A stretch of DNA of 64,000 nucleotides, from the NCBI GenBank assembly GCA_965285935.1, contig OZ260667.1, positions 5,952,001 to 6,016,000 of the forward strand, written 5' to 3'. Every line of letters starts with the position of its first letter. Position 1 is the first letter of the stretch. Origin of the DNA: Ophelia neglecta (lineage: Eukaryota). Under the pieces are notes generated by a model that was not told where the DNA came from, ran no database searches, and saw nothing but the letters and a program-made list of their open reading frames with translations. A program made the translations under genes and the position numbers. This document shows, in pieces, positions 1 through 64,000 of this stretch.

Positions 1-662
1 TAATGTAGCCTTTCTTAGAATATTTACATCGTCATTACAATAACGAAGAATTTCTTCTTCAAATCAAAGATGGCACCTGGTTCTAAATTTTCATACCAAT
101 TAAAGAATTCTTCTCTTTCTTGAGAGCACCATATGCCTGGGGTCCGGGATAAGGACCTACATAATTTTGATTATCTATTGTATTCATTTTATGCCGAAAC
201 ATACTGTTCTTTACCTCGCCTTAGTTAAAAGTTTTAGGGAGATTTGCAAGTTTCATGGGTAAAAAATTTATACTGTCAATAATTTTAATGTTTAAGCTCG
301 GAATAAGTAAGTACATAATTTTTATGCCTGAAAAAACTGCCTTGGGCTTTAAGCCCTTATTTAAAATGTAGTTAAGAAGAAACACGCCATCATATATTTT
401 ACTACCGTGCGCCAATAAGGTAAAATTTTTATGGCTAGGATTAAAAAGCCATTCACCTAATTTTTCTAGTGTATCATCCCCTTTAAACACTACTTTCCTA
501 TGGCCACACTCGTAACAGGGTGATCTTTCATATTCATCTTTAGTCCTCTTCATGCATTTTATACATCTACTACCACAAAATGAACATTTAGAGTCATCAT
601 ATAACTCATTATCTTCACAGATATCGCATGAAGAGTGGGCTACTACTAAATTTTAAACGTGG
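1..662 (-). pseudogene. Decayed protein-primed DNA polymerase B (pPolB) fragment of a Maverick/Polinton-type element, exonuclease region; runs off the left edge
   Basis: ORF 221-553 has pPolB exonuclease motifs (LLAHGSKIYDGVFLL; IIDSINFLPMKLANLPKTF). Upstream reads HV*NLVVAHSSCDIC..CSFC..CIKC..CYEC. Downstream, after a stop and frameshifts, it reads NQNYVGPYP..Y, EREEFFNWYE and LRYCNDDVNILRKA. Stops and frameshifts indicate it is non-functional. Confidence 0.85.
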
Positions 663-1149
663 ACATTACGGCCACACATATCTCTAAGGCAATTCTGGCA
701 TTTTGAACATAATCAGTGGTATCATCTTATTATCATTGACAATGGCAATTTTAAAGAATTTAAACACTGATCATGAAAACTGAACTTTTATTACCCAGAA
801 ATTCTAGATCATTATCTCAAACAAGCAAATTTAATACAAGAAGCCTCCTCATGGTCTCATCCTTGACATTAGATTGACATTAGCCATATATGCTTGTATG
901 TGAGAAATCCGTCCGCTTGATGAAGTGGAATATGTTGTGCTGGTAACTGGGACCCAAAGCAAATATACCAATGAATGATCAATACTGATAATTTAATGTT
1001 CACCAATGGGTAACATCACTGATTGCTGACCTACTGCACTTCCCAAATTAACAAATCTTTAAAAAAAATCGTCAAAATATTACCAAAAATTCTTTGAACA
1101 CAGCTTATCTAACAAACACATTTTAAATACAGACGGTCTCATATTGTCT

Positions 1150-2490
1150 TCTCCTTGAAACGGTTGGCATTAGCCCAAGCCGTAGGGTCTACCTGAAAGT
1201 GCCTGCTTGAAGACGTGACAGGCATTGGTTTGGGTATCAGACACACAACGTCATCGTGTGGATACCACCGACTTTCCAGCACAGGAGTTCACCAGAAAAT
1301 CTCTTTGGGCCTATTCTTGTCATGCAGTTAACTTGAATACCATTTTCTTCAATGTCCAAGATAACACCCGCGTAAAGCTTTCCATCATATTTAATTAAGC
1401 AATATTTGTTTTTGTCCTCTTCTTTTATCCTTGCGGTACTGCCATCCATTGTGTTTGTCCCAAGATCTTCTGTTGCTTCTTATTGAGGTTTTTTCTGTCA
1501 CCGATTCTGAATTCTGTTCATCAAAGAATGAATAAAATTAATTATGCCACTTTTCTGGTAAGATATATGATAACCTGTTATATGAATAATTCTGGACCTA
1601 GGGAAAGTGACAAACTGGTAAAGTGCATGCTGTTTCCATTTATGGGACAAGTCAGCGTACATGGCTTCATTACAGATGTCCGATGACTAGGTACTGGTAA
1701 ATCATGGCCCATGTCTCGAACTAGGTTTTTAATAAAAAATAATTAAACACATTCCAGTGCATTATTTGGGCCTGATACTGTAGGATTTTCAGCAGACCCG
1801 ATTCATTCGCCAACGTGCGGGGTCACCCCTGTTACATTCTGTGCAAGAAAGTTTGATTAAATAAATGAATTACACTAGAACATTTGAAACAAACTGGCAG
1901 TTGGTCATGGTGCTTTTAAAAGTTGGTACATTTTATCTCTGCATTATCTTAATTGCTCCTACTGATCAATTGGAACTGATGCATTTCGTCATGATAAACT
2001 TAGCCTACCTGGAACAACTTTTGTGAAAAAGAAAACACCTTTGCCTGGTGGCAGTCACACGTATCTTCAGAAGAATTTCTGTTACAGACACAACTAACTG
2101 CACGATGCTTAATAGATGTCGGGCCTGCTATCGTGATTTGATGAATTCCCATTGTTCCTACAAAAAGAAGTTTCGTATTTAAAAGGCTACGTAATATTTG
2201 CACCACAGATAATTGGTCGTCTTGGTCAACCTGAATTCCTAGAAATTTGTTTTATTATGTCAGAATTTGAATTAAAAATTACAAGATAAGTATTCTTACA
2301 TAATTTTATCGAACCAATCACTACTTGGGACACAGGAACATCAAGGACATCTTTCTGCAGACGATCTGTACCAACAAAGAACAATTTCACTGTTGTGGGG
2401 TTTCAGCTTCTCATTCATTGTTTTGGCATCAGTAACATCTACACCCTGAGAAACTAGGCAGTCTGCTGCCCTTTTCAAAGCATTGACCCA
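1150..2490 (-). mobile_element. Decayed DNA-transposon transposase C-terminal part, Sola2-like
   Basis: Minus-strand pieces in order: ALKRAADCLVSQGVDVTDAKT..TVKLFFV (~2485-2380, the segment that follows HGKG.DG.GG in Sola2-type transposases); GTMGIHQI..IKHRAVSCVC..CDC (~2160-2050); YCLIKYDGKLYAGVILDIEENGIQVNCMTRIGPKRF/WYPHDDVVCLIPKP (~1400-1180). The family call is from recalled motif resemblance. Confidence 0.55.
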
Positions 2491-3199
2491 TTATGTTATA
2501 ATAGGCAATCCTGGATATCGGAACACTTATGTTTTTCATGTCACAGTGGCATTACATGAAATTGGCACTTTGAATCAGATCAGAGAGACTGTCTGCTGAT
2601 GATGTCCCATGTTTATTGGGTCTGTTGTATCTTCATCGTCTGACAGAAAAAAAAGGGGATAGAATAGGCAAGGCATATGGTTCATCTGACGAGGTTGGAT
2701 TCGTTGATGAAGGCAAATATGGATGATAGCACAAATATAATGCGTAGACAAGCTGAAATTATTTTCAAGTCAACTCTTTGCCTGTTTCAAAACCAAGGTT
2801 TTATCTTTAAACATGAGCTATAAAATTTACTAATTGTGATATTATACCTATAGTCTTAGTTATTTAACTGACTCTTTGTCAGTCGATGATCCAGTACCAA
2901 CCACATTGCCATTATATTACCTTCATAACAATAAGCCATATCTAAATTATAAGATATGTATGATAAAGAAAAAAAGGGCGGACATTAAGTCTGGAATAAT
3001 TAACTATTATAGGCCAGAAATGTAATAAACGTACAATGTAATAAAGAAATCAACAAAATCGTCATACACATATAATAAATGATTTTCACGTAGAGCGCCG
3101 TCTGGAGGTCTGGAATGCTGTGGGACAAGTAGCCTTGGCTTTTTGTTACGGGTAGGCCATATGTTTTCATCTCTCTGTATTGGTGCTACTTGTCCAACA

Positions 3200-3422
3200 G
3201 CATTTAGAGTGTAGAGTGCATTAATTTACAGTGTCACATCTTTCACAGTAAATTTTTTCCTGTTGCATAGTCTAACCCATTCTCTGCATTTTGCTTCATC
3301 AACAGAAGGTTTACAATTGGGATGAACTTTACTCCCACCATATCTGGTCTTGGTCTCTTCCCCTCTGGGCCATACCTGCTGTCACTGTTACATGTGCCAT
3401 GAGCACATCGCTTGTTGCCCAT
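3200..3422 (-). pseudogene. THAP zinc-finger domain remnant, transposon-associated, frameshifted
   Basis: Reads MGNKRCAHGTCNSDSRY...MVGVKFIP(frameshift)KPSVDEAKCREWVRLCNR, matching the THAP N-terminal C-x4-C, F.P.P and W..LC pattern. The C-terminal C..HF is missing. Confidence 0.65.
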
Positions 3423-6400
3423 TTCTGACGACTGTAAATAAATAAATCATATTATTTCGATACATTCAGAAGCGAGGTAAAGTGAAGTCATAGCCAATTA
3501 TTCTTGAAATGAACAATACTGAATTTTGCATTTGCGGACACCGCCGGTTGATTACTAGGCGCGACTTGATGGAAATATACCATAATATCGCCTGCGCTAC
3601 CTTCGAATGGCTACTATAAAATCCGAATGAAATCTCCGTTATTTAAGCCAAAACGGCTCTCAGGTTATGTCATGACTATGAGGTATTTGACCATATGATA
3701 TCAAGAATAGTTTAAATAATGATACCTGCTTGACTAAAAACTGTGTTTAATTCGGAACGATTTTAAGCCGCACCCGTATTGGATTCACGCTAGTCTGGTA
3801 TGGCCGAAGCAAATGTTTGCACCGGCCGAGTGTCGCGTAGCAACAACGAGCAGTGTGAACCGCGTACATGAAAAAGGCTTATTGAAAATGGCCTCGGTAT
3901 TTACTAGGCAGCCTACATATCTAGATGCTAATCGGAAAGGCGCAGTTAAGTCTAGAAACATTTCAAGATTGAACAGGTGCTTAATAAGTCACGTTTGGAT
4001 GGCCAGACGGTAAATTGATGTACCTGAGAAAAAAATGATAAAAGACAAACTCTAAACCCAGTCAACTATGAGCCGGATATGTAACCCCGTTGTAAAGAAA
4101 TAAATAAAAGTCAAAATCCTTACATCCCGAGAATATTGATGAGAACCAGCTCCCACCTTTTCTACTCTGAGGAGTAGCCAGTGGTTCTGATATACTGCAA
4201 GTAAATAGAGGCATTATCATATTCTGGCAGCGAACACATTTTGAAAGGTTTTGTATAGTATGTCTGTACTTTTCCTGTCTGGATACCCTAAATTCATATG
4301 GCAGTTGAAAAAAAACGAGGCAAGAAGTGAAGTGCGATAGCATTACCCATCTTTGTTTGTTGCATAAGAAAGTTAAGGAGCGAACTTAAATGCCATAGTT
4401 CACCTTTGCTGCATAGGTGTCAACAGTCTGGTTGGTTTTCTTTTCTTCTATTCTTGGCGTCTCCGTATAGCACAGTTAGTAGCAGATCTTGGTCCCATGA
4501 TAGATCTATAGTCGCTAATATCTCTGTATTTACCCATAAATGGCATGAATTGAATCTTCTCAGAGTTATATTAGAGACAAATCAATTCCAATGTTATCTA
4601 ATGTATTTGTGTTATTATCGGTTGTGCATAATTTTTTTTATAAACCAGTGACTATTGTTCTATTTCGTTGTAAATAGTAGGCTATTTCACAAATATTTTG
4701 TTTCAATATGTCTTTCATTTTCTTTAATAACCCGTTTCTGGACTACTATATTGATTATACTTATTATTGTCTTATCATGTCGCATCATATCGCTCCCTGT
4801 CTACTTGCCAGTTTCTTGGTGTTTCGGACTTAGCAGACAAATTGCACGTAATGTCAATTGAATATATGTATAGTAACTCCCTCATCTCATTTCATCATCT
4901 CATTTTTATCTCACGCATATTTGTAAATATTGTCTCAATGATTTATTTGGAAATTACCTTTGTTAAGCCCTTTGCTTTTGTAAAATCCAAATTATGTAAA
5001 TAAATATGTTTAAACCAAATCAATTCCAATGTCTTTAGCAACTTGAATATAGTATTTATTATCGTGTTCTTTCCAGATTTTTCTTTGGTGGTTCTGTGTC
5101 CTTGTTATCATTATTTGTGTTCTCATCTTTGTTATTGGTTGTTCTTCTTTGAACAGGAATTGGGTCTGATCCTGCATATCCTCTAGTATCTAAATCTACA
5201 GTTGAATATTGTTTTGGTTTTATATAGGGGAATTTAATTTTGCTGGTGGTTTGTGGTGACATGAATTAGAGGAGGTGCCTTTAGAAATCATGCCTTCACA
5301 AAAGGTTTTTTGGGTCCTCATGAAGTCCATGGATCCGCAAGTATCTAAAGTCTCTTTGGAAAGCCTTGTGGTTTCATTTTCTCATTCTCGTCTGTACCCA
5401 TGGACAGTCCTTATAAATTATAAGGTTAGGTATTTAAGTGATGGACCGTAAGCTCTAAGCTTATTTTTGGTTAACAATTCAGGTTGATAATGGAGATCTT
5501 GTCATGGTTCTTAACATTTCTATTGGTTGTTCATCACGATATTCATTTCACGTTTAAGAAATAAACTAAATATAGAGATATAGACCAGAGGTATGACAAG
5601 ATGTTCTTCTACGGCCTCGTCTCCAAGAGTTCTGCAAGAACACTATAAAATAACAACAATACAATGTTCAGCGGGTGCTTCCCTTAGTTTACCTTGGTGT
5701 GCTTAACTTTGAATGTTTTTAATAAATTAAACTTAGTTATGTTATAAACCAAACCCTTACAACAAACCAGTGTCATTATTATATAATGAAGTGTTGTACA
5801 CACAAATGATTTTGAATGATAAAAGTGCATACACTTAAGTGGTTGTTGGTAAATGCTTGGAATGATTATGAAAATCTAAACTATCAGCAGAAATGGAATC
5901 TAATTTTGATTTCTTTAAATTCTGATCAATCATTTCTTCTTTGTCGCCTACTTGTAATCTTATTTTCCCATCCAATAATCATTGTGTTCTAGTTGAGGAA
6001 GACATGTAAATATATAATAATGGTAATGAAAAATATTGATGTAAATATATATTAATGGTAACGAAAAATATTGATGTATGTTTGAATAAATTTTACTTAC
6101 TTAAAGTGGTCTGATCCTACATCCTACACTCTTGATTGTCCTTATGTTCTCTGCTCACAATCACGCACCCAGATGCTTGTGTATGAGTATATAGTGGGTG
6201 GGGCTTAGGTATTACCCTGTGCTTCACACTGGTTGAACCAATCTCATGAGTTGTAGTCGTTTCATGTCATAACAGTAGCCTAGATACCGTTTTTTAAAGT
6301 TAAAAGCTTCAAAACCTTATTCGACAAGGTCTGCCCACAGCAGATCCTTAATTTCTTAAAATCTATAGATCTCTACTACAAAATGTAGTAGACCTAAAAC

Positions 6401-7370
6401 GTGGAACCTTTAATCTTATTTGATGTGCAGCTTCTCAGGCTCTCTACCTTCCATTTTAGCTCCCCTATTGTGTCTCTTCTGTAACAGGGATGGGATCTTC
6501 CCAAAGAGCCACTGTTGCTCACGCACAGGTAGTGTGGTGACAGCTCGCAGCAATAAGCTTACTTTCGCTTGAACATAGTTTGATGTCCTGGTTCCCTGTA
6601 CTAATGAATTTCTTAAAATCTATAGATCTCAACTACAAAATGTAGGAGATCTAACATGAGGAAGTCAATTTTTTAGAATATGCGAAGGTGTATGGAACCT
6701 TCTTTTATCTATTTATTGAACCACTAACCTTTTATTTTCCTTTACTAACACTTTTTTTCTTCTGACCCATCCGACTTGAAGATTTTTTATAAAATAGAGC
6801 TCAATAACCGCTTACTTCTTGCCATCATCCCCATGTTAATAAAAATAGACAGTACAATAAATGATAAATAAACTATACCCAACTTTAGACACGAAATTGC
6901 CATTATGGTGCCTATGTGTTGTTAAGCCCCAAAAATCCAAATCCAAATCATACTCAGTGTGAATAATCGTTCAATTTCTGTTTTTGAATATCATTATACA
7001 ATCATAATTCATTAAAATTGCAGTTCATTCTGACATTTATTTTATTGTTTTCACTGATTTCTTGTTTGGTATCATAACGTACGAACTTATATTTATCACT
7101 TTATTTGTTAACTTTATAGTCCTAAAATATTGAAGTAACTTATTTCCCTAGGACATTGCATTAAACCTTGTCTGATGTGTATTTAGCTTAAATTCAGGTT
7201 CACTATCACATGTAATGTCATTTAAACTTTCTGGCATTACAGATCCGTTGTAGCCCCCTGGCAACTAAGAGGAGCCACATACGCCACGATGATTCATTGT
7301 TGCTGACTTCCAGCTTTGAGAATGTTGTGACAGTTAGTTGTGTCAACATTTCATTTCTCCTGAACTGAAT

Positions 7371-7644
7371 TTACTTACAATATACGTCTTATAGATGGGT
7401 TGCCGAATTTATCACTTTTCGTGAGTTTGCATTTGCCGCTTGCAGTAGAACGCTTACGTCACTGCATTGGACGTCATAACAGCAATCCAGCCAATTGGCG
7501 CCGGGCGGAGTGACATCCAAACGGAATCTCCCTAACAACAGTATCCGATGCAGTGACGTACGCGTTCTACTGCAAGCGGCAAATGCAAACTCATGAAAAG
7601 CGATAAATTCGGCGTCCCATCTATACGACGTATATTGTAAGTAA
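7371..7644. repeat. Long imperfect palindrome (~100-bp inverted arms, ~70-bp spacer); MITE/foldback or bidirectional promoter unit
   Basis: 7371-7471 (ttacttacaatatacgtc...cgtcactgcattgga) is the reverse complement of 7543-7644 with few mismatches. The spacer contains gccaattggc and gggcggag. Confidence 0.9.
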
Positions 7645-9834
7645 TAACATTTGAATGACAGTTAGTTTAATGAAGTTTTGTGTGCACAAAGGTAGCTTCC
7701 TACACACGTGGTGAAGGCCATTTAATTTCCAGATATTTTAATTTTGATGTATTGTAAAGTTTGCATTTAACCCAATTTACTGTCGTCTTTAGTTTCGTCA
7801 TAGGTTTTAAGCCAAAATCAAAGGTTAGCGAATTTTTCCACACGCCACCACCTTCTCCTTGAAAAGACATGGAAGTCCCTTTGTTCCAGAAAATCTTTTT
7901 TCCAGAGTTTTCTATATTCCTATCATTAAATCCTGAAAAATGTTAACATGTTTTAATATTGCTTAATTTATTTTTGCAGGGTCGGTAGGAACAACAATCT
8001 AGGTGAGATGCTGATTTACCTTATGATGAATTTTACCAGAATATTGCTGAGTCTTGGATACACCCTTTCAAGGTAAGTGTGTTATAAGACGAACAAAGAC
8101 TTTGAACCAAAGAATAATAGTGAATGATCGTTGACACGATTTAATTACCTCTTAGCTGTACGTACAGTATATTCTGTACAGCTAAATATTAGGTGATACT
8201 GTCATAAGTAACCGATATCATTTGATGTAGCTGCTTACTCAGTGCTGGGCTCAAATAAAATGACTAGTTATTTGCATAAATGGTAAAGAATTGTGTTATT
8301 ATCTCCAAATATGTCAATTAGCATTTAATTTTCTTTGAAACATATTTAGGTTGTTAGACTGAACCAGTAATAAATTTAAATTGGCTTTGATTTTGTTTGA
8401 ATGATTTTTTTCAGGCACATTACTAGCTTTGGTGTCTAAAAAAGGTATTTCTCTAACAGTAAAAATAATTACTGAAGGGTTACAACATTCATTTCATTTT
8501 CTTTGTAGGTCTACAATGCAGAGGAATGTACCTGAATTATGGCATTAGCTGGTATGTGCTAGAATCAAGGATACAATAACTGTTTGAAACTTAATAAGGG
8601 AATATTCAAGGGGTGCTGAAATATTCTGATCTGCATCTAGTAATAAGTCCTTGAAAAAATATTTTAACTATTTTCTAGTGCTGATGAAAATCAGTGACTG
8701 TTTTATTCCATTGTGCAAAGTCAAATTAGATTTAGAAATAATTGTATTATTTCTTCTACTTTCCAAAGCTAGTGGTAACATTATATTTCAGCACCTTTTG
8801 AGAATTCAATGCTAATCCCATTGTGTTTGTACACTAACTTAAGTCTAGAACTAACATGACAGGATGTCTCATAATACTTGTTATCGGACAACATATTTCT
8901 TATTATACTAATAACTTTAATAATTATGTTGGCTTTTGTATAACTGTGGTTTGTTTCGTAATAAATGATTACTGAATCAGTGTATTATGTCATTTATTTT
9001 TTGACAATTATTTCAATATTATGCCAATAAGAACAACATTCCTGGCTTAATAAAAATTATTGGCCTCACCAGACCATATAAAATATTTTTCTTGGGCCGG
9101 ATGTTTTCACTTTTTACACTTGACTAATGTCCAGTTAATTTCAAAGAAACCATGCCTCTCATAGATTAACATGGAGGGTAGTTTGAAAGTGTTAGAATTT
9201 AGGAGCCAAATTCATACAACTAACTAGCCTATAATCTTCCCAATTAACGTATTTTCTTCTATCTCACCAAATAAACTGTTATGAACAGTCTGTTATTTTT
9301 TCTTCTTGTCCGTCTGTTGTGTGTCTTCTTGTTCCGCTTACCTATGCTATTCTATGTTTACAATCCAACGCCTATGTTAGCTGTATATACAATATCGGCG
9401 GCAATAGTCTTAATAGAAACGACCCAACAGGATAAAAAGTAGTGTGCATCGATTTAAATTCCCAAGCTGCATAGTACGTTAAAAACACTGACGAAACCAG
9501 TATAAAGTAAACAATCATGACCAATTGAAAAATCAACAAAAAGGCAGGTGAACTACTATAGTAGTATATCAGCATATGTACTGTAGCTGCAAATTTAATT
9601 TAAGTACTGTATAGTAGTATCATAAGGTGCCAGAAAGCAATTAGTGTAGCAGTATATATACAGTATAAACAATTTAAGCCCAAATTGTATACTTCAGACA
9701 AATAATAATCCTTAATGAAGGTCAACATTATAAACTCACCTCTTAACATTAACACATAACGAATACCATAAGCTTATCTGATGCCCATGTAGAAATATAG
9801 CGTTATTCTTGCATGCAATAAAGATATCAATATG

Positions 9835-9864
<30 letters not shown>
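9835..9864. repeat. (TA)n microsatellite
   Basis: Perfect TA run. Confidence 0.95.
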
Positions 9865-9866
<2 letters not shown>

Positions 9867-10471
9867 TTCACAAAAAGCAAAGTACAGGAACAATAAAATG
9901 CACAATTATAATATAATGGCAAAGTTAAGAAGCCGCGTAAAAAATATGCTGTTTCCAGGAAAGGTATCGCAATTATTCCATGTTTTACAATGGCCAGTAT
10001 AAACAGCAGGACTTATCGGACTTCCCCCTGACCATATAGTCAAGTTCTGGTGCCCAAAGTGCAATGCAATTATTAATGCCCCCAGCATGAGTACTAAAGA
10101 ATAGCATGGATTAAAAAGTTATCAACATCAAAGGTAATAGTAAGGATAATACACCCCCTACATATATACTCGAGAAGAATATGTACAGACCAAAACACCC
10201 ATTGATATGTAATGAAGAATTGCAGGAATTAGCCCATGATAATTATGTGCCCATGACAGGAGAAATCCACCCATAAGGGCCGTCCCTTGAAAGCAACCAC
10301 CCCCCTGGAATCATTTCTGATGGCCTAATACCTAATAGTGGCCATCGCCTGATAGGGGCAATTTCATTATCTCCTGATGGGGGCCCAGGAGGGATCTTTT
10401 GATGCCTTGATAGGGGCCACCCTCTGAAAGAGGTTTTACCTAGATATATAGATCCCCAGGTCATTGATCCT

Positions 10472-10633
10472 AGGGATTTTCCAAGGCTAACAAGGCAAAT
10501 GTCTGGATCGTCCGCGTTACGAGCCCTCAGAAACCAGCTTGTGTGGGTCCAGAAATAGACCCTGATCCAAGCCCACTTTTTGGCAAAAGCAGCCCCCCCC
10601 CCAAAAAAAAAACCCTACCCCCTGAATCCGGGG
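10472..10633. mobile_element. MITE family A, degenerate copy
   Basis: Shares the core ccaaggctaacaaggcaaatgtctggat...gtgggtccagaaatag...ttttggcaaaag...ctgaatcc. Confidence 0.6.
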
Positions 10634-11787
10634 GTGATGCAGCTAGTGGGTCATGATGAGTTCTGACCGATTTAATCGACTACTTGCTTTGGTTCATTGA
10701 TCTCTTCATTTTCTCCAATTTATATAAGTGTATCCGGGTTAATAAGATGAAAAGCTCTTCACAATGCTAAGCTGAATCACCTCATTGATATGCGATAATT
10801 TCACTTTAGATTCATTTAATTAATTCGATTTGCAGTATAAACTCACAATAAAATCATCTCACTATATTAACCCACAACAAGAGCTAGCGATGAATCAAAC
10901 CTAGGTCAGAGGTTTGCCTCGAACAATGAATAATATGCTTAATTTCCATTGGATATTTACATAGCGATTTATATGTGAATCATAGGACTGGAAAGTTAAC
11001 CTTAAAACGGGTGCATTTGCGTACGCAGTAAAAGGCAGCATTAGCTTTGAGTGATCTATTCCGAACATCATAGGGCTCGGGGCTTGGAGCACCCGCTTCA
11101 TACTGAACACACAATGTGTGTTGATAGTGTGTTAGTCCAAACAGAATAAAAGCGAGACTGCTTCACTGTAAGGTATATTTGTGCACTATCAAAGCAATAT
11201 TATACCCTATTCCTCTATAGAAAACATGGACCTTTCACATCATTCTTTGGGCTTGTGTTTATTGACACAACATTCAGTGTATATTCCCACTTAACTGTTC
11301 TGAATGGGTTTAGCCCATCTTGGTCCCTCATAGGGTATATGTCATCTTTGTCCTGAATTTACAACTGATTTGGTTTTTTAATGCTCAGACGCACATAATA
11401 GAAAACTGTTGACAACTTCTAATTACAATTTGAAAACTTGTTATCACTTGCAATGATAAGTAAGAACAATTTCCTGGTGTTAGAGCACAAAACAAACGAG
11501 TGAGTGGTCAACGTGGAACAGGGAAGAAATATTTTCTTGGAAAGTCTACAGTGGTCTCTCGATCTCTTGAAATTTAGAGACCAAAGTTGGACTTGTCTCA
11601 GTAAATGGATCCCTGCCCTTAGTGCAGCGCGCTTAGTACCTGCCCCGCCGCCATTACGTGCACTGGGAGCTGCGTGCGACCCGGGGCCTTCTTCTTACTT
11701 AGGGATCTAGTGACGGATGTTTGTGAGTATTGTACGCTCTCTTTACCAACCTTTTTGATGAACACTTCTCTCTGATCAATGCTTAAC

Positions 11788-11958
11788 CAGTGGCGGATTC
11801 AGGATTTCAGAAAGGGGGGGGCGGTTTCAAGGCTGGCAAGGCCAATGTCTGGATTGTGCCCGTTACCAACCCTCTGAAACTTCCTTGCGTGGGTCGACAA
11901 ATACGCCCTAGTTCAGACCCCTTTTTTGGCAAAAGGGGGGGGGCTGAATCCGCCACTG
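11788..11958. mobile_element. MITE, family A (CAGTGGCGGATTCAG terminal inverted repeats, hAT-like ends)
   Basis: Perfect TIR cagtggcggattcag...ctgaatccgccactg. The internal sequence is shared with 18869-19070, 42745-42919 and 10472-10633. Confidence 0.8.
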
Positions 11959-13464
11959 CTTCACGGTGTAGTGCTATAACACGTGCAGAATGACTGCGAC
12001 ATGTCAAGCCAGTATAGGTTGAATACAATAGAAATTTTTACTGTTGGGCCCAAGTCATGTACGTAATTCAGTTCAATTTGAATGTCTTTTATTGCTTCCA
12101 AGTAACATAAAATTGGGTTAAAATATTGAATGACATTAAGAAAACCGGTGTCAGAAAAACATCCTGTGCATAAGGTAAAAAATGTGCGTCTAACAAGACA
12201 GTGTAACTAGTGTTAGCGGTTATAATGCGAATTGCTGGGTTTTTTTCTTCATTTTTTGGTTTTGGTATGTATATATGATTTGGTCACTTAGATGAATTCA
12301 CGTAAGGAGAATTCGTACGGCATTGTGGAATGATCAGGGCTTAGCAATGACGCAATCTAAGAGCGTAGTGGAACATTTTTTTCGCGACATAAATTGGTGA
12401 GGCACTGAAGACAAATGAAATGCCGGCTTCACATGGTGTTTAGTGTACATTCTATTGTTAATAGGTCCCTGTTTTGATTTTAAGACCTGCGTTCCACAGA
12501 AAGGATAAATTAGACAAAACACTTAGATCCTGTATTTTATGCTTCTGAGTTTAGCTGTCTTGTTTATAAATTGACATATGCGCCATGATGTAGCTTGCAC
12601 CAACAGCTTGCAGCAAACTTTAAGACGAAAAATAAGAATGGTGGTTCAAAGTTATCCATAAAAGCTCTAAATATTAGATAAATGCATCATTTCTTGCTAT
12701 GTCGGTGGATTCGGTGAGAAACCGTCTCCTTATAGAAGCAAAGTCAATAGTTTCAGCTTTTCTGACGTGTCCGTCCGCCACACGTGGGTTACAGCTCACG
12801 GGGTTAAATATCTACATAAAGTGGGCTGTAGAACTGTGTGAGAACCTCAGAGGCGTCTTGTTAGCTTGGTTAGCAGGGCCCCACGTTACGCGGACGGGCA
12901 GATCTGAACCAACTCAAAATCTCTACTGTCTCCGTGAAGACGCTGGTGTCAGGCGCTCCCATAAAGCCCATGTCATCTCTGCTAGGGGCAATGTCCAACT
13001 CTGTGAGGACGGGGAAGTCAGTTGAGAAAGAACCGTAGTTATTGGATAGTTCCTTCATTTACATAAATCCAATTTGCTGCGGAAAAAGGATCCAAATATC
13101 AGTTTCCTGAACGCTGATAGGATAAAAATTGGAAACAGCGCTGATAGGAGCAAATTGAAAACAATGTGGGAAAGCCAGATCACTGCGGCCACAATATAAG
13201 AGGAACGCTGCTATAAATCTCTTATCTATTGCAAAGCTCGATTTAAAGTTGCAGTAGTTGCACTCCTTGCGGCTGCAGGTGTCAAAACTTATTTTTACAT
13301 TATGAACTCTGACGGAAACCGACAGCAGAACAGGGTTTAAATGGTTGTGGATATGAAAATGTTAGGTCCGTTTACCGGGTGTTCTCTAAAATAAGAAAGC
13401 ACTTTTAGTGTTACGAAGTAAAACTTGCTCATTTTATGTCTTGGTTGTCCGCGGGCCACCCTTT

Positions 13465-16400
13465 CTATTTGACCTCACATTGACCCTCATTACCGTCCTG
13501 GTCGTCGGCAGGCCACCCCTTATATTTGACCTCACTTTGACCTTTGCCTCGTCGCTTCCGGTCTTCTACCATGCGCATGTGCTGCTCGGTAATGCTCATT
13601 ACTTCCGTATTGGAAGCAAAGTTTCCGGCGATGATGGGGACCGGGAGCGCGATAATCAGAATCCCGACGATTGCGCCGATGGCTCCAACTACTCGTCCCA
13701 GAATCGTCACCGGAAACACGTCACCGTACCCCACAGTGGTGAAGGTTATGACACCCCACCAAACTCCAACTAAGATATCACTAAATTGATTGTTCTCTGC
13801 ATCAATCTCTACGGCGTACACCAGCAAGCCAAGTGTTATGGAACCAAGTAGTATCATCAGAAGTAGTAACCCTAACTCGTTACTACTATGTTTAATGGCA
13901 GACACCATAACGCGCATACCGCGCAAATGCATTACACTGCGCACCAATGGGACTGCGCGCAGGGCCATGATTACGCAAAAGGGAACGGGGTACCTGGCAA
14001 TCCAAACAAGGTGCTCCATTACCGTGTAAGCCAGGAAAAATTGAAGTAGCAGGGAAATTATCTCCACCAAATTGATTGGCCTTGAGAAGTAGTATAATTT
14101 GCATGGTGATACTACTATCCGCAAGAAGGTTACTAAAGTTATTACTGATAGTAACCAGAAATCTAGGTCCTGCAGATATTTCTTTGGCATTGGGATCGTA
14201 AGGCTCTGGTTGTCGTCGGTGCCATTCAGCGAATGCTGTTGGATTCCACCATCCTGCTCTTTGAATGCCGCCATACTCTGGAGACACATGCCGACGATCC
14301 ACGCGAACATCACCAGGCACATTAACCAAGCGAATATCTGGAGACGAAAATATACACTTTGTATTGAATTCTCTGCGATAAAGACGGTCGAGGAAACACG
14401 TTATTACCAACCCCATGATTAATAGCAGTGTCATAAATTGTAATCTTGCAATAAGCTTGTTTTGGTTTTCCAGTGCCGCCACCAGCCGCTTCCCCATCCC
14501 CTGTCTCCCATCCCACCACTACCTACGCCCTGAGCATTATTCTTTTGACCTTATTCCGTTTCAGGGTATTGCCATCCCGCTCAAAGTCGCCCCGACCAAT
14601 CCTTCCATCTTCTCCAACCACGTATTCTGCTGTCAAGGATTAAATCCCCGCCCTTTCCTCCTCCTCCCCCCACCCTCTAGTCTCTCACCTACCCCCCCCC
14701 CCTCCTCCATCCCCCACACTCACCCTTGGTCCATATTCCGCTATATAAGTCCCTTCCAAGCCCCAACAGCCCCTTTTCTCTCTTACCCCTATCCCCCCCC
14801 CCTTCCCCCTCCACCTTTCCTAGGTATCCGCTGTAGTAGTACTCACCTTTGCTCGGATTCCGCTGTCCGGGTACTCCAGCCCTCACAGCACCTTATCTCT
14901 GTCTCTCCCCTACCCCCGCTCCCCCCCCCAGGTACTCACCGCTGTATGAGTACTCACCTTTGCTCGGATTCCGCTGTCAGGGTATTCCAGCCCCGCCCAC
15001 AGGCGCCCTCTCCAGCCTCGACGACATTCTTTCAGGAACTTCCTGCGCCTGCTAAGGTAGCTATGGACGTCCGTGATTCGCTGGACCACCGTGCACGTGT
15101 CCTTCATCTTGCCGAGGCAGCAAGGCATGACGAGCTCACAACCTACAACAAACATCCAACTAATACAGTCCCTTTTTATCCGCTAGCAAATAGGCATATC
15201 TGCTCAAAATCTATACATATGGGTAAATTATGGTTCTTAATGGTGGCGAATATGAAAAGCTAGCGATTTGCTAGTATTAACTGCGCAGAATTAAAATATT
15301 ATTGTAAATTTTATGCTTTTTCCATTGAGACATTTAAAACACCAACAATAAATAAGACACGTTAAGGTAAAAAGTTCTTGCTGCTAATATTAGGTGTTGG
15401 ATGGTATGTATATAGGGGGAGGGACCACTATATGGAAATAAGACTCTCATCCTCTTCTATATGTGATATAGTGTCCACAAAGGTAGTTCCTATGTGCCAG
15501 AGCTTTCTGCTGTGATATACTTGCATCCTTTGTTTTTACAATAGTCATATTATGTATTTTTTTATGTACGAAACAAAAAATCAATCAAACTATCAAATCA
15601 ATTTATCAGGCTAAGTTTATGAACATGACTCCAAAGCTGTAAAGGATGATTAAAGGATCCACCATTAGCCTGTATCAGGGTTATCTTTGGGGTCTGGAAA
15701 ATAAGCCTTGCTTTTAGTTGATAGGGTGAATACAGTCCTGACCAAGACAAAGGGATACGCCGAATCCCGGTGCATCCTGGGACGTGGATAATCGCAACCT
15801 GCCACCCAGCCTGCGGCGCTAGCTGCAGCGTCCTAGGACACAGCCGTGGTGGGTTAGTGCCAAGCTGACATGTATTAGTCCGCCCGGTGTAAAAGTTTGT
15901 TGAGGCCCCTGAGTGGAAGGGTACCCCCGGACTACTTTTACTAACGCCAACCCGATTCCGGGAGTTCCCCGGTCTAGAAAATTTAGTATATCAGCGATCC
16001 GTCTACCGGTCCCAAAATCCAGGGAAATTTCGTCCCCGGGGGTCCTATTACTCTATAGGGTTTAAGTTCGGGTGACTTAACAATCGGAGGACCAAATAAT
16101 CTTATACATATGTGTTAACTTTTCGGATCCCCCTGGCTGGACCCCCCCTCCCCCTCCCCCGCCCCAGACAACATTTTACTGACCATTTCAGCCAGGCTGT
16201 AGACTTACCTAATCCCCAGAATTCCATCTCTTTGTGGACGAGGGGCGCGCATAGCCCGTCGGGAATGTGTAACTCCCCGGTCTCGTAGAAGTCCAACAGA
16301 CACTCCACAATAGTCGGCTTCCTGGGGAAAGGAATGCAGATACACGTCTATTGTTTGTTTAAATGCATAATAGAGGTGCATTCACTTGGTCAAAGAACCG

Positions 16401-17496
16401 AGCTATAGACCTGGGTCTACGGGGCAGGTTCTGTGATCTGTGGAGGGCCACCATGTTGGATGAAAAATTAGAATTAATAGGTAGGAGGAGGCGGGGGGGG
16501 GGGGGGGGATAAATAAATATTAGTGACTATGAACATGGGTATTTGGACAGGGTTTTGTTTTTCCTGCTAAAGGGTTGTCTGCTTCCCGGTATAATCGGCT
16601 AATTTTTGTTTGATTCTGACCATCAAGTATCTTACAGTGAAACCTGTCTAATCAGGTCAGTCAAGGGACTGGAAAAAACTGATCACATTATGTAGGTGAC
16701 CTTAATAGGCAGGTCAATCAACAAAGGCATAAATGGGGAGTGGACCATCATTAAATGACCTTAGTGGACAGGTAACATTATTACACAGGTGACCACAAAC
16801 ACACACTGTATTTCCGTGGGCAAAAAGTATGGCTACTGGCTGCACGGTATAAAACATAGCGCACAAATACCCGCTACTGACTTCTCCTGCACATAATAAC
16901 CTTATTTTTTAGACATTGATAAATTCCCATTCATATTTCAAGTTTCTACCTAGAAAGATGATAACCTATCGGTCATATTATGCCAAATATCCGTCTTGGG
17001 TATATCTGTCTTAATTTTTGCTGGTTTGGTCCATAAGGAAAACCGTTTATGTTGATATATTGTGTACAGCTTGGGCTTTGAGTAACTCTCGCTGCAAACA
17101 AATTCAAATACTGGTTAAAACTTATAGATAGGCCTATATGTCACATATTATCCCAGCGTCTAACCTGTTAATGTAGACGGGTCTCCGCTTGGTGTCGCTG
17201 TCTTCTTTCCATTTCCGGCCAATTAGCGCTAAGGTCGATTGTGGCGCCCTCTCTAGACTTTTGATATCAACGGCGTATTCCGATCCACGGACGTTCAATA
17301 ATAGTTTTTCCTCGTCTTGCCGCCGAAAGAGGGCGTCCACAACTTTTTCCCGCTCATCCTCTGTGACGTGTTCAAGGTCACAAACCTGCGTTTCAGGCAC
17401 TGGTGACGTTTTGGAGGTAGCCCCGAGCACACGGGTCACGCCCTTAGTAGCAGCAGGTTCACGAAGCCTCCCCCGAATGATGTTCCAACGCAACAT
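13465..17496 (-). CDS. Divergent Shaw/Kv3-like voltage-gated K+ channel subunit with degenerate voltage sensor (4 exons, ~500 aa)
   Basis: Exons 17496-17165, 16321-16209, 15142-14958 and 14337-13465 have GT-AG introns with consistent phases and total 1503 nt. The T1/BTB domain has the non-Shaker Zn motif (LDFYETGELHIPDGLC...EMEFWGLGCELVMPCC). S1-S6 are present, with pore WWGVITFTTVGYGDVFP and S6 ALPVPIIAGNF. Confidence 0.9.
16633..16810. mobile_element. Tc1/mariner-pogo type MITE (TA-CAGTG...CACTG-TA), family B
   Basis: TA TSD and CAGTG ends. The body is the reverse complement of 38636-38818. Confidence 0.75.
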
Positions 17497-17544
17497 CTAT
17501 AACTTAAATCCAGCAATCACTTATAGTATTGTACTTAATTAATC

Positions 17545-17728
17545 TACAGTGAAAACTGCCTTAAAGACCACCTCCTTAATCAGACCACCTGTCTATTCAG
17601 ACCACTAATATGAGGCATGTATTGTATACTTTTTAAATTTTAAATAAACTGTCTACACATACCACCTCTTTATTCAGACCAGTATTTTCAAGTCCCTTGG
17701 GTGGTCTCAATTCACAGGTTTCACTGTA
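17545..17728. mobile_element. Tc1/mariner-pogo type MITE, family C
   Basis: tacagtgaaaactg...caggtttcactgta with gaccacct sub-repeats. Homologous to 20791-20963 and 39514-39666, and to degenerate copies at ~27130-27295, ~33057-33222, ~39673-39830 and ~20198-20352. Confidence 0.8.
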
Positions 17729-18074
17729 ATTATATTAAATGGACCTCGTTAATATAACAACAGATAGTTTCATGTACGTAATAGAGGTTTCGGTTAATGC
17801 TCCTGTGAAGCAGGATAGAACCTAGTCTTAAACAGATTAGATCCCGAGTTGTTTACAGGATAAAACCGCTTAGAGACCCGTTTTAAGCAGGTTATAATCC
17901 CTGTTTAACCGGTTCAGATTCCGGCGCTATTTCCCGTGATAATCAGGTTAAAGGATCACCTGTTAAACCGGTTAAAACAGCTTATGTCTCGTGGTATACA
18001 GGTCGGCGTCTCGCGGTAAACAAGGTCGAGTCTCTCAAACAGGCAAGTTTGCAAGTCAAGTTGTTTGCAGACGA

Positions 18075-18470
18075 GAGTCCAGTGTATAACAAGATACAGC
18101 CCAGTGTTAAAAAAGCGAGAGCCCAGTGTTAAAAAAGCGTGAGCCCAGTGTTAAACTAGCGGGAGTCCAGTGTTCAACTAGCTAGAGTCCAGTGTTCAAC
18201 TAGCTAGAGTCCAGTGTTAAACTAGCTAGAGTCCAGTGTTAAACAAGCTAGAGTCCAGTGTTAAACAAGCGAGAGTCCAGTGTTAAACTAGCTAGAGTCC
18301 AGTGTTAAACTAGCTAGAGTCCAGTGTTAAACTAGCTAGAGTCCAGTGTTAAACAAGCGAGAGTCCAGAGTTTAACAAGCTAGAGCCCAGTGTTAAACAA
18401 GCGAGAGTCCAGTGTTAAACAAGCGAGAGTCCAGTGTTAAACAAGCGAGAGTCCAGTTTTTAACAAGATA
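18075..18470. repeat. Minisatellite, 22-bp unit (ccagtgttaaactagctagagt), ~17 copies
   Basis: Direct tandem periodicity of 22 nt. Confidence 0.95.
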
Positions 18471-18868
18471 TAGGGTCCATTGATTTGCCTCGCTCAACCA
18501 GTGTTTCCGGTATAAGACTTCAGTGTTAAAGATATCCGTCCTGTGTTGAAAAGGTAAGAGTTCCGTGTTAAGCTTTGTTTCGAACGGACTATTAACGTAT
18601 TAACTAATTGATTCCCGAGCTTAACAAAAGTAGAGTCCTGTGTTTAAGACGATAGAGCTTAAGAACCACCAGGTTAAGTTCTCTGCCTTTTACTGAAGCT
18701 ACATACGTATTCCTCGACAGCTAAGGCTGTTTGTGTGAGCTCAAACTATCGATTTAGTCGCGACGAAGCCATCGTTATGTACATTTGTTTGGTAAGATCA
18801 TTCTTTCATGCGTATATATGATATTAAAGAATAATGTAATTATCGCGATTGTTCGGCGGAATCATCCC

Positions 18869-19070
18869 CAGTGGCGGATCCAGGATTTCAGGGAGGGGGA
18901 GGGGCCCAAAATTCTCCAAGGATGACAAGGTAAATGTCTAGTTTGTCCTTGTTACCAACTCTCTGAAAGCACCTTGCGTGGGTCCAGAATTAGGCCCTGG
19001 TTCGGGCCCACTTTTCGGTCAAAAGGGGGGGCTTGGCCCCCTTCTCCTCCTCCCCCTGAATCCGCCACTG
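18869..19070. mobile_element. MITE, family A copy
   Basis: cagtggcggatccag...ctgaatccgccactg TIRs; same core (caaggNNgacaagg..aatgtct..gttaccaac.ctctgaaa..ccttgcgtgggtc). Confidence 0.8.
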
Positions 19071-19621
19071 GTCCCTCTGATCAATACTTTGCGGTGTCGC
19101 CTTGTGCGTGCAAACAGGCTATGAAATGTCATCTCGTTTCGAGTTAAAGGCTAACGAGGGGCCACATTAAATATTTACCGTTCAGTCCCATTCAGCTGAC
19201 GAGCAATGACGACTGTATTGTGATAACTGAATTGGTTGTGTATACCCCAGGGACTGGAAATGCAGCCAACCAACACTTTTCGCCAGCTAGAATGTTTATG
19301 CGAGAATCGCGAAAATTTCCATTTTTTAATAAGCCTATGAAGCCCCATCCGGCAGCTCTACCGGATGTTAACAATTCTTGACTTAAAGAAAATATTTGAA
19401 TTTGAATTGGCTCATTTTGACCTAAGTCAGCCTCCCTGTTTGACATTACAACGGATAGAAGGTAGACTACATTTGACGAAGGCGAAGAGTAGGAAAGGAT
19501 TTTCTATTCCCTTAATTAAAAAGTTCCAGATTGACCGTATGAAATAATCATTTAAAAATAGATCTAATATTATTTTTCAGATGGCAGCGTAGTAGAATGT
19601 CATCCTGGCCGACACCAAGGG

Positions 19622-19790
19622 AAGCTAGCTCTTCTTAGGATGTTGGTTGTTTGAGGTTTTACGTGGCTTTCAACACTTATCTGGTCATATCGCCCTGGTG
19701 CCTACTTGTGACATTGGGCTCAATGCCCTCTTTAGAGTGCTGCTTCACTGGAGTACCTACCGTAGACACCAGACAGGGAACCCCTAGGAG
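19622..19790 (-). mobile_element. SINE fragment (3' part; Meta-type core is tentative)
   Basis: Reverse complement of 36960-37075; ends in a typical SINE tail (gttgaaagccacgtaaaacctcaaacaaccaa on the minus strand). Confidence 0.65.
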
Positions 19791-20790
19791 CTTCTTAGGA
19801 GTCTGTCGCAGTTATTAGCCGGTAGGTGGAGTTCTCTTGTCACGTGGTCGTCAACGACATGTATATATGAATCTATGGAGCCAAGCCACACGCTCACACT
19901 CGGTTAGGTGACCCCCTTCGAAAAGGACACCCCCTTCCAGGGAGATTAAGTCTCGGGTGGGTGTGGATCGTCCCCCCTCCCCCCTCCCCGGCCCTCCCCC
20001 ACAAAGCGTCAGATTAAATAAATTTGGCGTTGTTGGGCACTGCGGAAAAGTGGCGAAAATTTCCTAGGCCAAATCAAACGTTAGGGCTATTGATTTGCCA
20101 CTTTAGTTGCCCGGACATAATTAAGTCGCCCAAAAAAAAAGATATAAATCCACTAATAGAATAACAATGTCTATTCTGTGTTTTTATCTATTCTGTGTAC
20201 AGTGAAACCCTAACAATTAGGGACAGCCTCTTTTCTCAGTTGTTCTTATTTCACAGGTTACTTTATATGCAAAGTATTGCAACTGTACTAAAAAAAGTCC
20301 TTAATAGTCAGTGTGTACTTAATTGTCAGGTGTCTTTAAGCCAGGTTTTATTGTTTTCTGTGTACATGTGTAGTCATGGTGATTGATGTAGTCACCAGGG
20401 CAATAATTGAGGCTACCTGGTCATTATTTACCAGAAGACTGAATTGATTGCATCCTAAACTTCAAAAAAATAACATTAGTGCGATGTTTGCAGCTATTTC
20501 ATCCGTATTTCCTGTAATTTTCATGCCTATTGCACCGCCCATCTTTGAGCTAACTCTGCCACAATAACGTGGGGGTTTTTACCCATAGCTATTATTAACT
20601 CATTACAACTTGTAAATAATATTTATTGGCGTACATTGTGTTTACAACATCCTGCTGGAAAATACCAAGCAGACTGATTGATTCAATAATATTAAACACT
20701 TAAACACTGGAAAGCCTTAATTAAGTACATTTGGCATGTTTTAAAGCACGAATCCCTCACCGGCCTCCGCTCGAATAAAAGTAAATAATG

Positions 20791-20963
20791 TACAGTGAAA
20801 CCTGCCTTTACTATATACAGACTACCTGGAAATAATTACCACTTATTTGAAGACCCTACTGCATAAATTCAATGTAAAATAATCTGTCTAAACAGGCCAC
20901 CTCCATAATCAGACCAGTATTTTCCAGTCCCTTGGGTGGTCTCAATTCACAGGTTTCACTGTA
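20791..20963. mobile_element. Tc1/mariner-pogo type MITE, family C copy
   Basis: tacagtgaaacctg...caggtttcactgta; the 3' half is nearly identical to 17675-17728. Confidence 0.8.
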
Positions 20964-21277
20964 TGTGTTAAACACCAGTTATTACCGAAAATTCATCATA
21001 GTGGTACTACTTCATCGTGAAACTTGTTCATTGGCGTTAACTACTTAAGAAATGTCCCCTCGCAGAACAGATGTAATTTTGATCACCACTATTGTTATTT
21101 TGTAGTAGTATTGAATATGGAAACAGTTTGAGCAGCCCACATTTAATGCGCTCAATAGATTCCAGAATATAGATTTACATTTAAAAACCTCTAGGAAAAC
21201 CGGTTGTAGGAGGTACCATTGATCTGACTTTCTCCCAGCAATGGCTAGACGATATGTCTTAAAGTCCTAAGCATTTT

Positions 21278-23870
21278 GCTGAACGATCTGTGAATTGTCC
21301 TAGACTCCTTGGCGTTAAACTGAACGATCTGTGATCTGTCCTAGACTCCTTGGCGTTAAACTGAACGATCTGTGATCTGTCCTAGACTCCTTGGCGTTAT
21401 GATCTGTCCTAGACTCCTTGGCGTTAAATTGAACGATTTGTGATCTGTCCTAGACTCCTTGGCGTTAAATTGAACGATTTGTGATCTGTCCTAAACTCCT
21501 TGGCGTTAAACTGAACGATCTGTGATCTGTCCTGAACTCTTTGGCGTTAAACTGAACTATCTGTGATCTGTCCTAGACTCCTTGGCGACTCCTTGGCGTT
21601 AAACTGAACGATCTGTGATCTGTCCTAGACTCCTTGGCGTTAAACTGAACGATCTGTGATCTGTCCTAGACTCCTTGGCGTTAAACTGAACGATCTGTGA
21701 TCTGTCCTAGACTCCTTGGCGACTCCTTGGTGTTAAACTGAACGATCTGTGATCTGTCCTAGCCTCCTTGGCGTTAAACTGAACGATCTGTGATCTGTCC
21801 TAAACTCCTTGGCGTTAAACTGAACGATCTGTGATCTGTCCTAGACTCCTTGGCGTTAAACTGAACGATTTGTGATCTGTCCTAGACTCCTTGGCGTTAA
21901 ACTGAACGATCTGTGATCTGTCCTAGACTCCTTGGCGACTCCTTGGCGTTAAACTGAACGATCTGTGATCTGTCCTAGACTCCTTGGCGTTAAACTGAAC
22001 GATCTGTGATCTGTCCTAGACTCCTTGGCGTTAAACTGAACGATCTGTGATCTGTCCTAGACTCCTTGGCGTTTAACTGGACTATCTGTGATCTGTCCTA
22101 GACTCCTTGGCGTTAAACTGAACGATCTGTGATCTGTCCTAAACTCCTTGGCGTTAAACTGAACTATCTGTGATCTGTCCTAGACTCCTTGGCGTTAAAC
22201 TGAACGATCTGTGATCTGTCCTAGACTCCTTGGCGTTAAACTGAACGATTTGTGATCTGTCCTAGACTCCTTGGCGTTAAACTGAACGATCTGTGATCTG
22301 TCCTAGACTCCTTGGCGACTCCTTGGCGTTAAACTGAACTATCTGTGATCTGTCCTAAACTCCTTGGCGTTTAACTGAACTATCTGTGATCTGTCCTAAA
22401 CTCCTTGGCGTTAAACTGAACGATCTGTGATCTGTCCTAAACTCCTTGGCGTTTAACTGAACGATCTGTGATCTGTCCTAGACTTCTTGGCGTTAAACTG
22501 AACGATCTGTGATCTGTCCTAGACTCCTTGGCGTTAAACTGAACGATCTGTGATCTGTCCTAGACTCCTTGGCGTTAAATTGAACGATTTGTGATCTGTC
22601 CTAGACTCCTTGGCGTTAAATTGAACGATTTGTGATCTGTCCTAGACTCCTTGGCGTTAAACTGAACGATCTGTGATCTGTCCTAGACTCCTTGGCGTTA
22701 AACTGAACGATCTGTGATCTGTCCTAAACTCCTTGGCGTTTAACTGAACTATCTGTGATCTGTCCTAAACTCCTTGGCGTTTAACTGAACTACCTGTGAT
22801 CTGTCCTAAACTCCTTGGCGTTTAACTGAACTATCTGTGATCTGTCCTAGACTCCTTGGCGTTAAACTGAACGATCTGTGATCTGTCCTAGACTCCTTGG
22901 CGTTAAACTGAACGATCTTGACGTTTAACTGAACTATCTATGATCTGTCCTAAACTCCTTGGCGTTAAACTGAACGATCTGTGATCTGTCCTAAACTCCT
23001 TGGCGTTAAACTGAACGATCTGTCCTAAACTCCTTGGCGATTAACTGAACTATCTGTGATCTGTCCTAAACTCCTTGGCGTTTAACTGGACTATCTGTGA
23101 TCTGTCCTAGACTCCTTGGCGTTTAACTGAACGATCTGTGATCTGTCCTAAACTCCTTGGCGTTTAACTGAACTATCTGTGATCTGTCCTAGACTCCTTG
23201 GCGTTTAACTGAACTATCTGTGATCTGTCCTAGACTCCTTGGCGTTAAACTGAACTATCTGTGATCTGTCCTAAACTCCTGGGCGTTTAACTGAACGATC
23301 TGTGATCTGTCCTAGACTCCTTGGCGTTAAACTGAACGATCTGTGATCTGTCCTAGACTCCTTGGCGTTATGATCTGTCCTAGACTCCTTGGCGTTAAAC
23401 TGAACGATCTGTGATCTGTCCTAGACTCCTTGGCGTTAAACTGAACGATCTGTGATCTGTCCTAGACTCCTTGGCGTTTAACTGAACTATCTGTGATCTG
23501 TCCTAGACTCCTTGGCGTTATGATCTGTCCTAGACTCCTTGGCGTTAAACTGAACGATCTGTGATCTGTCCTAGACTCCTTAGCTTAATACAGAACGATC
23601 TGTGATCTGCACTGAATTCGGTGCTCAACTTCTCAGCTGTTTCCTGAACGATGTGTCTTGAAACTGAACGATCTGTGATTTGTCTTAACGCCTTAGCTTT
23701 TACTGAACGATCTTTCTTAAACTCCTTGGCGTTAAACTGAACTATTTGTGATCTGTCCTGAAATCCCTTAGCCTTTGACCGAATGATCTGTATCTGTCTT
23801 TAACTCTTTAGCCTTTTGCAGAACGATCTGTCCTAAACTCCTTAGCCTTACATTGAACGATCTGTGACAT
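21278..23870. repeat. Satellite array, 41-bp unit (ctgaacgatctgtgatctgtcctagactccttggcgttaaa), ~60 copies, degenerating at the right end
   Basis: Head-to-tail repeats with no unique spacers; recurring variants (gactccttggc slippage, internal deletions). Confidence 0.97.
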
Positions 23871-24152
23871 GTGCTGGCCCCTTAGTCTATAACTTAGAGC
23901 CTGCTACCAAAGCCAAACTTGGCTAACATTAAATAAATAACATAACGTTTTTAAGTGTATTTATCGTCGACAAATTTAAAAATAAAAATTTCAATAGATC
24001 TACCCCCGGCGCATTCCTAGTGGACTTAAATGACTTAGGCTGGTTTAGCAGAGGGTACAGTCCTTTGCCATGACTACGGAAATATTTACCATGGTTACCA
24101 AAAATCAATATGTTCACATGAGTTAGGTCCACTTTCCGGCGGAATCCTGTTA

Positions 24153-27100
24153 TTATTCTGCGAGGACGACGGGGCGATGCTGGTCCAACTTCGTTTTTAT
24201 CCGGGCGTAGGTATAATACAGATGAAAACTGTTGGCAATCACGGGTATCGGTAACCCCGTTATTAGCATACCGGAAACGGCGCACAGAGAGCCCACCACG
24301 TATCCCAGCGGGGTTCGCGGCGTCATGTCGCCGTAACCCACGGTCGTCATGGTGACAATACTCCACCAGAAACCGATGGGAATGTCGACAAAGTTGTCTG
24401 ATTCTCCGAACTCGACGTAGTATATCATTGTACTGAACACTAGGGTGCCTATCGCCATGAGTAGTATTAGAAGTAGTATCTCCTTAAAGCTTGACTTTAT
24501 GGCCAGCCAGATGATCTGCAGTCCGCGGTTGTGTTTGGCCACTTTTAATATCCGCACGGACCGGAAGACGCTACTCACTGAAAAGACGCAGTAAGCCACA
24601 AAAAGGTCATGGTGGACCCAGAAGGAGGGTTTGACCAAGGTCACCAGGCTGTTGGCAAGCATCGGGGACACCGAAAATAGGTCAATGATGTTGAAAAACG
24701 AGCTGAAGAAACTCAACTTTCCTGGCCAAATCGCAAATCGGACACACAGTTCTAAACTGAAGAAAAAAGTGCAGATGTAATCTATAATTATCAAAGAAAA
24801 GTGAGGCTCCGTGTTTATGTACATCTGGATCTTCTGATTGGTCGAGTTCCTGCTGAAGGATGACAGCCGAGACAGCATTTCCGGTTCCTCCACGGGATGT
24901 GCTGGATGTGGTACCCGGAACAACGGATGTGTTTCCATGACAACGACGGCAATGGAGGCTAGCAAAAGGAACACGTAGACATGCGAAAACAACTGGAACA
25001 AAAAGAAAATATTATGGTCAGCAAGTTCACAATATTTTCTGACCTCAAATCTATTGCTCGCAAAAGAAACACGTAGACATGCGAAAACAGCTGGAACAAA
25101 AAGAAAATATTATGGTCAGCAAGTTTACAATATTTTCTGACCTCAAATCTATTGCTCGTTCATTATCTATGAAGCAACTGCACCTTTTCGGTAGATGCGT
25201 ATATTCACAAATCCATTGAGGCCTGTCCATTCGTCTATTATTTCGCCTATTCTTAATAATAAAATAAGTATAAGTCTAAATAAAAATATGTAGGTACGTT
25301 TAATTCTGTCATGCATGTGTACATACAAGGTCTAAACCCATAAAATCAATATAAGCAGAGTAGTTTTTGGAGTCGGCCTCAAGGATCTTCAAACCTACGA
25401 TTCTGTCACGCCATCAAACTCTGTGTTAGATTAGCAGGCGTGAGGATAGCAAAGAGGAAATATCTAGGGTGATGGGGCAGCTTTGGGCTGTTGATGTGCA
25501 TCTATTGATTATTTATTATATCCGCGAAATGCGGATATTATGTTTTCAGTAGCATCGCCGCCGCCGCCGCCGTCGCCGCCGCAGATTTTAGTTGTTAACG
25601 CGATAACTCAAAAACTATTTCGTACATCTTGTTCAAATTTGACACAGCCATAGACCTTATAGAGAGGAGGAATTGATTAGATTCTGATGAAATTCCAATA
25701 CATGTAATTATTTATTAATTAAAACAATTATTTAATTACGTCAGAAACGCACTTTCTGCAATAACACAAAAAATGTTTGATACATCTTTTTCTAATTTGA
25801 CACAGCCATAGACCTTATTGATAGGAAGAACTGGACTTATTCTGGTGAATTTCGGATAATTATTAATTAGTTAAAATAATTAATTAATTATGTCAAAAAC
25901 ATATTTTTTATCAAATATTCCAAAGTATAGATGATATTGGCTTGAAGTTTTGTGTCATGATTCATGTAATAACTATATACAATCTGTGTAATAAGTTAAC
26001 TAGTTAACTTTATTAATGACCTGAAAAAAATCAGTTATGGTTGTTTTGCATTATTATTGAGGGCAATGGACCCAGCTTTATGAATGACCTGCATAGTTAT
26101 TGAGGTAATATAGAACCTACTTCAATCTGTGTAATAAGTTAACTAGTACTGTGTAATAAGTTAACTAGTTAACTTTATTAATGACCTGAAAAAAAATAGG
26201 TTAGGGTCGTTATCTTTTGTGCCAACTAAAAACTCCAACATTCACTACCTTGCCTTATGCCATGTTCCCCATTCGATTATTGCACGCATTCGCGGATATA
26301 CCCCTAGCTGTCGGCCCCCCAACAGCGTTGGCCTAGTTTCAACGACAGTCGTAAGCAAGTGCAATTAGAAAGTGCCTGCGTCGCGGCGGACGGTGGTCCA
26401 ATATTGCGATAATAATCTCAAACCTTCTGTCGCCTTTCTTTTTTAGAAATCACTTTATCAGGGGTAACCCTGAAGTATGAACATAAAGACCATGCAAGAA
26501 GCCTAACTACCCACTGCAAAATGTATTAATTAAATGTTATGAGTTGTCTGCTTTCCCGCCAGGGGGGGGGAGGACTTGGGATGTAAGAGGAGAGGGCGGG
26601 TGGAACTGGGGGGGGGGGGGGCTTGAAGGGCAGGGATGGAAGGACTTGAGGGTCAGAGATATAAAGATAGGGCGTTTGGGGGGGGGGGGGGGAGATGCTA
26701 CAAGGAAAGGGACAGGAGGAAGGATAAGAGGTGTCTGAGATGTGGGGGGAGGGGAGGTAGGGGCGGGGACAGGGGGTGGGGCTTGAAGGGGCGGGGGAGA
26801 GGTCCCTCGGACAGTGGGGTGTATCTGAGCCGTGGGAGTGGCGTAGTGGGACATTCTATTGATACGTGTTATATCTATATTAGGTGCTTACAGGGGGGGG
26901 GGGGTTGAAGGGGGACGGTGGAGAGGGGCGATCGGACAGTGGGAAGTATTTGACCCTACAGCTCACATCATTGCTGTGGCCGCGTCATGACCCCTGATCT
27001 TTAGGTCGAGTGGCACTCGACTTAGCTGATCTCAGGTCAAGTCTTTCTCGCTACCTTTTACTGGGGAAGCACTCGTCCTGCCTTGATTACCACCTTTCTT

Positions 27101-30100
27101 TTCTTTCCAACTAAACCCTCAAAAGGCTATCTTTATAAAACCTGCTTTAAATTCCACCATCTATATATTAAGACCGCTTATGAGTATACCATACTGCACA
27201 CTTTTGAATGTAAATTAACCTGTCTAAACAGGCCACCTCCATAAAGAGACCAGAAGGTATCAGTCCCTTGGTTGGCCTTAATTCACAAGATTCATACCCG
27301 CAGGTGTGTGTAGATCCCTTTTTTTCCAGCTTAATCCATCGGTCAACGGCTATCGGAATACTACTTCGGAATACTACTGCTCATTGTAACATAAGTAGTA
27401 CCTCAATTTCCATATGCCTACCAGACATTGCAAATATATAGTGCTCATTTTCTAACATACTTTATGTTTCATTCATATTGGCTAATTTCTCGAATTATAT
27501 AAGTAGGATTTTACAAATTTCTACAATCGTTATTTTCTTTCCGTAGCATATTTGATGTCATCACCTTAACTGTCAGATAGAAAAATAGATAGATAATGCT
27601 ATGCTGCGGTCAAAACCCCTAATTACCAAACCCGCCCCCCTCATCCTCACCTACAACCCGCCTCTCGCCATTCATACACTTGTAAATACTTGTTAAGCCT
27701 TTCCCGACCATTTTTTTCCGTTCCTGAGACGGGTTTGTTTGTTGTACGGAAGTTTGCAAATTATATCTCAATTTCCCTCATTTCCCGAGCGTGTTTCCAG
27801 TTACTGACATGTGTGTACATGATACTGTTGCGTCGGTTTACATTATGCCTGCCCAAACACAGGTTGTTTACCGGCGGGTCATTGGTGACATGTTGCCTGC
27901 AGTATGAGGATCTCGGCGCCGTCCTGGGGCGCATATTGCCTAAGTGCTACTCCATCAGTTTGACGGAGGTGGGGGTGGGGGAAGGGGGGTGCTCGAAGAG
28001 AAGGGGACAGGGGGGGGGGGTGTTGAGGGGGATGAAAAGATGCAGGGGGTAGGGGGTTAGGGGAAGGGGGCTAGGGAAGACGGGAAGGGGAGGAAGGGGG
28101 CATGGAAGTGGGGACATTCAAGGATGCGCGGGGGTTAAGGGCAGGAAGGGGGGGGGGGTGCTCGAAGAAGAGGCCGGGAAGGGCAGTAGGAGGTTTGAGG
28201 AGGGATAACAGGGGACGGTAGTGGCATTCAAGTGTGCGCGGTGTAAGGGGAAGGGGGCTCGGAAAGACGGGAAGGAAAGGTTGGGAGCGTGGAAGTGGGG
28301 GCTTTCAAGGGCTCAGGAATGCGGGAATGGGAGGGAGGGGGCATGGAAGATTTGGCGGGGAGGGGGGAAGGTCTGTAAGGGGGGAAGGGAAGGGGAATTG
28401 AAGGGAGGGCGCAGGGCAGGGCTGGGAGGCCCAGAGCAGACGGGCTCGAAGGGAAGGAAGAGGGGGGAGGGGGAGGGGGCTCAAATGGGAGGATGGAGGA
28501 GAAGACGCTTGGGCAGTGGGAAGTATCTCTGAGCCGCGGGAGTTGCGGAGTCGGACGTCTTTATAATGCGAGTTTAGTATTAACCGCTGACTTCACCGCT
28601 CTGGCCACGTCTCGAACCTTGACTTTTGGATCGAGTGATACTCAACTGAGCTGGGCCCACTTCAAGTCCTGTGCGGTCCCTTTTATGGACGTACCTTTTG
28701 CAAAATTGGGGTGGGGGGGGTGGGGGTTGAAGATTTTAGAAAAGCAGTTTGGTCTTTCAAGTACATGAACTATCTCCTCTGTAATTTTGCCCAAAAAAAG
28801 GCATGTTTGACGTCCCGCGAACAAAATGAGTCGCAACCAACAAATCTTCTGTAAGGAATGCGTTATACCGCAACACTCAGTCTACATTGCGTAGCAGCCC
28901 TTTACTTTCCTCCAGCTGGAGCATCCTCTAGGGCAACAGCGTTTAGACTGAAATCTCGGATACTTGGCAAGGAAGACCCGCGGTATTACTGATATCGTCA
29001 TCCGATGATGATATTCTCGTATATTATCATCCATTGATATTCACTGATGGATTTATACGAATTTACACATTGCCAAGACGGGAAATGAACCATGAATCGT
29101 CGAGTTTGTTATTTATGGGAACACATTTTCTAGGCTTTTGATACATTTTTGAGCCAACATTTGATCTCCGGTCACTACCTATAGGGCAAAATATGGTTCC
29201 ATTGGGTACTATTTCCCAAAAATATTCCTAAAATTGGACCCGTCGTTCTGTATATGAAACAAATTTACTGCTGTAGTTCCACACTTCAATGCTTTAAGGA
29301 CAGTCCGTTGAGAACATCATTTTTTAATGTCTTGGTTTACGAAGGTTTTGAGGTCATCAACAAGGCGGAAAGAAAAAAATAAAAACATTAATTCTAATGA
29401 ATATACATGTACACCAAGGGAATAAATGAAAAAGCATGGTACTGGAACTTGCCAAAATGGTAGTAAGAGGTGTTTTAAAACTCAAGAGAGAAAAGGACGA
29501 GTCAAAAGTAAAGATTCTGGGGTCATTATCCCACGTAGGAAGAAAAAATTCGTACTTTACAATTTTTATTATATTCCAATTTCCAATAAAATCGACTTCT
29601 TAAAATGTTATGGCTTAAGAAAATTTCTAAAAAAGGAAGTTTCTAGTGTGTCAAATACATGATTATTTAATTTGTAGTGGTCTTAGCCAACTTGGTGTTA
29701 AGTCTTTCAAAATATAAACCCTCCCAATTATTTCAAATAAGGCCCCAAGAAAGCGTTGAAGCTCTTAACAAGAACGAATTCAGGTACATGTGTACTCCTA
29801 CTGCATGTATTGGACAATAAGCAATCACTTCCGGACGAGTGATTTATCACGTTTAACTCTCGCGTTATCTGATCCCACGATAACCAGACAATCGTGTTGA
29901 GCTGTGGAGTGGCTCTTAGCATTAAGTAGCTCTTAAGTTGAGTAGGTTTGACTCTGATTTGAGTACATTTCCACTTAACATTTGATGGAATGCCTTATTG
30001 TTGCTGCATAACATAGTGACACCCCTCCCCCCCCGGGGGGGAGGGAGGGAGGGAGAGACTTCCTATGTTTCATGGTGAGGTGCTCCCCGCAGCTTTGAAA

Positions 30101-33100
30101 ACGGGGGTCACCATGGTAGAAAGTCATCAAAAAAGCTACCCATTCGATAGAAATTTTGCGTAAAAGATACCCTTTTGATAGAATTTTTCTCAAAATGGAC
30201 CCTTTTGATAGAAAAAATAATCAAAAAACTACCTTTTGTGGATCTCAATGAGAAAATTAGACACTTTTGATAGGCGTTAAATGTGATTACCCATTAGGTA
30301 TAATCGTGAAAAAAGGGACCCATTTCATAGAATCATTGTGAAAATAGATACCCTTTAGTGCGGAGCAATATATGGGTGTACCCCCCCACCTCCCCCTGGA
30401 ACACCATAGTGCCTCGCTTAATTGTTATTCCTTAAGAAGTTTTATTCCGTAAAATATGCGTGGAATAAAGCTTATTTTTATGCTTGCAATAAAGCTTTTT
30501 TTTGTGCGTAGAAAAAAGTTTATTTTCTCTATGTGAGTATGTTTATTCCGGGAATAAAGCTTATTTTCCATGCGTGGAATTTATTTAGCTTACTATGCAC
30601 GGAATTTTTGTTTTGCTATGCATGGAATTGGCATATTTACTCTTCGTAAGAGTGTTTATTGCAGAGATACGGGCCTGCCTATCACCGGACACTAGGGATA
30701 CTATTAATATTCGACCGGTGATATTGTTACAAAGCAGAAATAAGATTTGACCCAGAACGTAACATTACACTTTCACCTACCGGAATAAACTCAAATTCTG
30801 ATCAAGCCGGCTGAAAAAATCTCTAATAAAACGAATATCTACTGGAATAACTCCACTTAAATTTAACTCATACCTACTAAAATAAATTCTAATGTAACCC
30901 ATACCTATTGCAATAAACTCAACTCAAATTAACTCGTACCTACTGGTATAAACTCAACTGAGATATAACCCATACTTACTTAAATAAACGCAAATATAAA
31001 CTATACCTCCTGGTATAAACTCGATTAAGCTATAACCCATACTTACTGGTATTAACTCGACTAAGATATAACCCATACTTACTGGTATAAACTCAACTTA
31101 GATATAACCCATACTTACTTAAATAAACGCAAATATAACCTATACCTACTGGTATAAACTCAACTGAGATATAACCCATACCTACTGGTATGAACTCAAC
31201 TTAAATATAACCCATACTTACTGGAATATCTCAACTTAAATTTAACTCATACCTACTAAAATAAATTCTAATTTAACCCATACCTAATGCAATAAACTCA
31301 ACTCAAATTACCTCGTACCTACTGGTATAAACTCAACTGAGATATAACCCATACCTACTGGTATGAACTCAACTCAAATATAACCCATACTTACTGGAAT
31401 ATCTCAACTTAAATTTAACACAAACCCACCGAAAGACACTAAAATTTAACCTTTGACCCCGAGGATTTCACCATTCAGCCTTTAACATACAGCTTAAATC
31501 GATCGTTCCTATTGATGCCCTTATATTTAATTTTAGTCATAGAAGCCTAACTATCGTCCCCATCCAATTCCCACTATTAACAGTGCACGCTGGGGGGCAC
31601 AGCGGCCAAGGACGTCACAACAGATAGGTCTTAATCACAACAGATAGGTCTTATTCCCATCAGTGCAGAGATTATCATGTGAGCATGCATTAGAGAAGCA
31701 GAAAAATTAATGTGAAGCTTAAGAATGAAGTGTTCTCATTGATTTATTTCTGACGGTTTTTTTTTATATCGATTTGACAAATGCTTGCAGTGTCGGGTCC
31801 ACAGAAAGACGGCACTCTTGTCAAAATATGGCACGCACAAACATTCCACAGCGAAAATAAGAATAAAAGCGACTCATTTTACCCGCCCGTCACTCAACAA
31901 ATGTACGGTGTGATGGATTAAAAATAACCTTGACATTAACCGATATCAACTGGAAAGAGTGTCTGCTTCTCACGACATTTGACATAGTCGTGACTTCATT
32001 ATGGTACCATCTGAAGGCCGACTTCTGGCTAGTCTACCAGAGTTACTCTTGTGACTGGAGATGCGCCAGATGTCGCCAGTATCATGCGGAAGTACAAACA
32101 GTTCCGCATGCGCACATCCCGACTTCGGGCTCAATTCTAGTGTAACATGAGTAACAAGAGTTACTCAAGCAGGCTTGCCCGAAGTCGACCTATATCAATG
32201 AGTTGTCAAAAGGCGCCCTGACATTCCGAACCATATGAATTCATGCCGCTACATTTGCAAAGGTCACATTGAGGTTATTCCGCGCAGCAAGTAGACGCAC
32301 AACGCGCCGGTGTCACATGCACAAAGTTCCGCCATGCAGAAAGTTTGCGAACGCATGCGCATCGGCCCCGGTCATATGTGCATGTGGTAAGCATGCACAA
32401 AGTTCCGTCATGCAGATAATTCCTACATGCTTTTAAACGATGATAACACTAACCCTTACCCTAACCCGGAACTTTCTGCGTGGCGGACCTTTTTGCATGC
32501 GACACTGGGAATGAGGCAGCGCAACATAACATAAATTCTCCAAAAATACCCAGCTTTAGACCTACCCAAATCCGTAAAACTATTTTAAAAAACGTTGTTT
32601 TTGCAGGACCGTTTATAGTTTATTTTCATACGCCTGTCTCCCTATAACTGTTCATGGTTATCGCTTCATAACGTATACCCGAATAAAGCTTTATAAAGGG
32701 GGTTTTTTTTACTAGCTGATTTTATTGGGCACCGCTTTTAGAAAGAATGGACGAAGCACAATCTTAAAACATTCAGGGCCTTTCATAGTCGAGTATTTTT
32801 CGGAATACTAACCCAACTCTGTACATCGGTTGTACTGCTACATAATTTACTTGCTACTTGTTAAATGCTCGAGAATTTTGCTGCATCTCCCAAACAATGT
32901 CAATTGGCGCAAACGGACCAATGAATATATAGGCCTTATGACTTGGGTCGTTTATGCTGATTATTGTTCCCTTAATGCACGAATCGATGTTCGAGTGTAG
33001 GTATTTTATCTTTCGTCTTGAATATCGAATGGATAGGCAATGGGTGAATGATGGGCACTGTGAAACCTGTGAATTGAGACCAACCAAGGGATTGGAACCG

Positions 33101-34490
33101 GTTGGTCTGATTAAGGAGATGGCATGTGTAGACAGGTATTTTAACATTGACAGTGTATTTATGGAATTCATATAAGTGACCTAAAGTGATAGGTGGTCTG
33201 AATATAGAGGTGGTCTTTAACCTGAGCGTGCACCAAATTTTACTTTTTTCTGAGGGCAATCTCGGTAGAATTTAAGGGCAACACCCAATGGAGTGTAAAA
33301 TACCCCCCCCCCCAACCCCCCCCCCCACAACGACCACACAACGACCACACAACCCCCCACCATAACCACTACTGTCGGGCGTTGATGAATTATCACCAGG
33401 GCAAACTTTTGTTAATTTAAGTAGTATGCAAGCCATTATTTACCCTAGCAGCCAACGAGGAGGTTGGATCTTCTAGAAATATCCACAAGTCTTCGCGCAG
33501 CTTGGTGCATCCGGTTTGTGTGCGCAAAGCACGCTGGTATTCCAACAAATGTTGTTTGTAGCCGTTGAAGCTGGATTCTAGAATCTGGAGCATCTTCTGT
33601 TCTTCCTCGTACTCTGTGAATGTTTTCCAACAACAGGGGGCGATACAGTCTTCGGGAATAGCCCAGAATTCCATTTCCTTCTTTAGAAGTGGGCCGCACA
33701 GTGAATGGGGGAAGTGCAGCTCCCCCGTGCGGTAGAAATCCAAAATATAACCAAACAGTTTTGGGTTTCTATCGAAAAAATATTCACCAGAGTAAGGGTC
33801 GTAGGAAGGGTCGCTTTTTGTGAGCATGCTCAGCCTCGTTCCGGGCGGCTTGGACAAGGTCGTGGCAAAGGTCACAAAGCGCTCTCCACCGACCCTGATG
33901 ACGATTTTGTCTGGCGTCATGCTGGTCCCCGACCTGACATCTAGTGACGTCTTCTTGTCAATAGTGCGTATACCAGGTGTATCGTGGACAATCGCACCTA
34001 ATTTTTCCTTCACAATGCTTAGCTCTTTAGCTTCTACCAAATTGTCCGAGTCTGCGTCTGAATGCATATAATTGTCTTGCTTTTCCCTCAACGTTTTGGG
34101 TGTTGCCAAGTTGTCTCGGTTCTCTATCTCGCCTCTGGGGTCTGATTCCCGCCCCTTGGTACATGCCGACGGTAGTGACCCATGTTCTGGCTCCTCATGG
34201 TCCCTATGGCGCTTCCCGCCGGGATATTGCTCGATGCTTCTGTCCCTGGGCGGTGTGCAGTAGCCGGTACTTGGGATACATTGTCTTACGCCAGCCGGTC
34301 GATAGACATTCTCGTCAGGTACAATCCAGGTAGATAAGGGACATTGCTTGTCTGACATTGCCTTAACCTGTCTCCCGTACTCTGAATATGGCGCTTCGTC
34401 AGGTTTAGGCAAATCGATGTCGGGACCCAGTATTCCGGCTTGGGGGCGTCCGCTGTTGGATCCTCCGGATGTTGGTCCCGTCTGTGCCAT
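24153..34490 (-). CDS. Shaw: Shaw/Kv3-family voltage-gated K+ channel subunit (2 coding exons, ~628 aa)
   Basis: Exon 34490-33444 has a long N-terminus and T1 (IVIRVGGERF..YFFDRNP..ILDFYRTGELHFPHSLCGP..EMEFWAIPEDCIAPCCW..LWIFLEDPTSSLAAR). It splices in phase 0 (GT at 33443, AG at 24994-24993) to exon 24992-24153, which has S2 FFSLELCVRF, S3 NIIDLF, four-charge S4 RSVRILKVAKH, pore WWSIVTMTTVGYGDMTP and S6 GLPIPVIANSF. The symbol is family-level only. Confidence 0.92.
25512..26339 (+). mobile_element. Non-autonomous Helentron/Helitron-derived element (HINE/DINE-1/pearl-like architecture) in the Shaw intron
   Basis: 5' subTIR ttatatccgcgaa with adjacent short inverted copy gcggatat, (GCC)n microsatellite, internal tandem ~158-bp core repeats (25623, 25781), 3' subTIR ttcgcggatata, stem-loop ctgtcgg-cccc-ccaacag, terminal ctag-ttt. 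Confidence 0.8.
30770..31430. repeat. AT-rich minisatellite, ~36-bp unit (ataacccatacttactggtataaactcaactgagat) with a higher-order duplication
   Basis: 36-nt periodicity; the block at 30841 recurs at 31221. Confidence 0.9.
32307..32508. mobile_element. MITE with ~40-bp TIRs and internal telomere-like taaccc motifs
   Basis: ccggtgtcacatgcacaaagttccgccatgcagaaagtt ... aactttctgcgtggcggacctttttgcatgcgacactgg; internal taacccttaccctaaccc. Confidence 0.7.
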
Positions 34491-34799
34491 GTTGAGGCGC
34501 GCCAGTCTTGCCAAATAACCTGACACCGACCCGACAACTTATACACCGCTCTATTTACTCTTGGGGTAATGCAATGCGTTTGTAAACAAAGCAATGCGCG
34601 CTGTCTAGGCTTCCGGCATTGAGATATGAACATGGCTTTTACTAATTATTGATAACTGAGGCTGTTTTTTCGTTCAGCAAGTCATTGAGATATTAACCCG
34701 GTAAAATCCATTGTAAGTAAACACCAACCGACAACTCTGCTCACAGTGTTTTACCTCCGTCTAAGTTTGACAGGAAATAAAAGAGGGTGAAATCACCAG

Positions 34800-35145
34800 T
34801 AGCTAAGGGGGCCGGGAGCGGGGGGGCTCATGCCAAGAAGCCTTACCCTAATAGTAAATGGGGGGGGGGGGGGGAGGGTCACCGGGTTATATAAGCACTT
34901 TAGGGATAGGGAGGGGGGGGGGAGCTAGGGGGGGGGAGCTCATGCCAAGAAGCCTAACCTGCTAATAAATGGGGGGGGGGGAGAGTCACGTGGTTATAGA
35001 AGCACTTTAGGGATAGGGAGGGGGGAGGTAGGGGGTGGGGGCTCATGCCAAGAAGCCTAACCTTAATAATAAATTCGGGGGGGTGGGAGGGTCACGGGGT
35101 TATATAGGCCCTTAGGGATAGGGAGGGAAGGGGGGGGGGGGGGCG
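34800..35145. repeat. Three ~110-bp G-rich tandem units upstream of the Shaw start codon
   Basis: gctcatgccaagaagcc...G-run...gtcac..gttata..ttagggatagggaggg repeated three times. Confidence 0.85.
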
Positions 35146-35359
35146 AGGAAACAAATCTTTTTTTTTTGCTTCCAGAACCTGCTCAAAATAGCGTTTAATG
35201 CATGACTGTTAAGGAAGGGGGATCCCTCTCAAATGGCGGCATTTGTGGGTTTAGTTATCAGAGCTCGCCCTATCGCCGGGAGGGCACACTCATCTCCCAC
35301 CCAGTACAACCGACAAGGCTAAGAGCAAAGTACCCACACTCTTTTCGTTTCAGCCTCGG

Positions 35360-35790
35360 CAGCCATCTGGTCCATACCCCTGCCATCTGGTACACACACC
35401 ATGTCCCTGGCCATCCCGAAATCAGTCCCGCAACCATTTGTACCAAACCCATGCATCTGGTACACACCATGTCCCTGGCAATACCGAGATCAGCCATCTG
35501 GTCCATACCCCTGCCATCTGGTACACACCATGTCCCTGGCAATACCGAGATCAGCCATCAGGTCCATACCCCTGCCATCTGGTACACACCATGTCCCTGG
35601 CAATACCGAGATCAGCCATCAGGTCCATACCCCTGCCATCTGGTACACACCATGTCCCTGGCAATACCGAGATCAGCCATCTGGTCCATACCCCTGCCAT
35701 CTGGTACACACAGCATGTCCCTGGCCATCCCGAAATCAGTCCCGCAATCATTTGTACCAAACCCATGCATCTGGTACACACACATGTCCC
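35360..35790. repeat. Minisatellite, ~61-bp unit (cagccatctggtccatacccctgccatctggtacacaccatgtccctggcaataccgagat)
   Basis: Units start at 35491, 35552 and 35613, with variant units on either side. Confidence 0.92.
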
Positions 35791-36894
35791 TGCTCACTAC
35801 GAAATTAGTCTCGACGGCCATTTGTTGCGTCTTATAACTGTGAGTATCGCTGATTGGCTCGCATTTCAGATTCCAAAAGCTCTTTGTTAAACACTTCTCT
35901 TAACTTGTATTTAGCGAGTTTTGCTCATTTGCGTTACAGATTTAATGGTTTGAGCAGCGGAGGAGCAGATGTGAATCCAAGCTAGTGGGATAACGGCATA
36001 ACACCCATCTCGTGTTTATACTGCAGCATGATAACGGGCTCCAACCATCGCAGCAAACTAGCGCCAATATATTCATCACAGTTGCTTCGTTGCGATGGCA
36101 ACAACTGACGCTGAGACAGCATTAAGTCGAGTAATTTCACGCATGGTTAAATTGTGCAATAATACAGTAACTAGCTTTATTCCGCGCATACTAAAGCTAC
36201 CCCATGCTTATTATAACTTCCGACCCTCGTATCCAAGTCGAGCGCACCCTGATCATTATTGTCACTTGCGTGCACTTAAATTGTGGTCATTGAAATTGAA
36301 ATATAGCCTGTGGACCCACTGAAGGGTAAATAAAGTACCGAGAGATCCTCTTGAAGCCTGGCAGGGTACATATGATCTATTATTATTATATAAGCTATCA
36401 TTGATATCCAGCGTCGGCCATTGTCCTCGGCCAAGGTCATTGTACGGACGCCTTTTGTCATAGGCGCCGAAATTGTTGACTGCCTCGGAGTCGTAAAAAC
36501 TGTGTTTTTCATTTACCCAAGCAGTTGAAGCAGTGTTATTGGATCACATTGGTAAAAGTAGAATAATTTCCGGAACATACTGCCTTCGTGGCAATATTGC
36601 GCAGGAATATTTCAAGCGAATGTCACACGAACAGAATTCTTGCGCCTTAACTGTTCTTTATCGACATTGTCTGGAAAGACCGTCCGTTTTGATTTAATGT
36701 TTTTCATAACCTGGAGAGGCACTCATATATTTTGATGGAAGCAAAGTCTCACATATAAATGCTTTTGCTATCATGTCTAGGAATGACAGGTTTTAGGGAA
36801 TGTCGGTTATTTAGCGCTGTGGTTAATTTCGACAAGGAGAGAGTTTTAAACCCGGCAGAAAGTGGGCTTCTCACCCCGTGTTAATCATCAGCAT

Positions 36895-37100
36895 AATGTG
36901 ACTGGTTTTTCGGGGGTAGTGTCAGGACTGGTCAACCCGGTGTCAGTATAATGTGTCTGGGTGGGGTTCCCTGTCTGGTGTCTACGGCAGGTACTCCAGT
37001 GAGGCAGCACTCTAAAGAGGGCATTGAGCCCACTGTCACAAGTAGGCTTCGTGGCTATATTACCATATAAGAAAACCACATCAATCCCATACAAAAAAAA
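36895..37100 (+). mobile_element. SINE fragment, same family as 19622-19790
   Basis: gtcaggactggtcaacccggtgtcagtataatgtg..gtgaggcagcactctaaagagggcattgagccc..cacaagtaggc followed by an A-rich tail. Confidence 0.65.
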
Positions 37101-37609
37101 ACAACACTCCCAGTGTTAAACAGGTATCTGTACAGGTTTTCTTGCTATCTTCATGATCGGTCTTGAAGTCAGTATACCTATACCGAGAGGAGGTTAGGAG
37201 GGTTCCCGTTCCCAGTTTGAAAAATGGGCAAATCCCGAATCACGGATTTTTTAAAGTTTGCAATTTTCATTGGGGGTAAGGTATTCCCCGCTTCCCGATA
37301 AATTGAAATAGTAATTCCCTAGTCACGGGAAATTAAACAGAACATTCTCAGGTCACAGTAAATGAAATTACTTGATCCCGAATCACAGACAAGGAAGTTG
37401 CTTGATTGTGGCCAAAACTGGTAAAGGTGTGAGGCTGTTACATGATGATAGGCCGAAAGGCATACGACTTTACAAGCTAATTAGAGGTGGTTCCCGGTAT
37501 TGTAAGTCTACCTATCTAAGTCGGGGGCACACTGGGCTGGAAACCAGTCCAAAAAAGGAATGGATACCAATCTTAGAAACGCCATTTCTTGCCCTACTAA
37601 TATGGGAGT

Positions 37610-37835
37610 AGTTGCGCCCCGAAATGTAACCTGCCCCGAAATGTAACCAGTTACACTTGGGGGGCTGGTTACATTTCGGGGTTCAATAGTGCTGCCCCTA
37701 AATGTAACTAACCCCGAAATGTAACCGGTTACGTTTCGGGTTGATGGCTACCTTTGGAGGCAGCACTACTGAACTCCGAAACGTGTAAATGTAACTGGTT
37801 ACAATTCGTGGCAGGCTACATTTCGGGGCCCAACA
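37610..37835. mobile_element. Foldback/MITE built from ccccgaaatgtaacc sub-repeats
   Basis: gttgcgccccgaaatgtaacctgcc...ggcaggctacatttcggggcccaac inverted ends with nested internal palindromes. Confidence 0.75.
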
Positions 37836-38635
37836 ACCCGAATTTACCACTAAGCTTGGGTTGAAAATTATCCATTGAAAACTAGAACGAAGAATAGGTT
37901 TTAGTTTTATTCAAGCATGTAACATGATACATATGCTAATTAACGTTAGTCAGGGGGAGCCGTGTGGTGCCCTCGTGGTAGTCAGGGGCAGCCGTGTGGT
38001 GCCCGCCGTGGTTGTCAGGGGCAGCCATGTGGTGCCTTCGTGGTACAAGTTTAAATCAAATTGGCTAGTAACAATAAATTATTATGACTATAGGCTAGGT
38101 TTTTCTGAAATGCCGTTTATGTTAATAATAAATAATATGATAGCCAGGGTAGCACAAGATAACCAGGAATGTGACGTCAGCAGCTCGATCCAATCAGGAC
38201 CCGCTTTCTGGAAGCCGTGTTTATCCCCCTATGCCCTATAATTTGCCTATGAGTAGTTAGTTAAGACCGATAAAGCGCTTTAATCCTGATTTAATCCTAG
38301 TTGTGAGTTAAGACCGCTTCGAGAAACTGGGCCCAGGACATTGTTTATAGCAGGCGGGATGTGAGATATCTCAATGAAAGAAGGACAAGATATGTGTAAA
38401 TATACACCCATAAATATGCGTTCAGAAACCGGGATGGAATTCGAAAGTTAGGATTCTTTAGTTTGTTTTTATATCGAAAATAATTTCTTCACGGTCCCAT
38501 TCTACCTGGGGCTAGTTGTTAAATAATTCTTAGATTTTACTTGAACTTTGATTCCATAGTTTAAGTCTGATAAAAGACTTGCTCAAGTCAAAAAATGCCA
38601 AGTCCAAGTCGAAAGGTTTTACTTCAAATCAAGAA

Positions 38636-38818
38636 TACAGTGAATCTTGTGTTCATGGTCACCTGTATAATAAGGTCACCTGTCCACTAAGGGCATTAAA
38701 TAACAGACCAATCCCCATTTATGCCTGTGTTAACTGACCTGTCTATTGAGGTCACCTACATGATGTGGTCAGTTTTTTCCAGTCCCTTGACTGACCTAGT
38801 TAGACAGGTTTCACTGTA
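38636..38818. mobile_element. Tc1/mariner-pogo type MITE, family B copy, just 3' of the IPT-gene stop codon
   Basis: tacagtgaa...gtttcactgta; homologous to 16633-16810. Confidence 0.75.
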
Positions 38819-38877
38819 TATTAACAAGCGTCCCATGGTGACTCCATGGGTTGTCCCTATCCCGGTTAAAGTGAGGG

Positions 38878-41800
38878 TTAAAGGTCACTACTATCCCAAT
38901 TGGCGTCACGGTCCCAGTCGTCCTCACGACTCCATGGGCTGTCATTGTACCGGTCATATCCCCGATCACGGTTCCAGGGGTCGTGTCTTTCTCGGTCAAA
39001 ATCGCTAATCGGTCTAGTTTCCCGCCGATTTTTGGGTATGGAGGGAAGGGCGTCTCTGTAATCCCGACCGTGTCTGTGGTCTGGATACTCTCTAGGGTCA
39101 CGGGAATCCCGGTCGTACCCGTCGTCACTCCGGTCGTACCGGCCATCCCTGTGACCCCCCGGACTCCGACCGTCCCTGGAGTCCCAGCCAGCCCTTGGGT
39201 TGTCACTATATCCTCTTGGCCCGCTGCCATTAAGAGGAGGCGGGTAGTAGGTATCTCTATTGGTACCGCGGACGCCCTGTCCTCTCCCAATGATTTGTGA
39301 CTGCTTTGGATCACTGCGCTGGCGTCTTGCACATGCGCATAGGATGACTGACAGTAGAACGAGCAGCACCGTGGCCACAACAATACCAATGATAAGTTGG
39401 ACCTCTATCTCCTCGTCTTCGGGGAAGTGCACCACGCCAATCTCGTGGATCTGACTGTAACCCACCTGAACCTGAAAAGTATTATCCAAAAATTAATGTG
39501 TATGTATTATTATTACAGTGAAAACTGTGAATTAAGACCACCTAAAGGTAGTCTGTTTACACAGGTTATGTTACATTGAAAATATATACTAAGACCTTCA
39601 TATTGGTGGTCTGTATTGGCAGATGGTCTTAATACAGAGGTAGTCTTTAAGGCAGGTTTCACTGTATTATTATTACAGGGTACCTTTGAATTAAGACACC
39701 TAAGGCACATGTCCGAAGACAAAGGTGGTCTGCTAAGACAGGTTATTTTACATTAAAAGTGTAAACTATGCCATTCCCAATAATGACTTGAATTGACAGG
39801 TGGCCTTAATACACAGGCATATTTTCTGTTATACGATAACAAGCTCATTCACAATTAGAGAACCAAAGGTGTATATTTCAAAGGCTGACGATTTCTTGAT
39901 TATAAATTTTTACTGAATTAAAGGATTACTCCTGTATATTGATTTTGCTCTGTCTGCCGGGAATCAACTCCCGTTTGTCCATAAAGTATTCCCCAGTTGT
40001 AAATTTCCTTTACCTGCTTATCACAAGCGAGGCGACAATAATTTAGTATAATAATTAATCAAAGTCGTCACTGACTTGTTGTGTAAATTTAACAAATTCA
40101 ATGGTCGCATTTACACACTTGAATAAACAGTGCGTGATGATAAATAGCATTTAACTCAACTAATGCTATACTTTCCTCTCTAATTTCGTGATATTAACTG
40201 GTATCTAAAGTTCACAAACACCAATACCTATGGTACTGGCGACAGTGCTAAACTAAAACTCAGCATGTGCATACCAGTAAGTTGTAGTTGTGATCCTCCA
40301 GGTGTCGCTCTGTTTCAAGGGCAGATGGTGGCGTCTGTGGTGTTAGACAGAGAAGCTGATTGGATGCCAGCTCTGTGACGTTGCAATGACCTTGACCGAT
40401 GGTCACTATGTAGTCGTCCATTCCACATCCTCGGTCCATGTTATTGCCCTTAAATGAGAAAACATTAAACGAGTAAGGAAATTAGTTTCCACATTTGGCA
40501 GCATACTTATCAAGTAAAACATGTATTGCAATTAAAAAGTTACTCTCTGAAAATATTTATCAATTCATGGCAAGTATTGCACTGACAGTACAATCATATA
40601 GCGTATTGTATACTACTATCAACAGTACACGCCTATGGTGTATTGAAATACTATAATTTGATTTCGTTCTTCTCACAGAAGTAAAACTTAGTCTTTTTTT
40701 CGCCAAAGGACTGAATAAATCTATTATTAACCAGGGCCCGGTTTCTTGAAGCAGTCTTATGACTTGAGAACGGAACTATCTTCGTCGCTTGCAATTAAAG
40801 ACTTAGTACCTAACGCCTTCTCAAACACTGACTTACGGGTTCTGCTAGTATAGGGCAGGTTACTGTAGTAGTATGTGTATAGTCAGTACCATATTCTAGC
40901 ATTTTCTCAGACTGGTACTTGCAAGTATTATGCTCCGTATAGTATAGGGCATCTAGTAACATGTTACTGTAGTAGTATGGTTATAGTAAGAAGCATGTGC
41001 TAGCCTTTTATCAAACTGGTATTTGTAAGTATTAGACTCCGTTTAGATATATAAATACAAAGTAATATGAAAGCCTGAAGCACCGACCTCTATGGACAGA
41101 TATTCCGTGGGCCCGATAGTCTTTACGCCTTCCCATGATTCAAAATCTGGATCCGGATATACTAGGAGCTGTCCGTATTCTGGTAACACCGCTGGCAGAT
41201 TGATGTAGGTCGGAACTCCGTCCAGAACGAGGCCTATATAGTAGTCGTAGTCGTCCAGGCTGTCCTTCGTGACGTAGGCGGAAATAGCCGGCGTCTTACA
41301 AATCATCTTGTCAGAACGAACGCTGTCCTTGTCACATGGCTGAGGAAAAGTACCATCTATGTATTTACATAATGAACAAGAAACCAGAATTAATATTAAG
41401 GGAAAACACTCTTACACAGCGTATTGGGCGAATTCTCGCTTAATTTTATTCAGCAAGTGAAACTGCCTGATTCACATTGTGCTTGAGGCTACATTCTGCG
41501 CGAATTTAAGCGATGCGTGAAATTACCCTCATATAGGCCAATAAATAGATCCTCAATCTACTTATAATAGTATTGTCTTTGAAATCTTAATGGTGGGCGC
41601 GGTTCTATAGAACTGACTATAGACTATTCACCAACATGAATTGAGGTATTGTTAGTTCATTGAATTATAAAGAGCATCTTGGTGTAAGCAGAGCTTGTAC
41701 TCGTTTACCACATTAGTAAAATGTTACAGTTTGTATACCAAGGGTTATTATAGTCTCTTACTCAATCAACCCCTTGGACTACTTACATTGACGAGGGAGA

Positions 41801-44800
41801 CCTCCGCTGCCGAGCTCTGCCCCGCCTTTGGAGACAGGTTGACGCGGAGACTGGGGTCCGCCACGGAGTCCAGGTACTGGCCCTCTACCGTCAGCCTAGT
41901 GCCACCACTGGAAATATTAAAATAGAGGTGTATCTATGGCAATCGGACCTCTGCCTGGCCACAACATTAAGCATGCATACCTGATATAGGTCAACTTTAT
42001 TCGCAATCATGCAAAAGTTAAGTTATATGTCGAAACAAAAATGCTTAGCAACCATATCAGGCAAAGGCACAAATGAAAAATTATAAAGAATAAGTTATAG
42101 TTATTGTTTCGCCTGATCAGAAATATGTTTTTCGTGTTTGCCTGTGTGGGAGAACAAGGAAAGGAGCAAGGAAAGGGGGCGTGGAGGAGTTTGTGGGGTG
42201 TAGCAAGGGGGGTGAGGTGTATAGGGGGTGGGGAGGGAGGGGGCCTTGTAATTGCCGGATAGCAAGTGAGACAATGGTGTTGCTTTACCTGAGTGTGGTT
42301 TCCAAGGGGTAGATTTTGGTAATATTTGGGTCCGGAGTGTAGGTGAATGTGTATGGCGTGTTCAGGGTACATCCGTTGGTAAAGACAAACATAACGGCAT
42401 ACACCACATACACGGAAATCTCGGCAGCCGGCAATGTGTATACTACTACCCCGTCCGACGTCCTGAGGAGTAAAAACGGGAAATGATTAAAACTTTTGAA
42501 TCTACTTTTTTTTTGCTCCGAAGGGACTAAACATAATTTAGTAAATTGAACCTGCCGTAAGCGTTGAACTAAGCCCAAGTATATAGACAAGGTTGTCCCC
42601 AGATTGAAGTGTAAAGTTATCCTTTACCCAGGGAACGAAATATGCAAGTACTTTGGGACCAGCGGACATAACAAATCAGAATTTCTAGACCTGATCCTTA
42701 ATACACTAGAATTTCTAGACCGGCGTACTTCAAATACTGGTATTTCAGGAACGGGGGTGGGGGGGGGGGAGCAAATTTTCCAAGGCTGACAAGGCCAATG
42801 TCTGGACTGTCCCCGTTATCATCCCTCTGAAACCACCTTGCGTGGGTCCAGAAATAGGGCCTGGTCGAGGCAAAGGTGGTGGCGGGTCCCCTGCCCCCCC
42901 CCCTCTGAATTCGCCACTGCTTGACTTGTTCCTAAGAATCTTTTAACAATCCACCTAAGTTTAATTTGTAGTCAGAACTTCAAGTCAAAGTCTGAAACTA
43001 TGGAGAAATATTTCAAGTCCGAGTCTAAGAATATTTTACCAACCGGCCCGGCCGTATTATGAACGCTTCCATGCCTATACAATAAGCGGTCGCTCCATGA
43101 ATGCACGACTCTAAGAAGTTAATGTTACTGATTACTGTCCGGTTGACCGCCATGATATAAATCATAAAAGCCGGGGCTATAAGATTCGCAAAATTAATTA
43201 ACACCTGACCGTTTATTTCAGCTAATACGGCGTGTCCCGCTTTGCAATGAATATGTAGCAGAATTTTCGGAACACTCGGTCTCGAAGTAGCACGTTTAGA
43301 TATTAGTTTCAAATTCCGAATTATCAGATGATGGTGTTGATTTAATTATAATGGCGAGATAGATTCAATTATATCAGTAAATAAATATATGTTGTCAGAA
43401 ATACCAACCAGTTGAACTGTACGATATTGTATGGCCCGTATTGTATGGAGGCCAGCTGGTCCTCGGACACTCCAGACAGCCTGGCGGTCAGTTTAGACCC
43501 GCCCGACATCGGCCCTTTGGACAAAGACACATCGCTTACTGAAATCAAGCAACATCTTATAATAACCCAATGATATCAGAGGAAATAAACCACTCAGTAC
43601 TCTTATAAACATGTCTGCAGCGAACCTCTTGATGTACCATATAGTTCCCTTCAGAATTATCAATAATCGGTGTGTATAAATGTTACCGCTTCACAATTAA
43701 TGAACTATTGCATAAATTACTAATGAAAGGTAGGAAGTTACCTGTTGGCACACAGTAAACACCAGATTCATCGCTAGGGGGCGCTTGAATAGAAAAAATA
43801 TAGTTCGAGTCATCTCAACACCGCAATGTATATTGTGTCGGGAATAATGAAATACAGTTTATACAATGGCATTGGTTAACAAAATATGGTCACAGCAGGC
43901 TCGCGGGATTGTGGGGAAACTTGAAGGGTAGGGGCCATCTTGGAGCGTAAGGGGATAATTTGGTGGTAGGGGACAACTTGGGGGGGGGGGTCAACTCAGG
44001 GGTAGGGGAAACCCTGAGGATAGGGTGACACCTTTGGCAATGGTGGAAAAGTTTGTGTTTTTTTTTTGGACAAGTTGGGGAATAGGGGACAACTTGATCA
44101 AGTCCTACCTGCTCGTTTACGTCTACGTCGTCTCAAGGGTGGATAGGCCTCTGTCGTTGTGTAGTCCGATGTCGTATCATTTGTGGTCGTCCAGTATTCT
44201 GTATTACCACCAGGGGACGGCGTACTCATTATCATTGAATTAAAGCAGTTTGAAGAAACTAAAAAGAAAATTTAAAATATTTATTTGTTTTCCATTATTC
44301 GAGATTTATCTCGAATCATCGTATGTCATTAGTACAGAGAATATATGTTTACGAGACTTTTTGTGCTGATGTTTTTCAGGATTTGATCATTTTTATCCTA
44401 TATTTCGATCATTTGATTTTACTTTAATGTGCTGGTGCTCTTCTTCTTGTTGAGCTAAATATGAGCTACAAATTTTGCCTTTGATTAGTGGATTGAATGG
44501 ATTTTCTCCCGATGTTTGTGAACTCTGAAAAGGTCGTCGCCTTAGAAAATGTTGTCGAATTCAGTACCAAACATGTCACACTTTTTTGATGCGATTAAAC
44601 TTTTTGCTTACCACATCTTCCTAAAAGGTTTTACCAAACTTACGTTTGGGGGGGGGGGGGGGGCAGTTCCTTTGATTTAGATTTGAGATTTCACCTTCGT
44701 TACTCTGTATTTACTGACTTTTCATGCTTACTCTCGTTCTGTGATATCCACCATCCTCCCCCCATTGAGATTGGCTGTGTTGCTTTATATGGTCATGCCA

Positions 44801-47379
44801 ATGCGTCAATTGTACCCGATAAGGGGTCGACCAATTGAACATATCCGACCCAAGGCATCACATTGATTTGTTTTTAGTTCAGATGTGGGAATCACTTCAT
44901 ATGCTGCGAAGATGGAAAGGGCCAGGAGGTATTAGATAGCGTCCTAAAGATAGACTTTTAAGTAATAGAATCATTTTCAGTGGTGCTGCCCACTTCCATT
45001 ACTGTGGTCAAACAGTTATAAAGAACCTTCGCAAAATGATCATTTATCAAGCCATGGCCTAAATGTATAATTCTGCTAGTATGCCGCTTGTAAAATAACT
45101 ATCAGAATAATCTGATGGATTCCTTACTTAGCTGAGGGTCATATAAACAGAACTGCTGTTATAGCTATCCCCCCCCCCCCCCTCTTCATTTATTAATGTC
45201 ATGATATGGAGTGCCCCCCCCCCCCTCCACCACACCATCTATCAGACTACCATCGCTACTCGCAATTTATCACTACGCTATGGGAGCAGAGCAAGCAGTG
45301 AGGCACAGGATGTGTGGATGTGTGGTTAAACCACAAAATCCTTCCCTTACATTACTGTGGCTGCTATGATGCTATGGGAGCAGACCAGGCAGTAAAGGCA
45401 CAGGATGTGTGGATGTGTGGTTAAACCACAAAATCCTTCCCTTACATTACTGTGGCTGCTATGATGCTATGGGAGCAGACCAGGCAGTAAAGGCACAGGA
45501 TGTGTGGATGTGTGGTTAAACCACAAAATCCTTCCCTTACATTACTGTGGCTGCTATAATGCTATGGGAGCAGACCAGGCAGTAAAGGCACAGGATGTGT
45601 GGATGTGTGGTTGAACCACAAAATCCTTCCCTTACATTACTGTGGCTGCTATAATGCTATGGGAGCAGACCAGGCAGTAGAGGCCCCGGATGTGTGGATT
45701 TGTGGTTAATATACCCAACTTAAAGACTCTAAATAGCCAACATGGTTCGTTTGTGGGGTTAAACCACCAAAATATCCATCCCTAGCGTTACTGTGGCTGC
45801 TGGTTCCTAATGATTTCGGACCAATTTAATGGACTCTCCATGACTAATGCATTGGCTTTGTCTGTCGGGTCTCCACTGCGGGTTTCTCTATAGCAATTTC
45901 CCCACAGCAAAATGTCTTGAAAATGTAATATGGAAATATGGTTAGCAAAGTTTTCCTTCTCACGACAATAATGGGGCCGGTTTCTAGCATGGGTATGAAC
46001 TCTTAACTGGGATTATAATCAGGATTAATCGTTCTTAACTGGCTAATCGGTGCTTCTGGAAGCTGGATTTGGTCTATACCCTAGCCATCCATTTTGATCT
46101 TGCAGTCTCAGCCTATTGGAATAAGGCTATCTTATCGCTTTTTGTTCTAGAAACCGGGCCCAATAGGTTATGTGGGGTGAGGTAGAGTATAATGTATATA
46201 ACTGAAGTAGGCCTACCTTCTCTCTTCCGCCGAACATTGATACCAGTTGTTGTTGTGTCTTCATCTGTTGTTGTGTTTTCAGCTGTTGTTGTTGTGTTTT
46301 CAGCTGTTGTTGTGTTTTCAGCTGTTGTTGTGTTTTCAGCTGTTGTTGTGTTTTCAGCTGTTGTTGTTGTGTCTTCAGCTGTTGTTGTGGGGATATCGGC
46401 CGTTGTATTTTCGCCTGCTGTTGTTCCATTGTCGGCTGTTGTTGTGTTTTCAGCTGCTGTGGTGGTGTCAGGATGCACGGTGGTGGTGGTTGTGGGGTCT
46501 GGACACGACAGCAAGTATCCTGGCTGAGCTGAAGAAAACATATTCGATTATATTTCATTTTTATTTTGGTAAATTCGCTTAGAGCATTCAGGATATTATA
46601 TGAAGGGATTATGAGCGTGTACATATATTGTGGGTTAAATAACTGGCTATGCGGCCTATGCCAGAGGTTAAAATTAAACCAATGTACTACAGCTCCAGCT
46701 TCGAGAGACATAGGGCTAAACCGCATCCGTGACCTTGTGAGGACAAGCCATAGACAGCCCGCCGAATCGCAAACATTTAGGTGTAAACATATAAACAAAA
46801 GAGGTATTCAAATCGCTGAAATGCAAATACCACTAAAAAGCAAAACATTTCTTATAAAATAAAGTCACTGAAATACTTATAATGAACTTATCATCCGTTA
46901 CAAATTTGACGTCAGTACAATACAAACCAATACATAAATTAAACATTCACTAAAATAATAACCATTCACTAAAATAAACATTAACTAAAATACAAACCAT
47001 TCACTAAAATAAACATTCACTAAAATACAAACCATTCACTAAAATAAACATTCACTAAAATACAAACCATTCACTAAAATATAAACTATTCACTAATTCA
47101 CTAAAATAAAAACCATTCACTAATTCACCGAAATAAAAACCATTCCCTAAAATACAAAACAATCACTAAAATAGCAGGCCGTCACTAAAATACAAACCAA
47201 TCAGTCAAGCAATTACTAAAATTCATACTAATCACTAAAATACAAAACACTAAGTTACTAAAATACAAAAAAAAATCACCCAAATACAAACCATTATCCG
47301 TCAGTGTAAAAGCTGATATCATTGGAATTAAGATGAATATTCCGATGACCACGGTAGGCACTAAGGCTCGCATACGCAT
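38878..47379 (-). CDS. Type I membrane glycoprotein: signal peptide, two Thr-rich (mucin-like) furin-ended modules, three plexin/MET-type IPT/TIG domains, TM helix, Arg/Asp-rich cytoplasmic tail (9 exons, ~664 aa)
   Basis: Exons 47379-47292, 46528-46217, 44258-44109, 43538-43409, 42462-42289, 41907-41787, 41339-41088, 40448-40275 and 39471-38878 are all GT-AG with matching phases (1,1,1,2,2,0,0,0) and give 1995 nt open. IPT hallmarks: SKGPMSGGSKLT, FTYTPDPNITKIYP..SGGTRLTVEGQYLDSV, MICKTP, IGLVLDGV, VYPDP, IEGNNM..VTIGQGHCNVTELASNQLLCLTP. TM: LIIGIVVATVLLVLLSVILCAC-ARRQR. Confidence 0.85.
39514..39666. mobile_element. Tc1/mariner-pogo type MITE, family C copy (last intron of the IPT gene)
   Basis: tacagtgaaaactg...caggtttcactgta; followed by a second degenerate copy to ~39830. 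Confidence 0.75.
42745..42919. mobile_element. MITE family A, 5'-truncated copy (intronic)
   Basis: Same core; ends ctgaattcgccactg. Confidence 0.7.
45277..45800. repeat. Tandem repeat, 95-bp unit, ~5 copies (intron)
   Basis: gctatgggagcag starts at 45277, 45371, 45466, 45561 and 45656. Confidence 0.93.
46935..47290. repeat. A-rich minisatellite (~16-20-bp aaccattcactaaaata units), intronic
   Basis: Repeated attcactaaaata motif running up to the splice donor. Confidence 0.85.
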
Positions 47380-48117
47380 GATCAGCGTTGAGTTGTATCT
47401 GAAAATACAGAGAGGCCACAATATGACTAACCTAAATCTAGGATTCGGGAATGTCTTATTGGGGTATGATTATGGGATTTGGACTACATTCGTCATCCTG
47501 TGACAGGAAGAAACTGCTTTTAGCATTCGATAACACAAGAAGTATGCTGCCTAGTAGCCTATAAGGGTTTGTAGGCTGTAAACATAGCCCATCCCAGCCC
47601 CCAAACCTAGTAATTCCCACTGACACCTCTGATAAATATACCAAGTTTGTTGAACATGATTTTTTCATGACACGTAGATAACTGTATAATTGGTCACTTG
47701 TTCCAAATTAAAAGACTGATATGGCAGTCCTGTTTTCTCCCGATAGATCTCATTTGTAGGGCCATGCGATTTTGATTTGTTAGATCAAAACGTTGCCTCA
47801 TTTTGTTTTGGGAAAAGAGCCATAAAAAACATCAAAATGAAAAAAAAATCAATTGTTTATTTTTCCAAATATTTTATGTCAGCAAATAGTATACTGGTCT
47901 TACATTGTCATCTTGCTACACCTACCAGGATGATATGGGTATGTGCAGGGAAGTTAAAATATTTGTCCTAAGGGTGATTTTTACCCTCAGGCTGTTTAAG
48001 CAGGAATGCTAGATATTCGACACCTGGGGATCACTTGATCTATTTGAAAGAAACATCATCCTGTCTTTAAAGTCATTTTTTGTATCATATTTCACTTACA
48101 TTTTACATGAAAACTAT

Positions 48118-49197
48118 CCAAAACAACATGTAAAACAACATGTAAAACAACACGTAAAACAACATAAAAACAAGACTTAAACAACATGTAAAACAACACG
48201 TAAAACAACATAAAAACAAGACTTAAACAACATGTAAAACAACACGTAAAACAACATAAAAACAAGACTTAAACAACATGTAAAAGAACATGTAAAACAA
48301 CATAAAAACAAGACTTAAAGAACATGAAAAACAACACGTAAAACAACATAAAAACAAGACTTAAACAACATGTAAAAAAACATGTAAAACAACATAAAAC
48401 AAGACTTAAAGAACATGAAAAACAACATGTAAAACAACATAAAAACAACATGTAAATCAACATAAAAACAACATGTAAAACAACATGTAAAACAACATGT
48501 AAAACAACATGTAAAAAAAACATGTAAAACAACATAAAAACAAGACTTAAAGAACATGAAAAACAACACGTAAAACAACATAAAAACAAGACTTAAACAA
48601 CATGTAAAACAACACGTAAAACAACATAAAAACAAGACTTAAACAACATGTAAAAAAAACATGTAAAACAACATAAAAACAAGACTTAAAGAACATGAAA
48701 AACAACACGTAAAACAACATAAAAACAAGACTTAAACAACATGTAAAAAAACATGTAAAACAACATAAAACAAGACTTAAAGAACATGAAAAACAACATG
48801 AAAAACAACATAAAAACAACATGTAAATCAACATAAAAACAACATGTAAAACAACATGTAAAACAACATGTAAAACAACATGTAAAACAACATGTAAAAC
48901 AACATGTAAAACAACATGTAAAACAACATAAAAACATGTAAAACAACATAAAAACAACATGTAAAACAACATGGAAAACAACATGTAAAACAACATGGAA
49001 AACAACATGGAAAACAACATGTATAACAACATGTAAAACAACATGAAAAACAACATAAAAACAACATGTAAAACAACATGTTAAACAACATGTAAAACAA
49101 CATAAAAACAACATGAAAAACAACATGTAAAACAACATAAAAACAACATGAAAAACAACACGTAAAACAACATAAAAACAAGACTTAAACAACATGC
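48118..49197. repeat. Simple satellite, 12-bp unit (aaaacaacatgt) with variants
   Basis: 12-nt periodicity; explains the stop-free CCFT/VLHV/LFYM ORFs. Confidence 0.97.
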
Positions 49198-49339
49198 TAA
49201 ATAATTTATATACAAATCTAGAGTCTATTTTATTTTTCATGTTTCAAGCCTCATTTTGATTTTGGGAAAAATACTCAACCAATAAAAATTGTACGTCCCA
49301 AATGGTTTCTCCATAGCCTTTATTATTGCCTCGAGGGCA

Positions 49340-51105
49340 GGGTTTTCTTGCCTATAGGACAAGGTTTTCTTGTCTAAAGGACAAGGTTTTTTGCCTATAG
49401 AATAATGTATTCTTTACTATAGGACAAGATTTTCCTTTGCAATACTACAAGGTTTTTGTCAAGGTTTATATACCTATAGGACATCGTTTTCTTTGCTATA
49501 GGACAAGGTTTTCTCGCCTATATAACAAGGTTTTCTTTCCTATAAGTAAAGGTTTTTTTCGAGGTTTTTTAGCCTATATTACAAGGTTTTCTTTCCTATA
49601 AGACAAGGTTTTCTTTCCTATAGGACGAAGCTTTCTTTCCTATAGAACAAGGACAAGGTTTTCTTGCATATAGGACACGGATTTTTGCCTTTAGAACAAG
49701 GCTTTCTTTCCTATAAACAAGGTTTTCTTTCCTATTAGACAAGGTTATCCTCCCTATGGAAAAAGGCTTTCCTATAAGACATGGTTTTCTTTACTATAGG
49801 AGAAAGTTTTCTTTCCTATAGGTCAAGGTTTTCTTTCCTAAAGGGCAAGGTTTTTTGCTTATAGAACAAGGTTTTTTTCCTATAAGATAAGGTCTTCTTG
49901 CCCATAAAACAAAGTTTTCTTGTCTATAGGGATAAGGTTTCTTGCCTATTGGACAAGGTTTTATTTCCTATTGGACAAGGTTTCTTGACAAGGTTTTCTA
50001 TCTTATAGGACAAAGTCTTTTGCCTAAATAACAACGTATTCATTTCTATACAAAATGGTTTTCTTTCCTATAGAGCAAGGTTTCTTTCCTATAGGGCAAA
50101 GATTTGTTGCTTATAGAACAAGGTGTCTTTCCTATAAGACAAGGTTTTCTTGCCTATATAAAATGGTTTTCTTTCCTAAAGACAAGGCTTTTTCCAAGGT
50201 TTTTTGCCTATAGGAATAGGTTTTCTTTACTTAAGGACAAGGTTTTCTTTCCTATAGCACGAGGATACTTTTCCTATAGGACGAGGTTTCGTGTCTATAA
50301 GATAAGGTTTTCTTTCCTATAGAACATGGACAAGGTCTTCTTGCATATAGGTCAAGGATTTTTGCCTTTAGAACAAGGTTTTCTTTCCTATAAACAAGGT
50401 TTTCTTTCCTATTAGACAAGGTTACCTTCCCTATGGAAAAAGGCTTTCCTATAAGACATGGTTATCTTTACTATAGGTCAAGGTTTTCTATCCTAAAGGG
50501 CAAGGTTTATTGCCTAAAGAACAAGGTTTTTTTCCTATAAGACAAGGCCTTCTTGCCTATAAAACAAAGTTTTCTTTTCAATAGGACAAGGTTTCTTGCC
50601 TATATAACAAGGTTTTATTTCCTATAGGAAAAGGATTTTGGACAAGGTTTTCTATCTTATAGGACAAAGTTTTAAGAACAAGGTTTCCCTAACTACAAAA
50701 CAGTGTTTTCTTTCCTACAAAACAGGGTCTTCTTGTAGAACAAGCTTTTCTAGACCAGAAGATAAGGTTTTCTTTCCTATAGGACGAGCATTTCTTTCCT
50801 ATAACACGAGGTTTCTTGTCTATAAGACAAGGTTTTCTTGTCTATAGGACAAGGTTTATTTGCCTTTAGGGCAACGTTTTCTTTCCTAGAGGACCAGGTT
50901 TTTTGCCTATAGGACAAGGTTTCCTTATCTATAGGCCAAGGCTTTTTTCCCCTATAGGAAAATGTTTGCCTGTCTATAGAACAAGGTTTTCATTCCTATA
51001 GGAAAACGTTTCTTGCCTATAGGGCAAGGTTATCATGCCTATAGAACAAGGTTTTTCTTCCTATAAGACAAGGTCCTGCCTATAGGCCAAGGTTTTCTTT
51101 CCTAC
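49340..51105. repeat. Degenerate satellite, ~22-bp unit (ctataggacaaggttttctttc), with a larger segment duplicated
   Basis: Recurring unit; block ~49630-50020 recurs at ~50310-50670. Confidence 0.92.
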
Positions 51106-54100
51106 AGATTGGCAACCAGCCAGAAGCACATGAATGCAATGTTTACAGGGGCAATGACCCTGAGGTGAAACCTCGAGATCGCGCACGACTAGAGAGTCCA
51201 AATGCCAATTGTAGGTTATTCACTGATTTTCACAAGTGAGATTAAGAGGGAGATGGTAACACTGTATTGCTGACAATGACGGATGGAACCATTTCGGAGG
51301 TGCTGCCCTCTGTTGATGGGAACTTTCTCGGTGGTGCTGCCCACATTCATTGGTGTGATCTATCAGTTGAAAGAACGTACCCATACTCATGCATCACTAT
51401 GTAAAGTAGACCCTCGGCACAGTTGTGCATTGAATAAAATCTGATTGGAGTGAAGTGATTTTTATTTTTGCCACAAAAAACGCTACCACTTACAATAGTT
51501 TAAGTGCAGAATTTAAAGTATTAATGTAATGTAGAAAATTCTCTGTGGGAATATTGTGACAAGAAGGGAAATTGAAGTTCCATGGAACTTATTGTATCCA
51601 CCCAGATATAAAGTTCTAAGGCACTGATTACTTTAAATGTTTGAAATACTACAAAGTACCTATGCTATCAAAATGTAAGCAAAATCTATATATATATGGG
51701 AAGACATAATATTTGATAATCGAGTCAAACACCCAGCATTTAACATTTCAATTGATTAGGTGGTCCAGCCTGGTAAATATCGCTTGCCCCTTTTTTATAA
51801 CACTACAGTTACTAGTTTAAATTAATGGAACAGGCCCACCTTTTTCAAAGCTCTTAGGAGTCGGCAGCTTTCCCAGGCGAGACAAGTAGTCAGGCCATCT
51901 CAGGCGGAACTGGTGATGCATTGAGAGTCATCAGAGCGGCCACATGTGTATAGCGGTGTGTCATGAATGGTTGTGTGTGTGTGGGTTGACTTGATATAAG
52001 TATTATGACCCGAGGACAGATCCAACGGGAGGGAATTTATGGGGGTAGTTGAAAACAGTGGATGATAGTTAGGGTATTAGACAGCTGTCATATAGGGCCT
52101 ACTCTTTTTCTACTTTCCTCTCTGAGTAATGGCTTTCTATACAAGAGCGTAACTAGGGAGGTTCAGGAGGTTCGTCCGTACCCCCCTTTGTCAGTTGACT
52201 TAATTTAAGTTTTCAAAAATATATTATTCTACAGTTCGAACTGGAACATGTAAGAACCACCACAAGAAAAACCCGTGTTGATCCATTTCATTTCGCGCTG
52301 AGGTGACCCCCTTCCCTTTGTTGAAAGCTGGGAACGCCTCTGCTTTACTCGTGGTTGAAGGGGGAGGGGGGGGGGGGGAGAGGTGTGGACCGTATTTCCT
52401 TCCAACCCACAAATCGTTCAATTCCCTGAACCTCCAACACCTCACCTCTCATTCTCCCCTCCATCCTCTCTTGCCCATTTTCCAACTCCCCTTCTCACCC
52501 CGATTCCCACATCTCCAATTCTCCCTCCCTCATCCCCACGCCAATTTTCCTCATCTCCCCCTAACTATTTCCCCCTCCCCCGAGATTTTTCCTCCCCCAG
52601 GATTAGGTTCCCCGCTATACCTGCGGATTTCCACTCCCCCAAAAAATGATTCCTATATAAAGATAAGCCTCCCCCCCTCCCCCCCCCCCCCCCCAGAATT
52701 GGCCTCCCCTCTTTCCCGGGATTGGTCCTGCCGAGGCCATCCACACCAGGAAGTTATATCCACAGTTTTTCCCTCCCATCATATGGACCACAGCCAAGTG
52801 TGTGGCCACTGACCTGAAACTCACGTTCTCTCCCTCAAAAACTACCCAACGCATCTATTAACAACAATATATCATGGTTTCTACGTACTAAACGATGTTT
52901 TCTATCATTAAACACTTTAAATCAACCCTACTTTTCAATATACACAGAGATTCATAGATAACAAATTGAAAGATACTCACTTTGTTGATGTCATTTGAAT
53001 TAAAGCAGGAAGCAGGAGGTGTCAGGTATGGGATGATCCTGGTAGCTTATCCTATTGGCTATGTTTCCTGAGACAGGCGTGTCTGAGACCATCGCTATAA
53101 GCCCAACGTTATCTCATATTGTCCAAGTGATGGTGATATAAAGTAAAAATCTATACTAAAATGCTAGCCTCCGCCCTTAAAGTGACCTATATGAATACAA
53201 CAGGAACTAAAATGATTATTAGTGTTCGGGTTTACCACGGTGACGGAATAACTCCAATCTGACAAAATCCAAGATGATTCATTAACCATTCAGTAGAATA
53301 AATGTTTCCTAAAGCTCCCGATTAGTACACAATGGTGTATAATGTGCTTGTTAACCTGGGACACGCTTACATCTTATGAGGCCTTCTCCGGAGGATGGTT
53401 GACTTGTATTGAATGTGACATCAAGGCACCATGGGAGCCAGGGGTAGGACACGGGGTCAGCGCCCCCTAGGTGTACGGGAGCGGGTTTAGCCCCCTTTGG
53501 GAACACGGGTCAGAACCGTTAGGTGGGGGGAGGGGTAGGGTCATGGGGTTAGACGGGGGACACCGGGTCAGAAACCCCTAGGGGGGGGGGGGCATAGGTC
53601 ACTCTAGGGAGACACTGGGGCCAGGGCCTCTTAACGGGGACGATAAGGGCAAGGGTCATTTAAAAGGAAGTCATCTAGAGGGACTCGAGGCTTAGGCAGA
53701 CATGATCCCGTAAGGGAAAGGACCCCCTAGAGGGAAACATAAAGGTTGGGAGGGGGTCATAACCTCTGATGGGAACAATGGGGTCAGGATCCACCAGGGT
53801 TTGCGGGATGGGCGGGCGGGAGGGGGGGGGGGTCAGCAGAGATGGGGGGGGGGGCCAGGACCCTTCATTGGAGTTTCACCTGGGTCATGAACTCCTAGGG
53901 TAGAGAAGGGCCATGACCCCCATTGAGGTCCCCCGTTTGTACGTGTAGGAGAGATCCCCCCTCCCATATATGTTTAAATAGGTGTTCGATGTCAGCACAG
54001 CCAGCCGCCTGTGAAATGGGTGTAGTGCTATATTGTACAGCCTTTGTTTCGTTATACATGGCCCTATTGATGCATGCAGCGTTTTGTAAGAAAAAAAATG

Positions 54101-55604
54101 GCAGGGAAGTTGTTTATTTTATCAATAGATAAAGTTCCATAGAGGTAGTGAAAGGGGAGGGTGGGAGGAGACAGTTTCTCTTACCCCCCTCTCCTAGATT
54201 TATTACCTGTTGTTTTCCTGCTATCACATCTGCGCCTTTGTAGTATATATGGTGTTTAAGGACATGCTTCAGTCAATTTCCGTGCGCCGGCTACAAGTGG
54301 AATAGCTGTGGGCATACGTTAGGAGGAATGGTTCCTTAAGAATGCCGACTATGGCATATAGTGTCTGTATCAACATGTATGGAAATGCCTGTGTCATTTG
54401 TCAATATTTTAGGAAAAGGATTTTTTTTCGAAATGAAAATATCTTTCATCGTTATGTAAGAACATGTAAGTGCCTGCTATCGATTTTTTTTCTAAATTGA
54501 TTGTGTCGTGTGTTAACAAAGCCCCGTAGCTAACTTCCGAAGGAGGGGTTCAATTTCTGAGAAAGGGTTGTGTCGCAAGTGCCCAAGCATGCTATGGCGT
54601 CCCGGAGGGGGGGGGGGAGGTGCGCGGACTAAGGCCTGACCTAGGACTATAGACGCAATTATTGCATTAATAGGCCTACTCTGTTGGTCTATAGCAGTAC
54701 AAATTCTGCACAGTTGGTATACCCGTATATATGCCTTTACATGTCCTGGCAGGCAACCTCGGCGGCATCAACATGTTTCCAGATAAGGGGTGGTTTCAAA
54801 TCATGTTGTGAACTAGTAAGGTTGTAGGAACATTTTGCGTCGTGTAAAGGTCATAGGCCTAATTTATATCGCCATCATTGGCCCGCCTATGGTCCTCGTC
54901 CTCGCGAACCAGAAGGGCGGCCATTTTAAAATTCACTTTATCAATAAACAATGCCCAGGTTCCAGGGACGTAATTAAAATACTGGTATCTTACATGTTGA
55001 ATCGCGTGCCTTGCTGGTGGTTTTCAACTATTCACGATATTTTGCATGCTTAGCTGTTGTGTGTTTGTGAAAGATAATAGTTCAGGCAACATCATATCAA
55101 ATAGTTAGCATAGCGTTAGTTGTCAAATGTTTTTCTATGTTGCATGAAGAAATGATCCTTTGTCATCTGTTTATGTCCATGTGGGTACCGGTCTCCTAAA
55201 ATGGCCCACTCAGAGAGTATGACATGTCTTTGCCATTGCCACCATTATGCGTCTTTGTATAATCCCTAAATAATAAGAACTTATATCTATTTAATAAATA
55301 ATACATATTCCAGCATGCTATATTCCAGCATACTATGCTAGGCTAGCTTTTTTGGCCAATCAAAGGCCAGATAGTCAGATATTTTTTTAACCACAGAAAT
55401 TCGACCAGTCTCTATAACATTACCTTTATTGACTACATCTCATTGTTGTGCGATTTCCTTGTTCAGCGATTACGTTACCAAAGAATGATGTAGTTCAAAT
55501 AAACTACTTAAACCGGGAAATTTTGCAAGCTGAGATTTATGGGAATTGAAAAAATCAGAATATCCTGCTTGCGAAAAAATCCTATCTGCTCGTACCGTTC
55601 CTGG

Positions 55605-56612
55605 CCCTAGACCAAGTCCTGAGCCTCGACAGTCTGCTCTGCTGCCATAGACCCAGTCCTTTGCCTATACTGTCTGCTCGTATACCATAGACCCAGTCCT
55701 GGGCCTCTACCGTCGACTCTGCTCCAATAGACCCAGTCTTGGGCCGCTACCGTCTGCTCTGCTCCAATAGACCCATTCCTGTGACTCTACTGTCTGCTCT
55801 GCTCCAATAGACCCAGTCCTGTATCTCCACTGTCTGCTCTGCTCCAGTAGACCAAGTTCTGTGTCTCTACTGCCTGCTCTGCTCCAATAGACCCAGTCCT
55901 GTGTCTCTACTGTCTGCTCTGCTCCAATAGACCCATTCCTGTGACTCTACTGTCTGCTCTGCTCCAGTAGACCCAGTTCTGTGTCTCTACTGCCTGCTCT
56001 ACTCCAATAGACCCAGTCCTGTGTCTCTACTGTCTGCTCTGCTCCAATGGACCCAGTCCTGTGTCTCTACTGTCTGCCCTGCTCCCATAGACCCAGTCCT
56101 GTGTCTACTGTCTGCTCTACTAAAATAGACCCAGTCCTGTGCCTCTACAACCTGCTCTGCTCTCATGGACCCAGTCCTGTGTCTCTACTGTCTGCTCTGC
56201 TCTAATAGACCCAGTCCTGTGTCTCTACTGTCTGCTCTGCTCCCAGAGATACAGTCCTGTGTCTCTACTGTCTGCTCTGCTCCCATAGACCCAGTTCTGT
56301 GTCTCTACTGTCTGCTCTGCTCCAATAGACCCAGTCCTGTGTCTCTACTGTCTGCTCTGCTCCCATAGACCCAGTCCTGTACCTCTACTGTCTGCCCTGC
56401 TCCCATAGACCCAGTCCTGTGCCTCTTCTGTCTGCTCTGCTCCCATAGACCCAGTCCTGTGCCTCTACTGTCTGCTCTGCTCCCCTAGACCCAGTTCTGT
56501 GTCTCTACTGCCTGCTCTGCTCCCATAGACCCAGTCCTGTGTCTACTGTCTGCTCTACTAAAATAGACCCAGGCCTGTGCCTCTGCTGTCTGCTCTGCTC
56601 CAATAGACCCAG
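55605..56612. repeat. Minisatellite, 40-bp unit (atagacccagtcctgtgtctctactgtctgctctgctcca), ~25 copies
   Basis: 40-nt periodicity with no spacers. Confidence 0.97.
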
Positions 56613-57375
56613 TAGCGATAGAGGACAGATAGCTAGTCTAATTTGGCCCTACTTATCTCAGGAAAGCACCCTCAGGGCATATGTTGAAAACGTTTAATAT
56701 AGAAAAAAATATGGTGAAAAGCAATCAGCCCAAGTTTCCGGCTCCCAAACTTTCTTGGTTGACAGTAGCTATTGGTTCCCATCTGAAATTGTAACAATTA
56801 TAGCTATTGTAACACATCTGACATTGTAACAATTATAGTTATTGTACCACATCTGATATTGCCCAGACTCTGGATTGTGAAGACATCACCATAAAGGCGA
56901 TTGTCACTTTTGTAAAAAAAAAACTGTTAATATTTAGTAAATTTTAAATATGTGTACATATACTTAGATAGTTAATACTTCTTCATACCCTGCTACCTAT
57001 ACTGTTTGGGTTCTACACTTTGGAAGAAACCCCTTCCAAAAACTGTTGCATACAGCAATATTTAGTAATTAAAATAAAAACTTTTTCTTCTTTTTTACAT
57101 GACGTGATTTTTTTACCTATAATCTTTTTGGTGAAAGTGCGAAACGTAGGCTGGAACAAGTGTTACTGAAAATTAATGATTGAATTACTTGTCTGTACAA
57201 AACTAGCTTACCTATAACAATAAATAAAGTCAATACTTTTAAACAGAAATGCGTTTATTGTATACATGTACATAGATATAACCTGAAGAGGCTTGGATCA
57301 CTAGGTAAACTGTACGGATATTTGATACATATACATAGATATAACCTTTACAGGCTTATAAACACTAGGTAAACT

Positions 57376-57795
57376 TGGATATTTGATGCATGTTTATGCC
57401 GGAGGAACCTCTCAAGGAAAGCATAGCCTAAATGTCTAACTGGCTCAAGCGGTCACTCTAACTAGGACTAATGTCACTCTATCTTGGTCAAAGAATATAC
57501 TTGAACAATAACACTACGCTGGATATTTGATGCATATTTATGCCGGAGGAACCTCTCAAGGAAAGCATAGCCTAAATGTCTAACTGGCTCAAGCGGTCAC
57601 TCTAACTAGGACTAATGTCACTCTATCTTGGTCAAAGAATATACTTGAACATTAACACTACGCTGGATATTTGATGCATGTTTATGCCGGAGGAACCTCT
57701 CAAGGAAAGCATAGCCTAAATGTCTAACTGGCTCAAGCGGTCACTCTAACTAGGACTAATGTCACTCTAACTTGGTCAAGGGATATACTTCAACA
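57376..57795. repeat. Three near-identical 144-bp tandem units downstream of the cGLR stop codon
   Basis: Units start at 57376, 57520 and 57664. Confidence 0.95.
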
Positions 57796-58422
57796 ATATA
57801 AATATGCATGTATCTTTTACTGCCCATCAAGTATGGAATTAATTTACTATGAATTATGGAAGGAACATTTTAATAATAATGAGCTGTGATCAGCGCCTTC
57901 ACGCATCTGTTCACAATATTCTTATAATTTCATATAAACTGAGAAACTGAATTTTTATTTATTGTGAACTGTGTTCACTTAGATGCACCCCCCCCCCCAC
58001 ACACACACACATAGTTTTGTGTAGCTTTGAATTCTTATTCACATCCATGGGTCAGTCGGGGACAATTAGTTCCCGAACATTTAGGTCCCGCCCTTTCAGG
58101 TTCCAACTGTACAGTGGTATATAGGTCTGGCACTGAGTGGCCCCCATGACCCAGGCATCCTATAAAAATATACATCCCTTTAATATATTATTTATAACTT
58201 TATAATATTATTGGTGACCTCTTAAAAGATGAGAATCTGCCCAATTGCTATCTATGGCTCTAAAGACATACTACTTAAACACTCCTTTGCAGCTGGACTT
58301 CAACGTGGGGATAGCTTAGTTATCATACTCAGCCAGGTATTTGTTCAGCACGTCTCTTAACACACAGGTTGAATTTCTATGGGTCATACTGCTATTGTTT
58401 CTCTGTATCGGTTCAGTTATAG

Positions 58423-61400
58423 TCATTTACCAAAACATGCCTCCATCAATTTATCATGCTTGTCAAGGTATTTGGTTAGGACATGTATGAACACCTCAGT
58501 GGTTTCATTGATTGCCTTATGCAGTGGCATCAACATCATCCGCCTCGCCTGCTTCATACGCATGACACACTCAACAACAACCTCCTTTCTGTGTTGTCTC
58601 AGAGCTAGTCTCCCCAGGATGTAGAAACCTAGCATGGCAGGGTTGATACAAACCATAATATCAGTACCTTCCATCAGGGGGCAGTAGAGCAGCCTGTCCT
58701 CTATCCAGGTAAGGTTATCCAGATCCAAATTACGGTTTAACACAACCTGAGACAACGCATTGAGGCATTCGGGGGACTGTCCCTCCGTCTCCAACAGCGG
58801 CTGTAGATCGGCCATGACCCTCTCCACCTTGTCCCACTCCCCATTCAGGTAATACAGCTTAGCCAGGCAGACATAGCCACTTAGTCCCCCGTCACTGTAC
58901 CCCTCTGGGTAGGTCATGTTTACACCTTTAGTATAGTAACTCTCTGATTTCTGGTAGCATTCCTCCAGTAGCTCAGGAGGGGTGTCACCACTCTGCCCTC
59001 TGTAGTATGTGCATAGGCAATGGTATACATCTCCCAGGATTCTATACAGTGCTGGTCTGAATGTGTCCATGTGGTTGGGATTTACAATAGAGCGCAGTTT
59101 CTGTATAACAGGCAGAATAATTCCCTCCGGGAATTTCACCAGTTCAGAGCTGGGTGATACCCTGATATGAATCTTCAGTGATTTATAGATGGCTGGAAAG
59201 GAAGGTGATGACCAGCTCCCTGCCGAGACACGTTCCCTCTCCACAAACCATTCACTACCTGGTGCCAGTATGAGTGTAGCCTCCTCCAGCACCTGGACTG
59301 CCTTCTCCTTGTCACAGCCAAGTAGGGATGTCAGTAGTTGTCTGCAGTCATCTGGTGAAGGCTTACCTACTGGGGTAATGTTCAACTGGACCCGAATGTC
59401 ATTGATAACAGCTGACAGGGGACCATCCATATTTACACTACATAGAACATGAAGACCCAGCTGGGCCTTCACTTCTCTAAGTGTCCTGGCCATCTCCTGA
59501 CATGTGTCCTGGGGTAGATGGCCGATCAGATTCTGCTCCCTGATGAAGTAGTGTGGTAGTCTCTGAGCCTGGTAACATTCGGTCAGCCAATCTAACACCT
59601 TCCTGACAGTGTCCATGGTGTCTTCTGTGTGATCACAGAGCTCAGCCACCCACAGACAGGCCACCTTAAGGAAGTAGGAGCAGATGGGCTGTTGCTGGTC
59701 TGGAGACATGCTTTCCTTCCAGAGGTGTTTTTTCAGTGCCTTGAGAACATACATGGAACCAGCCATCTCTGGACGTAGGTGGTGTATAAGCTCCCTCTCA
59801 GCCACAGAGAAGCTCCACCTCCACTCCAGGCCCCTTCTCTCTGTGGACTCATGTCCGACCCCCACGACATGGCAGCCAGCCTGCTGTATGTGGCGCAGCA
59901 GGCTCTCTGGGGGCCAGTCATGTGACCTGGGGCGGAGTAAGAACTCCTGGGCACAGGGCGGCCAGGAGGGACAGTAAAGACAGCCCACTTTATCTAACAT
60001 ACCATACTCGGGCATTTGACTGGACACCAGCCCTGTGCCTGCTGGTCCATGAACTGTGTCTCCCTCCTGTAATGTATGACTAACAAACATGGAACTAGAA
60101 AGGTAATTAGTATTATTGTGATTTATTACTGATTTGGTTATTTCATCTAACGAGAAAGCCACTTCTTCAGGTACCTTGAGCCTGAGATAGGCCGGCTGGT
60201 CTGGGTTACCATCCACTATGACATGTCCTCCCCCCCTGTCAGACTGGTAAGGGCTACTCTGGGCTGTGACATGTCTTGTCATGCCAGTCTGGGCAGTTTT
60301 ACCCTGATCTGTGATGTGTCCTGTCCTTGTCTGTGTGTGCAGGGTGATATGTGATGTCGAGGGGCGGTGTAATACTGTGGGGTAGAAGTGATCGGTGTAC
60401 ATCTGATCCACATCCCCCCACACATCCCTTGGCATCCCCTCGAACGCGCTACCTGAGGTTATAACCTGCAATGGACAATATCCCAGCTGATACTGACTGT
60501 CATACAAGGCCTGGTTGATCCTAATCGAGGACACCCTCATCTCCCTCTCTATACACTTGTATCTAATAGCACTCCCCATGAACTTGTCCAGGGCCCTTAA
60601 CACTTCCTGAGACTGTGGTGTCGGGACTGATGTGGAGGGCTGGCTGGGTCCAGACAGGGCCCTTAACACTGCCTCAGACTGTGGTGTTGGGACTGATGTG
60701 GAGTGCTGGCTGGGTCCAGACAGGGCCCTTAACACTGCCTGAGACTGTGGTGTGCGGACTGATGTGGAGGTCTGGCTGGGTCCAGACAGGGCCCTTAACA
60801 CTGCCTCAGGCTGTGATGTGGGGACTGATGTGGAGGTCTGGCTGGGTCCAGACAGGGCCCTTATCACTGCCTCAGACTGTTGTGTGGGGACTGATGAGGA
60901 GAGCTGGCTGGGGCCTGAAAGGGAGACAAGTAGTATCTTGGTACAAAGCACACAGCAACAGTTTAAATGAAAAATAGGTAATATTTTTACTATTTACATG
61001 CCTTTTGACGGAGAAAAATACTGATTACGATTTAAGATGTGGAAGTGTGGATCTGGCTATGATCAGGTCCAGATTGTGAGTGTATGAGTTTATATGATGG
61101 TACTAACTGTTAACCCAGGTATTGGCGTCAAAAACAAACCAAACCACACATTACTTGGAAGGTAAACCAGAGCCTGAGCCAAATCCTGGTTTAGAAATTG
61201 CCGATTTCTTGCATAGTTCTGTTCCCTGTCAGGACTTCCCTTTTAGACCGAGGTCCCGGGTTTGTCGGGTTTTTACACATTTAATTCACCTCCAGTCATG
61301 ACATGATTCGTGTATTCTAACTAAAGGAGCTTGGTTCATAGGCTGCTACTTTTGACTGAATCTACGTGCGTTCCATAATTCAAAGGCCCCAGCCTAAGAA

Positions 61401-62357
61401 AAGTACTCTATACATAGTTGAAAAGCCTTGATGACTTCTAAGCTGAGAAGACTTCGTTCGTGCTGGGGAAAAATATAATTATAATGGAGAAGTGGGGCAA
61501 TGCTAAAGTGAGAACTCACTTTACTATTACTGAGTTATTGCGAGTTTTTGAGGATACGGTTTAGACAGCTGGCTAAATGTTTGAAGTTTGTTAAGTCGTG
61601 TACACTATGGTGCCTCTTTCAATCACGTGATAGAGCCATTTTGAAATTTAATAATTTCTTACAATGCTGATCTCCTCAGGGGGCAAGCAGCATGGCACTT
61701 TAATATGTTTCGATTATCATCAGCAGCTGAATGATTTCGTCCCATTACAGGATGAGTGTGTTGTGTGTGACATCATACATTCATTAAGTACAGGTTCTCT
61801 TGGGTGCATTTTATTTAAAATGTCCCCAGTTGGCCGTCTTATGTTAATGACTTTGTTATAGTGTAAAAGCCTAGACTCCTAAAAGCAGCCAGTCTCTAAT
61901 ACTGTAGGAGCCTAGACCCCTCAAAACAGTCAGCTCAATGCCCCCCCTCCCCTCCTCCCCCTCACATCACACGCTCAGAACCGCCTCCCCCCCCCCTATG
62001 CCACACACGTAGACCCCCCCCCCCTGCCACACATCACACACTCAGAGACGCCCCCTCTCCCTCACAAACACACACTCAGACCTTCCCCCCCCCCTCCCCC
62101 TCGTATCACACACTCCACCATCCACAGCTTCTCCGCCTTTCTCCCAATTCTCTCTCTGGCTCCTCATTTTTTTTATATCATTTAAGAAATCGTGTATTTC
62201 AGTTTGGATATCATAGACCATAATAGAACATAAAGGTGGCAAATGATTATAGCTCAGGGTCTATCCTTGCAGCTTGATAAACATTGTGATAAACATCATA
62301 TTTACCCGATCTCAAGGCCTTCCTGGATTTATCTAATTCTGTGTTTGCTCGCTCCAT
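58423..62357 (-). CDS. cGLR: cGAS-like receptor (cGLR; Mab-21/MB21D nucleotidyltransferase) with N-terminal 22-aa repeats and C-terminal TPR-like helical region (2 coding exons, ~847 aa)
   Basis: Exon 62357-62306 (MERANTELDKSRKALRS, phase 1) joins exon 60914-58423 for 2544 nt open. NTase signature ITSGSAFEG..GDVDQM; HGPA..LDKVGCLYCPSWP; WPPESLL..GCHVVGVG..EWRWSFSVAERELI; ICSYFLK; LPHYFIREQNLI. The symbol is a family label only. The first exon is less certain than the large one. Confidence 0.9.
60589..60914 (-). repeat. Coding tandem repeat, 66 bp / 22 aa (SGPSQxSTSVPTPQSEAVLRAL) x5
   Basis: cagggccctta recurs at 60589, 60655, 60721, 60787 and 60853. Confidence 0.95.
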
Positions 62358-63160
62358 TTCACTGGTATGTATTCACAGCCGCTTGCTGTCAATTTCCGGT
62401 CACTGGATGTCTGAATCACTGACCTGTTGTAATATATTAAACTCAAATCTTTAATGGTGATGTGACAGTTGTAATAACACACTCACCCCCCCCCCCCCAA
62501 CACCATACAGTCAGAGCCCCCCCCCTCTCCTCACACCATACAGTCAGAACCCCGCCCCCTCACACCATACAGTCAGAACCCCCCCCCCTTCACATCACTC
62601 ACCCAGGCCCCCACCCCTAACCTCACAAGCTTAGAGTCCCTCCCCCCTCACATCACACTTTCAGAAGCCCCCCCCCCCTTCACATCACTCACCCAGGCCC
62701 CCACCCCTAACCTCACATGCTTAGAGTCCCTCACCCCTCACATCACATGCTTAAAGCTCCCCCATCCCACCTCAATGCATAGAGCCATCCCCCCACTCCC
62801 TCCCAATTACACACCTCACAGCTCCCCCTCCCCTTACCATCACAGTCCCAAATATAACTTAACTTAATATAACACCACCGAAAAGCAATTCGTGAATAAA
62901 TAAATATTGCGGATAAGAAAATTATAAGAAACTTTTCACAAAAGAGCTACAGAGCCCCCGTTGACTACTTCTCAAGCCACTTCACACGGTTACTCTGTGA
63001 AATTACAAATGATATTTAGCTAAGGAAAAAGTACGCATCTTATATTGAAAAGACATTGGTATAACAGAATTGGAATCCGATCACGTGATAAGAAATATAT
63101 AGTTTGCGAAGTGAAGCTTAATGGATTTGTGTATTGGTTCAAACAAGATTTACTATTTAC

Positions 63161-63283
63161 CATATCCCTGATTCTGTTGGTTCTGCTGTGTCAGTGTGTG
63201 ATTTGTCCTGGAATCTGCTGTTAATATTCAAAGCGTCTTGTTTATAGTTTATAGCTAAATGGCCACCTTCAGGGGGTTCTCCC
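63161..63283 (-). promoter_or_regulatory. Candidate cGLR core promoter (NF-kB-like site plus TATA boxes) and non-coding first exon
   Basis: GGGGTTCTCC (63273-63282) fits GGGRNWYYCC. Two TATAAA lie on the minus strand at 63253-63248 and 63246-63241. A donor G|GTAAAT is at 63161/63160 and a matching acceptor at 62424. Motif-only evidence. Confidence 0.4.
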
Positions 63284-64000
63284 TCTCAGTATCTGCTGAA
63301 AGTCAAGGGATTAGGTTATCGATAATGAAAAGGTGATTGACGGATCGTGCATTGACTCGAGATGATTGACATGCACAGAAATTAATATTTGTTTACATGC
63401 CATTTGCTATATCCATTGATGGTACCGCCAATCTTTACTAAAATGATTTTTGCATTAAGGGAACACATACATCAAAACTTGACTCTGGAACCTTGGAACA
63501 AGACCCTCTTTTCCACGAGTTGCCTATTTTGGCCCGTGGCAAGAAGAGGGCCACCGATGGAAAAAGAAGGTTTTAATGGCAGACATATGATTCTAGTTCT
63601 ACACTAAGTTCTATCCCTTTGTAATGGGGGGAGGGGGGAGGGTTGATTTAATGATTTTCTGTGAATTGGGAAATGCAATAATTTCTTGGGAACTGTAATA
63701 CCGACAAACTTATTGCATGTCGGTTTTTAAGGGCAGATTTTAATTTCCCATTAACTGTGATCAGGTCTTGATGTATCTTATGCATCAGGTCAAGAAACAA
63801 TAATAAACATGTTATACATGGCAAAGACAGCAAGAGATTTTTAGATAAAAATATTAAACCACAGTATATATTTAGATGTGTTTTTCAGTAAACTTTCTAT
63901 TGAAAATATTGCCTCTCCTGTCCTCATCCCCACCCCAACCCTGCCACCACCACCACCACATCCGTGCATTTTCCATTTAAAACCATCCCAATAATCCGTT

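What the first reader, a model, noticed from the sequence alone, without database searches (positions are those of the whole stretch)
38878..47379. Orphan receptor architecture: plexin/MET-type IPT stalk with no Sema head and no kinase or GAP, capped by furin-releasable mucin modules
Seen: a clean 9-exon ORF reading SP, Thr-rich module 1, RRKR, Thr-rich module 2, RRRRRKR, IPT x3, TM, then a ~155-aa low-complexity tail. Established: IPT domains with these signatures form the membrane-proximal stalk of plexins and MET/RON, which have an N-terminal Sema domain and a cytoplasmic GAP or kinase. Here neither can be seen. Inference: exon shuffling built a new surface protein, which could be a decoy or co-receptor, a shed-mucin sensor or an adhesion molecule. 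I do not recognise this architecture as a named family.
Basis: partly seen in the sequence, partly recalled or inferred. Interest (0 to 1): 0.75.

Follow-up and report, generated by a model that had tools for sequence, protein, structure and literature searches.

The report
Mucin-headed, kinase-less MET-type stalk protein
This animal gene keeps only the three-domain stalk and membrane anchor of a MET/plexin-type receptor, with threonine-rich segments (likely sugar-coated and clipped off by furin) in place of the ligand-binding head and no enzyme domain, and related genes put other heads and tails on the same stalk.

Summary
The 9-exon, 664-aa minus-strand model was reproduced exactly, but it misses a 42-nt exon (43783-43742) that supplies the Cys-x-Pro start of IPT1; the better model has 10 coding exons and 678 aa. 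No Sema, kinase or GAP exon was found in introns or flanks; no RNA confirms the splicing. The stalk resembles plexin IPT4-6/MET IPT2-4. It shares 5 of 5 testable intron positions with a relative carrying a MET-like kinase (L002). The gene is not a lone orphan. An unnamed protein (P0022) also has a Thr-rich region followed by three IPTs (32% identity, 2e-56), three loci carry laminin N-terminal and EGF heads on this stalk, and one (L006) seems to end in a short kinase-free tail. Best reading: a membrane mucin derived from a MET/Met-LP-type receptor, likely furin-processed and non-catalytic. Nine paper searches found no description of this layout or of the laminin-headed form. Function is inferred, not shown.

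The parts
47292..47379 (-). Coding exon 1: predicted signal peptide (aa 1-29). An acceptor at 47398 suggests an upstream, probably untranslated, exon.
   Evidence: signal peptide judged from hydropathy only
46217..46528 (-). Exon 2 (phase 1-1): one Cys, Thr-rich module 1 made of 18-bp repeats with 8 N-x-T sequons, ending in a furin-type site
44109..44258 (-). Exon 3 (phase 1-1): one Cys, Thr/Ser-rich module 2, ending in a long polybasic furin-type site
43742..43783 (-).
43409..43538 (-). Exon 4 (phase 1-2): first half of IPT1; weak acceptor
42289..42462 (-). Exon 5 (phase 2-2): second half of IPT1 (Cys272) and start of IPT2
41787..41907 (-). Exon 6 (phase 2-0): IPT2 first part
41088..41339 (-). 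Exon 7 (phase 0-0): IPT2 second part and IPT3 start; carries the signature shared with 27 unnamed proteins, but lacks the basic loop insert many of them have
40275..40448 (-). Exon 8 (phase 0-0): IPT3 core, Pfam TIG 9.3e-5
38878..39471 (-). Exon 9: last IPT strand, TM helix (about aa 505-527), juxtamembrane Cys pair, 149-aa Arg/Asp-rich tail with 9 Tyr, stop
38811..38877 (-). Just past the stop: another tail-like repeat unit continues in the +1 frame to a stop at 38811, a possible trace of an older, longer C-terminus

Best explanation
The gene encodes a predicted single-pass membrane protein of 678 aa whose three IPT domains and membrane anchor likely descend from a MET/Met-LP-type receptor kinase gene, with a likely glycosylated Thr-rich head in place of Sema and a likely disordered tail in place of the kinase, and it most likely works as a furin-processed, non-catalytic membrane mucin. 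Steps: (1) Shown from sequence: the architecture, and intron positions shared with a kinase-bearing relative. (2) Inferred: Sema-PSI was replaced by phase 1-1 Thr-rich exons, and the kinase exons were lost while the TM exon ran on into a new tail. A weak phase-1 donor remains about where L002 splices to its cytoplasmic exons. (3) Inferred: the head is heavily N- and O-glycosylated and is cut by a proprotein convertase at the two polybasic sites; the two modules may stay linked to each other through their single Cys residues. (4) Inferred, weakest: the cell sheds the glycopeptides into its mucus or coat and keeps an IPT3-TM-tail stub, whose Tyr/Pro-rich tail is read by adaptors after phosphorylation by another kinase.
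For: Open 10-exon frame with strong sites on most junctions. P0022 joins a Thr-rich region to the same three IPTs in one ORF, 32% identical over 450 aa, and shares Cys272, which 0 of the 4 other relatives have. L002 = IPT-TM-Tyr kinase, its kinase exon matches MET best among PDB chains, with 5 of 5 testable intron phases shared and 34% stalk identity. No Pfam hit for Sema, PSI, kinase or plexin GAP in 76 of 76 flanking or intronic minus-strand frames of 38 aa or more; the same kind of scan found 2 kinase exons in L002. tblastn with L002 kinase and L001/L003 laminin exons found nothing in the window. Convertase-type sites are common in the family: 13 of 27 exon-7 relatives carry R-x-K/R-R. Convertase cleavage of Plexin-B and S/T-rich inserts in Plexin-B1 are described (PMC8011033, passages).
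Against: No RNA or protein evidence for splicing, cleavage or shedding. The tree of 7 stalk sequences is unresolved (0 of 4 inner branches starred; window and P0022 join as long branches), so MET versus plexin descent is not settled, and P0022 scores better against Plexin-A4 than against MET. P0022 has no signal peptide, TM or furin site and may be a fragment of a longer protein, so it does not prove a mucin at the N-terminus or a missing kinase. Exons 2 and 3 are not clearly duplicates (21 of 300 resamples score as high). Two phase-2 donors (score 7.0) lie inside the tail. The tail has no detected homolog, and its end may come from a recent frameshift.
Confidence: 0.5

Rival explanations
1. 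Decoy or co-receptor: once furin removes the mucin shield, the bare IPT stalk binds the ligand of a paralogous MET-type kinase or pairs with that kinase and damps or tunes its signal.
For: In human MET, IPT3-4 alone bind HGF with high affinity and soluble IPT antagonises HGF (PMC2475716, passages). The window's IPT2-3 correspond to that region by position, and kinase-bearing relatives exist (L002).
Against: Only 34% identity to L002's stalk, and L002 is not known to be from the same species. No ligand is known. Nothing here tests binding.
Confidence: 0.2
2. Uncleaved adhesion or glycocalyx protein: the mucin head stays attached and the IPT triplet is only a spacer, as in dystroglycan-like or Tgr-like adhesion proteins.
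For: Dense sequons next to the first basic site could block cleavage. P0022 has a similar region with no furin site. Dictyostelium Tgr proteins are non-enzymatic IPT-TM adhesion and recognition proteins (PMC3188802, passages).
Against: Both modules end in a consensus site, one of them with seven basic residues in a row, which is unlikely to be kept without use.
Confidence: 0.12
3. The model is incomplete: the real transcript has further 5' coding exons or 3' kinase/GAP exons and is an ordinary Met-LP or plexin with a mucin insert.
For: An acceptor upstream of the ATG with an open frame back to it; donors inside the tail; no RNA holder was available. Mispredicted architectures are a known problem (PMC4967905, search listing only).
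Against: No such exons in the 11 kb upstream, 4.3 kb downstream or anywhere else in the window by the tests run. The flanks are closed by a Mab-21 gene and Kv channel genes on the same strand. The tail looks coding (58% GC, mixed synonymous codons, open in 23 of 5000 resamples).
Confidence: 0.1
4. A decaying partial duplicate of a MET-type gene with little function.
For: Long branch (2.61), loss of the central Cys pair of IPT1 seen in L001/L004, and a possible recent frameshift at the C-terminus.
Against: Ten exons open without a stop, a matched signal peptide and TM, and 4 of 4 Cys of IPT2-3 conserved wherever the relatives are aligned.
Confidence: 0.08

Closest known systems
MET/RON receptor tyrosine kinases and invertebrate Met-LP (PMC6374515, passages)
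   Same: Membrane-proximal IPT triplet plus TM; 5 of 5 testable introns shared with L002, whose kinase is MET-like. That human MET exons 8-13 have the same layout is recalled, not tested.
   Different: No Sema, PSI or kinase; Thr-rich head; Arg/Asp-rich tail.
Plexins (Sema-PSI/IPT ring, IPT4-6, Ras-GAP)
   Same: The relative P0022 matches Plexin-A4 residues 920-1090 best (1e-18). Convertase cleavage and S/T-rich inserts occur in B-plexins (PMC8011033). The window's protein ends in Ser-Asp-Leu, like the VTDL PDZ motif of Plexin-B2 (PMC7846610, passages).
   Different: No Sema, PSI or GAP. The cleavage sites lie in front of the stalk, not within it. The PDZ-like end may be a by-product of a frameshift.
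Short-form RON and GAP-truncated sponge plexins
   Same: Natural receptors that lack one end (PMC9956929, passages; PMC6374515).
   Different: Each loses only one end; this gene has lost both and gained a new head.
Dystroglycan and Dictyostelium Tgr proteins (analogues only)
   Same: Furin site, mucin region, Ig-like domains, TM and non-enzymatic tail (PMC4582122, passages); IPT-TM adhesion proteins (PMC3188802).
   Different: No sequence relationship was seen or tested; their domain sets differ.
Unnamed relatives P0022, L001/L003/L004, L002, L006
   Same: Same IPT triplet signature, 23-35% identity.
   Different: Heads: Thr-rich, or laminin N-terminal plus laminin EGF. Tails: kinase, short tail, or unknown.

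Membership tests
MET/RON/Met-LP receptor kinases | N-terminal Sema + PSI | tested here: not met
   No room or candidate exons in introns; no Pfam hit in 76 of 76 flanking frames. RNA not available.
MET/RON/Met-LP receptor kinases | Tandem membrane-proximal IPT domains before a single TM | tested here: met
MET/RON/Met-LP receptor kinases | Cytoplasmic tyrosine kinase | tested here: not met
   the same scan finds kinase exons in L002
MET/RON/Met-LP receptor kinases | Descent from the MET lineage rather than from plexins | tested here: inconclusive
   Introns shared with L002, but the tree is unresolved and has no named outgroup; no plexin gene was available to compare introns
Plexins | Sema-PSI-IPT ring ectodomain | tested here: not met
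   Only three IPTs
Plexins | Cytoplasmic Ras-GAP/RBD | tested here: not met
   (no positive control for GAP exons was run)
Plexin-B | C-terminal PDZ-binding motif | tested here: inconclusive
   Ends in Ser-Asp-Leu, but a tail-like unit continues past the stop in another frame
Membrane-tethered mucins (functional class) | Thr/Ser-rich repeat ectodomain, TM and cytoplasmic tail | tested here: met
   the mucin part is short (about 125 aa in all)
Membrane-tethered mucins (functional class) | Actual glycosylation and cleavage or shedding | not testable with these tools
   Motifs only
Dictyostelium Tgr | Sequence kinship and polymorphic heterophilic binding | not tested
   Analogy from PMC3188802 passages only

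The most novel reading that the evidence does not exclude
The membrane-proximal IPT triplet plus TM of MET/plexin is a reusable chassis in invertebrates. An undescribed receptor group swaps heads (Sema-PSI, laminin N-terminal + EGF, furin-capped mucin) and tails (MET-like kinase, or non-catalytic) on it, and this gene is the member that lost both ends: a mucin-masked, protease-unmasked modulator of MET-type signalling.
Probability: 0.4. Interest if true: 0.7.

Novelty: new variant of a known kind. Interest (0 to 1): 0.52.

Why it matters
The published survey of plexins and METs built its tree on Sema plus PSI domains (PMC6374515, passages), so relatives without Sema would likely be missed. This gene and its relatives show the stalk surviving without Sema and carrying mucin or laminin-type heads. 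If that holds, the MET/plexin group in invertebrates is larger and more modular than described. It would also offer natural versions of the Sema-less and decoy receptors so far mostly engineered, and a test of what the IPT stalk does alone.

Tried and rejected
No genome is held for this window, so paralogs elsewhere could not be sought; within the window there is one copy. No RNA holder listed, which is no evidence on expression. Three contig-level runs of one sample were laid: they cover introns as well as exons, listed no joint at a predicted intron among the 15 shown of 300, and gave no usable exon SNP list. Word-based homolog searches with exon 7 (44 candidates), exon 8 (3 candidates) and P0022's stalk (2200 candidates, only itself passed) found nothing further. 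PDB searches with single exons or the exon-7 profile gave no significant hit. The Atlas returned only generic TIG clusters at low recognition. A single-sequence fold of P0022 failed (pLDDT 31.5) and was not used; the spliced window protein was not folded. Alignment A3 of separate exons was misaligned and discarded. The first metagenome scan confirmed 0 of 12 matches. The tree was unresolved. A duplication origin of exons 2 and 3 was not supported. The invertebrate Met-LP files that the supplement listing of PMC6374515 showed are empty and its PDF is too large, so direct comparison with named Met-LPs was not possible; it bears on the descent claim. Four look-ups in earlier scan findings returned nothing.
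Full report
Observation. The gene lies on the minus strand from 47379 to 38878. A scan for hidden in-phase exons found one strong candidate, 43783-43742 (acceptor 7.9, donor 8.9 on my approximate matrix), and only weak ones in introns 1 and 5. With it the protein is 678 aa: signal peptide, Thr-rich module 1 (48% Thr, 8 sequons), a furin-type site at 129-132, module 2, a polybasic site at 176-182, three IPT domains, TM and a 149-aa tail with 9 Tyr. The four head introns are all phase 1. An acceptor 19 nt before the ATG implies an upstream exon that I did not locate.

Are other domains hidden? The introns are 203-1958 nt and hold no candidate long exon. I scanned all 76 minus-strand stop-to-stop frames of 38 aa or more lying outside tandem repeats in 47400-58450, 44260-46200 and 34560-38900. 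Pfam found no Sema, PSI, kinase or GAP; 1 of 76 had a sub-threshold DUF hit. The same type of scan detected two kinase exons in L002, and those exons find nothing in the 64-kb window by tblastn. The neighbours on the same strand are a Mab-21 gene upstream and Kv channel genes downstream. No RNA run was listed, so the transcript is unverified.

What the stalk is. Exon 7 found 27 proteins among 1.84 billion representatives (E 4e-8 to 6e-4); the 10 looked up are all unnamed. Twenty-six are single-exon-sized fragments; 13 of the 27 carry an R-x-K/R-R site, in a loop that is short in the window's gene. One, P0022 (577 aa), has about 235 Thr-rich residues followed by three IPTs and aligns with the model at 32% over 450 aa (2e-56). 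P0022 matches Plexin-A4 920-1090 (1e-18) and MET (2.6e-9) in the PDB, which identifies the triplet as plexin IPT4-6/MET IPT2-4. It shares Cys194 and Cys272 with the window's protein; Cys272 is absent from the four other relatives aligned. It lacks a signal peptide, furin sites and TM and stops just where a TM would start, so it may be a fragment or a secreted form.

Relatives in genomic context. A metagenome scan confirmed 9 of 28 pattern matches. I scanned plus-strand frames of 40 aa or more of L001, L002 and L006 (114 of 114) and of L003 and L004 (150 of 152). L005, L007, L008 and L009 are 1-2 kb and were not scanned in full. L002 runs IPT-IPT-IPT-TM and then tyrosine-kinase exons whose best PDB match is MET; its head lies off the contig. 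L001, L003 and L004 carry Laminin_N and several laminin EGF repeats directly ahead of the triplet; L001 and L003 reach a TM before the contig ends. L006 has a TM exon running about 100 codons to a stop, with only 0.5 kb of contig left. None showed Sema or PSI. The window's stalk introns (phases 2, 2, 0, 0, 0) match L002 at 5 of 5 testable positions; the laminin-headed loci share them as far as each contig was checked, add one intron and start IPT1 at phase 0 rather than 1. Stalk identities to the window: P0022 35%, L002 34%, L004 30%, L001 29%, L006 23%. A tree of seven rows was unresolved.

The tail. It is 58% GC against 34% in the preceding intron, uses mixed synonymous codons, and stayed open in 23 of 5000 resamples, so it looks coding. 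A weak phase-1 donor (2.1) sits at 39267, about where L002 leaves its TM exon, which fits read-through after loss of downstream exons but does not show it. The protein ends in Ser-Asp-Leu, resembling the VTDL motif of Plexin-B2 (PMC7846610, passages). Against making much of that, another tail-like repeat unit continues past the stop in the +1 frame to 38811. Contigs from three runs of one sample cross this place without gaps, so it is probably not an assembly error, but the present end may be young.

How it most likely works. I favour (0.5) a non-catalytic membrane mucin derived from a MET/Met-LP-type kinase gene. It would be glycosylated, cut by a convertase at one or both basic sites, shed its head modules (possibly joined by their single cysteines) and leave an IPT-TM-tail stub that signals, if at all, through adaptors. 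The architecture and shared introns are shown; descent, cleavage, shedding and signalling are inferred. Rivals are a decoy or co-receptor for MET-type kinases (0.2; human IPT3-4 bind HGF alone, PMC2475716, passages), an uncleaved adhesion protein (0.12), an incomplete model (0.1) and a decaying duplicate (0.08).

Comparison with what is known. It fails membership of MET/RON/Met-LP (no Sema, no kinase) and of plexins (no Sema, no GAP), while keeping their stalk. Known truncations lose one end only: short-form RON (PMC9956929, passages) and sponge plexins with truncated cytoplasmic parts (PMC6374515, passages). S/T-rich inserts and convertase cleavage are known in B-plexins (PMC8011033, passages). 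Dystroglycan (PMC4582122, passages) and Tgr proteins (PMC3188802, passages) are analogues. Nine full-text searches, of which I read the listings and passages of seven papers, showed no description of a mucin-IPT3-TM protein or a laminin-headed IPT receptor. The library lacks most subscription papers, and automatic database names such as 'plexin-like' could not be checked.

Verdict. A real, intact-looking gene and a new variant of a known kind. One rearranged surface protein in an unknown invertebrate is of moderate interest. The evidence that the stalk is reused with several heads and tails is the stronger lead. Interest 0.52.

Noticed in passing
L001:1462-7456, L003:5483-11588, L004:684-9225: Genes with Laminin_N and several laminin EGF repeats fused to the MET/plexin-type IPT triplet, with a TM in L001 and L003. 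The cytoplasmic part lies beyond the contigs; possibly laminin/netrin-headed receptors. Not found in my paper searches.
   Followed up: partly
L002:492-5298: IPT triplet, TM and MET-like kinase exons; head not on the contig.
   Followed up: partly
L006:36-2166: IPT exons with a long basic insert and a TM exon running to a stop after about 100 codons; a possible second kinase-less member.
   Followed up: partly
window 58423-60993 (-): Intronless 856-codon frame with Mab-21 and Mab-21_C domains, likely a cGAS-like receptor (label recalled), with a 22-aa repeat near its start.
   Followed up: partly
window 33417-34538, 24153-25109, 17134-17496, 13465-14400 (-): Two tandem voltage-gated potassium channel genes (BTB_2 and Ion_trans hits); the second N-terminal exon looks diverged and has no Pfam hit.
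   Followed up: partly
window 221-652 (-): Fragment weakly matching organellar/viral DNA polymerase B (E 0.002); possibly a Polinton-type element remnant (label recalled).
   Followed up: partly
window 38811-38877 (-): Tail-like repeat unit continuing in the +1 frame past the stop.
   Followed up: partly
window 36808-37211, 38424-38827, 39500-40039, 42464-42867, 45696-46099: Very high-copy short elements, some palindromic, in the introns and flanks (summed contig depth up to 6e5); probably MITE-like repeats.
   Followed up: no
window 18074-18467, 21279-23609, 45277-45709, 48120-51108, 55608-56613: Several minisatellite arrays with periods of 22, 41, 95, 12/23/46, 22 and 40 bp.
   Followed up: no
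window 41675-42121: Two haplotype contigs differ at 42 letters and 5 gaps in 446 bases around exon 6, indicating a highly heterozygous animal.
   Followed up: no
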